From: Antedon mediterranea | Lineage: Eukaryota; Animalia; Echinodermata | Direction: 5' to 3' | NCBI RefSeq assembly: GCF_964355755.1 | Contig: NC_092676.1 | Location: 4,379,888-4,443,887, forward strand | Length of the DNA stretch: 64,000 bases | Shown: positions 1 to 64,000 of the stretch, piece after piece | How positions within the stretch are numbered: position 1 is the first letter of the stretch | Layout: the number at the start of each line of letters is the position of its first letter | Translations under genes and position numbers: made by a program | Notes under the pieces: model-generated | Databases searched by the model: none | Seen by the model: only the letters and a program-made list of their open reading frames with translations | What the model was told of the DNA's origin: nothing

Positions 1-16
1 CAAACTGTATGGCGTT

Positions 17-392
17 TTGATTATTTTACAACTTGTACTTTATTTATTAGAATCGTAAAAGTAAATAACATATTAAAATTGAATAGGCCTATAGCAAATG
101 GTAATTCATGGAAAGAAAACAAAAATCTATATTGTGCCTAGCTTACCTGGATAAATCGAAAATTGCCCATGCCCTTCTAAAAGGAGAGCTATGATATGTA
201 TAGCGTGTTGATTATTTTATTGCTTGTACTTTATTTATTGGAATCGTAAAAGTAAATAACAGATTTAAATTGAATAGACTTATAGCGAAGGGTAATTATT
301 AATTGAAAGAAAAACAACAATCTATATTGTGCCTAGCTTACCAGGATAAACCGAAAATTGCCCATGCCCTTCTCAATGGAGAGCTATGATCC
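17..392 (+). repeat. ~190-bp direct duplication
   Basis: ttgattatttta...cttgtactttatttatt..gaatcgtaaaagtaaataaca...aaattgcccatgcccttct...ggagagctatgat occurs at ~17-195 and ~208-392. Confidence 0.85.
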
Positions 393-709
393 ATGAACAT
401 CCTTCTACAGTGCATTTTCATAATGATCATTGAAGATTTGAACCCAGTACTATAAGGCTGAAAGGCGAACATCTACACCAAGCATTTTGAATGCAAAAAG
501 CAGAAGTACATCTGAGTGTACTGTAATTATTGGATCATACCGCTTTTACAGAGTCATGTGTTCTGTTAAGATCAGGCTAAGTGCTTAGAATATGTCAGGG
601 TTTTCTTCGAATGTTCGCTTTAAAAAAGGGGTTTGAGTAATTCACACTCTTTGTGTATGAACATTACAAACATATAATGGTTTAATGCATCTAGATACAT
701 TTTAAAACT

Positions 710-1040
710 AAAGATGTACCCCCAAAAACATGAAAATTAAAGAATAATTTATTTAGACTTTAAATAAGTTGTTTTGTAGTCTTAATACATTTAATCACTT
801 CTATAGGAAAAAAAAATGTTTTCACCTATAAAATGACAAAATAAATGGTTAAACTTAAATTCAACCAAAAACCCATTGGCTGGCAGCCAATTTGAATATT
901 TTTTGCTTTAAATTGCATTTTTTCAGGTAAATAATTTTTTTTTTATTCCAATTTTTGATCAAAGTGGTTGACTATTATGAGACATCAAAATGGCATATTC
1001 AACCAAACATTTTTTTAAGAATTATTTTTTCAGGATAATA
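710..1040 (-). mobile_element. Degenerate TTAA-type (Kolobok-like) MITE, inverted relative to the copy at 2637-2968
   Basis: Begins aagatgta.ccccaaaaacatg; the interior (aaaaacccattggctgg, gatcaaagtgg, aaaatggcatattc) is the reverse complement of 2637-2968. Confidence 0.65.
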
Positions 1041-1077
1041 TAATAATGTAACGTTTTTATCATTTTTGTTGTTGCAG

Positions 1078-1189
1078 GTAAACTCATCTCAACTTTCGAA
1101 TGGCGTTATTACTGGTTGTTTCATGCTACTTTTTAAAGACTGTATTCGATTGTTTGCTTGTTATAACGATGGCATCATTAATCTTCTAG
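1078..1189 (+). CDS. PICALM: PICALM exon (ANTH domain)
   Basis: ttgcag|GTA...CTAG|gtaag; [37 protein letters not shown]; 112 nt, phase 0-1. Confidence 0.95.
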
Positions 1190-4100
1190 GTAAGACAACC
1201 CGAAAGATGAAAATAACAGAATTTAAATCCTAAGTGTCAACGCATTTTGTCTGTAAAACTTAAGAACATAACTATTATTCCGGTGAAATAGGTTTATTAA
1301 TCTTACCTGGATTGATAAAAGAAAACATTAGTCTGAAATTCGAGAAAGATACTCCTAACAGCCATTTAATAATTTAAACAAAACAAGTAGAATTAACATA
1401 TTTTTACATTTGTTTTGCAGAGAAATTTTTTGAAATGTGTAAAAAAGATTGTAAAGTTGCATTGGACCTATATCAGAAATTTCTCATCAGAATGGACAAA
1501 GTTTCCGAATTTCTAAAAGTAGCAGAGGTAAATAATTTTTTTTGTTTTGAAATTAATTTTTTTTTTCTCCAGAAAAGAAAAATTACAATAAAGAATTCAC
1601 TAAAGATTTAGATATGTTATGCTTTTGGTACAATTATTTACTTTGTGTATTAATGCTCACATTGCATGGTAAATGAAATTCAGTTATAATAATTATTTGG
1701 TAGTTTCTAAGTTGAAAATGGAACATTGACCGTGTTCGTACGGCGATTGAAATACACGTTTATTTGGTTTTTACCCTTGGGGTAAAACCCATACGACGTT
1801 CGTACGAATAAACAAAGTACCGGTAAGCTGACACGAAACCAATTAAGATCGGAATTCTTAGTTCAAAAAGCGCCCTCTGCGTCGACCCATATCAATTGAC
1901 ATGGCGTGTTGACAAATTCAACCGGATATCATGTCGTTTCGCGCGCGAATCGTTCAATTATTTTTCAATCAACAACCAGACCTAGGCTATATAATAATAC
2001 ATCGAATACAATTTACTTTTTAACTAAATAATGATCGAAAATCCTGCTAACGTATGTTGTTTGTTGACGGCTTTTATACTAATGATGGACGATGTATTCC
2101 AACCTAGGCATAGTGGATTCAAATTTGGATGGCAAGACGATGATGATTACCTAGGCCTACTACAAAGGCTGCATACACACGGCCAAGAGCGGCTAGCCAT
2201 GACGCTTGCGGCGTGTAGAGAAGCAATGCTTCAACAAGAAGCCGCTTCACTCCATTGAATATTAACCGTAATTTCACTGTTCAATTAAAATATGTACTGC
2301 TCCAACTAGTAAACACAAACGAAAAATAAAAATAGCGTGGTTACGGCAAAAAAGCCCTGATAAGAAATGGCCTCTGACCCGGTTGTTTACCACAATGAAA
2401 TGACCAATCAGAAAGCTTATTTGAGGTCGCTTGATTAATTATACCCCGAGGCAGCGTGTAATTGGAATGGGATTGAAATGACCAGTAAAGTTGGTGGATT
2501 TTTCGTCCAGATGGTTTTCTAATTTTTTTATAGCCAGAGGCGTAAGTTAATTGCCACGCGCGACCTCACAGTTGGAAGTACACGGTAGTTTCAGCCCCGT
2601 CCGAACGGGCCCATTCTCTAGTTGACCTCACCTTAAAGATGTATTCTAAAAAACTAATTTTTAAAAATGTTTTTGTCGAATATGCCATTTTTATGTCACA
2701 TATTAGTTATCCACTTTGACCAAAAATTGGATCACAAAAAATATTATTTACCGGAGAAAAACTGTAATTTATAGCAAAAAAATTGTGAAATTGGCTACCA
2801 GCCAATGGGTTTTTGGTTTATTTGATCATTTTATGAAGTGAAAACATAATTTTTTTCGTGTTTTTTTTTCCGGAATTGATTCATTTCGTTACAACTACAA
2901 AATGGCCTGTTCAAAATATGATTTTATTAATCTTTATTTTTTTATGTTTTTGGGGGATAAATACATCTTTAAACAATGTTTAATACTTTTAGATTTTTTG
3001 TTTTTTGTAGCAAGTGGGAATAGATAAAGGAGAAATTCCAGACTTAGCAAAAGTAAGTACTTCTCACAGTGTTTATAATTTCAAGTTTGTTTTAAGTGTT
3101 TTGTGCATTTTTGGTCTTCATTCTGTTAAACTGTCATTTAGTGTTTGTCTCATTTTTGGTTGTATTTTTCTTTTAACATTTTCCGTGCTAGAATTATCAC
3201 TAATAAAATGTTAAAACAAAATGTCCAACAAATTTAAATTAAACAAACTAACATTTAACAAAATATTCTGATACTAGCTAGTAAAATTGTAAATTAAACA
3301 ATTGCAAGTGCTTTGTTTACATTCTGCTTTCCTTGTTATTACTCAAAAGTCTTAAATTGTGACCTTTGACCTGTCCAGGGTCCAATTAAATAGCCTTCGG
3401 TTGTGTCAACCAATCATTTACCTTCATTTGTAACCAGTAATAATTAGATACACACTACAGTGATTATAGGAAAATCAATCGTCTTGGGTTCTTTCAGTTA
3501 AATTATATTAAGCCAGTGGAAGAATTTTATGTTTTTCACTATTAATTTCCATATTGCTTAGACTATTTTAGTATAACCTCTAAATAAGGACCATATTTTA
3601 GACTTGTGTTTTTAGAATATACATTTTTTAAAAGTTGTCCTTTTTTAAAAGGGCGTATTTTTTTATTTTTTTTACTATATTTAATGTGGGTGATCCATCC
3701 AGCAATTGCCTCATTAGGGACCCTCAGAGGTTTACAAGACAAACATATACACATAAACAAAGTCTTATTATAAGTCTTTGGGAGTGGAGTTGTAATTTTG
3801 TCCTTAGAAAAAATCCTGACATGTGACAGGACTTGAACCCAAGACTCTAGGAGTGGTAGCCAAGCATCATAACCACCAAGCCACAACTCCACTATTATTT
3901 CTTGCATATTGGACTGTTTATTATCTATAACAATTAGTAAAATACGAACCCATAACATACAAATCTCAAAACAAAAAACCCTACAGTATGTTGCAATGAT
4001 ATGATCACATACATTGATTGTTGTGGCTAGATAGATTTAATATAATGATAATAAATTCACCCCTATTAATTAATGGAATGGTCTAATTTTGAATAGTAAA

Positions 4101-7100
4101 CATTGACTAAATCTGTTTTCCTATATTCCAATTAAAGAGATTAATTATCTATCTACAAGTTAATGTGTTGACATTTTCAATATTATGTTTTAAAATGCAA
4201 ATGCAATGGGAGGCACTTTAGTAAAACCTAATTGCATTAGTGCATGTTATGTGAGGGCGTGTGGCGCAGAGTGTTGGACTACTGATCGTGAGACCGAGGT
4301 TCGAATCCAACTCTCACCGCATTGCTTGTAGGCAAGATACTTTACTTACGTTTGCGTCTCTCCACCCAGGTGTATAAATGGGTACCCGGTTTAGTTAGAT
4401 CAAGATACAACTTCGCACTGATTACTAACTGCATTATGGGAGTATGTTTCCATACGTGTTTGATCCACAAAAAAATGACTGGGGGTAATAATGTTCAGCG
4501 TTTCACAACATTAGGCGCTATATAAATCCAGGATACTATTATTATGTGGTGAAAAAATAATGTTTCACTTCATAAACATGAACTTTAGTCATAGTAGAAT
4601 ATTGTACACCTACTGTTGTACAATACATTGGGGACCATGTCAAAGTTATTCTACTGTAGTTGCTGCAGTAAACCACATCTTGTTTACTTTTTAAACCTTA
4701 TTTTTAGCAAGATTATTTATATTATACACACTGTTTATAGTAGTAACTGACGTTATAAACTTTTACTGTACATTACAACAAAGTACGATCAAATGTTATT
4801 GCAGTACACTCATTTTAGTTGCTGCAGTAACTGCAGTACAATAATTTTGACATGATCCCTTAATCAAATCTTAAAAAATACTAAGGATGTATTAAAAGAT
4901 TTTATTGTTTGCTGGAGCCAAGGTTTAGCTTATACATCAAGATAACCACCTGTCTCTTCTAACAGTTAATTGGTAGATTTAGTTAATTGGTAGATTTAGT
5001 TAATTGGTAGATTTAGTTAATTAAGAAATTTGTATCAAGACACTTTCTTATATGTTTTTGTTTTTTTTTATGGTTGAAATTTATATTTCAATCATACCTG
5101 TAGTAAAGAAGTTGTCAGTGTTTGTTATTGTATTAAATAGATTAATTTACAAAATAAGTCGCAACTAAACTATTATCTGTTATATTTTGTTTAAATTTCA
5201 TTCCAGTTTAGGCAACTTCCCATCAGTTTTGAAAATGTGAGTTTCTCTATTCCTAGCTTGCAATGCTCAAGACTTGACTAATGCATTGGCTGCCTTTATT
5301 ATTATTTATATGTGGTTACTACATGAACCAGGGAAGAGTAAATATTTTATTATCATACTCTTCCCTGCTATAAACTCACTATAGAAATCGGGCATGGAAA
5401 GACTTTTGAGCAAAAACAAGGAATAATGACCATATATGGGCTGTAAAACCTTTTTTTTAATTCTTGAATCCCAGAGAATTTGGCAAAAAAACAAAGTTGC
5501 ATATAATAACTTATTTATAATTTGATTTCTAAGATGTATAGTTCTCGCATACATTTTTTTGCATATTTCAGAAAAAAATATTTATTATAAGCAATTGTGA
5601 AAAATTTGTTTCAAAAACGTTTATTTATTTAGCACAGAAATTAAAATTTGTTTAAATTTTTTTATTTTTCAATCTCCTTATATTTCCAAATATCATTCAC
5701 ATTATTGGATATAATTGTTATTGATGGTCATGCCCTTATTTGGTCAGACCCATATGGTCAAATTAAGTACTTTTTGTAATTATTCCATACTGATTAGTGC
5801 CCTACGGTTTTGATGATTTTTATATTTTGTTGTCAGTAGTTTGCAACAGGAGTTCCCTTGTTTTTGAACAAAACTTTTCAATGTTTTTGTATGGTTGTAC
5901 CAGGTAGAAAGGCATCAAAAATATTTTTCTTGTATAAATTCAGATTTTTTTTATCCATAGGTTAAACTTAAACATTCTTTTCTATGAGAAAGTAAAATTT
6001 TGTAAGAAATTAGAAATGTTTAAAAGGAATTTTTTCCTCCGTCTCCCTTCAAAGATAAATTATAATCTTAAGTTATTTAAATTTGTTTAAAAAAATTGTT
6101 TTAATAGTATTTACTATCAGTATTTGCAATTTTTGAGAGAGATAATTATTGCTGTAGCATTTACTCTTCAGGATCATCTTGGCATGATTACCATTATCAT
6201 CTTTATTGTCATATTTATTACAATCATCATCATCATATTGATTATAATCGTATTGATCATCATCATATTGATCATCATATTGATTACAAATCATCATATT
6301 GCTTACAATCATCATCATATTGATTACAATCATCATATTGATTATAATCATATTGATCATCATCATATTGATTACCATCATATTGTTATTATCATCATAT
6401 TCATCACATTGATCATCATCATATTCATCATCATATTCATCATCATATTCATCATCATCATCATCATATTCATCATCATCATCATATTCATCATCATCAT
6501 ATTCATCATCATCATCATGTTGATTACAATCATCATATTGATCATAATCATATTGATCATAATCATATTGATCATCATCATCATCATATTGATCATCATC
6601 ATCATCATATTGATCATCATCTTGAATCATTATCATCATATCGTTATTATCATATTTTAAATATTAAATCATCATTGATTATTGTCTTCATTAAATAATC
6701 ATATTTGTTATTAACATATTGATGATAATCGTGTTATTATCAGTTATATTGATTATTATCATCTTCATATTGATTATCATCATTATAATTATCATCATGA
6801 TCAATCCTATTATCAATTCAAATCAATACAACCAGCAGTTTTGATTTATCATTTTAGCATACTGTACGTCAACAAATTTAGATTGACGTACAGTACACTA
6901 CAATTAGTAGTAATGTTTCTTTCAGAGAATCAGGTTAACTTAAAAAATCATTCATGCATACTAATTGATGCAATGTAATCAACAAATCAGGTCTATTTAA
7001 TTAGCTTCTTCCCCTATGACGTATTCCATTGATAAAATTTGACCTTTTTCCAATAGGCTCTCAGCTTAGAAAGTGGTTTGCAATGGCTGACCGATCTTCT

Positions 7101-10100
7101 ACAGGTAGAGAATAATTTCTCATACAACTGTAAATGCACCATAGATAATTTATGTTAATAGTTACATGCAATATACTCAATATTTACGGCACAAAATATT
7201 AGTTTTAATAAAGTTTTTTTTTGTTGCGTTGTATCATATTTCCGTTTTTTTTAATACATGCAATTTCTTTGCGTTGTTTTAGTTAAATTAATTTAAATAT
7301 CTTTGGCTTTTAGATTGCTTCTCTATCTGGTACAACCAAAACAAAACTATAATTCAAATCTTTATATTATATAACCTTTTTAACTGGTTGCCATGGTAAA
7401 ATACTACTAATATACCAATTAACATAACTTTTAAAACGGTTTCATAAACTATTTTTAACTAACCCTTTTATTTAATTCGGTAATTATAATTATGTTTTAA
7501 CTTTGTGTTTTACGATTTTTAACCTTTAACCTTTTGTCCTTACCCTCTTAAAAATTAAAATATGATTTGATCAAGTGGAAATTTGAAAAAATGACGGTCA
7601 TTTCAAATGAAAAATACTTTTAAGAAAAATGTTGGGCTGTGTATTTTTTTCATTGTTGTCGTCATTGTTGCCACTAGCATTCATCATGTTTATAATAGTT
7701 CCATTGGTTTGTTTAAATCGGTCATCACCACAAAACATCATCTTTAATCAACAAGAATTAACTTATTTTTCAAAGAATTTCTGAATTATAATTTAGAATA
7801 GTATGCATGCACAATATAATTTCTGATTAACATTTTGAGATTTTATCAAAATGTGATTGTGTGTTTATTGGGATATTTTGGAATTTGTTAATAACATTTC
7901 TTTAATTTTATATGTGCATTTTTCATTTTTGTGAGTGTAAATTGTCTGAAGATTAGTTTAAAGGTCTGTCTACACTATGTGATGTACCCAGATATGATAG
8001 TGATACGACATGATCATGTCCATATATGGGCATGTGACATCATTTCGTTGTCACATACAGTTTGATAGTGTAGACAGAGCTTAAGGAATAATAATAGTAA
8101 AGATTCAGGATTGGGGTTTTTTGTTGGTTTTTTTAGGTAGATGTGGAAAAAACATAAATTAAGTGTGAATAATTAAACCAGATTAATCTGTGTTTTTAAT
8201 ATTGTGTATTTTTTATTAATTTGTTTTTAGAAATCAATTATAAGTCTTTATAAAATTACAAAGGCTCGTCAGATGGGCTCGTCAGATGGGCTCGTCAGAT
8301 GGGTTGCTTTTCATACTAATTAGCAAGTCCGATATCTGCCAGTGCCATTTCAATGTTGTCACATATTCACCAACATGTTAACCAATCATTCTCTAACAAT
8401 ATTTACATTCTTAATTTAAAATATTATTTTATTTTCAGTTTTTTGATATTACAGTAGTTAATATTTATATTATTTTGCATGTATTTAGTTCTATACTTAG
8501 TAATATTACTAATTGCTATATATACAGTAATAGATTGATAATTGATGATAAACCAACCATAACTTCACATATTATAAGTTTAAAAGTTTATTTGTTAAAA
8601 GAAATCAATCCTTTACTTTGACTGGAGGACAAAATCATAAAAAGACAATAACTAGAGGCTATACAGTTGTGTACCTTTTAGCTGTTCATTGAGAACACTT
8701 GCGAAAAAATGTAATTCTCGGGCAGGACTTAACCCACAACTTTAAAATCACTAGCGTTCATACTGTACCTCTAGAATACCACCGAGCTATGGTTGGATTC
8801 AATCCCCAAGAAAGCAGCGGGTACTGCGTTTATGATTATTGTAATAACAATAATATAAATAATAATAATAATAATATAATAATAGTAGTATTTAATTACA
8901 ATAATCATTATATTATAACAAAAGTAAAACTTGTACATTATTATAATTTATTAAGCATTTTTGGATTGTTTGACTTCAATTCATTTTAACTCCGAATACT
9001 AGAACAATCTGTGTGTATTTATAAAATCGTTATACCTCACAATAGTAAATAATGATTCATTACGAAGAAAATCACAATAACATTCAATTTTCAAATTAAA
9101 TTTCAACAAAAATGCTTCAATTGCATTTAAATGAAAAATATTCTAAACACATGATTATGCAGATTTTATAATTATATTCGTAAAAGCTTTTTATATTGCG
9201 GGTAAAAATCTGTGTGTAATTAAAATATTGATTTTCATATTTTGTATTCTTAGGCTCCAAGCAGTCTTCTCGATGCGTTAAAACAACATGTTCAGTCTAT
9301 GGAGTCTAGTAAAAAAACGCAATGGGTAAAGTAAGTAATGTTCTCTATTCTAAGCATACTCTGTAATTAATGATATAAATCAACCATTAGTTTTCAGTAT
9401 TTGTTTTGACAGTATTAATTTAAATGAACAGTAAGCTTTGTAAAACGACATAAATTGGTATGTCATCATTAGCATCCACATGATGCGAATAGCAAACATA
9501 CAGTAAATAAGGTTGTATGCTGGAGGCCAAGCTGATTATGGCACAGGCACAGTTTTGAGGCTCTTAATTGTCTTAAGCTCTGTCTACACTATCAAACTAG
9601 TTTGACAAAAAAAGTGTGATGTGTCCAAATATGGTAATGATATGCTCAAATATGGTGGTGATGTCCTTATATGGGCACATCACATGTTTTTGTCACATAA
9701 AGTTTGATAGTGTAGACAGAGCTTTATAAATTGAAATTGAATAAGGACTAAACATTAGGTTGGGATACAGTGTACAAATCTGGCTCTGCACTTAAAGATG
9801 GAAAGAATAGGAGTACCTCAGTGTTCTGGTTCATTTAAGATCCTGTCATTGTTACAAGATTTTTTTTTTGGAAGAGGGGGGTGGGGGGATGTAGACCCTA
9901 TTTGAATATAGTGACAAGTATGTATAAAGTGTAAATCACCTATTAGAATAACTCACCCTAAGATAAAATGGCACCTTTGTCATAATGCAAAACAGACCTC
10001 CCAGTCTCTCAATAACCGCCAGACAAAATTTTCTCCTGTCTCATTTTAAAGACTACAAACCGATAGTACATACATTTACCTTTACGAGGTTAACTAAAGG

Positions 10101-13100
10101 CAAAACAATTTTTTGGTGATGCCATCAATTATGATTTAGTGTTTTGTATTAAGGGAGCGTGCCCAAATGTTTTTACTCCGTTAAACTTGTTGTAACGCAA
10201 ATTTTACCGTAATATGCAAGCTAATTTAAATAGGGTTGGGCGTGTTCAGTGAGGCATATCAAGCCCTCCCTTTTACTAGCTACTATGCTGTTGTTATCAC
10301 TCCATTGTTTAACGCGTAATTAACGGGAGACCGGACATGCTGTTCAGTGTTGCGTAACGATGATTCCAACGCGTTATTAACAGTCCTTGTTATGGTATGT
10401 TGCGTGAAATCCTATGATGACTCAAAATAACGGGTTATTAGCAGTCCGGTCATTGTTGTTACAACGCGTTGGAACAACGTATATAATTATATTTATTAAA
10501 ATAATCATGTATAATACTATATCCTAGGCCTACCGTAAAATAAAAATATATATAGGCCTAGGCCTACACGGTAAAATAAAAATATATAGGTCTAAGCATA
10601 CTATTTACGATCCGATTCATGGTATTTTTTAGGCTGGTACGTCGGGCGACACGTGTCTAAATTTCTAATAGCCGACTTTCACCTGAAAAAAATACGTATT
10701 TTTTATCCCTGGATGTAACATGATATTGACGCGAATACCGCACTACAGAGAGCTAGGCCATGAACGATTCGTTAAAAGTACACCGCCAGACAATCGCGTA
10801 GCTATTGTTTAGATTACATACTATAAACAATTAATAACAAAGAAAGCCTAGAAAGATAAGCTCCTCCTCTCGTTAAAATTGTTAAATAATTTATTGTTAT
10901 TTGTATATTACATAAAACCTCAGTACTGTGGAATAATGCTACACTCTATATAGGCCTACTGTCATTCAATACTATCGTCCGTTAGCTCGGCGTTTAACGG
11001 ACACAAACACTCAGTAACCTGTGGAATAATGCTATACTCTGTATGCTGTCATTCAATACTATCGTCCGTTAGATCGGCGTTTAACGGACACAAAAACTCA
11101 GTAGATTGTGGAATGATGCTACTCTATTGTAATTCAATACTGTACTATCGTCCGTTAGATCGGCGTTTAACGGACACAAAAACTCAGTAACCTGTGGAAT
11201 GATGCTATACTCTATATGCTGTCATTCAATACTATCGTCCGTTAGCTCGGCGTTTAACGGACACAAAAACTCAGTAAATTGTGGAATGATGCTACTCTAT
11301 TGTAATTCAATACTATCGTCCGCCGTTAGCTCGGCGTTTAACGGACACAAAAACTCAATACAGTATACCATGGAGCTATAAAATTGTATAGCTCCATGAG
11401 TATACTGTGGAATGATGCTATACTCTATATGCTGTCGGCGTTTAACGGACACAAAAACTTAGTAAACTGTAGAATGATACTACACTCTATATAATAGGCC
11501 TACTGTCATTTAATACTATCGTCCGTAAACTCGGCATTTAACGGACTCAAAAACTCAGTAAAACTGTGGAATATGATGCTATATAATACTGTCATTCAAT
11601 ACTATCGTCCGTTAGCTCGGCGTTTAACGGACTCAAAAACCCAGTATACTGGGGAATGATGGTATACTCTATATGCAGCTGTCATTCAACACTATCGTCC
11701 GTAAACTCGGCGTTTAACGGACACAAAAACTCAGTAAATTGTGGAATGATGCTATACTCTATCTGTCATTTATTACTATCGTCCGTTAGCTCGGCGTTTA
11801 ACGGACACAAAAACTCAGTAATATAACCTGTGGAATGATGCTATACTCTATATTATGCTGTCATTTTAATACTATCGTCTGTTGGCTCGGCGTTTAACGG
11901 ACACAAAAACTCAGTAAACTCCGGGAATGATGGGTATTCGAATGATGCATCTATATACTGTCATCTATCGTCCGTTAACTCGGCGTTTAACGGAACAACG
12001 CACTGAATAGTAAATTCGCGCTTGGTTGAGAGCAAGTAGGGGAATTCCCTTTTTTGCGACGCCTCCCTACTGCAAGAAGGCAATGGCACATTGTTTTTAT
12101 ATATTTATTTTATATATGTACTGTTAGTGTTTTGCCTATTACACCATTTAGGCCTAAATAGATACAATAATTGTTAATGTACACAGTTTTTTTTTGTATT
12201 TTGTAATAAACATGACACCCTTGCAGCAGCATCACGGAGGCTGCCAAAAACACCGTGGTGCGTGTGTACATCGCATCGCGGTGATAAAAAACCATGTGCT
12301 TGCTAATAACGTGACGTCATATCGCCCAAAGTTTCATCCTCTGTTTTTGGACACACTCGAGGTCAGCGATAGTTAAAGTAATAATTTATTTACGTAATAC
12401 AATAATTGTTAATGTACACAGTTTTTTTAGTATTTTGTAATAAACATGACACCCTTGCAGCAGCATCACGGAAGCTGGCCAAAAACACTGTGGTGCGTGT
12501 TGTACATCGCTTCGCGGTGATAAAAAACCATGTGCTTGCTAATAACGTGACGTCATATCGCCCAAAGTTTCCTCCTCTGTTTTTGGACACACTTAACTCG
12601 CGCGGCAGCTACAGTCAGTAAATGTTTTAGCTCTAGATAGACGGCGACCGGTTTCTATATTGTTTGGTCCATACCATCGTCCATAAAGGCTATACATGCT
12701 GATACTATCGATACGACAGTCGGGGTTTTATCCGTGTTTACAATTTCGCCATTTTTTTTTTCGGTCAAGTGTACGGGGTAAAAAATAAAGAAGGAATTAA
12801 CGTCAAGCATGCTAAACAAAAAATTAGTATATTATAGGAATGTTCTATAAGTTGAAAATGTTCAACAAAAATTGTGGAATTGTAGATGCTGATAATTTAA
12901 TGTTGGGTAAGGTAGTTTTAACAGCATTTTTTTATTGCCGTCGAAATGACGGTTTACCACAACATCATTTGCAGTTTCAAGGCCCTTTCTACAGCAATTG
13001 CCGTCGATCTTCATATTATTATTAGATATTATTGTATTGAACTCTGTAATGTGTGGTGTGATATTGTCAGTACAGTACAAGGGTCCGTTAAATGAGCGTT

Positions 13101-16100
13101 TAACGAATATAAAAACGATCTGTTAGGTCGGCGGTTAACGGACGAAAACAACGGACGTTGTTCTTCCGTTGTACGCGTTAAATTCAATTTCATTGTACAG
13201 TATTAACCATGATACGCTCTGCTGAGTACAGACCGCCCAACTCATTAACGTTTTGCATATTATTAACGCATTTAAACGTCTATTAACGGAGTAAAAACAT
13301 TTGGGCACGCTCCCTAAGTATCCCAATATTTTATTGTTCCAAGTTGGAACCTGTGTAGACCTTATTAGAATAGTTGCCCTTGTTTTACTAAAGCTCTGTC
13401 CACACTATCAAACTTTATATGGCAGGAAAATGTGATGTGCCCATATATGGACATGATGATGTAATATCACTACCAGATTTGGGCATGTCACTACCATATT
13501 TGGGCACGTCACACTTTTTTTGTCAAACTAGTTTGATAGTGTAGAGCTTAAAGTTCCATCGCAATGAATCCGTCTTGTTTTCTCGTAGGCCAGCCACTAT
13601 TGCTACAGCAGTGAGTGCATTCACATCAAATCTAGCAAACATTGATCCTGAAGAAAAGAAGCAAGCTTTAGAAGAAGAACAATTAAGGCTTGCATCCATG
13701 AAGATGGTAAGAACATCACAAATGAGATGCGGTCATAAGCCCCATCCTGGACTTAAAATTCTAAGTTATGGTCATGGGTGTTAATTTACCAAAAAAACAA
13801 CTTGTGTATAAGTTATTTTTTAAAAATGTTTTTTCAGGGGACAATCTTTAAATCTTTAGCACCTTGAGCACTTTTAGAGGATATGTGCGCTATATAAATT
13901 ATTATTATTTATTATTAACATAATAAATGTTTGTATTCGTGAAATGGAGAGTATAATGAGAGTTAAATGACGGAATGGTCTATATGAACAAAAAATGAAA
14001 ACAAAAATCATATAATTATTATTATGATATATTTTAATTAACATAATATTAACTATTATCCACAGCAAACCCATACATCTCCTCCAGTATCTGAGTTGAG
14101 TGCAGCACCAACAAGTAACAATCCGTTTACAAACACAGCGCCACCACAGGCTGTGACCTCTCCGTTTACAAACACATCAGCACCGCAGGCTGTGACCTCT
14201 CCGTTTACAAATACATCAGCGCCACCACAGGCTGTGACCGCTCCAGTCACCGCTCCTCCTAGTCAAGATTTATTTAGTGTTGCCACAACGAGTAAGTCTT
14301 TGAAATATATTAACATTTTCTGGTCCAGAAAAGTGAATGTGTGTAAATAAAAATGGCAGAAAGTTTAGAAGGCAATTCGTCTCAGTGAATAAGCATATGC
14401 TGATCCAAGGTGGGGGAGGGGGCCCTCTAAATTTTGCTAATTGTAATGAAAAAGATAGGATACTAATTTTAGTTCGGCACCTAAAATTTGCCATCTTTAG
14501 GCCCTGGGGTCTCCCTTTCCCCCTATTCCATAATCCTGGATCTGCCACTAGATAATATATCAACTTATAATATATTAATTATTGGCAATAAATAAGCGCT
14601 ATTTTCTAAAATAAAGGGCCAGGAGATGGTTGTTTTTTGACTTCAATTATCAAAAACAAAACGAAAACAACATATGCGTCTACCATGTTTGTTCAGTACC
14701 CACAGTGTGTTATTCTATTCTAGGAAACTACAATGTGATTTTGACTTTCGGACAAAAAATCCCTTTCTTTTGTTGTTGACATTTTTTTTCCACAATCTTT
14801 TCCAAAACTTAAGGAGACAGAAAGAAATAAAATATGTTTACATTTCAATTTCATGCTCCAACCATTCTCATAGTGACATGCTTTAGTGGTGAACATGCTT
14901 GCTTACCAGAATCTGGGGTTCAAATCCTGGCACAGGTCCAGTACCAAAATAATTGTCATCTCAATCTTTAGTGCTTATGTTTTATTTTTCTGCTCAATCT
15001 TCTGCCAATTATCAAGTCAAATCTCATGGGCTCTTTCAAATGCTTTACATACGTCATGAATATCATACATAAAATCAGCCATTCATGTTTTAGATTCATC
15101 ACAATCACAGCCGACGAGTAAACCGTCAGAAGATCTCATGGGCTTAACACCGAATCCAATGGCTGTCGTCCAGGCTACATTGCAGGCGCAGTCACAAATG
15201 ATGCACCCTGGCATGCCGAGCGGCTCCCCTTGGAGCTCACCGAACGGTAAGACAAATCAGATCCGCGCTTGTAATCACATGATACTTGCATGATAATGCT
15301 TCGCTTTACATACACTCGCATTTATTCTTAAGCTCTGTCTACACTATTAAACTTGTATCACAAAAAAAGTGTGATGTGCTCGATTATGGTAGATATGACA
15401 TCATCATGTCCATGTATGGGCACATAAAGTTTGATAGTGTAGACTGGCTTTAATCATTTACTTTGCTTTAATAATATTATTACAGAAAATTAGACGGGTT
15501 TGTGCCAAGCCCATCACGCTAAACTGTAGGTTAATAAATCCATTTCCAATACTCATCAACCATAAATATTCATATATTAACAGCATATATAAACAGATTT
15601 AAAAATGTCTATATATTCCTAAAGAATTTTATCAAACTGAATTCTGTGAGTAACGAAAACTAATCTAATGAGTATAGTTCATTCCAATTTCCAGTACGTT
15701 CATGCATCGAAAGTTTAATGACTGGTTTTTTGTGCCTAAATGCCTGTGTGCGTATAAAACAAAACCATAGTTTGTGTGCAGAACGGCCTTGTTTTGTTTT
15801 TTTCACCGGATATAATACTAGATTGAGCCAGCTTGAACAACCTAAACTAGATTGAACCAGCTTAAGTCAACCTAAACTAGATTGAACCAGCTTAAGCCAA
15901 CCTAAACTAGATTGAACCATCTTAAGCCAACCTAAACTAGATTGAACCAGCTTAAGCCAACCTAAACTAGATTGAACCATCTTAAGCCAACCTAAACTAG
16001 ATTGAACCAGCTTAAACCAACCTAAACTAGATTGAACCATCTTAAGCAAACCTAAACTAGATTGAACCAGCTTAAGCCAACCTAAACTAGATTGAACCAT

Positions 16101-19100
16101 CTTAAGCCAACCTAAACTAGATTGAACCAGCTTAAGCCAACCTAAACTAGATTGAACCATCTTAAGCAAACCTAAACTAGATTGAACCAGCTTAAACCAA
16201 CCTAAACTAGATTAAACCATCTTAAGACAACCTAAACTAGATTGAACCAGCTTAAGCCAACCTAAACTAGATTGAACCATCTTAAGCCAACCTAAACTAG
16301 ATTGAACCCAGCTTAAACCAACCTAAACTAGATTGAACCATCTTAAGCAAACCTAAACTAGATTGAACCAGCTTAAGCCAACCTAAACTAGATTGAACCA
16401 TCTTAAGCCAACCTAAACTAGATTGAACCAGCTTAAGCCAACCTAAACTAGATTGAACCATCTTAAGCAAACCTAAACTATATTGAACCAGCTTAAACCA
16501 ACCTAAATTAGATTGAACCAGCTTAAGCCAACCTAAACTAGATTGAACCATCTTAAGCCAACCTAAACTAGATTGAACCAGCTTAAGCTAACCTAAACTA
16601 GATTGAACCATCTTAAGCAAACCTAAAGTAGATTGAACCAGCTTAAACCAACCTAAACTAGATTGAACCAGTTTAAGCCAACCTAAACTAGATTGAACCA
16701 AATATTGTCAGTTGTCAAAAATATTGCTAACTGGATGAAAGGAGTTGATAATTAGCAAATCAATTGTGATTGGCTACTGATTATATAACGTTTATGCAAC
16801 TCCTCATTATTGTGTTTTACTATTACTGTATATTTTATTTTTCTTATTTTATTGTTACTGCAATGTATGAATACTATTTCATTTTTTAAAATACTGAAAA
16901 TGTTTTTCATAGCTATACATTGTTATTAGTAATGTTTTCTTTTTCTCGTTCTCTTTATTCGGACACTTGTTTGGCTTTACACTTACACTTTGTCTTTACA
17001 TGCTTCGCTTGTTTTGATTCTGTGGATAGTTGGTCGTGCTTTGAAAGTACCACGCCCTCGTTCGCCATTCGATGACAACGTGGGAAATAGCGCATCTGCT
17101 CCTGCCAGCATCGTTGATAGCTTTCTTGGCGGTGATAATACACAAAGTATAGCATACCTGTTTATTACTTTGCTCTTTCTTTTGTATTTTCAATCTTTCA
17201 ATGTTTCGCACATTAAACGTATTTAAAGCACTTGTAATTTTTTTTTTTTTTACTTTATTGAATTAAATGTCCATATGTTAATGTTGTGATCAAAATTATA
17301 AGAAATGCAGTTATTTTGTTTCTTACATTGTCAGCATATAGTGTTTTGCTATATAAGGCCATATATATTTATAATTATGTTGACCAAATTTCAAAGTATA
17401 TAGGTAATAATCTTGACCTAGATCCTTAATGATCTGAAGGTATGATTCCACACCTGTTATTTGAGATATTAGGTTTGTGTCCCACCCTAAAAACAACTTC
17501 TTTAGTGATCTCACAATGTAAATATGTATGATTATTTTTATAACTAAAAATAATTCAATTGTTAAAAGATGAAGCTAAATGGCCCTGTTAGATATGAGGC
17601 TTCTATTCTCTAGGCTTGGCACCAACCAACCCGTTTACTAACACAGCAAAACCCAGCATAGGATCGCCGTCACGTGGCTATGAACGCCACAGCTGGACTC
17701 CAAGCATCCTAGAACCAGAGGGTGGCTTAGAATCTGGCGGTAATGCCGTCGCTGATCTGGAAGCTTTCTTCAGTTCACCCTCCGTGTCCCCTAGCGGAAC
17801 ACCTACTCGCCAAACAAGATCTGGTACTTTTTTGACATCTGTCATGACCCATTCCTCCTGTGTTTGGATGTTGTTGTGACTCCTCCCTCTTGTGTTTGAA
17901 TGTTTGTCATGACTCCTCCCTCTTGTGTTTGGATGTTTGTCATGACTCCTCTCTCTTGTGTTTGGATGTTTGTCATGACTCCTCCCTCTTGTGCTTGGAT
18001 GTTTGTCGTGACTTCTCCCTCTTGTGTTTGGATGATGTATGCATTTGGAATGTACTGTGTCTGGAAGTTATTAACCACTACCATTTTCCATGGTTTTTTT
18101 TTCAATGTCTAAATTCTTGATATATCTTTTATTTTTTTCTCATTGTTTTGAATTTTCTCCACAGTACTATATTTCAAGTGGATGTACTGTAGTTATAAAA
18201 TGAGTTGGACAGAATGATTGAAAGAGAATGTATTAATTTAAAAAGACAGCGGTTGAAGATAAATAAAATTTAAATATAATTGTTTGGATATCTTCAATAT
18301 TCTGTACACAAAATGTCATGCAAATATTTTTTGATTTCTATGCACAACTTTATGGAGAACACCAATATTAGTGAGTTCTACTAGGCCCAATTTTAACTTC
18401 TCAAACCACCCAAACTGGATAGCTGAAAAGCCTAATTTCACCATAGGCACTCCAGAATTCCTCTGGATATCTGAACGTACTTTATTTTTTTCAAACCTAG
18501 CTTTAACTTATTGACAACCTAACCCCTACAATTCTCTACCTGCCTGGGACACACAGATCATGTTTTTTTTTTAATGAGGGTGATCCATCCATTTTGTCTA
18601 ATAGAAGCACAATCATGCAAGGGGATCTGAAATAAATACAGACTCTTTTTTTAACACCTTACACAAAGTTTAGATATGAATATGTAGCATGGTGGTAATT
18701 GTCTATCAACTGTTCAAATGATAACCCATGTTAAGACTTTGTTGTATTTATTTACCATATTTTCCCTACAATTTCAGTTATTTATGTAAATATGTGTTTG
18801 TATAAATATACAGTATCTAATTTTAATCGAAAGTTTAATTATATTTTTTTTTTAATGAATTACTGTATACTTTAATATATTTTTATCCCGTACACACTGT
18901 ATAATCATGAAAATATACATATTTTATTTATTAGATTATTATTATATATTTAAATAATGATTTAATTCCTCTTAAGCTCTGTCTATACTATCAAACTAGT
19001 TTGACAAAAAAAGTGTGATGTGCCCAAATATGGTAGTGATATGCTCAAATATGGTAGTGATATGACATCATCATGTCCATATATGGGCACATCATATTTT

Positions 19101-22100
19101 TTTGTCGCATAGTTTGATAGTGTAGACACAACTTAATGCTAATTAACAAAGGTGCTAATTTTTCACAGGCTGCTATACAATATTTAATAAGAAGAAATAT
19201 TACTTTGTCATTATAATTTTCAGGCATGCTGCCACCAACTAACTCTCCTTCACCTTCAACCAATAGCCTCATCGATCCAGGCTTAACAGCTTATAGTGCT
19301 AGGCCAATTCAAACAGGTAATAAAGGTTGCACGCTGCAAATAGCTTTTAAAAGTCTAGCTTTTTTAACAATTTATCACTTTGTATTTAGACTAACATAAC
19401 AATTTGGTACTAATCAATACTAATGTTTTATAAAGCCTAGTTTCTTTAAAGTCAATATGCTGCTGATAAAATGTTCCGTTGAATTTATCGACATATGCAG
19501 AACAGTATCATGATTTCTTAAGCGGGAAATTGAGTTTTTTTAAATCCACAAAATGGTCTCATCTTATTTTTCTCATCCCACCCCCTTCATCTCATCCCAA
19601 GAGATTTTTAATATATTTAATGAGGTTGATCCATCTAGCAATTGATGATCATTATACAATTCGGTTCATTTTGATAACCCCCTGTGTATAAATGCACGCA
19701 TAAGTAAAAATGTGTGTAACGAACAAACTTCAAAATGTCTCTGTGAAAGATCCAACATATTTTTGTCTCCAACATCAGGATTTTAAAAATTACAATTTAA
19801 ATTGATATTGACAAATTAACGGAAAATTTAGTCCTGCCAATGCCATGTGCCAGTGAACTTATTGATTTTAAGTAAAACAGGCTTAAGTTTCTATTTAAAC
19901 TCAAATAATTCAAATCAAATTTAATAACAATAATACAGGTAGGTATTTGAGTTATCAAATCATTGCTTAGTTCAGAATTGTCTCATTGCTCTTAATTTGT
20001 AATATAGTTTGTAACAAATAATAATAGAAACACAAAATACATGAATCGACCATAATACGCATGACATGATGACCATTTGCCTGATGGCAAGGAACGGGAA
20101 TGCGTTGATACATTTCGGCAGGTATTGTTATCTCCCAGAAATGTTAAGGACAGTGTTTAAATTCTGGTACCCTCTGGAATTTCCCCTGGCATGACAGTGT
20201 GCGTGACACCCAGGTACCTTGGAATTTCCCCTGGGATGACAGTTTGCGTGACACCCTGGTACCTTGGAATTTCCCATGGGATGACAGTGTGCGTGACTCC
20301 CTGGTACCTTGGAATTTCCCCTGGGATGACAGTGTGTGTGACACCCTGGTACCTTGGAATTTCCTTTGGGATGACAGTGTGCGTGACCCCTGGTACCTTG
20401 GAATTTCCCCTAGAATGACAGTGTGTGTGACACCCTGGTACCTTGGAATTTCCCCTAGAATGACAGTGTGCGTGACATCCTGGTACCTTGGAATTTCCCC
20501 TCGGATGACAGTGTGCGCGACACCTTGGTACCTTGGAATTTCCCCTGGGATGACAGTGTGCGCGACACCCATGGTACCTTGGAATTTCCTCTGGGATGAC
20601 AGTGTGCGTGACACCCTGGTACCTTGGAATTTCCCCTGGGATAATAGTGTGCGTGACACCCTGGTACCTTGGAATTTCCTCTGGAATGACAGTGTGTGTG
20701 ACACCCTGGTACCTTGAAATTTCCCCTGGGATGACAGTGTGCGTGACACCCTGGTACCTTGGAATTTCCCCTGGAATGACAGTGTGCAAGGCACCCTGGA
20801 ATGCCCCTGGCATCACCCCTGGCATCTTGTGTTTCTACTATTTTTGTTATAATATAGAATGCTTAGGAATCTGTAGAACCAAACCCTCATGTCAATAACT
20901 GTATATATTAACATAATATTTTTATGTACAAAATAATTCCAAGAAAAAACATTTCTAAACGTCAACTTCCAATTAGTTATAATGAAATAACTACTGAAGT
21001 AAACACACAAAATTACTGCAGTAATCATTTCATTATAATTGATAAGAAATTAACCTACAAACCAGCATGAGTATCCAACATTTTTGAGATGACCTTTGAC
21101 CCCAAGTAAGTGTCGTATGCTTGTTATTGTTTTGTATCACTGTGCATTTTTTCCTTCATTTTGCCATTCATTGTTAGGGGTCATGCAAACTCAAGTAGGG
21201 GCTAACTTTGATCAAGCCTTTGGTACGGCATCTACCAAAACGTCAGGTAGGTTCATGCAATGGGTATTAATACCCAAAGAAGGGGTGCAATCTAGAAGTA
21301 GTGGTACAATCTAGAATTAGGATACTAACTTGAAGAACGGATATAGCAAAGGGGAAAAGGTCATTCCGAAATTCTAGAAACAGATCGAAAGCCCTTTTGT
21401 TTCATAAGAGTTCATATTATTAATACCAATTTTTCATTCACTAACATTTTATTTTTTTAATTCAAGTTCAACTTTAAAATGAGATTTTTTTTTTTTTAAA
21501 GCAATTCAAAGAACGGGTCATTCTAAAGAAAAAAATTATTACTTAAACTAATGATGTTACTGTATTGCCAAACAAATGCATTTTACTTTAAAGGCCAAAG
21601 CTTGAGTAGCAAAAGCTGATTTATTTTGATCTTTTTTTGTCACATTTTATTGTTTATTTTATGTGTGACATGAGTGACAAATAAAGTATTTACACACATG
21701 TATCATTTCTTACATTGAATCCAATACAAATTTCAATTTCTGCCATGTTATCTTATTCAAATTCAAAATTTATTCACCTCCCTTTGGAGAAACATATAAA
21801 AAACTGTCCAATAAAACACATCAAAATGAAGATTCACACGAATCAAAAGATTAAAATGGTTAAATAAAGTGTAAAAATCATTGTGAAAATTTGATGAATT
21901 TTAGCAATTTTTAATAACATTTTTAGTTCATTTAGTGTTTATTGTGTATTGTGTGTACAATGTTAAAGATGTATTGTCCCTTTGACTAATTCCAAAAAAA
22001 TAAAAAATAATAGATTTCGAAAAAAGGTGGGTCATTTTGAAGTATCATAATAATTATTAACTATCACCAAATATTTTTCGAAAAAAAAAAAAAATTTAAC

Positions 22101-25100
22101 TGAAATACAGACGTTTTTTTGTTTAAAAAATTACTTTGACTTCCAGTCAAAGTTTTCAATCAAAACATATCCCATAATGAAACGCGCCTGTTTGGCTACT
22201 CTGTATGCATAATCATAAAACTTCCTCATGATCTGTGTGAAAATACCTTCTTAACCGTGACAAGTTGTAAACAATCCTAATTTAGCATATGCATAATGCG
22301 TACTCATGGTTTGAAATCTTTGTTTACTTTCGCTCGTGACGATTTTCCAGATGAAATGTAATCAAACTAATTTACCTGTTAATTACGTAAACTTGTTGTT
22401 TTTGGCTCAAATTTTCGACTTAAAGTGAATAACTTTAATATTAATTTGATATGGCCACTTTAAATTTAGAATATTTTGACCTTCATTTTTTTGTGTTTCA
22501 AGGGACAATACATCTTTAAGCATTCATGCGTTATTAATTTTCCAGGCATGCATAATCAATTTACATTAGAGAGATTATTTACATCTAATGTACTGCATTA
22601 TTTGCTGCCCTCTCTTGTTTGATTACCCAAGTTAAGCCTGTGTGAGGGCAGTATAATTGTCAAAACCTTCTAACCATTTCAAGATCTTGTCTCGTGTTTA
22701 ATTTCCCAGGCATGCAAAATCAATTTACGTTGTGTATTAGAGATAATAGTATATGATTATCTTTAATCCTCTATCTCAAATGTACTATGTATGTGCTGCC
22801 CTCTGTTGTTATTTTTTGCCTGTGAGCTTGCAGTATATTAAACTAGATATTAAAATGTATTATGAATATTATTACGAGCACTGTGTTATAATAAGTATAA
22901 TGCTGTCTGAAAACTAATATAATAATTAACAAAATAAAAAATGAATTCATATTGATAAATTTCAGGCGGAGCTGAATTACTCGGAGAGGTTATGCAGCCA
23001 ATGAACAAGAGAATAGAACCAACACCCCCCGCAGAAAATCTTGTTTCAAATGGAACAAGCAAGGATATTGATAGCACATTGGCACATCTAGCCACTAATC
23101 TAAATATGAAAGGAGGAACACCGAAAAAGTAATTATATATGACCTTTGACTCTTAATTTCAAATTCAGATATTTACACCTCTTAGAAATGTGTATACTCT
23201 ACACTTATATTTGTTTTATTTCAACATTATTTTACGAGGGTGGTCCATCCAGCCGAAGCTGATCATTAGGGACCCTCACAAAAATACAATATGACAAGAC
23301 ATAAACATGTAACAATTCTCACTGATTGTAAACAATTAAATTAAAATTAGAATTTATAAAGATAAACAAAATCAAATAATGCACAATTTGCATAAATGTA
23401 AAATTAGTAATTAAATAAAATAAAATAATGTATTGTATTAATGTATATTTTAACTTCTCTTCCCAATCTTCTCCCACACCCCCTCCTCATCCTATCCAAG
23501 CAATCTCACTGTACTTTGTGTCTACAAGGACTTAATATTATATACTTCTCTTCCCCATCTTCTCCCACACCCCCTCCTCATCCTATCCAAGCAATCTCAC
23601 TGTACTTTGTGTCTACAAGGACTTAATATTATAACTTCTCTTCCCCATCTTCTCCCACACCCCCTCCTCATCTTCTCCCACACCCCCTCCTCATCCTATC
23701 CAAGCAATCTCACTGTACTTTGTGTCTACAAGGACTTAATATTATATACTTCTCTTTCCCATCTTCTCCCACACCCCCTCCTCATCCTATCCAAGCAATC
23801 TCACTGTACTTTGTGTCTACAAGGACTTAATATTATATACTTCTCTTCCCCATCTTCTCCCACACCCCCTCCTCATCCTATCCAAGCAATCTCACGGTAC
23901 TTTGTGTCTACAAGGACTTAATATTATAACTTCTCTTCCCCATCTTCTCCCACACCCCCTTCTCATCCTATCCAAGCAATCTCACTGTACTTTGTGTCTA
24001 CAAGGACTTAATATTATAACTTCTCTTCCCCATCTTCTCCCACACCCCCTCCTCCCACACCCTCTCCTCATCCTATCCAAGCAATCTCACTTATGCTATA
24101 TTTCTTTCTATCTATCTAATGTTAGTTTCATTATGATGCATGACTTATTTCATGGAAAACGTAAAGAATTACTAATAATGAATATTTTAGTGGTAATTGT
24201 TTCTCAACATTGATAAGAAATTGAGAATTGAGATTGACGATTAAATTTTGTACATACGGATTTAAATCTGATTGGTTATTTGGTTGTTGGACAAAATTGT
24301 AGACAGTTGATTGGTTGGCTTAATAATAGGCAGTTGATTGGCTGGTAGATTGAAACAAGTAAAAGATAGTTGATTGAAAGATGGACAAAATTTAAATAGA
24401 CAATTGATTCGTTGACTAATGTGTAAAGAGCCAAATAGAGGACAAAACTTAAAAGAGAGTTTATTGGCTAGTTGATCAAAAAAGTTGTAGGTACTTCATT
24501 GGAAGATAGACGCATATTTGACAAAATTAAAGATGTTTGATTGGCTGGTTCATTGTAATCGTTCTATCTTTGTTCATGCAACATCTAGTATAACTATAAG
24601 AACATTATTTACTTTTGGAAAATATATTTTAGAAAAATAATATATAAAACAATAAAAACATCATCTAATTTATTGATATATATCATGAAATATATTGTCC
24701 TCCATAAAAAATATTTTTTTAACATTTTTGTATAGAATAGAATATGTAGAATATGCCATTTTAATGTCACATAATAGTCGGATTGAAACAACATTTATTT
24801 ACCAGAAAAAAATGTAATTTAATGCCAAAAATAGTCAAATTTGCTGAATTTTTTGGTTGAATTTATTTTGTTATTTTACAAGTGAAAACATTTTTTCAGT
24901 TCTTTTTCCCAATGGAAGTAATTAACTTTATTAAAACTACAAATACAAAATAAATTCTTCAAAGTCTGATTTTATTAATCTTAATTTTTCATAATTTTGG
25001 GGGACAATAAATGTTTACTGATAATTTTCAGAGCCGATCACCAATGGACCAAAAACCCTTCCAAGAATATGAAGACAGGTGGCGCTAATTGGGCCCCACA

Positions 25101-28100
25101 ACAGACGACGTCAACAACGACATGGCCACAAGGACAACAATATATGGTAAGATATAAATATAAGATCATATATTTTAGTATTACTGTTAAGCGTTTTACA
25201 GCATTTATGAAAGTCAATGTTCTAAAGATTGACGATTATGTTTTGTATCTGTACATACTGTATTGAATTGTTATTGGTTGATTGGTTGTCCGACAAAATC
25301 GTAAACAGTTGATTGGTTGACAAAATTACAGACAATTGATTGGCTGATTTGATTGAATCAAGTTATAGTTTCATAGTCACACTGCTGATTGGTTGACAAA
25401 AGTATGAAGAGCTAATTGTGTAACAAAGTTAACGACAGTTGATTGGCCGGTTGAAACACAAAATCATAGACTTTTGATTGGTTGATAACATTGTAGACAG
25501 TTGATTGGCTAAATAGACAAGGCAGTTAATTTTGAAACAAGTCAAAGAAAGTTGATTGTCTGGTTGATTGAAACAAGTCAAAGAAAGTTGATTGTCTGGT
25601 TGATTGAAACAAGTCAAAGAAAGTTGATTGGCTGGTTGATTGAAACAAGTCAAAGAAAGTTGATTGTCTGGTTGATTGAAACAAGTCAAAGAAAGTTGAT
25701 TGGCTGGTTGATTGAAACAAGTCAAAGAAAGTTGATTGTCTGGTTGATTGAAACAAGTCAAAGAAAGTTGATTGGCTGGTTGATTGAAACAAGTCAAAGA
25801 AAGTTGATTGGCTGGTTGATTGAAACAAGTCAAAGAAAGTTGATTGTCTGGTTGATTGAAACAAGTCAAAGAAAGTTGATTGGCTGGTTGATTGAAACAA
25901 GTCAAAGAAAGTTGATTGGCTGGTTGATTGAAACAAGTCAAAGAAAGTTGATTGGCTGGTTGATTGAAACAAGTCAAAGAAAGTTGATTGGCTGGTTGAT
26001 TGAAACAAGTCAAAGAAAGTTGATTGGCTGGTTGATTGAAACAAGTCAAAGAAAGTTGATTGTCTGGTTGATTGAAACAAGTCAAAGAAAGTTGATTGGC
26101 TGGTTGATTGAAACAAGTCAAAGAAAGTTGATTGTCTGGTTGATTGAAACAAGTCAAAGAAAGTTGATTGGCTGGTTGATTGAAACAAGTCAAAGAAAGT
26201 TGATTGGCTGGTTGATTGAAACAAGTCAAAGAAAGTTGATTGGCTGGTTGATTGAAACAAGTCAAAGAAAGTTGATTGGCTGGTTGATTGAAACAAGTCA
26301 AAGAAAGTTGATTGGCTGGTTGATTGAAACAAGTCAAAGAAAGTTGATTGGCTGGTTGATTGAAACAAGTCAAAGAAAGTTGATTGTCTGGTTGATTGAA
26401 ACAAGTCAAAGAAAGTTGATTGTCTGGTTGATTGAAACAAGTCAAAGAAAGTTGATTGTCTGGTTGATTGAAACAAGTCAAAGAAAGTTGATTGTCTGGT
26501 ATATTGAAACAAGTCAAAGAAAGTTGATTGGCTGGTTGATTGAAACAAGTCAAAGAAAGTTGATTGTCTGGTTGATTGAAACAAGTCAAAGAAAGTTGAT
26601 TGTCTGGTTGATTGAAACAAGTCAAAGAAAGTTGATTGGCTGGTTGATTGAAACAAGTCAAAGAAAGTTGATTGTCTGGTATATTGAAACAAGTCAAAGA
26701 AAGTTGATTGGCTGGTTGATTGAAACAAGTCAAAGAAAGTTGATTGTCTGGTTGATTGAAACAAGTCAAAGAAAGTTGATTGTCTGGTTGATTGAAACAA
26801 TTCAAAGAAAGTTGATTGTCTGGTTGATTGAAACAAGTCAAAGAAAGTTGATTGTCTGGTTGATTGAAACAAGTCAAAGAAAGTTGATTGGCTGGTTGAT
26901 TGAAACAAGTCAAAGAAAGTTGATTGTCTGGTTGATTGAAACAAGTCAAAGAAAGTTGATTGTCTGGTTGATTGAAACAAGTCAAAGAAAGTTGATTGGC
27001 TGGTTGATTGAAACAAGTCAAAGAAAGTTGATTGTCTGGTTGATTGAAACAAGTCAAAGAAAGTTGATTGTCTGGTTGATTGAAACAAGTCAAAGAAAGT
27101 TGATTGGCTGGTTGATTGAAACAAGTCAAAGAAAGTTGATTGTCTGGTTGATTGAAACAAGTCAAAGAAAGTTGATTGTCTGGTTGATTGAAACAAGTCA
27201 AAGAAAGTTGATTGGCTGGTTGATTGAAACAAGTCAAAGAAAGTTGATTGTCTGGTTGATTGAAACAAGTCAAAGAAAGTTGATTGGCTGGTTGATTGAA
27301 ACAAGTCAAAGAAAGTTGATTGGCTGTAATTATACACAGTCGACAATACATCATGTACTATTGAATTGTTAATATGTTTTTTCAAAATGTTGTTTTCTTC
27401 CTATTTTCAATGCTTATCACAGGAGGTACAGTAATATTATGGTTTGAAAACTAATTTACTCTTTAATCTAGTGTGTGACAATGTTTGTAGATAATTTGGG
27501 AGAATATAAATATAGGGGAGTCCTTTTATTATATAACCGCATCATCAGTAGGCCCATCATCAACATCTTTAGCTTTATTGTAATCATATCGTTAATGTCA
27601 TCATCAGTATTGTCATCATCATCACCATCATTGTCACCATGATCATCATCATCGTCATCGTTATTGTCGTCGTCATCATCATCTCCTTCATCATCATCAT
27701 CATCATCATCATCACCATTATCATCATCTTTATCATCATTATCATCACCATCATCTTTATCATCATCTTAATCATCTTCATCTTTTTCATCATCATCATA
27801 TTCATCATCATTATCACCATCATCATTATCACCATCACCATCATCATCACCATCATCTTCATCAAATAACATCATCTGACATTGTTTTGCCATTAAAGTG
27901 GAGGTGCTCTAAAAAAATTTCACATTTTTATTTTATTCAGTTTATAATAAAGATTCTGTAAATCAGACTAGGCCTAGCCCTAAGCAACAGAGAGACGAAT
28001 GGAGATTAACCTCACTTGATTGATATCTCTATGTGACTTGTTATGACACTATATACCATACAGTGCTTCATTTTGAAGCTAAGATTAGACTCAAAAAGTA

Positions 28101-31100
28101 ATAACAAAAGGCAAGACAATAATAAGTGTTCGTTGGATCGGATCGGACGTGGATGGATGTCTATTATTATGAGCAGGGAGGAGACGGAAATGATACACGT
28201 GTAGTTAGCGCGTCTCGTCAGCTCGAGCGATCCGAGAGATAAAGAGACGTGACGTAACATAACTAGGTAACGTGACCTCAACTAAGGTCATTACCTAACT
28301 GCTGAAAAAAATATACAGCGATTTTTCGATATTTAAAAAAAAAAAATTTTTTTTCTGATTTCTCAGAAACTGCTTATTTTGATATGATTGTTTACGTTTG
28401 TACATACTAATATTAATATACTGAATTAAATAACAGAAGGAAAAGCCCTGAGTACACCTCCACTTTAATATCATCCTTACACCTAAAATGTCATGATTTC
28501 ATTAATAACATCATCATCATCATCATCTAATATTATCACCAATATTGTCATTATTCTTGCAATATATTTCCATCATCTTATTAATATTGTCATTATGTTG
28601 TCATCATCCTTCCTATTATTTATGACATCATAATTCATTTAGAATCATTATCAATATTGTCAGTAGTAAACAGCATGGTTCATAGCCAATGTACTTTGTA
28701 CCATTTTGTGTCAATAAGCATGTTACATCTGATGGTTTAAACTGTGTAAATATTGTAATTTTTACATTACACAATAATTAGAAATACTGTAAAAGTATTT
28801 TGTTCAGTGAAATTCTGAGTAGGATTTAATTATGAACATTATTGCCATATTTGGCTAATTACAAATACTATATATTATCATTTTTTGATAACCCGTATCG
28901 CCCTAATTATATAAAAACACTATACCATTTGAATAAACTTAGTATATCCCACAAGGCCCCACCACAGAAGAAAGCTGAAAACATTATTGTATTATATACA
29001 GTAGTCAAATACATGATTGCTAAACAAAAAAATAAATTATATATTATTTTTTAATTTGTAGCAACATACTAGAAACTTTTATGTACAACTTGCACCATTT
29101 ATTTTTATTTATTTAATTTTATTTTTATTCAAATTATCACACAGGCACAAAAATAGAAAAACATAAAATAAACCATGGCATTAAACTTAGCACTAACAAA
29201 TTATATTTTTGTATGTACAGTACTATAAACTCTTTACAACTGCATGTTTCAATATTATTATTTTTCTTTATGTTCTTCTTGTAATTTAGTATACCTTACA
29301 TCTGTTATCCATCACTACATATAAACATATGTTAGTAAGTTAGTTATTTTTTGTAAAATTCTGCATGAGTTCCACTTACATGTAATCCTGTTTTATTTAC
29401 CTTTGACATTCTTAAAGGAGGGAATCCAGTCTCAACCACCCAAGCCGGTAAGTAGACACACACATGGCCACTCTTCATACGGACCTCTTACTCATCTTCG
29501 GGTTTTGACAAATTATAATGTTTCGTTTTCGGCATGCATGATGTACGAGATTTATTAGTTTTGATAACGTCACGGTGAGAAATTCATATTAATGGAATCA
29601 GATAGAATAGAAAACATCACATCATCATCAATGTATTTACTGTAGTTTAATCATGACAACTGGTTGGGTATTGTAGTTGGTTTATAATTAATTCACTATA
29701 CTGGCTTTGGTATAGCACTCTATCCAATAAAGTATAACATACTGGTAACATACTGAACTCCTATCTCATAAAGGGTAACATACTGAACTCCTATCTCATA
29801 ATGGGTAACATACTGAACTCCTATCTAATAATGGGTAACATTAACCGCTTAAAATAATCTTTGTAACATCACCTATTTAGGAGATAATTTCCCATTAAAA
29901 TGAACTAGAAGCGATATGTGTGCTAACATGAGGGCCGTATTAAGGGTAAACTTTTGTTTGGTCCTGGAGTTGTCATATTAATACAGGTTGTACTGTATGA
30001 ACATTTAATATACTTTATAACAGTGTGATCAATGATTATTAATAACATTAACATGTTTCATAATGGTGTTGAATATAAATTTACAAAAAACATATTGATA
30101 ACATTAGTTTTAGTCATCTTATAATATATTCTAATATCATTTATACAAAATACATAATATTTTAGACTATAATTATTTTAATATGTTTCATTTGTAATAT
30201 GCTACCATTGAGATCAGTGCTACTAAATCAACAGACATTTAGTATATGTTATATATGTATGTGACCCCTTCATTCAGAGATGATGTCATGGTGACCTCTC
30301 CCCCCCCCCCATCCAAAAAAAACCCCTCTATTACTGAATAGTGTTCTATTCTCTATAGTTTAATGCAGGCTTTTTATTGGCTTACATATCAAATTAATAG
30401 CAGAAAATATTTTAAACCTTCATTACATTTACTAAATATATATTTCTTCCCGTCGTCTTGTGTGGTTAAGGACTGTAAACTGTAGGTCAAATCTACACAA
30501 AAATGCTTGTGTACACTTTAAAGAACTTAGTACATCTTTCGAGACGAGTAGGGGGTCACCCCGGTGTACTAGTTCACACTCAGCCACTGTGAGTAGGCTA
30601 CCCAGTGTACTAGTACATCACAGCCACTGTGAGTAGGCTACTGGTCCCTCTAGGAGAACAGTCCTTGATTAAAGAGGTCACTTAGAGGTCACACAGTATA
30701 AAGAAGAAACAAAAACTGGTTTTAATAACAAAATGTTAAAAATCAAACAATATATCTGTATACCATATCTATACAACTGTTTATGGTTCTAGATTTGTAT
30801 TTCCAGTACTTTGTTCTTGATGTTTCTATTAAAGAAACTAGACCTGCAATTTTTGACGTTTTCTAAAAATAATATATAACTATTATTTTTAAAAACATTA
30901 AACCAGGTCATTTCTTTTCTTAAATGTGCGTTCTACAGTTAATTGTGATAAAAAGAGAAAAACAATGCACTACCTATAAGTAGCTCGGGTCGTAAGTTCT
31001 CTTGTGTAGACGTGTAGGCCTAGCTTAGTTAGGCTTAGATTTGTAGGCCTAGCTGGTAAAGATCGGTAATGTACGAACATTGCTCGCTAGCTATAGCAGT

Positions 31101-34100
31101 CTGAGAATCTAATTTTCAAATTTACGTTGTTTTATTTTGATCAAATAAACTACTAGACTTTGTTTGAAATTTAAAGTTCAGATCTTGATGTGGCTTGCTT
31201 TGATTGCTATCACAGCAACGGATGTGTATCATATCGCTAAAAGCAACTATAAATAATTTATGCAGCTACCAGGAAAGTGTTTGTTAATTCATATTAATCA
31301 AAGTACTGCAATGAAGATACTGTTAGGATAATAATTATGAATTATGATATGTTAATTTAACAATGGAATAATTATAATAATTCAAAAGTTTTTATTCATT
31401 ATTTATTATTATTATTATTATAGTTTGTCAATACCAATAACAAAACTAAATTAAACAATATTTATATTATTAAAATTCTTATTTTTACCAACCGACTTGT
31501 GTAAATGTAAAATGCAATTTAGGCTACAATTTTTTTGTACTGTATTTAAAGATGTGTTGTCCCTGAAAAATATGAAAAATAACGATTTAAAATATCAGAC
31601 TTTTATTAGGCCATTTTACAAATTACAGTTTTAATGAAGTTATTCAATTCCATTTAAAACAAAACAAAAACAGACTATATTTTTAAAGATATCATTAAAA
31701 GGTTTTGTTGAATCAAATCTTCCAAACATTATTAAATCAACTTTAGAAAGTTTCATTACAAATGATAACGTGTCAGAAATCTTGTAGTTAGTTAGGAATG
31801 TAATGACATAATAGAGTAAAAAAAGCCTAAATAATAATCATAAAGTATAGGTTTAGGCCTAAAAGCTATTTCTACTAGGATGTAACGCAAGAATGTGAGT
31901 GAGTTGACCAATCACAAGCGACAGTTAGGATGATCCATCGCGTCGTGATTGGTCAAATTACATATGTTGTGCTCACGTCCTGCGTTCCATCCAAGTAGGA
32001 ACCAAGTGTATGATATTAATATTAATAATAATTCAAAATTATTGTTCAATTTTGCATTAAGGGTTTTATTTTAGGATTTTAGCATATCACTTTTAAACCT
32101 TTTTGTATTTGCAACAATTTCTATTTTTTCCTTGTGTTTTTTAACTTCTAGTACATTGTATGGTATATTGTATCAACTGCACATATATTAGATTGTGTGT
32201 TTATTTTTGTGCTATAATTATGATTTTTTTTTTAATATAATTTATTTTTCTTTTTTTTTTTAATTTCTTTTCTAATGGTCTTTTAAGAATGTTTATAAGT
32301 GTTTAGTTGTCAAATATTTAAATTTCTTTGATGTGACAGGGATGGGTGGGTGAAAACATTCTAAAATAGTATTATTTGTGTGCCTCTCTTGTTGAGAAAT
32401 GGATTCTTTGCAGCTGTGCAAACTACTTTAATTATTACCTCTATATAGTGCATGGAAGGGATGGACCTATTCTCATTCCTCAGCAATATCTGCACATATT
32501 GTGTATAAATAATAATAATCATTTTTTCAGTTATTGTGTGTGATCATATTAATTTTATATCGAATATAATAATTTGTTAAGCCTTGAAAATAATCCTTTT
32601 TTTTTACTGTACTTTTAATCTTTCTTTTGTAATATTGAATATAAATAAATTGATGTTAATATTAGTTCAAAGAAGTGATAACTATGATTTTAGTGAAATA
32701 TTCAAGCATATTCAATTGCTTGTTTTTTACATTTTGTAGATGAAAATCCAGTACTGAATAAGATAAGGCAATATGATATAATGATAATATTACTAAAAAT
32801 TATTTTTAAATTAATATTTTAATGTTTACTAAACCATTTAACATCATGTAAAATAAATTACAAGTCATCTACCACAAAAACTACTTTATATTCTACTAGT
32901 GCTTCTATTGTTACAATTACTTTCAGTTTGTTTTTTAAACAAAATTAGTTTACTAGTATTTGGTACGTTCCATTGTTGTTGCAGGGAGGTCAGCCAGCTG
33001 ATTGGAGATCGGGAGCTTTTTCTGGACAGTTTGTGGCACCTAATCAACAAATGGTATGTCTCCTAAATAATGTCTAAATTCACAGTTTTGTAGATATAAC
33101 AAAATAATAATAATTAATATATATCTTATTTCCTATATTCCTTTTGTCATGTAAACGTATTTGTACAATAAAGTTAAAATGATTCAAAAGCCTCCCTTCA
33201 TTTGTTATTGAATAAAGTTTGACAATACCAATCAATTCAACATAACAAAATAGATCAATTTATACAAATAGTGTTCATGATTTTAAAGTTATGTTGACAC
33301 AAATATTTGTCCTGCACTGCCCCGCATTGAGTGCATTACAATGATGTGGGAATTGTACTGTACGTGCCATTTTGTAGAAAGTTGCGGGACATTGCATGAA
33401 ATACATACCCAAACATCAATATTTACGCCTGTATTTATATTCCTGAATTGTGCAATGATACGCACCATGGTTGCAGCCGTGCATGTTATTGTGGGAAATG
33501 ACACGCATTTCACGACTAGTTCATGACATGTGGTATAATAATTTGTGCATACTTTACACTGTTTTTTTAGGTAATAGGTTGCCCATGTAGACCATGTGAC
33601 CTAAGGTATGGTGTGTAAACTATTTGTGACAACATTAAATGGCACACACTGAATGCGGAACAGTGAGGACAAAAATGTGTGATAGTGTGAACGGGACATA
33701 AGTAATCATTATAATAAGTGTTGATTACTTCTTTATTTTAGGGAATGAGAACAGGTATGGCATACAATGCAGCAGGAGCACAGCAAATACATAGACCACC
33801 AACACAGCAAAATACAGATCCATTTGTAAGTACGGCAGTCAGCCACAGAGCGCTACATAAATAAGCGCCACAGTCCATTAAGCGCCGCAGTCCAGTAAGC
33901 GCTGCAGTCCAGTAAGCGCCACAGTCTAGTAAGCAGTCATGCCAGTAAGCGCCGCAGTCTAGTAAGTAGTCTAGTAAGTGACGCATTCCAGTAAGCGCCG
34001 CAGTCCAGTAAGCGCCGCAGTCCAGTAAGTGCCACAGTTCAGTAATCGCAACAGTCCAATAAGCGCCACAGTTCAGTAAGCGCAACAGTCCAGTACGCAC

Positions 34101-34841
34101 CACACAAGTAAGCGCCACAGTCCACAAAGTGCCACCGTCCAGTAAATGCTGCAGTCTAGTAAGCCCCTCAGTCCAGTACGCACCACACAAGTAAGCGCCA
34201 CAGTCCACAAAGTGCCACCGTCCAGTAAACGTCACAGTCTAGTAAGCTCCTCAGTCCAGTACGCACCACACAAGTAAGCGCCACAGTCCACAAAGTGCCA
34301 CCGTCCAGTAAGCGCCACAGTTCAGTAATCGCAACAGTCCAATAAGCGCCACAGTTCAGTAAGCGCAACAGTCCTGTACGCACCACACAAGTAACCGCCA
34401 CAGTCCACAAAGTGCCACCGTCCAGTAAATGCCGCAGTCTAGTAAGCGCCACAGTCCAGTAAGCGCCACAGTCTAGTAAGCGCCGCAGTCTAGTAAGCGC
34501 TACAGTCCAGTAAGCGCCACAGTCTAGTAAGCGCCACAGTCTAGTAAGCGCCGCAGTCTAGTAAGCGCCGCAGTCTAGTAAGCGCCGCAGTCTAGTAAGC
34601 GCTACAGTCCGGTAAGCGCCACAGTCTAGTAAGCACCACAGTCCACAAAGTGCCACAGTCTAATAAGCGCTGCAGTCCAGTATGTGCTGTTTAGAACAAC
34701 AAGTTTTTTATTAAAATTGACAATTATTTACCAATTATTATATGCTGTAGATGCCTTTATTTGTATAAAATCTTTGATTCAATTTTGAGAAATAACGTTA
34801 TTTCTACTATACTTTTTTTATATTTGCAGGGAAGTCTGTGA
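1078..34841 (+). CDS. PICALM: Phosphatidylinositol-binding clathrin assembly protein (PICALM/AP180/LAP family), spliced, 5' part upstream of window
   Basis: Phase-consistent AG/GT exons: 1078-1189, 1421-1527, 3011-3052, 9254-9330, 13589-13706, 14066-14291, 15094-15246, (17030-17131), 17614-17823, 19224-19316, 21178-21246, 22966-23128, 25032-25146, 29418-29447, 32985-33053, 33742-33825, 34830-34841 (GGA AGT CTG TGA). Translation gives the ANTH C-terminal half ([27 protein letters not shown]...[23 protein letters not shown]) and a disordered tail with NPF/DLF/DPF motifs, [13 protein letters not shown] and TGGANW blocks, typical of the family. Confidence 0.95.
1421..1527 (+). CDS. PICALM: PICALM exon (ANTH domain)
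   Basis: ttgcag|AG...GAG|gtaaat; [36 protein letters not shown]; 107 nt, phase 1-0. Confidence 0.95.
2637..2968 (+). mobile_element. TTAA-flanked non-autonomous DNA transposon (Kolobok-like MITE)
   Basis: ttaa|AGATGTATT...AATACATCT|ttaa; related partial copies near 24640-25012 and 31548. Confidence 0.7.
3011..3052 (+). CDS. PICALM: PICALM exon
   Basis: tgtag|CAA...AAA|gtaagt; [14 protein letters not shown]; 42 nt. Confidence 0.95.
4254..4545 (+). mobile_element. tRNA-derived SINE (CORE/Meta-type body, L2-like tail)
   Basis: A-box-like tggcgcag, B-box ggttcgaatcc, core ggcaagatacttta...ctctccacccaggtgtataaatgggtacc, tail gcgctatataaat...tattattat. Confidence 0.75.
5207..5236 (+). CDS. Candidate alternative micro-exon of PICALM
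   Basis: ttcattccag|TTTAGGCAACTTCCCATCAGTTTTGAAAAT|gtgagt; 30 nt, phase 0-0, open ([10 protein letters not shown]); splice signals only. Confidence 0.5.
6180..6800. repeat. Degenerate (ATC)n microsatellite
   Basis: atcatcatattg-type runs; source of the poly-D/I/M pseudo-ORFs. Confidence 0.95.
7057..7104 (+). CDS. Candidate alternative small exon of PICALM
   Basis: ctttttccaatag|GCT...CAG|gtagag; 48 nt, phase 0-0, open ([16 protein letters not shown]). Confidence 0.45.
9254..9330 (+). CDS. PICALM: PICALM exon (end of ANTH)
   Basis: cttag|GCT...AA|gtaagt; [25 protein letters not shown]. Confidence 0.92.
9576..9723. mobile_element. Tourist/PIF-Harbinger-like MITE (~150 bp); other copies at 7962-8081, 13392-13548, 15331-15449, 18975-19133
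   Basis: TIR AGCTCTGTCTACACTATCAAACT...AGTTTGATAGTGTAGACAGAGCT, flanked by TTA/TAA. Confidence 0.85.
10153..13314. mobile_element. Non-autonomous PIF/Harbinger-type DNA transposon (3.16 kb)
   Basis: Perfect 32-bp TIR GGGAGCGTGCCCAAATGTTTTTACTCCGTTAA with TAA target duplication (10150-10152, 13315-13317); no transposase ORF; internal tandem array and a ~200-bp duplication (12163-12358/12397-12592). Confidence 0.9.
10920..11995. repeat. Internal tandem array of ~75-100 bp hairpin-containing units
   Basis: ~12 copies of tgtggaatgatgcta..tcaatactatcGTCCGTTAgctcggcgttTAACGGACacaaaaactcagta. Confidence 0.9.
13589..13706 (+). CDS. PICALM: PICALM exon
   Basis: tcgtag|G...ATG|gtaag; [39 protein letters not shown] (family-typical QALEEEQxRL helix). 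Confidence 0.92.
14066..14291 (+). CDS. PICALM: PICALM exon (NPF/SPF repeats, DLF motif)
   Basis: cacag|CAA...A|gtaagt; [37 protein letters not shown]...QDLFSVATT; phase 0-1. Confidence 0.85.
15094..15246 (+). CDS. PICALM: PICALM exon
   Basis: tttag|AT...G|gtaag; [25 protein letters not shown]...PWSSPN; phase 1-1. Confidence 0.85.
15816..16700. repeat. 30-bp minisatellite (60-bp dimeric higher order)
   Basis: cctaaactagattgaacca(g/t)cttaagccaa x ~29, with g/t mostly alternating. Confidence 0.97.
17030..17131 (+). CDS. Probable (alternative) PICALM exon
   Basis: Pyrimidine-rich upstream, gatag|TT...G|gtgata (weak donor); [34 protein letters not shown]; 102 nt, phase 1-1. Confidence 0.55.
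17614..17823 (+). CDS. PICALM: PICALM exon
   Basis: ctctag|GC...G|gtactt; [19 protein letters not shown]...[10 protein letters not shown]...QTRS; 210 nt, phase 1-1. Confidence 0.8.
17835..18035. repeat. 33-bp minisatellite
   Basis: gtcatgactcctccctcttgtgtttggatgttt x ~6, immediately after an exon donor. Confidence 0.9.
19224..19316 (+). CDS. PICALM: PICALM exon
   Basis: ttcag|GC...G|gtaata; [30 protein letters not shown]; 93 nt, phase 1-1. Confidence 0.78.
20165..20815. repeat. 45-bp minisatellite carrying GGAATTTCCC
   Basis: accctggtaccttggaatttcccctgggatgacagtgtgcgtgac x ~14. Confidence 0.97.
21178..21246 (+). CDS. PICALM: PICALM exon
   Basis: gttag|GG...G|gtaggg; [22 protein letters not shown]; 69 nt, phase 1-1. 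Confidence 0.8.
21967..22515. mobile_element. TTAA-flanked non-autonomous DNA transposon (Kolobok-like)
   Basis: ttaa|AGATGTATTGTCCCTT...AAGGGACAATACATCT|ttaa. Confidence 0.85.
22966..23128 (+). CDS. PICALM: PICALM exon
   Basis: ttcag|GC...AA|gtaatt; [12 protein letters not shown]...[22 protein letters not shown] (homologous to the DLDSSLANLVGNL block). Confidence 0.9.
23445..24090. repeat. ~88-bp tandem repeat
   Basis: ttctcttccccatcttctcccacaccccctcctcatcctatccaagcaatctcactgtactttgtgtctacaaggacttaatatta x ~7. Confidence 0.95.
25032..25146 (+). CDS. PICALM: PICALM exon
   Basis: ttcag|A...ATG|gtaag; [38 protein letters not shown] (conserved TGGxNW motif). Confidence 0.9.
25533..27326. repeat. 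36-bp minisatellite, ~50 copies
   Basis: gattgaaacaagtcaaagaaagttgattg(t/g)ctggtt; degenerate gttgattgg relatives at ~24270-24550 and 25270-25530. Confidence 0.98.
27590..27880. repeat. (ATC)n microsatellite, resuming at ~28470-28660
   Basis: catcatcat runs on both sides of the transposon at 27897-28464. Confidence 0.9.
27897..28464. mobile_element. TTAA-flanked non-autonomous DNA transposon (Kolobok-like, second family)
   Basis: ttaa|AGTGGAGGTG...CACCTCCACT|ttaa. Confidence 0.8.
29418..29447 (+). CDS. Probable PICALM micro-exon
   Basis: cttaaag|GAG...CCG|gtaagt; [10 protein letters not shown]; 30 nt, phase 0-0. Confidence 0.6.
29743..29842. repeat. 30-bp tandem repeat x3
   Basis: ggtaacatactgaactcctatctcataa(a/t)g. 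Confidence 0.85.
30455..30705 (+). mobile_element. 5'-truncated Deu/Nin-domain SINE
   Basis: taaggactgtaaactgtaggtc...tagtacatctttcgagacgagtagggggtcaccccggtgt; same family as 55946-56265. Confidence 0.75.
32985..33053 (+). CDS. PICALM: PICALM exon
   Basis: ttgcag|GGA...ATG|gtatgt; [23 protein letters not shown]. Confidence 0.8.
33742..33825 (+). CDS. PICALM: PICALM exon
   Basis: tttag|GGA...TTT|gtaagt; [28 protein letters not shown]. Confidence 0.85.
33860..34680. repeat. 17-bp-based minisatellite with higher-order blocks
   Basis: cagtc(c/t)agtaagcgcc(a/g) units plus recurring acgcaccacacaagtaagcgccacagtccacaaagtgccaccgtcc blocks. Confidence 0.95.
34830..34841 (+). CDS. PICALM: PICALM terminal coding exon (GSL*) followed by AU-rich 3'UTR
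   Basis: tttgcag|GGAAGTCTGTGA; yields C-terminal DPFGSL*, similar to the DPFGAL ends of invertebrate AP180 proteins. Confidence 0.8.
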   Translation, partial: GSL

Positions 34842-36899
34842 AGCTAACTGTGACAAATAAAGATATATATACACAAGTTAGCTCTTTTAAGAACTAAACA
34901 TATTCATCTGAAAAAGAAGAAAATATAAAAATATTTAATCATAGCGACATTAAAAGTGTCAGAAATATCATAATTTACAGGATGTAGCAAACTGGTTTTT
35001 AGTTAATAATATTTGTTACCAATGAATTATAAACATTGTAATTGTCACCCAAAATCATTGTTTTCCTCACAAATTTTCAGAAGAGGAAATATATCTTGAA
35101 ACAACATATATTAAATCATTTTATATGGATAGAGTTACAATTAATTTAATGTAAACAATTAAAATTGTAATTGAGTTGTTTAAATATCTGAGAGAAATCC
35201 TCCTGTTGTCGATCATGCTAGTAATTCTGTAGAAAGTGAGTTTATATTTTTTATCTGGAGATGTGAATTACATTGTATATTATATAATTTTGTTATATAA
35301 AATGTTGGTTTAGATCAACAAATTATCCGTGTGTTTATACTATGATGCTAACACGATAAATTGTGAAATGGAAATATGAATACATGTAACAAATATGTAT
35401 TTAAAATTAAAGAGATACATACATTTGATAAATTTATATTTCATAACAAATGAAATAGTAGTTAAAATATCAAAGGGACAACCATAGGACCCAAGAAAGT
35501 GTCCCTTTAATTGTGGGTGTCCCTTGAATAGGGGTGTCCAAAAGGAGGGGGTTCAACTTTATGTAAATAAAATAAGGAATAGCCAATGTGTCTCATACAG
35601 TTGTTATTTTTTTGTTATGGTCATAGTATAAACACATTTTAGGAAATTTTCAGTTTTTTAAAGTAATTCCGAAAATCTTTATTTTATTTATTTCTGATTC
35701 TTCATATTTCTTGTTTAATTGCTGCCATTGTTTTTAAAACATGAACCAAATACTTTGCCACCTGCAATACTGACCACATGTGCTCAATATGACCCCAAGT
35801 GACCCCATATTAATTAGTAAATTCAGTAACTGATTCATAATTGTAGATTAATTAACAGTTTTTTGTAACGAGCAATAGATGGGTTACAAACAATTATTTG
35901 TTTATGAAACTTATATATAAATTTTTCCTTCGGTCCTATATTTTTATTTTTGTTATTATATGTTTTTGTTTATTATAATAATATATAATTATAAATGTAT
36001 AATATTACTGTACTAAGACTATAAACATGTTTAGTATAATAGTATTGCATGCTATGTTGAACTCTATCCGTGTTTATATACAAGTATGTGTACCACTTAT
36101 ACAATAGACTATATGTTCAAACATTGTTGTAATGCCTTCATTTTTTATAGACATATGGCTTCTGATTTATCTGAATAAGACAATTGAGCAGAGGTGTTTT
36201 TATAGTCCTGGTTCGCGCTAGAAATTTGTATGGAGTCATGGTTCACGCTAGAGAGTTGTTATCGGGAGCAAACCAATCGTGTCAGTCTGTGTAAGAAATT
36301 GGTTCCCAAGCGATCTTGGTTCCCAAGTCGAAACACAAGGACGTAACGCAACATAAGTGATTTGACCAATCACAAGCGATGGATTATTCGAACTGTCGCC
36401 TGTCATTGGTTAACTCGCTTGCTGTGCACCTCTAGTGTGAACCAATAGTCGACTAAACAGAATCTGGTTATTATGATTGGAAACCGATTTTTATCAGCCC
36501 TAGTATGTATTGCAAATCAGGGTTACCGGTAAAATGACGTCAGTAATTTTGTGCGTGTGAACAGGGGATTTGATTTATGCCTGTGATTGGTGACCGTGTG
36601 TAAACAGAGCCTGGCAGTGGCATACTCATTTGGCATACAAGTATGTTTAGCATAAATTTACATTAAAGTGCGCAATATGTATTGCGACAACTGTGTTATT
36701 CACTCACTCTTTTCTCTATCAAAGTTAAATATAATCTTACAGATTGACTTGTCATTATATTAGATATCGCCCTGAGACCTATCAAAGTTATATCGGAGTT
36801 ATAATCGGATATCTCGTAAGCGGTCCCAGTGTGGTCGCTTACGGGAGGTTCAACTGTATAGGCCTCATATTGTTATTGTCCAATTTTTTTAACGAATAT

Positions 36900-37880
36900 T
36901 ACATTTTGTTTGACAAAATTTGGCAATTAAACATTTTAGGTAGGCCTCTTTGGAAGGAAAAAAGCGATAATATAATAGTACTATATGCACATAATATTAA
37001 GTTATCATTGTATTATGGAGTCATATTAATCAAATATGTCAACAAACAAAAAAAATTGAAATTAAAAAATTAAATTATGCCATAATATTGTTATATATAA
37101 AAAATTCCATCTACTATAGTATAGAAATTTTCGAAAAATTGACATGCAATAAATGTCGACCCATTTCGACATTGCAGTGACATGCGCAGAATCGTATACG
37201 ATTTCGACCTTTTTCTGTTTTTAGAAAAAGTCTGGAAAGTATGGAAATATACATGCATTTATAGAAATATTAGAGCATATTAAATGAAATTAAAAAACGC
37301 CATGTTTTGGGTGATTTTTTTGGTTACTATGACTCTAAGATGATGATAACGCAACATATGCGCATATATAGTAATATTATTGCATAATTATTGAATTTTA
37401 AAGAGTCGATATTTTGGCTATTTTTGAAAAAAATCCCTGTACTATAGTACACGGACATTTTCAAAAAATGACAAAATTTCGACGCTTTTATTTGTTGACA
37501 TACCTAAATGAAATTCTTTCAAGATACCTACAGTTAATATGACTCTATAAAGTTGTGCATATTATGGCAATATTATTGCATAATAATTTAATTTTAAATA
37601 ATCGATGTTTTGGCCATTTTTGAAAAAAGCCCTGTTTTCGAAAAATTACCAAATTTCGACCCTTTTATTTGTTGACATAACTAGTTACTATGACTCTATA
37701 AGATGATGATAACGCAATATATGTGCATATATGGCAATAGTATGGCATAATAATTGAATTTTAAATAGTCGATATTTTGGCCTTTTTTGAAAAAAATCCC
37801 TGTACTAGTACAGGAATTTTTTAAGAAAATGGCAAAATTTCGACCCTTTTATTTTTCGACAAAAGTGTGTATTATGGCTC
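36900..37880. repeat. AT-rich foldback-like repeat: ~3 direct ~180-bp units plus an inverted copy
   Basis: tatgactcta..tatgtgcatat..ttttggc..ttttgaaaaaa..aaatttcgacccttttatttgttgacata repeated in 37320-37870; reverse-complement pieces (tatgcacata, gagtcata, tatgtcaacaaa) at 36980-37140. Confidence 0.6.
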
Positions 37881-38422
37881 TATAATTTTTTTTTTCTCTC
37901 TTTGGTTTGGTGTGTGCCTCTCTTCATATACATATACATAAGTAAATAAGGGTTAGTACACTACCAGTGTCTAACTAATACTCCTGTTATATTCCCAATA
38001 TTCATTTTCTCATTTAGAATGTTCAATTCTTGCAAACATTTTTAAACAATTACGTTACCTTCAATTATTAGAATATTGTTATGTGTTATGATATGGACTT
38101 TGTTCTGAAATAAAAGTGAATTGAATTGAATTTCATTTAGCCTTTGTTCTAAAAAACCTTAGATAATAATCAATAGTACAATAGTCAATTCACATTCATT
38201 ACTGTTTATCTTAAATCTATATGTAATTGCTTATTCGAACAAAACAATTAAATATTAATATCAACTACTAACCAAAGTAATACACCTGGTGAACTGATTT
38301 ATCTAAATTATTTAAAACTCTTTTGCAACAATACTAAAAGAAACAATATTATGTCAAACGTTGAGATGACTTTGGGAGATAAAGTTTACTACGCACATCA
38401 CGGTACTGAATTGCGTAAGAAG

Positions 38423-38498
38423 ATGTTTGTCTTTAAAGTGGTAATAATATTGGTGGAGTTATCGTTTTCTAGTTGTGCTGATGTTGGTTCAAATGCCG
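38423..38498 (+). CDS. Signal-peptide exon of SRCR-LRR gene
   Basis: [25 protein letters not shown] then G|gtatga phase-1 donor; an in-frame upstream ATG at 38351 is also possible. Confidence 0.6.
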
Positions 38499-41400
38499 GT
38501 ATGATTCGTTCTTTTAATATTTATCATTTGTAATAGATATTATAATATAGTAGGGTGATTATAATAATTGATGACCTTTTCAGAATTTGTGGCAGGTCTA
38601 ACCATCCTTATTTTACAACATTTATTATTCTATGATGTTTTATTGAAATGAAATGAAAATATCTTTTACCTTTATGATATACTGTGATCAAATTCTTTAG
38701 TTAATGTTTACCTTTTAATGAACAAATAGTAACATTTGAATTTCAAGGGTATTTCTCATTTGTTCAAGAACTATATTGTTCATCGTCACCTTTCGATGTA
38801 TCCACACACTTAAGGCCGGTTCCCACTGAGCACTACACGCGCGTCAAGCGTCAAAACAAAGAAGCTTGAAAAAGTTGTCCGTTTTGGGGAGCAACAACTG
38901 AAAAGTTAACATATACTATACCGCATTTCTAAGCTGTTTGCGAGCTGTACAGTCTTAAGAACATTTCATAAATTTGCCAAAACACATTAAAGCATTTTGT
39001 AGTTCCAAGAATATATAACATTTTATCACTATTGTTACTGGTGCAAAATATTTCCCATAGATCTAACTCATTATGCTAAATTAAACAAAACACGTCTCAA
39101 TTTCCCCGCATCATCATCATCATTTCGTCGTCGGTCGTCGCAATCCGTCGCAGAGACAGTACATTACATTTTCTGTGTAGGTCTAGGCCTATATGGTTAC
39201 AAGAGAATCGGAGACAATGGCTATATGAAGCTAATTAACATATTATTCAGGTGTAAGCAAACATAACACCCTCTTTTCGTTAAAGTAGTACAATTAAAAT
39301 TTTCCTTTAGTGTCAAATTTTTACTTTAATAAATCATCACAATAAAACACATTCTACTTTAAATTACCATCTGTATTATTGCAAAATGTTCATTTATATT
39401 CAACTTTTCTGGTTTCCTCAAATACTCGACCAGGATCTTGTCTCTACAGAGTGCAGTGCTTCCTCTCGCTGCAAACTTGTAAGAGGGTGTGTTCCAAAGT
39501 ACTAGTTTTGGGGATTGTAACTTCTTGAGTAGATTCGGCATATTTTTGTCGCCGCCGAACATACAGCTTTCATTTTCATTGCGTTAGTATCACATACGAT
39601 TGTTACGTCACACTTTATAATATTTGACTGGTTTTGATTGCCGGACATCGCTTCCATTTTGTATGCGTATTATCACATACGATTGTTACGTCATACTTTA
39701 TAAGATTTGACTGGTTTTGATCGCCGGACATCGCTTCCATTTTGTATGCGTATTATCACATACGATTGTTACGTCACACTTTATAAGATTTGAATGGTTT
39801 TGATCGCCGGACATCACTTCCATTCTGTATGCGTATTATCACAAACGATTGCTACGTCACACTTTATAAGATTTGAATGGTTTTGATCGCCGGACATCGC
39901 TTCCATTTTGTATGCTTATTATCACATACGATTGTTACGTCACATTTTATAAGATTTGACTGGTTTTGATCGCCAGACATGACTTCAATTTTGTATGCGT
40001 ATTATCACATACGATTGCTACGTCACACTTTATAAGATTTGACTGGTTTTAATCGCCGGACATCACTTCCATTGTGTATGCGTATTATCACATACGATTG
40101 TTACGTCACACGTTATAAGATTTGACTGGTTTTAATCGCCGGACATCGCTTCCATTTTGTATGCGTATTATCACTTACGATTGTTACGTCACACTTTATA
40201 AGATTTGACTGGTTTTAATCGCCGAACATCGCTTCAATTTTGTATGCGTATTATCACATACGATTGTTACGTCACACTTTATAAGATTTGAATGGTTTTG
40301 ATCGCCGGACATCACTTCAATTTTGTATGCGTATTATCACATACGATTGTTACGTCACACTTTATAAGATTTGACTGGTTTTGATCGCCGGACATCGCTT
40401 CCATTTTGTATGCGTATTATCACATACGATTGTTACGTCACACTTTATAAGATTTGAATGGTTTTGATCGCCGGACATCACTTCCATTCTGTATGCGTAT
40501 TATCACAAACGATTGCTACGTCACACTTTATAAGATTTGAATGGTTTTGATCGCCGGACATCGCTTCCATTTTGTATGCTTATTATCACATACGATTGTT
40601 ACGTCACATTTTATAAGATTTGACTGGTTTTAATCGCCGGACATCGCTTCCATTTTGTATGCGTATTATCACTTACGATTGTTACGTCACACTTTATAAG
40701 ATTTGACTGGTTTTAATCGCCGAATATCGCTTCAATTTTGTATGCGTATTATCACATACGATTGTTACGTTACACTTTATAAGATTTGAATGGTTTTGAT
40801 CGCCGGACATCACTTCAATTTTGTATGCGTATTATCACATACGATGGTTACGTCACACTTTATAAGATTTGACTGGTTTTAATCGCTGGACATCGCTTCA
40901 ATTTTGTATGCGTATTATCACATACGATGGTTACGTCACACTTTATAAGATTTGACTGGTTTTAATCGCTGGACATCACTTCAATTTTGTATGCGTATTA
41001 TCACATACGATGGTTACGTCACACTTTATAAGATTTGACTGGTTTTAATCGCCGGACATCGCTTCAATTTTGTATGCGTATTATCTCATACGATTGTTAC
41101 GTCACACTTTATAAGATTTGACTGGTTTTAATCGCCGGACATCGCGTCCATTTTGTATGCGTATTATCACATACGATTGTTACGTCACACTTTATAAGAT
41201 TTGACTGATTTTAATCGCCGGACATCGCCTCCATTTTGTATGCGTATTATCACATACGATTGTTACGTCACACTTTATAAGATTTGACTAGTTTTGATCG
41301 CCGGACATCACTTCCATTTTGTATGCGTATCATCACATACGATTGTTACGTCACACTTTATAATATTTGACTGGTTTTGATCGCCGGACATCGCTTCCAT

Positions 41401-44400
41401 TTTGTATGCGTATTATCACATACGATTGTTACGTCACACAATATAAGATTTGACTGGTTTTAATCGCTGGACATCGCCTCCATTTTGAGTGCGTATTATC
41501 ACATACGATTGCTACGTCACATTTTATAAGATTTGACTGGTCTTGATCGCCGGACATCGCTTCAATTTTGTATGCGTATTATCACATACGATTGCTACGT
41601 CACACTTTATAAGATATGACTGGTTTTAATCGCCGGACATCGCTTCCATTTTGTATGCGTATTATCACACACGATTGTTACGTCACACTTTATAAGATTT
41701 GACTGGTTTTGAACACCGGACATCACTTCCATTCTGTATGCGTATTATCACATACGATTGTTACGTCACACTTTATAAGATTTGACTGGTTTTAATCGCC
41801 GGACATCGCTTCAATTTTGTATGCGTATTATCACATACGATTGTTACGTCACACTTTATAAGATCTGACTGGTTTTAATCGCCGGACATCGCTTCAATTT
41901 TGTATGCGTATTATCACATACGATTGTTACGTCACACTTTATAATATTTGAATGGTTTTGATCGCCGGACATCACTTCAATTTTGTATGCGTATTATCAC
42001 ATACTATTGTTACGTCACACTTTATAAGATTTGACTGGTTTTAATCGCCGGACATCGCTTCAATTTTGTATGCGTATTATCACATACGATTGTTACGTCA
42101 CACTTTATAAGATTTGACTGGTTTTAATCGCCGGACATCGCTTCCATTTTGTATGCGTATTATCACATACGATTGTTACGTCACACTTTATAAGATTTGA
42201 CTGGTTTTGATCGCCGGACATAACTTCAATTTTGTATGCGTATTATCACATACTATTGTTACGTCACACTTTATAAGATTTGACTGGTTTTAATCGCCGG
42301 ACATCGCTTCAATTTTGTATGCGTATTATCACATACGATTGTTACGTCACACTTTATAAGATTTGACTGGTTTTAATCGCCGGACATCGCGTCCATTTTG
42401 TATGCGTATTATCACATACGATTGTTACGTCACACTTTATAAGATTTGACTGATTTTAATCGCCGGACATCGCCTCCATTTTGTATACGTATTATCACAT
42501 ACGATTGTTACGTCACACTTTATAAGATTTGACTAGTTTTGATCGCCGGACATCACTTCCATTTTGTATGCGTATCATTACATACGATTGTTACGTCACA
42601 CTTTATAATATTTGACTGGTTTTGATCGCCGGACATCGCTTCCATTTTGTATGCGTATTATCACATACGATTGTTACGTCACACAATATAAGATTTGACT
42701 GGTTTTAATCGCTGGACATCGCCTCCATTTTGAGTGCGTATTATCACATACGATTGCTACGTCACATTTTATAAGATTTGACTGGTCTTGATCGCCGGAC
42801 ATCGCTTCAATTTTGTATGCGTATTATCACATACGATTGCTACGTCACACTTTATAAGATATGACTGGTTTTAATCGCCGGACATCGCTTCCATTTTGTA
42901 TGCGTATTATCACACACGATTGTTACGTCACACTTTATAAGATTTGACTGGTTTTGATCGCCGGACATCGCTTCCATTTTGTATGCGTATTATCACATAC
43001 GATTGTTACGTCACACTTTATAAGATTTGACTGGTTTTAATCGCCGGACATCGCTTCAATTTTGTATGCGTATTATCACATACGATTGTTACGTCACACT
43101 TTATAAGATTTGAATGGTTTTGATCGCCGGACATCACTTCAATTTTGTATGCGTATTATTATCACATACGATTGTTACGTCACACTTTATAAGATTTGAC
43201 TGGTTTTAATCGCCGGACATCACTTCAATTTTGGATGCGTATTATCATATACGATTGTTACGTCACACTTTATAATATTTGACTGGTTTTGATCACCGGA
43301 AATCACTTCCATTGTGTATGCGTATTATCACATACGATTGCTACGTCACACTTTATAAGATTTGACTGGTTTTAATCGCCGGACATCACTTCAATGTTGC
43401 ATGCGTATTATCACATACGATTGTTACGTCACACTTTATAAGATTTGACTGGTTTTGATCGCCGGACATCACTTCAATTTTGTATGCGTATTATCACATA
43501 CGATTGTTACGTCACACTTTAAAAGATTTGACTGGTTTTAATCGCCGGACATCGCTTCAATTTTGTATGCGTATTATCACATACGATTGTTACGTCACAC
43601 TTTATAATATTTGACTGGTTTTGATCACCGGACATCACTTCCATTGTGTATGCGTATTATCACATACGATTGCTACGTCACACTTTATAAGATTTGACTG
43701 GTTTTAATCGCCGGACATCACTTCAATGTTGCATGCGTATTATCACATACGATTGTTACGTCACACTTTATAAGATTTGACTGGTTTTGATCGCCGGACA
43801 TCGCTTCCATTTTGTATGCGTATTATCACAAACGATTGCTACGTCACACTTTATAAGATTTGAATGGTTTTGATCGCCGGACATCGCTTCCCTTTTGTAT
43901 GCTTATTATCACATACGATTGTTACGTCACATTTTATAAGATTTGACTGGTTTTGATCGCCGGACATGACTTCAATTTTGTATGCGTATTATCACATACG
44001 ATTGCTACGTCACACTTTATAAGATTTGACTGGTTTTAATCGCCGGACATCACTTCCATTGTGTATGCGTATTATCACATACGATTGTTACGTCACACGT
44101 TATAAGATTTGACTGGTTTTAATCGCCGGACATCGCTTCCATTTTGTATGCGTATTATCACTTACGATTGTTACGTCACACTTTATAAGATTTGACTGGT
44201 TTTAATTGCCGAACATCGCTTCAATTTTGTATGCGTATTATCACATACGATTGTTACGTCACACTTTATAAGATTTGAATGGTTTTGATCGCCGGACATC
44301 ACTTCAATTTTGTATGCGTATTATCACATACGATTGTTACGTCACACTTTATAAGATTTGACTGGTTTTAATCGCCGGACATCGCTTCCATTTTGTATGC

Positions 44401-47400
44401 GTATTACCACATACAATTGTTACGTCACACTTTATAAGATTAGGCTGGTTTTAATCGCCAGACGTCACTTCCATTTTGTATGCGTATTATCACATACGAT
44501 TGTTACGTCACACTTTATAAGATTAGGCTGGCTTTAATCGCCGGACATCACTTCCATTTTGTATGCGTATTATCACATACGATTGTTACGTCACACTTTA
44601 TAAGATTAGGCTGGTTTTAATCACCGGACATCGCTTCAATTTTGTATGCGTATTATCACATACGATTGTTACGTCACACTTTATAAGATCTGACTGGTTT
44701 TAATCGCCGGACATCGCTTCAATTTTGTATGCGTATTATCACATACGATTGTTACGTCACACTTTAAAATATTTGAATGGTTTTGATCGCCGGACATCAC
44801 TTCAATTTTGTATGCGTATTATCACATACTATTGTTACGTCACACTTTATAAGATTTGACTGGTTTTAATCGCCGGACATCGCTTCAATTTTGTATGCGT
44901 ATTATCACATACGATTGTTACGTCACACTTTATTAGATTTGACTGGTTTTAATCGCCGGACATCGCTTCCATTTTGTATGCGTATTATCACATACGATTG
45001 TTACGTCACACTTTATAAGATTTGACTGGTTTTGATCGCCGGACATCACTTCAATTTTGTATGCGTATTATCACATACTATTGTTACGTCACACTTTATA
45101 AGATTTGACTGGTTTTAATCGCCGGACATCGCTTCAATTTTGTATGCGTATTATCACATACGATTGTTACGTCACACTTTATAAGATTTGACTGGTTTTA
45201 ATCGCCGGACATCGCGTCCATTTTGTATGCGTATTATCACATACGATTGTTACGTCACACTTTATAAGAATTGACTGATTTTAATCGCCGGACATCGACT
45301 CCATTTTGTATGCGTATTATCACATACGATTGTTACGTCACACTTTATAAGATTTGACTGGTTTTAATCGCCGGATATCACTTCCATTCTGTATGCGTAT
45401 TATCACATACGATTGTTACGTCACACTTTATAAGATTTGACTGGTTTTAATCGCCGGACATCGCTTCAATTTTGTATGCGTATTATCACATACGATTGTT
45501 ACGTCACACTTTATAAGATCTGACTGGTTTTAATCGCCGGACATCGCTTCAATTTTGTATGCGTATTATCACATACGATTGTTACGTCACACTTTAAAAT
45601 ATTTTAATGGTTTTGATCGCCGGACATCACTTCAATTTTGTATGCGTATTATCACATACTATTGTTACGTCACACTTTATAAGATTTGACTGGTTTTAAT
45701 CGCCGGACATCGCTTCAATTTTGTATGCGTATTATCACATACGATTGTTACGTCACACTTTATTAGATTTGACTGGTTTTAATCGCCGGACATCGCTTCC
45801 ATTTTGTATGCGTATTATCACATACGATTGTTACGTCACACTTTATAAGATTTGACTGGTTTTGATCGCCGGACATCACTTCAATTTTGTATGCGTTTTA
45901 TCACATACTATTGTTACGTCACACTTTATAAGATTTGACTGGTTTTAATCGCCGGACATCGCTTCAATTTTGTATGCGTATTATCACATACGATTGTTAC
46001 GTCACACTTTATAAGATTTGACTGGTTTTAATCGCCGGACATCGCGTCCATTTTGTATGCGTATTATCACATACGATTGTTACGTCACACTTTATAAGAA
46101 TTGACTGATTTTAATCGCCGGACATCGACTCCATTTTGTATGCGTATTATCACATACGATTGTTACGTCACACTTTATAAGATTTGACTAGTTTTGATCG
46201 CCGGACATCACTTCCATTTTGTATGCTTATCATCACATACGATTGTTACGTCACACTTTATAATATTTGACTGGTTTTGATCGCCGGACATCGCTTCCAT
46301 TTTGTATGCGTATTATCACATACGATTGTTACGTCACACATTATAAGATTTGACTGGTTTTAATCGCCGGACATCGCCTCCATTTTGTATGCGTATTATC
46401 ACATACGATTGCTACGTCACATTTTATAAGATTTGACTGGTCTTGATCGCCGGACATCGCTTCAATTTTGTATGCGTATTATCACATACGATTGCTACGT
46501 CACACTTTATAAGATATGACTGGTTTTAATCGCCGGACATCACTTCCATTGTGTATGCGTATTATCACATACGATTGTTACGTCACACTTTATAAGATTT
46601 GACTGGTTTTAATCGCCGGACATCACTTCCATTTTGTGTTCGTATTATCACATACGATTGTTACGTCACACTTTATAAGATTTGAATGGTTTTGATCGCC
46701 GGACATCACTTCCATTCTGTATGCGTATTATCACAAACGATTGCTACGTCACACTTTATAAGATTTGAATGGTTTTGATCGCCGGACATCGCTTCCATTT
46801 TGTATGCGTATTATCACATACGATTGTTACGTCACACTTTATAAGATTTGACTGGTTTTGATCGCCGGACATCACTTCAATTTTGTATGCGTATTATCAC
46901 ATACGATTGCTACGTCCACTTTATAAGATTTGACTGGTTTTAATCGCCGGACATCACTTCCATTGTGTATGCGTATTATCACATACGATTGTTACGTCAC
47001 ACTTTATAAGATTTGACTGGTTTTAATCGCCGGACATCGCTTCCATTTTGTATGCGTATTATCACATACGATTGTTACGTCACACTTTATAAGATTTGAC
47101 TGGTTTTAATCGCCGGACATCGCTTCAATTTTGTATGCGTATTATCACATACGATTGTTACGTCACACTTTATAAGATTTGAAATGGTTTTGATCGCCGG
47201 ACATCACTTCAATTTTGTATGCGTATTATCACATACGATTGTTACGTCACACTTTATAAGATTTGACTGGTTTTAATCGCCGGACATCACTTCAATTTTC
47301 TATGCGTATTATCATATACCATTGTTACGTCACACTTTATAAGATTTGACTGGTTTTGATCACCGGACATCACTTCCATTGTGTATGCGTATTATCACAT

Positions 47401-50400
47401 ACGATTGCTACGTCACACTTTATAAGATTTGACTGGTTTTAATCGCCGGACATCACTTCAATGTTGCATGCGTATTATCACATACGATTGTTATGTCACA
47501 CTTTATAAGATTTGACTGGTTTTGATCGCCGGACATAGCTTCAATTTTGTATGCGTATTATCACATACGATTGTTACGTCACACTTTAAAAGATTTGACT
47601 GGTTTTAATCGCCGGACATCGCTTCAATTTTGTATGCGTATTATCACATACGATTGTTACGTCACACTTTATAAGATTTGACTGGTTTTAATCGCCGGAC
47701 ATCACTTCCATTCTGTATGCGTATTATCACATACGATTGTTACGTCACACTTTATAAGATCTGACTGGTTTTAATCGCCGGACATCGCTTCAATTTTGTA
47801 TGCGTATTATCACATACGATTGTTACCTTCACACTTTATAAGATTTGACTGGTTTTGAACACCGGACATCACTTCCATTTTGTATGCGTATTATCACATA
47901 CGATTGTTACGTCACACTTTATAAGATTTGACTGGTTTTGATCACCGGACATCACTTCCATTTTGTATGCGTATTATCACATATGATTGTTACGTCACAC
48001 TTTATAAGTTTTGACTGGTTTTGATCGCCGGACATCACTTCAATTTTGTATGCGTATTATCACATACTATTGTTACGTCACACTTTATAAGATTTGACTG
48101 GTTTTAATCGCCGGACATCGCTTCAATTTTGTATGCGTATTATCACATACGATTGTTACGTCACACTTTATAAGATTTGACTGGTTTTAATCGCCGGACA
48201 TCGCTTCCATTTTGTATGCGTATTATCACATACGATTGTTACGTCACACTTTATAAGATTTGACTGATTTTAATCGCCGGACATCGCCTCCATTTTGTAT
48301 GCGTATTATCACATACAATTGTTACGTCACACTTTATAAGATTTGACTAGTTTTGATCGCCGGACATCACTTCCATTTTGTATGCGTATCATCACATACG
48401 ATTGTTACGTCACACTTTATAATATTCGACTGGTTTTGATCGCCGGACATCGCTTCCATTTTGTATGCGTATTATCACATACGATTGTTACGTCACACAT
48501 TATAAGATTTGACTGGTTTTAATCGCCGGACATCGCCTCCATTTTGTATGCCTATTATAACATACGATTGCTACGTCTCATTTTATAAGGTTTGACTGGT
48601 CTTGATCGCCGGACATCGCTTCAATTTTGTATGCGTATTATCACATACGATTGCTACGTCACACTTTATAAGATATGACTGGTTTTAATCGCCGGACATC
48701 GCTTCCATTTTGTATGCGTATTATCACACATGATTGTTACGTCACACTTTATAAGATTTGACTGGTTTTGATCGCCGGACATCACTTCAATTTTGTATGC
48801 GTATTATCACATACGATTGTTACGTCACACTTTAAAAGATTTGACTGGTTTTAATCGCCGGACATCGCTTCAATTTTGTATGCGTATTATCACATACGAT
48901 TGTTACGTCACACTTTATAAGATTTGACTGGTTTTAATCGCCGGACATCACTTCCATTCTGTATGCGTATTATCACATACGATTGTTACGTCACACTTTA
49001 TAAGATCTGACTGGTTTTAATCGCCGGACATCGCTTCAATTTTGTATGCGTATTATCACATACGATTGCTACGTCACACTTTATAAGATATGACTGGTTT
49101 TAATCGCCGGACATCGCTTCCATTTTGTATGCGTATTATCACACACGATTGTTACGTCACACTTTATAAGATTTGACTGGTTTTGATCGCCGGAAAATGT
49201 CTTTTTTTTTCATATTTTCGTTCATTGCCACCATTCACACTTTGTATCCATGTCCCAATTATATTACTCATTAAATGTTAAAATAAAAACGTTAAGAAAT
49301 TTCAAGTTGCTTCTCATCTTATAAAATACTAGGCAGTTTGTCACAGTTGGAAAACAGAACCAGTTATTTTTTTATTTAGTTGCAATCTCAAAATCATAAT
49401 TTGGTTAAGAAATTTATTATCCATTTACACATTTTCATTCATCATTTCATTTTATATCTGTTCATTTTATATCTGTTCATTTTATATCTGTTCATTTTAT
49501 ATCTGTTCATTTTATATCTGTTCATTTTATATCTGTTCATTTTATATCTGTTCATTTTATATCTGTTCATTTTATATCTGTTCATTTTATATCTGTTCAT
49601 TTTATATCTGTTCATTTTATATCTGTTCATTTTATATCTGTTCATTTTATATCTGTTCATTTTATATCTGTTCATTTTATATCTGTTCATTTTATATCTG
49701 TTCATTTTATATCTGTTCATTTTATATCTGTTTATTTTAGTTCATTCAATTTTTACAAAACAGTAGACATAAATGTTAAAAGGTACCAGAAAATAATAAA
49801 TAATAATGAAGATAATGTTATTTAGTGATGAAAGCTTAAAATGTTAAAAATGTTTCTATGGGCAGATATTATCTCATATTAAGATATACCTCATCATTTA
49901 AATATCCTTTATATTGAACAGGTTTTAAATTTAGGAATAAACTGTTTAATAGCAGTAATTAATGATACTATATTAGGTACCCTTACAATGGACGGGCGCC
50001 ATCTTATGATTATTTTAAGGTTCGGGAATCAAAAAGATAGTACAGTAATATAATGTAATGTCCTGAGATACTTGTGTCAGATTTACATCAGCTATTCAAA
50101 TAGACTTAACAAGAGTATAGCTTCACAGTGAGAGATATATCAATATAAAGAACTGATTTTAACTTGTACATTTGTTTCATTTAGTAAACATTAGACTTGT
50201 GAATGGCAACAATTTCTATGAGGGGCGAGTTGAAGTTTACGATGGCACAGAATGGGGTACAATATGTGATAATGGCTGGGACATCAACGACGCTCAAGTT
50301 GTATGTCGACAATTAAGACTAGGACCAGCTATCCAAGCTCCAGGGCAAGCTCATTTTGGTCAAGGGACTGGTCCGATTATGCTTGATGATGTTCAATGTT

Positions 50401-53400
50401 CAGGAACTGAGACATCTATCACAGACTGTCCTAATAATGGAATGAGGGTACACAATTGTGAACATTCTGAGGATGCTAGTGTTATTTGTGGTAGGTAAAG
50501 TAGTAACTGTAAAAAGGATTAACACAGAAAACAACAACACTGTAAGGCCAAGACAACTTTTTTAACTAGGAAATGTTTATCCCAGTTGAAAAGGAAAATC
50601 AATTTTGTTTTGTTCATAAGCTAATCTTTTTAATATTTTTGTTTATTTCCACCATTTAAATTTTTATTCACGTCCCAGTTATATTCATTAAATGTTAAAA
50701 TAAAAACGTCAAGAAATTTCAAGTTGCTACTCATTTTATAAAATAATGGGCAGTTTGTCGGAGTTGGAAAACAGAACCAGTTGTAATTTTTATTTGGTTG
50801 CAATCTCAAAATCATATTTGTATGCGTATTATCACATACGATTGTTATGTCGCACTTTATAAGATTTATAGATGACAAATTTCGTTTTTGTAAAAGCACA
50901 AGTTAACGGAGTACTTACTCGAACGTTTCGATCTCTATCAGAGATCCTTCTCAACTGACTGCGGAGTGTTAATGCAGCTTGGTCATTCTTGACGTCATCT
51001 GTTGATGACGTTGTACGCCTCCGGTTGTAGGTTGGAGGTTGTGCGGGGCTCGGCCAGGTGATGTGTCTATCAAATCATTGTACAAATGCGAGAGTTCGTG
51101 GGCTCCAGTGTCCCGGTTCATGGTCTTCTCTTTATTTCTCCTTATATGTAATGATTCTCTAATCTGTCTGTCTTTGCGTTTAGGCTCTTTGGTTAAGATG
51201 GTAGCCTCCCAGTTCGGTACATGATTGTGTTTTATGACATGTTCTGTAATGGCAGATTTGTGTATGATCGAAGATGTGGATGTTCTGGAGGCCCTAGTCA
51301 TTACTCCCCCCGTGTTTGTTGTAACATCTTTTTTGTGATCATTAATTCGTGTTTGTAATGCCCTCCCTGTTTCCCCAATGTAAACTTGTGGACAGTTGCG
51401 GCAGGTGACTTCGTAGATTACTCCACATGTATCCATCTTCTCGATTTTATCTTTTGGGTGGACGAGGCTATTCTTGATTTTATTTTGGGGTAGGAAATAG
51501 GTTCCGACATTGTGATAGGAGAGAGTGCGTCGTATTCTTTCTGCCATTCCTTTATAAGATTTGACTGGTTTTAATCGCCGGACATCACTTCAATTTTGTA
51601 TGCGTATTATCACATAGGATTGTTACGTCACACTTTATAAGATTAGGCTGGTTTTAATCGCCGGACATCGCTTCCATTTTGTATGCGTATTACCACATAC
51701 AATTGTTACGTCACACTTTATAAGATTAGGCTGGTTTTAATCGCCAGACGTCACTTCCATTTTGTATGCGTATTATCACATACGATTGTTACGTCACACT
51801 TTATAAGATTAGGCTGATTTTAATCGCCAGACGTCACTTCCATTTTGTATGCGTATTATCACATACGATTGTTACGTCACACTTTATAAGATTAGGCTGG
51901 TTTTAATCGACGGACATCGCTTCCATTTTGTATGCGTATTATCACATACGATTGTTACGTCGCACTTTATAAGATTTGACTGGTTTTGATCGCCGGACAT
52001 CACTTCCATTTTGTATGCGTATTATCACATACGATTGTTACGTCACACTTTATAAGATTTGACTGGTTTTAATCGCCGGACATCGCTTCCATTTTCGTTG
52101 CTTATTATTACTAACCCTTGATACGTCACACTTTGTAATATTTGGCTGGTTTTGATCGCCGGACATCGCTTCCATTTTGTATGCGTATTATCACATACGA
52201 TTGTCTTTATAAGATTTGGCTGGTTCTGATCGCCGGACATCACTTCCATTTCCGTTGCATAGTATCACATACGATTGTTACGTAGCACTTTATAAGATTA
52301 GGTAGGTTTTAATCGCCGGACATCGCTTCCATTTTCGTTGCATAGTATACATACGATTGTTACGTCACACTTTATAAGATTTGGCAGGTTTTGATAGGCG
52401 GACATCGCCTCCATTTTCGTTGCATAGTATCACATACGATTGTTACGTATAGCACTTTATAAGATTAGGTAGGTTTTGATCGCCAGTCATCGCTTCCATT
52501 TCCGTTGCATAGTATCACATACGATTGTTACGTCACACTTTATAAGATTAGGTAGGTTTTGATCGCCGGACATCACTTCCATTTTCGTTGCATAGTATAC
52601 ACACGATTGTTATGTCGCACTTTATAAGATTTGACTGGTTTTAATCGCCGGATATCACTTCCATTTTGTATACGTATTATCACATACGATTGTTACGTCA
52701 CATTTTATAAGATTCGGTAGGTTTTGATCGGCGAACATCACTTCCATTTTCGTTGCATAGTATCACATATGATTTTTACGTCACACTTTATAAGATTTGG
52801 CTGGTTTTGATCGTCGGACATCGCTTCCATTTTGTATGCGTATTATCACATACGACTGTTACGTCACACTTTATAAGATTTGACTGGTTTTGATCGCCGG
52901 ACATCCCTTACATTCTGTATGCATATGATCACATACGATTGTTACGTAACACTAAGATTCGGCAGGTTTTGATCTCTGCGCATCACTTTCATTTTCGTTG
53001 CATAGTATCACATACGATTACTATTTTATCTAATTGTCGCATTTGATAATTTAAAGATTATAAGCAGTAATTACTATAATTAAGTAATAATAATTTAATT
53101 TTAGGCTTCAGTAAACATTTTCCGCAAACTATATATTTACTTATTTGTAGGGCAGAATATTATTACCCCTCACTTTAAGAATACCGTGCAAAAGTACTAC
53201 TACTACTGCACCACTACCACCCCTACCACCACTACTACTAACATTCAGTAGGATTAATAGCAGTATACATTTAAATAAAGAAATGTTTTAAACTATATTG
53301 TAATTGTTGTTATGCAGACATTAGACTTGTGGATGGCAGCAATATTTATGAGGGGCGAGTTGAAGTTTACGATGGTACAGAATGGGGTACAATATGTGAT

Positions 53401-56400
53401 GATGACTGGGACAATACACACACACAATACAAACTTCGAATTCAAATTCATTTATTGCAACTGAGTAAACATTGTTGAACTTACAAAAGTACTGGTAAAA
53501 CATTAATAAATATGAAAAATACAAATTCACATACATGAAAAATACATCAACATATTTACAAAGGCAAAAGTAAATTATATAGTAATCTAATAGTTATTTT
53601 TTATTTATTTATTTTGGTTCAAGTTCCGGTACATTTATTTATCATAATTTAATATATATTATACAGTAATAAAGTACAGGAGGAGTGTTATTTATCTAAT
53701 TGTCATTATTTGATAATTTAAAGATGATAACAGTAATTAATATAATTAATTAATATTACATTTATAAAGAAACTTGTACATTTTTTTAATTTTAATAGTA
53801 AACATTAGACTTGTGGATGGCAGCAATATTTATGATGGGCGAGTTGAAGTTTACGATGGTACAGAATGGGGTACAATATGTGATGATGACTGGGACATTA
53901 ACAACGCTCAGGTTGTATGTCAACAATTAAGACTAGGACAAGCTATCCAAGCTCCAGGGCAAGCTCATTTTGGTCAAGGGACTGGTCCGATTATGCTTGA
54001 TAATGTTCGGTGTTCAGGAAATGAGACATCCATCACAGACTGTCCTAATAGAGGAATGAGGGTACACGATTGTGGACATTCTGAGGATGCTAGTGTTGTT
54101 TGTGGTAGGTAAAGTAGAAACTGTATAAAAAGGATCACTAAATACAGACAACAACAATACTCTAAGGCCAACACACTTTTTAAACTACTGGGGCGGATCC
54201 AGAGGGGGGGTCCACGGGGTCCGGACCCCCCCCTAAATTTTAAGGGTGCCCTTTTTTTAGAGGTTCAATATTGTATTCGTGTGACATATTTGTGTGTATA
54301 TTAGTATGCACAGAGTAGGCTACACTAACCCCAAAAATAAAAACAGAAATTTATCACAATGAGCGCGATGTTAAAGTTACGGCGGCCGATCAAAGAGCAT
54401 CGTGAGAGGTGGTGACGCGTGATGATCTCTACTTAAACTTCTAAAAATAGATCGTTTCACATACTACAGAGGGCGCATGTAAACTTTTTACGATTCAACT
54501 CCGCGTACGTTACCATGCGCGCTATGTCATTGACGCGATTATTTGTCCATTGGTAAACACATTTTTATGTATTATTATTCTGAAAATAATTGAACTGTAA
54601 ACATAATTCTTTTGAGTATTTGTTTATTTACATATCATTCCATCAGATCAACTATTTTTTATTTCCATTACATCCAACCAAACATGTAAAAAATGTAGTT
54701 AAAATATCGTACTATCTAGCGCGTACGACCATACGCGGTAGATTGTTTACTCAAAAATCATCGAACGGTCCTTACATTATTCAGGGAGTTGTAAAATCAA
54801 CTCCCTGCACTAGTCAACCTTGTTTTTGTAGTTGAGCCTCTCATGACCTGAGATTTTTTTGTCTTCCTACGCCAAGATAATATAGTTCTACAAGCCATGT
54901 GCTTTTTTCTCTGAGAAATATTTATTATAAGTGCCAAAAAAATCGATATGAAGCCTTTATTATTCAAATCTTTTAAAGAAAAATCACACATACCATAAAG
55001 AAGGTTCATTTATTTCATTTTTTAAACAATATTTGTGAAAATTACGTGAGGCTCAACTACAAAACCACCATTTTGTGATATAATGTCATCGTAAGCCAAT
55101 CAAAGCTGAGCTTTCCCGCGAACGCTTCCCGCGTTCGGCAGAACTCACGGTTGAATGATTTTGGATTCTGGCTATTTGATTGGTGGACGCGAATCACCCA
55201 CAGCGGAATGTTTTCTCTCTCTCGCGTGTACCAAGAAGTCACGTGATCTCTCTGTACTGAACGGTACGACACAAATTTAGAGCAATGAATTTGTACGAAT
55301 TCCGTTAAATAAACAACTCTATATATTTTATAAACATTTAATAACATATTTTATTGATATTTCCAATGTTGATATATAAAAGAAATTACTATAAAACGTA
55401 ATTATATGTAATTATTTTAGCGAAAAATGGCGCAATTTGTTTACAACTTTCGTGGCTAAAAACGATCATTTTCGGCAATGTTTTAGACCCTATATTTCGA
55501 AAACTACAACAAGTCAGATTTTCGTAATTCTTTCTTTATTGGAATATTGAAACAAAATACCAACAGATAATGTTTAAATTGGTTGAAAAATAACAACTTT
55601 TAATTTTGCATCGTTATCCCTGCTAATAAAGTGTCATTTCCGGCGAACTAGAAAGGTGCCATTTATCATGGATTTTGCGTGCGAGAGTGCCATTTCCGGC
55701 CATCTAAGTGTGTTCTGTAACAAAATTCGCTTCGCCACAACCCCCACCATGGGGGGGCTGTGGCTCAAATACTCAATGTCTGATGTGCCCTTTTTATCGC
55801 TGGACCCCCCCTCTTAAAAATGTCTGGATCCGCCCCAGAACTAGGAAATGTCAATCTGTTTATCTCAGTTTAAAAGGAAAATGTTTTTTTTTCATATTTT
55901 TGTTCATTGCCACCATTCACACTTTGTGTCCTTTGTATCCTTACTTTGTGAGTGGTCGAGCGGTTAAGACAGTCGAACCGTAATTACGTAGCCATAACAT
56001 CGGCAGGGGTTCGAGGCTCACTCACTCCATGGTTGTGGTGGTAGAACGAGTCTTCTCGGATAAGGTCTATAAACCGTAGGTACAGTGTACACATCTAGCT
56101 CGTGTGCACTTTAAATAACCTAGTACATCTTTCGAGACGAGTAGGGGATTACCCCGGTGTATTAGTACATCACAGCCACTGATCACCAACTGGGCCCTCT
56201 GGGAGACCAGTCTTTGACTGAAGAGGTTACCCAGTATAAATATATATTTCAATCAATCAATCAATCCACGTCCCAGTTATATTACTCATTAAATGTTAAA
56301 TAAAAACGTTCAGCAATTTCAAGCTGTTTCTCATCTTATAAAATAATGGGCAGTTTGTCAGAGTTGGAAAACAGAACCAGTTTATTTTTTATTTGGTTGC

Positions 56401-59400
56401 AATCTTAAAATCATAATTTGTTTAAGAAATGTATTATCCATTTACACATATTCATTCATCATTTAATTTTATATCTGTTTATTTCAGTTCATTTAATTTT
56501 TACAAAACAGTAGACATAAATGTAAAAAGGTACCAGAAAATAATAAACTAATAATGAAGATAATGTTATTTAGTGATGAAAGCTTAAATGTTAAAAATAT
56601 TTCTAAGGGCAGATATTATCTCATATTAAGATATACCTCATCGTTTAATCATCCTCTATTGAACAGGTTTTAAATTTAGGAATAAACTGTTTAATAGCAG
56701 TAATCAATAATACTATATTAGGTACCCTTACAATGGACGGGCGCCATCTTATGATTATTTTAAGGTTCAGGAATCAAAAACATATTACAGTAATATAATG
56801 TAATGTCTTGAGATACTTGTGTCAGATTTACATCAGCTATTCAAATAGACTTAACGAGAGTATAGCTTCACAGTGAGAGATATATCAATATAAAGAACTG
56901 ATTTTAACTTGTACATTTGTTTCATTTAGTAAACATTAGACTTGTGAATGGCAGCAATATCTATGAGGGACGAGTTGAAGTTTACGATGGCACAGAATGG
57001 GGTACAATATGTGATAATGTCTGGGACATCAACGACGCTCAAGTTGTATGTCGACAATTAAGACTAGGACCAGCTATCCAAGCTCCAAGACAAGCTTATT
57101 TTGGTCAAGGGACTGGTCCGATTATGCTTGATGATGTTCAGTGTTCAGGAACTGAGACATCCATCACAGACTGTCCTAATAGAGGAATGAGGGTACACTA
57201 TTGTGGACATTATGAGGATGCCAGTGTTATTTGTCAATGTAAGGAAAATTTGACACTAAATACAAACTTCAGTACTAACAGACGATATTACAATACACTA
57301 TTGACTAAGAGGGAGTGTTTTGTTTTATAAATTATATAAAAATAAGTTCTATTTTCAATAGTTTTATCCATTTAGAGAAAAAAGAGGTTAAAGCTACATT
57401 TGGCGTCATTTATTCTCCTTATATAATATTCCATTGTTTAACACGACGAAATGAACAATACCATTAAATTAAACAGTGTAATAATGAAGCTTAAATATAA
57501 TATGTTTTTATTTCACCTGTATCGAATTATAAGAATTTATGTTCATCTTTAAAATACTCATTGTTATCACACACCACCAGTATTCATCATTATCGTAGTG
57601 TTCTACTATGTAAGATAGAAATAAAGTACTTGGTAATGTTGTTGTTTTACATGAATTACTGAATTGTATTATTTACTGCTTGTGTTTTTTTTAAACAAAA
57701 TCATTATAGTAGGATGCCCAACATATTGCACCTGTAATGTCCAGAAGTGTAACACAGCAGATTGTTATAATAACACTAGATGTACTCAATGGAATGCAAA
57801 TATACATACAGAGCTTGTTGAGTACAATGTGTATGATCCAATAACAAGATTGTAAGTAGAACATTTTTTGTCGATATTTTGAAATCTAACTAAATTTATG
57901 TCATACTGTAAGCAAAATCTACAATGTATATTTCTTTGATAATAGGTCCATGCTATTTATACAGCAGGATCATGATAATATTGAACAAAGGGGGAGTGGG
58001 TGGATTTTGTTAATGTGGAACTACTGGTCACCTTGTGGCGGTCTACAGTATATTTAGGTCGTTTCAATCAGTTTACAGGCTCATCATTAATCTGGTCAAT
58101 TTTCGTATACGACATTTTACGTAAGAATGTGATAGTAGACTAAAAATAACATTTTTTATTTTAACATAGTATATTGTGACATCACTAAAGTACATACAAT
58201 AGAGTACATGCAGTATAACTATTGTATAATGTACAGGAATGTAGACATTTCAACATTTGAGGTGACAGAAAAACTAAAACAATTTAAAAACAGCTTGGAT
58301 ATTGTGATTTACTTACACTGTTCATTCTGGGATTTGAGCTATAACCAAATTAAGTACATGTTGGTTAAACAATGATAATGGTTTAATATTATATTGATTT
58401 CACAATTTGTGATCTTATAAAAATAACTTTAAAAATCAAGTTTTTTGTTCATCCACCATGTAATGACCTTTATTTTTTTTATATATAATAATTCAAAATC
58501 AATTTTTATTGTAAATATCACAATATAAATATAATTATATTTATATATATCATCATTACAAATGTTACTAAGTAATTAAAATTTGTTTATGTATTAATTT
58601 TGTCTTATGAGAAAAAATGTTTCAAAATATAAATATATATTTTATATTTTGACATTAAAATGTTTATGCAATACAGTGAATGCATTGTTGGATCAATTGT
58701 AATATTGGACTAATATGTTATACATTATGACTATTTACAGTAAAAAGAATTTTAAAATCAACATTTTTTAATTTATCAAATTATTCCAAATAATTTTAAA
58801 ATAAACATTTTTAAAATGTATCCACCATGATTGAACTATTTATTTTGGTAAGATCTAACAATTGAAACTAAATCTGTATTACATATAGATAATACATTTA
58901 TTATATGGTTGCTAACGAACAATTTGAAATTGGTGTAGAAATTTTGTTTTAATAAAATAAGTTATCAAAATAAATTTACCACATTTTTATTTTAACATAG
59001 TATATTTTGACATCACTAAAGTACATACAATATAGTACATGCAATATAACTACTGTATAATGTAGCCTACAGGAATGTAGACATTTCAACATTTGAGGTG
59101 ACAGAAAAACTAAAATAATTTAAAAACAGCTTGGATATTGTGATTTACTTATACTGTGCATTCTTTTTACTTTTAAGGGATTTGAGCGGTAACCAATTAA
59201 GTACATTACCAGCCAATGCATTTGCTGGTTTGACAGCATTGGAAACACTGTAAGTGTATTGCTTATGTTTGCTTACTTTTACTAATTTGGTTTTAATTTA
59301 GAAATTAAATTACAAATTATTTTACATTGTTGGTTTTCAAATTCAAAATTAATCTGAAATTTTAAAATTTCACAATATAAATATTATTATAATTATTGTT

Positions 59401-62400
59401 ATGCTAAATAATTAGTATTTGTTTATGTAGTGATTTTGTTTTATGAGAATAAAAATCATCACAATATAAATATATATTATATATTTTTACATCATTAAAA
59501 TGTTGATACAATACGGTGCATGTATTGTAGGTTCAATTGTAATAATGGACTTATATGTACCTTATGATTTCATGATTATTTACAATAACACCAATTTAAA
59601 AAGCAACAATTTTTTAATTTTTTCACCATGATTGAACTATTTATTTTTGTAAGACATAACAATTGAAACTGAATCTGTATTACATATAGATAATACATTT
59701 ATTATATGGTTGCTATCAAACAATTTGAATTTGTTGACATTTTGTTTTCAGAAAATATGTTAATCAAATAAATTTACAACATTTTTATTTTAACATAGTA
59801 TATTTTGACATCACTAAAGTACATACAATAGAGTACATGCAGTATAACTACTGTATAATGTACAGGAATGTAGACATTTCAACATTTGAGGTGACAGAAA
59901 AAACTAAAATAATTTAAAAACAGCTTGGATATTGTGATTTACTTATACTGTGCATTCTTTTTACTTTTAAGGGATTTGAGCGGTAACCAATTAAGTACAT
60001 TACCAGCCAATGCATTTGCTGGTTTGACAGCATTGGAAACACTGTAAGTGTATTGCTTATGTTTGCTTACTTTTACTAATTTGGTTTTAATTTAGAAATT
60101 AAATTACAAATTATTTTACATTGTTGGTTTTCAAATTCAAAATTAATCTGAAATTTTAAAATTTCACAATATAAATATTATTATAATTATTGTTATGCTA
60201 AATAATTAGTATTTGTTTATGTAGTGATTTTGTTTTATGAGAATAAAAATCATCACAATATAAATATATATTATATATTTTTACATCATTAAAATGTTGA
60301 TACAATACGGTGCATGTATTGTAGGTTCAATTGTAATAATGGACTTATATGTACCTTATGATTTCATGATTATTTACAATAACACCAATTTAAAAAGCAA
60401 CAATTTTTTAATTTTTTCACCATGATTGAACTATTTATTTTTGTAAGACATAACAATTGAAACTGAATCTGTATTACATATAGATAATACATTTATTATA
60501 TGGTTGCTATCAAACAATTTGAATTTGTTGACATTTTGTTTTCAGAAAATATGTTAATCAAATAAATTTACAACATTTTTATTTTAACATAGTATATTTT
60601 GACATCACTAAAGTACATACAATAGAGTACATGCAGTATAACTACTGTATAATGTACAGGAATGTAGACATTTCAACATTTGAGGTGACAGAAAAAATAA
60701 AATAATTTAAAAACAGCTTGGATATTGTGATTTACTTATACTGTGCATTCTTTTTACTTTTAAGGTCTTTGTACAGTAACCAAATAAGTACATTACAAGC
60801 CAATGCATTTGCTGGTTTGACAGCATTGGAATACCTGTAAGTGTATTGCTTATGTTTGCTTACTTTTAACAATTTGGTTTAAATTTAGAAATTAAATTAT
60901 AAATTATTTTACATTGTTGGTTAAACAATGATAATGGATTAATATTATTCTATAATTTCACAATTTGTGACCTTATAAAAAATATCTTTATAAATCACTA
61001 GTTTTAGTTCATCCACCATGAATGAACTTTATTTTTGTGTAATACATAATAATTTTAAAAATAATATTAATTGTAAAATTTCACAATATAAATATCATTA
61101 GAATGATTGTTATACTAAATAATTAGTATTTGTTTATGTAGTGATTTTGTTTTATGATAATACAAATTATTAAAATATAAATATATATTTTATATTTTGA
61201 CATCATTAAAATGTTGATACAATACAATGCATGTATTGTAGGATCAATTGTAATAATGGACTAATAATATGCATCAACATTTTTAAAATGTATCCACCAT
61301 GATTGAACTATTTATTTGTGTAAGATACTAAATATGTATTACATATTAGATAATACATTTATTGCATGGTTGCTAACAAACAATTTGAATTTGCTGTAAA
61401 CATTTCCTTTTGTGAAAATAAGTCATTTAAATATATTTACCACATTTTTATTTTAACATAGTATATTTTGTACATCACTAAAGTACATACAATAGAGTAC
61501 ATGCAGTATAACTACTGTATAATGTACAGGAATGTAGACATTTCAACATTTGAGGTGACAGAAAAACTAAAATAATTTAAAAACAGCTTGGATATTGTGA
61601 TTTACTTATACTGTGCATTCTTTTTACTTTTAAGGGATTTGAGAGAAAACAAAATAAGTACATTACCAGCCAATGTATTTGCTGGTTTGACAGCATTGAA
61701 ATACCTGTAAGTATATTGCTTATGTTTGCAAACTTTTATCAATTTGGTTTTAATTTAGAAATTAAATTATAAATTATTTTATATTGTTGGTTAAACAATG
61801 ATAATGGAATAATGGATTATATGTTAAAATAAAAATGTGATATATTTTAATAACTTATTTTGTTAAAATAAAATTTCTACAACAAATTAAAAATTGTTTG
61901 ATAGCAACCATATAATAAATGTATTATCTATATATAATACAGATTCAGTTTCTATTGTTATATCTTACAAAAATAAATAGTTCAATCATGGCGGATAAAT
62001 TTAAACAATGATAATGGATTAAAATTATTCTATAATTTCACAATTTGTGATCTTATAAAAAATATCTTAAAAATCACTAGTTTTTAGTTCATCCACCATG
62101 AATGAACTTTATTTTTGTGTAATACATAATAATTTTAAAAATAATATTAATTGTAAAATTTCACAATATAAATATCATTATAATGATTGTTATACTAAAT
62201 AATTAGTATTTGTTTATGTAGTGATTTTGTTTTATGAGAATAAAAATTATTAAAATATAAATATATATTTTATATTTTGACATCAGTAAAATGTTGATAC
62301 AATACAATGCATGTATTGTAGGATCAATTGTAATAATGGATTAATAATATGTATCAACATTTTTAAAATGTATCCACCATGATTGAACTATTTATTTTTG

Positions 62401-63695
62401 TAAGATATAACAAAAATGAATATTTATTACATATTAGATAATACATTTATTATATGGTTGCTAACAAACAATTTGAATTTATTGTAGACATTTTATTTTA
62501 ATGAAATAAGTTATTAAAATATACATTTTTACTTTAACATAGTATATTTTGACATCCTAAAGTACATACAATAGAGTACATGCAGTATAACTACTGTATA
62601 ATGTACAGGAATGTAGACATTTCAACATTTGAGGTGACAGAAAAATTAAAATAATTTTAAAACAGCTTGGATATTGTGATTTACTTATACTGTGCATTCT
62701 TTTTACTTTTAAGGTCTTTGTACAGTAACCAAATAAGTACATTACCAGCCAATGTATTTGCTGATTTGACAGCATTGAAAACACTGTAAGTGTATTGCTT
62801 ATGTTTGCTTACTTTTACCAATTTGGTTTTAATTTAGAAAATTAAATGAAAAATTGTTTTACATTGTTGGTTAAACAATGATAATGGATTAATATTATTA
62901 TATAATTTCACAATTTGTGATCTTATAAAAAAACTTTAAAAATCAATCGTTTTTTGCTCATCCAACATTAACAAACTTTATTTTTTTGAATAATATTATA
63001 ATAATTCAAAATACATTTTTATTGTAACTGTCACAATATAAATATTATTATAACAAATGTTACTAAATAATTAGTATTTGTTTATTTAGTGATTTTGTTT
63101 TAAGAGAATAAAAATTATTAAAATATAAATATATATTTTATATTTTGACATTAAAATATTGATACAATACAGTGCATGTATTGTAGGTTCGATTGTAATA
63201 AGGGAGTAATAATATGTACTTTATGATTTCATGATTATTTATAGTAAAAATAATTTTAAAGTGAACATTTTAAAAATGTATTCACCATGATTGAACTATT
63301 TATTTTTGTAAGATCTAACAATTGAAACTGAATCTGTATTACATATAGATAACACATTTATTATATGGTTGCTATCAAACAATTTGAATTTGTTGTAGAC
63401 ATTATATTTTAATAAAATATACATTAAAATATACATTTTTATTTTAACATAATATATTTTGACATAACTAAAGTACATACAATAGAGTACATGCAGTATA
63501 ACTACTGTATAATGTACAGGAATGTAGACATTTCAACATTTGAGGTGACAGAAAAACTAAAATAATTTAAAAACAGCTTGGATATTGTGATTTACTTATA
63601 CTGTGCATTTTTTTACTTTTAAGGTCTTTGTACGATAACCAAATAAGTACATTACAAGCCAATGCATTTGCTGGTTTGACAGCATTGGAAACACT
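38423..63695 (+). CDS. Multi-domain SRCR + LRR receptor-like protein (signal peptide - SRCRx3 - LRRNT - LRR x>=6), 3' end beyond window
   Basis: Phase-compatible exon chain: 38423-38498 (signal peptide, ends phase 1), 50185-50490, 53799-54104, 56930-57238 (SRCR, 1-1), 57710-57851 (LRRNT, 1-2), 59178-59249, 59972-60043, 60765-60836, 61635-61706, 62714-62785, 63624-63695 (LRR, 2-2). Joining into one transcript is inferred from phase and order. Confidence 0.82.
39570..49194. repeat. 83-bp satellite array, ~9.6 kb (~115 copies), intronic
   Basis: tatcacatacgattgttacgtcacactttataagatttgactggtttt(a/g)atcgccggacatc(a/g)cttc(a/c)attttgtatgcgtat; period 83 (tgttacg at 39601 and 39684). Confidence 0.99.
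49445..49735. repeat. 15-bp perfect tandem repeat x ~19
   Basis: ttcattttatatctg. Confidence 0.97.
50185..50490 (+). CDS. SRCR domain exon 1
   Basis: tttag|TA...G|gtaggt, 306 nt; [66 protein letters not shown] (6-Cys group A SRCR). Confidence 0.95.
50868..51549 (-). mobile_element. 5'-truncated Penelope-like retroelement (GIY-YIG endonuclease end), inserted in a satellite unit
   Basis: ORF 50969-51547(-): [42 protein letters not shown]....R.IRESLHI....MNRDTG; 13-bp duplication CTTTATAAGATTT at 50855-50867 and 51550-51562. Confidence 0.92.
51550..53020. repeat. Second array of the 83-bp satellite (~17 copies, more diverged toward the 3' end)
   Basis: Same unit as 39570-49194; variants tttcgttgcatagtatc and attaggtagg toward the 3' end. 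Confidence 0.97.
53318..53413 (+). pseudogene. Truncated SRCR pseudo-exon
   Basis: tatgcag|ACATTAGACTTGTG...; [31 protein letters not shown], then breaks off into (CA)n and a reverse-oriented AATAAA/TGAATT retro-tail-like sequence. Confidence 0.85.
53799..54104 (+). CDS. SRCR domain exon 2
   Basis: aatag|TA...G|gtaggt, 306 nt, complete SRCR consensus. Confidence 0.95.
54188..55838. mobile_element. Non-autonomous DNA transposon (hAT-like ends, 5-bp TSD)
   Basis: TIR CTGGGGCGGATCCAG...CTGGATCCGCCCCAG; AACTA duplicated at 54183-54187 and 55839-55843; empty site tttaactaggaaatg in the paralogous intron at ~50561. Confidence 0.88.
55946..56265 (+). mobile_element. tRNA-derived Deu/Nin-domain SINE with (CAAT)n tail
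   Basis: A-box tggtcgagcgg, B-box-like ggttcgagg, tcggataagg..taaaccgtagg..ttcgagacgagtagggg..accccggtgt domain; absent from the paralogous intron at ~49245. Confidence 0.82.
56930..57238 (+). CDS. SRCR domain exon 3
   Basis: tttag|TA...T|gtaagg, 309 nt, complete SRCR consensus. Confidence 0.95.
57710..57851 (+). CDS. LRR N-terminal cap (LRRNT) exon
   Basis: tatag|TAGGATGCCCA...TT|gtaagt; [24 protein letters not shown]...ITRL (CPxxCxC cap), phase 1-2. Confidence 0.8.
58329..58359 (+). pseudogene. Decayed LRR exon cassette
   Basis: GGGATTTGAGCTATAACCAAATTAAGTACAT (DLSYNQ..) preceded by the conserved intron block; the polypyrimidine tract/AG and the 3' half of the exon plus donor are deleted. 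Confidence 0.85.
59178..59249 (+). CDS. LRR exon 1 (24 aa)
   Basis: ttttaag|G...CT|gtaagt; [24 protein letters not shown]. Confidence 0.93.
59972..60043 (+). CDS. LRR exon 2 (24 aa)
   Basis: Identical to LRR exon 1: [24 protein letters not shown]. Confidence 0.9.
60765..60836 (+). CDS. LRR exon 3 (24 aa)
   Basis: [24 protein letters not shown], 72 nt, phase 2-2. Confidence 0.93.
61635..61706 (+). CDS. LRR exon 4 (24 aa)
   Basis: [24 protein letters not shown], 72 nt, phase 2-2. Confidence 0.93.
62714..62785 (+). CDS. LRR exon 5 (24 aa)
   Basis: [24 protein letters not shown], 72 nt, phase 2-2. Confidence 0.93.
63624..63695 (+). CDS. LRR exon 6 (24 aa)
   Basis: [24 protein letters not shown], 72 nt, phase 2-2. 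Confidence 0.93.
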
Positions 63696-64000
63696 GTAAG
63701 TGTATTGCTTATGTTTAATTTTTTGCTCATCCAACATTAACAAATTTTATTTTTTTGAATAATATGTAATTCAAAATAAATTTTTATTGTAACTGTCACA
63801 AATATAAATATTATTATAACTAATGTTACTAAATAATTAGTATTTGTTTATGTAGTGATTTTGTTTTATGAGAATAAAAATCATCAAAATATAAATATAT
63901 ATTATATAGTTTTACATCATTAAAATGTTGATACAATACATTGCATGTATTGTAGGATAAATTGTAATAATGGACTAATAATATGTACCTTATGATTCCA

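What the first reader, a model, noticed from the sequence alone, without database searches (positions are those of the whole stretch)
57710..64000. VLR-like array of single-LRR exon cassettes with hypervariable concave-face residues: candidate diversified immune receptor system
Seen: six intact 72-nt phase 2-2 exons, each one 24-aa LRR ([24 protein letters not shown] x2, [96 protein letters not shown]). They follow an LRRNT exon and the array runs off the window. By manual comparison every variable codon (10 of 24) changes the amino acid and none is purely synonymous. The multi-base changes sit at the x positions of LxxLxLxxN (D/S; S/R/Y; G/S/E/D; T/Y). Established: these positions form the concave ligand-binding beta-sheet and are the hypervariable sites of 24-aa LRRV modules in lamprey/hagfish VLRs. 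One-LRR-per-exon shuffling arrays are known in Ectocarpus ROCO genes. Inference: because all exons are symmetric, any subset can be spliced, duplicated or swapped in frame. The splice junction falls inside the beta-strand motif (xxL|xLxxN), so each new exon pairing builds a new binding strand. This suggests a combinatorial receptor-diversification system in an invertebrate.
Basis: partly seen in the sequence, partly recalled or inferred. Interest (0 to 1): 0.88.

Follow-up and report, generated by a model that had tools for sequence, protein, structure and literature searches.

The report
Feather-star receptor with reshuffled binding exons
A feather-star gene carries a young array of near-identical one-repeat exons that differ mostly at the predicted binding surface and appear to have swapped pieces; it is likely a G-protein-coupled receptor whose binding face is re-tuned over generations, not a lamprey-style receptor assembled in immune cells.

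Summary
The six 72-nt phase 2-2 LRR exons are real. Each sits in a recently duplicated exon+intron unit of 793-1079 bp, and a seventh is a broken copy. The animal is a crinoid (Antedon). The closest Antedon LRR relatives are GRL101-like LRR-GPCRs that share the repeat type, the LRRNT and apparently the intron flank, so the unseen C-terminus is probably a rhodopsin-type 7TM. Diversification is strong. Concave-face codons have pi 0.42 against 0.009 in the flanking intron, and omega > 1 is preferred (weak power). The exons are mosaics (45 of 136 site pairs fail the four-gamete test). SRCR exon number differs from RefSeq models of the matching locus. This fits germline unequal crossover and conversion plus diversifying selection, as in brown-algal ROCO genes. 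The exons have intact splice sites and lie inside the gene, unlike VLR donor cassettes. Exon skipping, somatic change and an immune role are untested.

The parts
38423..38498 (+). Signal-peptide exon (25 aa, phase-1 donor)
   Evidence: 22 of 25 residues identical to the matching segment of Antedon mediterranea XP_071956195.1 (P0085)
50185..50490 (+). SRCR exon 1 (phase 1-1)
   Evidence: Pfam PF00530 E 5.8e-33; boundaries
53318..53413 (+). Truncated SRCR exon copy (about 30 codons, then unrelated sequence)
   Evidence: self-BLAST; the same truncated copy is read through in P0085, 98% over 50 aa
53799..54104 (+). SRCR exon 2 (phase 1-1)
   Evidence: PF00530 E 1.6e-32; 97 of 101 aa identical to a P0085 domain
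56930..57238 (+). SRCR exon 3 (phase 1-1); duplicate of SRCR exon 1 together with about 470 nt of upstream intron (95%)
   Evidence: PF00530 E 5.6e-32; self-BLAST
57710..57851 (+). LRRNT-like Cys-rich cap exon (phase 1-2)
   Evidence: 33% over 39 aa, pairwise E 2e-5, to the pre-LRR cap of Antedon LRR-GPCR P0165; no Pfam hit
58148..58372 (+). Dead LRR cassette: conserved upstream flank (96%), acceptor deleted, 1-nt insertion, 3' part of exon deleted between two copies of a 5-nt microhomology; begins DLSYNQ
   Evidence: sequence
59178..59249 (+). LRR exon 1 (72 nt, phase 2-2)
59972..60043 (+). LRR exon 2, within an 800-bp exact duplicate of unit 1
60765..60836 (+). LRR exon 3
61635..61706 (+). 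LRR exon 4
61820..62010 (-). Inverted copy of the intron segment that lies about 175-390 nt upstream of each LRR acceptor (87-92% identical to all six)
62714..62785 (+). LRR exon 5
63624..63695 (+). LRR exon 6; the unit continues to the window end
60565..60764 (+). Example of the 200-nt intron flank that is 96-99.5% identical upstream of every cassette and is found nowhere else in the window
   Evidence: no Rfam match of note; fold z -0.87

Best explanation
The array is part of a feather-star gene whose signal-peptide, three SRCR, cap and six LRR exons are in compatible phases; the protein likely ends in a GRL101-like seven-transmembrane domain beyond the window, and its LRR binding face is likely diversified in the germline by unequal crossover and conversion between cassettes under selection to recognise a changing ligand. 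Shown: exon layout, recent unit duplication, one dead cassette, near-identical intron flanks around divergent exons, mosaic exons, and an excess of amino-acid change at concave-face codons. Inferred: the 200-nt shared flank seeds misaligned recombination; splitting each beta-strand across two exons means that a gain, loss or swap of a unit creates new strands; the 7TM C-terminus (about 0.8); and a non-self or microbial ligand (about 0.5, suggested by the SRCR domains and the pace of change).
For: (1) The 11 exons joined in silico give 523 codons with 0 stops, all with AG/GT ends. (2) Of 120 listed hits (of 342 at E<=10) for the LRR profile, the 2 Antedon proteins (XP_071963857.1, XP_071963861.1) are both LRR + 7tm_1. 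Their regular repeats match the window's at 14-17 of 23 residues. P0165 shares the cap. P0166's N-terminus matches the translated intron flank at 12 of 19 columns, which I read as a mis-called intron and so as shared intron ancestry. P0166's best PDB match is relaxin receptor 1, E 3.9e-65, and its top structural row in the Atlas is an echinoderm GRL101-like cluster. (3) Variable columns are 12 of 15 in concave-face codons against 5 of 57 elsewhere. pi is 0.418 at the concave codons, 0.040 in the rest of the exon, 0.009 in the 140-nt flank and 0.11-0.18 in distal intron; 0 of 18 non-concave third positions vary. (4) Free omega beats omega=1 by 2dlnL 8.8, 7.2 and 6.5 in three models, with the estimate at the bound of 50. 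Pooled pN 0.163, pS 0.033, whereas the SRCR exons have pN<pS in 3 of 3 pairs. (5) 45 of 136 pairs of biallelic sites show four gametes, Rm=3, including the 2-nt D/S and 3-nt T/Y alleles. (6) The ends of the 800-bp exact duplicate fall in the shared flank. (7) P0085 has five full SRCRs after the truncated copy where the window has two.
Against: The C-terminus is outside the window and no genome is held. No transcript joining SRCR to LRR, or LRR to LRR, was seen. The RefSeq models at the matching locus (P0085, P0013) are SRCR-only; they end at stops reached by reading through the splice donor, so they may be truncated, or a real secreted form. LRR likeness alone is not diagnostic: a metagenome protein (P0195) matches the repeats as well as P0165 does, and the best PDB match of the repeat profile is lamprey VLRA. 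No LDLa motif, the hallmark of type C LGRs, was found. The selection test rests on five 23-codon sequences with recombination and non-independent columns, which inflate significance. The flank may be under splicing constraint rather than homogenised. The query that found P0166 contained the intron-derived residues, so it was selected partly for that match. Nothing here bears directly on immune function.
Confidence: 0.65

Rival explanations
1. Same germline array, but the cell also makes many receptor isoforms by skipping or selecting LRR exons (ROCO- or Dscam-like). The inverted intron copy could pair with the segment upstream of any cassette and loop exons out.
For: All junction codons are CTG, so any subset is in frame. 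4 left x 4 right strand halves allow 16 junction types, 5 of which are used by the linear order. The inverted copy is 87-92% complementary to all six upstream segments. Brown-algal ROCO genes with this layout do show splice variants (PMC11378527, passages).
Against: All six acceptors and donors are strong and almost identical, as for constitutive exons. The inversion is what duplication errors also leave behind. No isoform data were obtained.
Confidence: 0.15
2. The LRR array belongs to a non-GPCR protein (single-pass, GPI-linked, TIR or secreted), or the SRCR exons are a separate gene.
For: C-terminus unseen; RefSeq SRCR-only models at the matching locus; the repeat profile matches VLR, SLITRK, LRRTM and Slit as well; the cap match to P0165 is weak (33%).
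Against: Both Antedon LRR hits listed are 7TM receptors and one shares the intron flank. Only 471 nt separate SRCR3 from the cap exon, phases fit, and no second start or signal exon was seen there.
Confidence: 0.12
3. Neutral repeat turnover in a decaying or relaxed gene: the array grows by slippage and the amino-acid differences are old paralogous variants that conversion has not yet erased.
For: Two dead exons, satellites and a retroelement fragment in the introns, no expression shown for the LRR exons.
Against: All six exons keep frame, splice sites and every structural Leu, Asn and Phe. Silent sites and flanks are homogenised while concave codons diverge three times more than distal intron.
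Confidence: 0.05
4. A VLR-like system: cassettes are copied somatically into an expressed locus in immune cells.
For: 24-aa repeats whose best PDB match is VLRA, E 4.5e-7; mosaic exons consistent with conversion-like exchange.
Against: The cassettes are spliceable exons within the reading frame of the gene, each with its own intron, not donor fragments beside an incomplete germline gene (VLR definition from PMC11160967, passages). Mosaicism is seen in the assembled genome itself and needs no somatic step.
Confidence: 0.03

Closest known systems
GRL101-like / type C LRR-containing GPCRs (LGRs); Antedon mediterranea XP_071963861.1 and XP_071963857.1
   Same: Repeat type (14-17 of 23 identical), cap, apparent intron flank; variation at the same positions 1, 3, 4, 22, 23; XP_071963861.1 holds a near-exact 3-repeat duplication. 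One-LRR, phase-2 exons are reported for gonadotropin receptor genes (PMC11378527, passages).
   Different: Type C LGRs carry LDLa modules (PMC11863921, passages); here SRCR domains sit in that place and no LDLa motif was found. Known LGRs bind conserved hormones, and crinoids were reported to have a single GRL101 (bioRxiv 10.1101/2021.04.15.440029, passages). The 7TM is not seen in the window.
Brown-algal ROCO genes with type I LRR exons (Zambounis et al. 2012, PMC3341825; Teng et al. 2024, PMC11378527; passages)
   Same: 72-nt phase-2 one-LRR exons, inactivated intronic copies, local inversions, positive selection on the concave face.
   Different: ROCOs are LRR-Roc-COR GTPases of algae; this is a secreted-pathway animal protein with SRCRs. 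Splice variants are shown there and not here.
Lamprey and hagfish VLRs (PMC11160967, passages)
   Same: 24-aa typical LRRs after an LRRNT, variable concave face, sequence likeness.
   Different: VLRs are assembled somatically from donor cassettes into an incomplete germline gene with deaminase help; here the repeats are in-frame spliceable exons in a multi-domain gene.
Pattern-recognition domains on GPCRs: placozoan CTLD-adhesion GPCRs (PMC6321704), amphioxus SRCR-adhesion GPCR (PMC2246102), Ciona LDLRR-GPCR expansion (PMC2396169), octopus group 3 adhesion GPCRs with LRRs (PMC6408891); all seen as passages
   Same: Lineage-specific GPCRs with swapped extracellular recognition modules.
   Different: Mostly adhesion-class or lacking LRRs; the passages seen describe no hypervariable one-LRR exon array.
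Sea-urchin SRCR family (PMC10855680, passages; PMC7308585, passages)
   Same: Single-exon SRCR domains, tandem gain and loss of exons, coelomocyte expression in urchins.
   Different: That survey has no occurrence of 'LRR' or 'GPCR' in its main text.

Membership tests
VLR | 24-aa LRRV-type modules after an LRRNT, variable concave face | tested here: met
VLR | Incomplete germline gene with non-coding intervening sequence, flanked by donor cassettes | tested here: not met
   Exons have AG/GT ends and join in one open frame with SP, SRCR and cap; only the 5' part of the locus is visible
VLR | Somatic, deaminase-associated assembly in lymphocytes | not testable with these tools
   needs soma versus germline long reads
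VLR | LRRCT, stalk, and TM or GPI anchor; no other N-terminal domains | tested here: not met
   three SRCR exons precede the cap in frame; C-terminus outside the window
Type C LGR (GRL101/RXFP-like) | Extracellular LRR solenoid after a signal peptide | tested here: met
Type C LGR (GRL101/RXFP-like) | Hinge and rhodopsin-type 7TM | tested here: inconclusive
   outside the window; present in both Antedon relatives
Type C LGR (GRL101/RXFP-like) | One or more LDLa modules before the LRRs | tested here: not met
   no LDLa motif on the + strand from 34900 to 64000; none in P0165 or P0166 at E<=0.1
Type C LGR (GRL101/RXFP-like) | 7TM phylogeny within the type C clade | not tested
   no tree built; only best-hit evidence for P0166
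ROCO-type shuffling LRR exon array | 72-nt phase-2 one-LRR exons with inactivated copies and local rearrangement | tested here: met
ROCO-type shuffling LRR exon array | Diversifying selection on concave-face codons | tested here: met
   small sample, recombination present
ROCO-type shuffling LRR exon array | Alternative splicing of LRR exons | not tested
   no reads could be laid on the array
ROCO-type shuffling LRR exon array | Roc-COR domain after the LRRs | tested here: inconclusive
   C-terminus unseen; signal peptide and SRCRs make it unlikely

The most novel reading that the evidence does not exclude
Feather stars have a family of pattern-recognition GPCRs in which an SRCR (or other) module is coupled to an LRR face built from interchangeable half-strand exons, and each animal diversifies that face within its lifetime by exon skipping or somatic unequal exchange: an anticipatory LRR receptor repertoire signalling through G proteins in a non-chordate deuterostome.
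Probability: 0.15. Interest if true: 0.9.

Novelty: new variant of a known kind. Interest (0 to 1): 0.52.

Why it matters
LGRs are known as conserved hormone receptors, and crinoid immune receptors are almost unstudied. An LGR-like gene with SRCR domains and an LRR face under rapid, recombination-driven diversification would show this receptor class being reused to recognise a variable ligand, by the exon mechanics described in brown-algal ROCO genes. The locus gives a direct test of whether one-LRR-per-exon arrays vary only between generations or also within an animal. My ten literature searches found no description of an SRCR-LRR-GPCR or such an array in crinoids; the library lacks most subscription papers, including sea-urchin genome papers that I recall, without having checked, mention multi-domain LRR-GPCRs.

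Tried and rejected
No genome is held for the window, so the array could not be extended. The cap exon found no relatives in the word-indexed search, and its 5 hits among cluster representatives were unrelated repeat proteins. Sequencing runs: no RNA holder is on record; best share 0.38. Summed contig depths over the SRCR exon are far above those of neighbouring intron, but the tool states that this is no copy number, so I do not use it. A structured RNA or snoRNA in the conserved flank was rejected: one chance Rfam match at E 2 and fold z -0.87. The flank is not a repeat dispersed elsewhere in the window. The 72-nt AG/GT candidate at 58049 is not an LRR. The 7TM part of the P0166 model was low-confidence and was not used; no fold search was run. 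The Atlas result for the N-terminus of P0165 (cytokine-receptor FN3-like, scores 0.77-0.81) is below the tool's bar and is a lead only. Duplex energies for the inverted intron copy have no shuffle control and are expected for any near-perfect 190-nt complement. Earlier-findings look-ups by place and sequence were blank. No supplements were read.
Full report
Observation. A scan for AG..72 nt..GT segments with an LRR-like translation gave 7 candidates between 57000 and 64000; 6 are the LRR exons reported and 1 (58049) is unrelated. Spacings are 794, 793, 870, 1079 and 910 bp. Introns as well as exons are homologous, at 80-96% over hundreds of bases. Units 1 and 2 are identical over 800 bp, from 74 nt before the exon to 726 nt after its start, so both ends fall in the shared upstream flank. 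A seventh copy near 58330 keeps the flank at 96% but has lost its acceptor and the 3' part of the exon. 17 of 72 exon columns vary, in 10 of 24 codons, all changing the residue.

The gene. On the same strand upstream lie a signal-peptide exon (38423-38498), three full SRCR exons (Pfam E about 1e-32), a truncated SRCR copy, and the cap exon (57710-57851). Phases run 1, 1-1, 1-1, 1-1, 1-2, then 2-2 six times; joined in silico the 11 exons give 523 codons without a stop. No LDLa motif was found. SRCR3 is 94% identical to two Antedon mediterranea RefSeq proteins. One of them, XP_071956195.1, shares the signal exon (22 of 25) and the read-through of the truncated SRCR (98% over 50 aa), so it comes from the matching locus in another haplotype or a close species. 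It has five full SRCRs after the truncated copy where the window has two, and the neighbouring model XP_071956197.1 has seven more. Both models are SRCR-only. They end at stops reached by reading through the donor, as the window's SRCR1 and SRCR2 would, so they neither confirm nor exclude the SRCR-LRR link.

Expression. In run X8, whose RNA status is a guess, 1 contig (depth 3, about 90% alike, so a paralogous copy) joins an SRCR exon end to an SRCR exon start in frame. X8 also has intronic pieces. X9 covers mainly the exon. This shows splicing of the SRCR exon family at most; it says nothing on the LRR exons.

Relatives of the LRRs. A profile of the five distinct exon frames gave 342 hits at E<=10, of which 120 were listed. 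Most are metagenome proteins; 2 are Antedon, both LRR plus 7tm_1, on a different chromosome-scale contig from the SRCR models. Their regular repeats match the window's at 14-17 of 23 residues, though one metagenome protein matches as well. Two further links are specific: the cap exon aligns with the pre-LRR cap of P0165 (33% over 39 aa, E 2e-5 pairwise), and the N-terminus of P0166 matches the translated intron flank at 12 of 19 columns, best read as a mis-predicted intron with shared ancestry. P0166 is closest to relaxin receptor 1 in the PDB and to echinoderm GRL101-like models in the Atlas. P0165 has a different N-terminal module before the same cap. I infer a family of LGR-like receptors with exchangeable N-terminal modules, and give about 0.8 that the window's gene ends in a 7TM.

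Where the variation falls. In the P0166 model (pLDDT about 73-95 over the LRRs) each beta-strand spans exon positions 23, 24 and 1, so the splice junction halves the strand. Taking positions 1, 3, 4, 22 and 23 as the concave face (from the LRR consensus; established knowledge), 12 of 15 columns vary against 5 of 57 elsewhere (Fisher p 1.4e-7; columns are not independent). Diversity is 0.418 there, 0.040 in the rest of the exon, 0.009 in the 140 nt upstream, and 0.11-0.18 in distal intron; 0 of 18 other third positions vary. So a block of about 290 nt around each exon is homogenised, except at the binding codons. Codon models on the five distinct exons prefer omega above 1 (2dlnL 6.5-8.8; estimate at the bound); power is low and recombination biases the test. 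The SRCR exons, as an internal control, show pN below pS in 3 of 3 pairs. The same positions vary most in the two paralogues.

Exchange between cassettes. 45 of 136 pairs among 17 biallelic sites show all four gametes, minimum 3 exchanges. The two-base D/S allele and the three-base T/Y allele occur in all four combinations, which repeated point mutation is unlikely to give. One incompatible pair is only 3 nt apart, so some recurrent mutation or very short tracts are also needed.

Mechanism. Most likely the near-identical flanks let units misalign, giving duplication, loss and conversion in the germline; selection keeps exchanges and mutations that alter the concave face. Because every junction codon is Leu, any change in number or order stays in frame and makes new strands: 16 junction types are possible from the halves seen, 5 are used. 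Receptor activation through a 7TM and a non-self ligand are inferred, not shown. Sensory or gamete recognition is a real alternative for the ligand: GRL101-like genes are reported in sensory tentacles of a starfish and a snail (PMC6267866, PMC13403566; passages).

Comparison. It works like brown-algal ROCO LRR arrays. It is not a VLR: the incomplete-germline-plus-donor layout is not met, although the repeat profile's best PDB match is VLRA. It is not a canonical type C LGR either, since LDLa is absent. A 2026 review describes echinoderm recognition diversity as germline-encoded (PMC13428168, passages). PMC4079206 (passages) added nothing on expansions. All papers were seen as search listings or keyword passages, none in full, and no supplements. 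Earlier AI notes on other genomes report similar arrays in an octopus adhesion GPCR and tunicate NLRs; they are unchecked and show only that the layout recurs.

Verdict. Real, with unusually clear signs of ongoing germline diversification, in a probable SRCR-LRR-GPCR not found described for crinoids in my searches. New variant of a known kind; interest 0.52.

Noticed in passing
window 61820-62010: Inverted copy of the segment upstream of every LRR acceptor; could pair in the pre-mRNA with any unit and affect splicing, or is a by-product of duplication.
   Followed up: partly
window 50490-50497 and 54104-54111: SRCR exons 1 and 2 reach an in-frame stop 2 codons past the donor, the same end as RefSeq model P0085; a secreted SRCR-only form is possible.
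   Followed up: no
window 39553-49194 and 51550-53019: 83-bp satellite (116 and 18 copies) inside introns of this gene; the first intron is about 11.7 kb.
   Followed up: no
window 50972-51589 (-): GIY-YIG-containing fragment (Pfam E 5e-4, below cut-off); recalled as resembling the end of a Penelope-like retroelement.
   Followed up: partly
window 1378-1608 and scattered exons to about 34850 (+): ANTH-domain exon; the upstream neighbour is probably PICALM/AP180 (assignment of further exons recalled, not tested).
   Followed up: partly
window 54190-55850: About 1.65-kb element with inverted ends in the intron between SRCR2 and SRCR3, seen in the sequence; probably a non-autonomous DNA transposon.
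   Followed up: no
P0165 residues 20-345: An Antedon LRR-GPCR of the same repeat type carries a different N-terminal module, weakly like cytokine-receptor FN3 domains, suggesting module swapping within the family.
   Followed up: partly
P0085 and P0013: Their SRCR domains repeat as a three-exon block, and P0166 holds a near-exact three-LRR duplication: multi-exon block duplication also occurs.
   Followed up: partly
window 25532-27326, 15817-16700, 20164-20799: Homogeneous minisatellites of 36, 30 and 45 bp.
   Followed up: no

What the first reader, a model, noticed from the sequence alone, without database searches (positions are those of the whole stretch)
58148..63760. Introns flanking the LRR exons are more conserved than the exons' variable codons, and the exons are recombinant mosaics
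Seen: the ~190 bp upstream of each acceptor and ~30 bp after each donor are nearly identical in all units, while the first four codons switch wholesale (GATTTGAGCGGT / TCTTTGTACAGT / GATTTGAGAGAA / TCTTTGTACGAT). All four combinations occur for the 5' type vs codon 23 (DL+T, DL+Y, SLY+T, SLY+Y) and for codons 22/23 (ET, EY, KY, KT). Simple duplication and divergence cannot give this without recurrent mutation. Inference: frequent gene conversion or unequal crossover within the invariant exon core (AGTACATTAC..GCCAATG..TTTGCTG.TTTGACAGCATTG) shuffles half-modules. The conserved intron block may act as a homology arm or a regulatory/recombination signal.
Basis: partly seen in the sequence, partly recalled or inferred. 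Interest (0 to 1): 0.72.

Follow-up and report, generated by a model that had tools for sequence, protein, structure and literature searches.

The report
Recombining LRR exon array, feather star
In a feather-star-like animal, six near-identical exon-plus-intron units each encode one leucine-rich repeat; recombination has mixed the exons, and the DNA just before each exon stays almost the same while the predicted binding-face residues differ, a pattern already known from likely recognition proteins of algae, fungi and flatworms.

Summary
Six 72-bp phase-2 LRR exons lie in 0.8-1.1-kb tandem units. The 190 bp before each acceptor vary at 7 of 187 columns, against 99 of 377 in the rest of the intron. 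The exons vary at 17 of 72 nt, all in amino-acid-changing codons and mostly at predicted exposed positions. Both four-combination patterns are real; point mutation alone reproduced the multi-nucleotide one in at most 3 of 40,000 simulations. Exchanges also fall in the block, in mid-intron and between codons 22 and 23, not only in the exon core. The block shows no RNA family or unusual fold, descends partly from an old intron duplication, and survives beside a dead exon. Best reading: ordinary concerted evolution (unequal crossover and conversion) with diversifying selection, in a likely SRCR-LRR recognition protein; the nearest named proteins are from Antedon. Precedents exist (Ectocarpus ROCO, fungal het-e, SmPoMuc), and this scan noted the same pattern in fungal windows. 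No reads, RNA or whole genome were examined, so assembly chimeras and a functional block remain untested.

The parts
38366..38498 (+). likely first coding exon (hydrophobic, signal-peptide-like stretch), ending in a phase-1 donor
   Evidence: reading frame matches the N-terminus of Antedon protein P0087; joining to the later exons is inferred
50185..50490 (+). SRCR exon 1
   Evidence: Pfam SRCR E 5.8e-33; 90-92% identical to P0013/P0087 repeats
53318..53410 (+). truncated SRCR copy (first third only; end approximate)
   Evidence: P0087 residues 44-93 match 53314-53463 at 98%
53799..54104 (+). SRCR exon 2
   Evidence: Pfam SRCR E 1.1e-32
56930..57238 (+). SRCR exon 3, phase-1 donor
   Evidence: Pfam SRCR E 2.2e-32; 94% identical to Antedon P0013 and P0087
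57710..57851 (+). cysteine-rich exon, phase 1 to phase 2; inferred N-terminal cap of the LRR array
   Evidence: open frame and splice sites; no Pfam family and no convincing homologue, so the cap label is inference from CPxxCxC spacing and position
58148..58359 (+). dead unit 0: conserved block plus a 30-nt exon remnant; acceptor deleted, rest of the exon deleted
   Evidence: alignments; its block differs from live blocks at 5-8 of about 176 sites
58984..59177 (+). conserved block before LRR exon 1 (carries a 5-nt insertion)
59178..59249 (+). LRR exon 1, [23 protein letters not shown]
   Evidence: Pfam LRR_8 E 1.5e-4, below the curated cut-off for so short a piece
59105..60765 (+). youngest tandem duplication: 59105-59972 equals 59899-60765 except one homopolymer base
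59781..59971 (+). conserved block before LRR exon 2
59972..60043 (+). LRR exon 2, identical to exon 1
60575..60764 (+). conserved block before LRR exon 3
60765..60836 (+). LRR exon 3, [23 protein letters not shown]
61444..61634 (+). conserved block before LRR exon 4
61635..61706 (+). LRR exon 4, [23 protein letters not shown]
61820..62005 (-). inverted copy, inside intron 4, of the intron segment just upstream of the block
   Evidence: about 87% identical to that segment in other units
62525..62713 (+). conserved block before LRR exon 5
62714..62785 (+). LRR exon 5, [23 protein letters not shown]
62960..63572 (+). old internal duplication that makes up most of the intron (62960-63260 against 63280-63572); the second copy runs into the block
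   Evidence: 78% identity over 263 aligned bases, 68 gap columns
63435..63623 (+). conserved block before LRR exon 6
63624..63695 (+). LRR exon 6, [23 protein letters not shown]; the array runs on to the window end

Best explanation
This is a tandem array of one-exon-per-repeat LRR units, likely the second half of a secreted or surface SRCR-LRR protein, in which recombination between misaligned units has mixed the exons and likely keeps the DNA beside each exon uniform, while selection likely keeps the predicted binding-face residues different. Misaligned units pair best where they are already nearly identical and free of large indels: the 190-bp block, the invariant exon core and, less so, the first 85 bp after the donor. 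Crossovers and conversion tracts there keep that zone uniform, which favours further pairing there; the indel-rich mid-intron exchanges less and drifts apart (inferred). Because every exon is 72 bp and phase 2 at both ends, crossovers in the block or intron add, remove or reorder whole repeats in frame, and crossovers inside the exon make hybrids. Each concave beta-strand is split over a splice junction (codons 22-23 of one exon, codons 1-6 of the next), so both kinds of exchange create new surfaces. Shown: exon structure, diversity profile, need for recombination, amino-acid-only variation. Inferred: selection, recognition function, SRCR-LRR joining, passive origin of the block.
For: Recombination; a near-perfect 0.87-kb duplication whose left boundary lies in the block. 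The uniform zone includes the exon's silent sites: 0 variable third positions in 19 codons (13.3 silent sites), p 0.017 if they behaved like mid-intron. Variation is skewed to exposed codons: 13 of 18 nt against 4 of 51, Fisher p 4e-7; 6 of 6 exposed codons vary against 4 of 17 others (the exposed positions of the LxxLxLxxNxL motif are recalled, the register agrees with lamprey VLR repeats). Mean pN 0.150 against pS 0.032, all of the pS arising inside amino-acid-changing codons. The first 80 nt of the block-side duplicate has a mid-intron paralogue of equal GC that varies at 20 of 79 columns against 3 of 78, so position, not base make-up, tracks uniformity. The block persists beside the dead exon. 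SRCR exons 1 and 3 show the same flank-more-alike-than-exon pattern with unrelated flanking DNA: 2.5% and 4.1% in two upstream 200-bp stretches against 5.8% in the exon. Precedents.
Against: The uniform zone is lopsided (pi 0.015 upstream, 0.058 downstream) and has an abrupt 5' edge: 3 of 47 columns vary at -188..-142, 19 of 47 at -235..-189. A step fits slightly better than a smooth decay (log-likelihood -246.1 against -248.3, 3 parameters each). The 47 columns before the acceptor are invariant although they abut the two deeply different codon-1 types, where linked differences would be expected; splice-site constraint explains only part. All 7 variable block columns are singletons, which fits purifying selection as well as recent homogenisation. 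Only 5 distinct exons from one assembly were seen. The simulation has no selection for particular residues. Both Antedon gene models end after the last SRCR, without LRRs.
Confidence: 0.72

Rival explanations
1. The 190-bp block is a functional intronic element under purifying selection, most likely a splicing element that helps the short exons to be recognised or chosen in combinations; recombination in the exons is real but separate.
For: Sharp 5' edge and asymmetry; only singleton variants; all exons are symmetric phase 2, so any could be skipped in frame; ROCO LRR exons of brown algae are alternatively spliced (PMC11378527, passages).
Against: No Rfam family near its gathering score (2 weak matches, E 2.7 and 3.5). 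RNA fold of one copy z -1.06. No long complementary partner in 49000-64000 beyond A/T-rich words and the inverted insert. Part of it is a duplicate of ordinary mid-intron DNA. It is still about 96-97% identical beside an exon that has lost its acceptor. Silent exon sites are uniform too.
Confidence: 0.14
2. The block is a dedicated recombination hotspot or signal that drives programmed, possibly somatic, shuffling of LRR exons, as in lamprey VLR assembly.
For: One crossover maps to the block; the inverted insert in intron 4 ends about 20 bp inside the block's 5' edge; the repeats resemble VLR repeats; somatic shuffling was proposed for Ectocarpus ROCO genes (PMC3341825, passages).
Against: Other boundaries fall in exons and mid-intron. 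The exons are ordinary spliced exons in one orientation, not donor cassettes beside an incomplete gene. No signal motif or structure was found. The ROCO proposal has not been confirmed (PMC11378527).
Confidence: 0.06
3. The mosaics or the uniform block are assembly or polishing artefacts of a collapsed repeat.
For: Units 1 and 2 differ by one homopolymer base over about 0.87 kb, as a false duplication would. No reads were examined.
Against: The other units differ throughout their mid-introns by many substitutions and indels, so reads of ordinary length can be placed. The mosaic boundaries are only tens of bases apart. All six exons keep frame and splice sites, and their differences are only amino-acid-changing, at exposed codons. 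The window also holds a 9.6-kb satellite with 93% matches between copies, which suggests a long-read assembly (inference). Dropping exon 2 leaves every four-gamete pattern in place.
Confidence: 0.05
4. No exchange inside exons: strong selection drove the same residues repeatedly by point mutation.
For: Codons 14 and 22 differ by single transitions that could recur.
Against: Codon 23 (ACA/TAC) or codon 1 (GAT/TCT) would have to recur with the same codon in every tree; null frequency at most 3 of 40,000.
Confidence: 0.03

Closest known systems
Ectocarpus and kelp ROCO LRR domains (Zambounis et al., PMC3341825; Teng et al., PMC11378527; passages read)
   Same: One LRR per 72-nt phase-2 exon; intragenic recombination; inactivated exons left in introns; selected sites on the concave face.
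   Different: Intracellular GTPases of brown algae. Here an animal gene with a likely signal peptide and SRCR domains. The passages read did not describe a uniform pre-acceptor block or mosaics inside an exon.
Highly conserved WD repeats of Podospora het-d/het-e (Paoletti et al., PMC1805685; abstract read)
   Same: Repeats under concerted evolution and reshuffling, with a few surface residues per repeat under diversifying selection.
   Different: WD40 repeats in fungal allorecognition proteins; exchange between family members was shown there and is untested here.
SmPoMuc exon-2 genomic repeats of Schistosoma mansoni (PMC2576457; passages read)
   Same: About 1-kb exon-plus-intron repeats, over 93% identical; conversion reported as restricted to intron sequence while exons stay different through selection. 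The same paper cites spider silk genes with introns more homogenised than exons (second-hand).
   Different: Mucin repeats separated by polypurine tracts; no such tract was seen here, and only part of the intron is uniform.
[quoted passage not shown]
   Same: Tandem one-repeat exons with phase-2 introns; unequal crossing over proposed.
   Different: 90-bp exons, ciliate, thousands of genes, retrotransposon association.
Lamprey variable lymphocyte receptors (PDB 2o6q, 6bxa)
   Same: 24-residue repeats of similar consensus (best profile match E 4.5e-7); variation at the strand positions (recalled).
   Different: VLRs are assembled somatically from donor cassettes (as summarised in PMC10199209). 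Here the repeats are germline spliced exons, and nothing indicates somatic assembly.
Antedon mediterranea DMBT1-like SRCR models XP_071956195.1 and XP_071956197.1 (P0087, P0013)
   Same: 94% identity to SRCR exon 3; P0087 shares the leader exon and the truncated SRCR copy, so it likely comes from the corresponding locus.
   Different: More SRCR copies; both models end after the last SRCR without LRRs.

Membership tests
One-exon-per-repeat LRR arrays (ROCO type) | each LRR on its own 72-nt exon with phase-2 introns | tested here: met
   6 of 6 intact exons
One-exon-per-repeat LRR arrays (ROCO type) | intragenic rearrangement of units and inactivated exons | tested here: met
   youngest duplication, dead unit 0 and inverted intron insert
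One-exon-per-repeat LRR arrays (ROCO type) | alternative splicing of LRR exons | not tested
   no transcript data examined
ROCO proteins | Roc-COR GTPase domains after the LRRs | not testable with these tools
   the gene runs off the window and no genome is held; SRCR exons upstream argue for an extracellular protein
Concerted evolution with diversifying selection (het-e type) | repeats near-identical at silent and flanking sites | tested here: met
   block pi 0.015; 0 variable third positions in 19 codons
Concerted evolution with diversifying selection (het-e type) | amino-acid variation concentrated at a few surface positions | tested here: met
   13 of 18 against 4 of 51 nt; exposed positions assigned from recalled LRR structure; no codon-model test run on 5 short recombining exons
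Concerted evolution with diversifying selection (het-e type) | repeats more alike within than between species, and exchange among family members | not testable with these tools
   no genome or second haplotype; the protein searches returned no named crinoid LRR protein
Variable lymphocyte receptors | 24-residue LRR modules of VLR-like consensus | tested here: met
   weak E-values from a 23-position profile, also matching Slitrk1 and LRRTM
Variable lymphocyte receptors | incomplete germline gene flanked by unspliced donor cassettes | tested here: not met
   in the window the repeats are in-frame spliced exons directly after the cap exon
Variable lymphocyte receptors | somatic assembly in lymphocyte-like cells | not testable with these tools
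   needs tissue or single-cell long reads
Dscam-type mutually exclusive exon clusters | selector sequences before each exon that pair with a shared docking site (recalled) | tested here: inconclusive
   exact reverse-complement search of one block against 49000-64000 gave only A/T-rich words and the inverted insert; G-U pairs and DNA beyond the window not covered
Intron-encoded small RNA (snoRNA, miRNA) | match to a curated family or unusually stable fold | tested here: not met
   (one copy each)
DMBT1-like SRCR proteins | tandem SRCR domains, one per exon | tested here: met
   3 intact exons
DMBT1-like SRCR proteins | C-terminal CUB and ZP domains (recalled) | tested here: inconclusive
   LRR exons follow instead within the window; the 3' end is unseen

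The most novel reading that the evidence does not exclude
The 190-bp block is an active cis element, a splice-choice element or recombination arm, that lets a crinoid build many SRCR-LRR receptors from one locus by combining VLR-like repeats; because each binding strand is split across a splice junction, every new exon neighbour gives a new surface. This would be a diversifying LRR receptor system in the earliest-branching echinoderm class.
Probability: 0.13. Interest if true: 0.78.

Novelty: new member of a known kind. Interest (0 to 1): 0.36.

Why it matters
It extends a known way of diversifying recognition surfaces (repeat homogenisation plus selection on a few exposed residues) to a crinoid gene that public annotation splits or misses. 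My searches for crinoid LRR or SRCR-LRR genes listed no paper on it; SRCR with LRR_1 is listed for sea urchin and Nematostella gene models (PMC2575513, supplementary table 3). The array is a clean natural test of whether uniform intron flanks come from conversion or from function: one comparison between two Antedon species decides it. If the block proved functional, it would be a candidate route to VLR-like combinatorial receptors outside jawless vertebrates.

Tried and rejected
Sequencing runs: 10 rows from 4 studies hold 0.06-0.37 of the sampled words of 56900-60100; no RNA holder listed; none was laid, so they are not used as evidence. A search with LRR exon 1 in its open frame returned 9 of 50 candidates, unnamed ENA proteins, a Capsaspora and a moth protein, at 54-74% identity over the repeat: generic LRR likeness, no crinoid protein. 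Rfam and folding gave nothing. Step against smooth decay could not be separated. Base composition as the cause of the block was rejected. A Thr-rich stretch near 53152-53248 was considered as an exon and left out for lack of a clear frame and donor. A possible 60-nt in-frame cryptic exon in unit 0 (read by eye) has a weak donor and was not pursued. The script stopped with an error after the SRCR flank table; the SRCR codon count was redone. The Dscam staggered-recombination paper (PMC2802040) is not held; I saw only its title in a reference list, whose passages report no gene conversion among Dscam exons in Daphnia. No GENECONV or standard PHI program was run; the test is my own neighbour-compatibility permutation.
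Full report
Setting. The window is A/T-rich and full of satellites. On the + strand from about 38.4 kb lies a gene with a likely leader exon (38366-38498), three intact SRCR exons (Pfam E 1e-32 to 6e-33), a truncated SRCR copy, a cysteine-rich exon (57710-57851) and an array of LRR exons that runs off the window. In the listed top 120 of 917 hits for SRCR exon 3, two Antedon mediterranea proteins stand at 94% identity and all others at 63% or less; one of them, P0087, also shares the leader and the truncated SRCR copy. The window is therefore from an Antedon-like feather star (inference from homology). Both public models end after an SRCR domain. SRCR exon 3 ends in phase 1 and the cap exon begins in phase 1 with no start of its own, 471 bp later; the cap ends in phase 2, as do all LRR exons. 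An SRCR-LRR protein is thus the simplest reading, but no transcript was seen. SRCR with LRR_1 is listed for sea urchin and Nematostella gene models (PMC2575513, supplementary table 3).

Observation. Six intact 72-bp exons start at 59178, 59972, 60765, 61635, 62714 and 63624, with introns of 721-1007 bp. The block -190..-1 has pi 0.0145, the central intron 0.122, the exon 0.119, and +1..+84 after the donor 0.058. On five non-redundant complete introns (intron 2 dropped as a duplicate of intron 1, the partial intron 6 and unit 0 dropped), 7 of 187 gap-free block columns vary against 99 of 377 elsewhere; Fisher p 3e-12, and the quietest window in 20,000 shuffles still had 17 variable columns. The contrast holds for A/T and G/C columns separately. 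So the block is real and far beyond chance; the post-donor flank is only moderately uniform, and the intron as a whole is not more conserved than the exon.

Exon variation. All 17 variable nucleotides lie in 10 codons that change the amino acid. With the junction leucine the repeat reads L-E-T-L-D-L-S-G-N-Q-L, the LxxLxLxxNxL motif; its x positions are codons 22, 23, 1, 3, 4 and 6. By established LRR structure (recalled) these line the concave face; the register agrees with lamprey VLR repeats, the best PDB matches. All 6 of these codons vary (13 of 18 nt) against 4 of the other 17 (4 of 51 nt; p 4e-7). No third position varies in the 19 codons without multi-nucleotide change (13.3 silent sites; p 0.017 at the mid-intron rate). 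Mean pN is 0.150 and pS 0.032. This is the signature expected of diversifying selection, though five short recombining exons do not allow a formal test.

Recombination. In exon-centred units, 483 of 1176 pairs of the 49 informative sites are incompatible, and neighbouring sites are far more compatible than shuffled ones (p 0.0002, the floor for 5000 permutations, at four neighbourhood sizes). That test also picks up any duplication whose ends fall inside my unit definition, so the exon was tested alone. Six of 45 pairs of variable codons show four gametes: 1-14, 1-22, 1-23, 11-23, 14-23, 22-23, which needs at least two boundaries, one between codons 1 and 14 and one between 22 and 23. The best of 15 trees for the 5 distinct exons needs codons 1 and 23 each twice. 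Simulations with mutation only, crowded into 4-10 codons, gave four gametes between two multi-nucleotide codons in 0-3 of 40,000 runs in each of 10 settings; they omit selection for given residues. Two events could suffice: a tract spanning codons 14-22 shared by E4 and E5, and an exchange separating codon 23 from the 5' type (inference).

Where exchanges fall. 59105-59972 equals 59899-60765 but for one homopolymer base: a very young duplication, or a false one, with its left end in the 3' half of the block and its right end at codon 1 of E3. In mid-intron, introns 3 and 4 are close in segments A and B (13 of 174, 5 of 163) but not in C (17 of 158); intron 6 is close to intron 5 in A (5 of 108) and to intron 1 in B (8 of 161). 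Exchanges are thus spread over the unit and not confined to the exon core.

What the block is. No Rfam family reaches its threshold; one copy folds no better than shuffles (z -1.06); no long complementary partner was found in 49000-64000; no copy lies outside the array in the window. Most of the intron is an old internal duplication (78% over 263 aligned bases) whose second copy runs into the block; the homologous 80 nt vary at 20 of 79 columns in mid-intron and 3 of 78 in the block, at equal GC (p 2e-4). The block survives beside the dead unit 0, differing at 5-8 of about 176 sites against 0-5 among live units. SRCR exons 1 and 3 show the same pattern with unrelated flanks (2.5% and 4.1% upstream, 5.8% in the exon), whereas the flank of SRCR exon 2 aligns poorly. 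These points favour passive homogenisation near exons. Against it stand the abrupt 5' edge, the asymmetry, the invariant 47 columns right beside the divergent codon 1, and singleton-only variation; a step and a smooth decay fit about equally. One assembly cannot separate conversion from purifying selection; a between-species comparison can.

Mechanism. Misaligned units most likely pair through the long indel-free zone from the block through the exon core. Crossovers and conversion there keep it uniform, change repeat number in frame, and make hybrid exons; selection on the exposed codons keeps old variants that are then reshuffled. Since codons 22-23 and the next exon's codons 1-6 form one strand, reordering whole exons also makes new surfaces. 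The source of the multi-nucleotide codon types (long retention here, or import from other loci) is unknown.

Comparison. Ectocarpus ROCO genes have 72-nt phase-2 LRR exons, intragenic recombination, dead exons and selected concave sites (PMC3341825, PMC11378527; passages). Podospora het-d/e repeats combine concerted evolution with selection on four surface residues (PMC1805685; abstract). SmPoMuc repeats have homogenised introns and distinct exons (PMC2576457; passages). Tetrahymena has 90-bp exon arrays (PMC6564038; passages). It is not a VLR: the repeats are spliced germline exons. Earlier notes of this scan describe the same pattern in two fungal windows and a related one in a sea squirt; they are unchecked and gave me the lead to the het-e paper. 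Eight paper searches (listings only) showed no paper on this crinoid locus; most subscription papers are outside the library.

Verdict. Real and well supported, a new animal example of a known mode of repeat evolution; interest 0.36. The most novel open reading, an active element for combinatorial VLR-like receptors, has about 13% odds. Left open: read support for the assembly, expression and splicing, the 3' end of the gene, and other loci.

Noticed in passing
window 39553-53019: An 83-bp satellite (116 copies at 39553-49194, about 18 more at 51550-53019) fills the predicted introns of this gene; the first array sits between the leader exon and SRCR exon 1.
   Followed up: no
window 50972-51589, minus strand: 206-aa open frame resembling the end of a Penelope-type retroelement (GIY-YIG-like 'VYIGETGR' motif; label recalled), inserted beside the satellite between SRCR exons 1 and 2.
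   Followed up: no
window 54188-55838: About 1.65-kb insertion with inverted ends (GGGGCGGATCCAGA ... TCTGGATCCGCCCC) after SRCR exon 2, likely a DNA transposon; read by eye.
   Followed up: no
window 55950-56265: Insertion with a tRNA-like head and an (AATC)n tail, likely a SINE, in the intron before SRCR exon 3 and absent from the matching intron before SRCR exon 1; read by eye.
   Followed up: no
window 53318-53463: Truncated SRCR copy that the Antedon RefSeq model P0087 also carries and annotates as coding (98% over 50 residues), so the lesion is shared with that assembly.
   Followed up: partly
window 50185-57238 against P0013 and P0087: The window has 3 intact SRCR exons; the two Antedon models have more SRCR repeats, some identical between them, which suggests copy-number change in the SRCR part too.
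   Followed up: partly
window 58329-58365: Unit 0 lost its acceptor and the rest of its exon; the larger deletion joins two copies of a 5-nt word (exon core and post-donor intron), as in microhomology-mediated deletion. Its codon 4 (TAT) is a type not seen in the live exons.
   Followed up: partly
window about 1378-21311: Scattered frames of another gene on the + strand (pieces such as [19 protein letters not shown] and EQLRLASMK) that look like a clathrin-assembly (PICALM/AP180-like) protein; label recalled, not searched.
   Followed up: no
window 25532-27326: 36-bp minisatellite, 50 copies at 97% match, with stop-free frames of over 600 codons on both strands.
   Followed up: no
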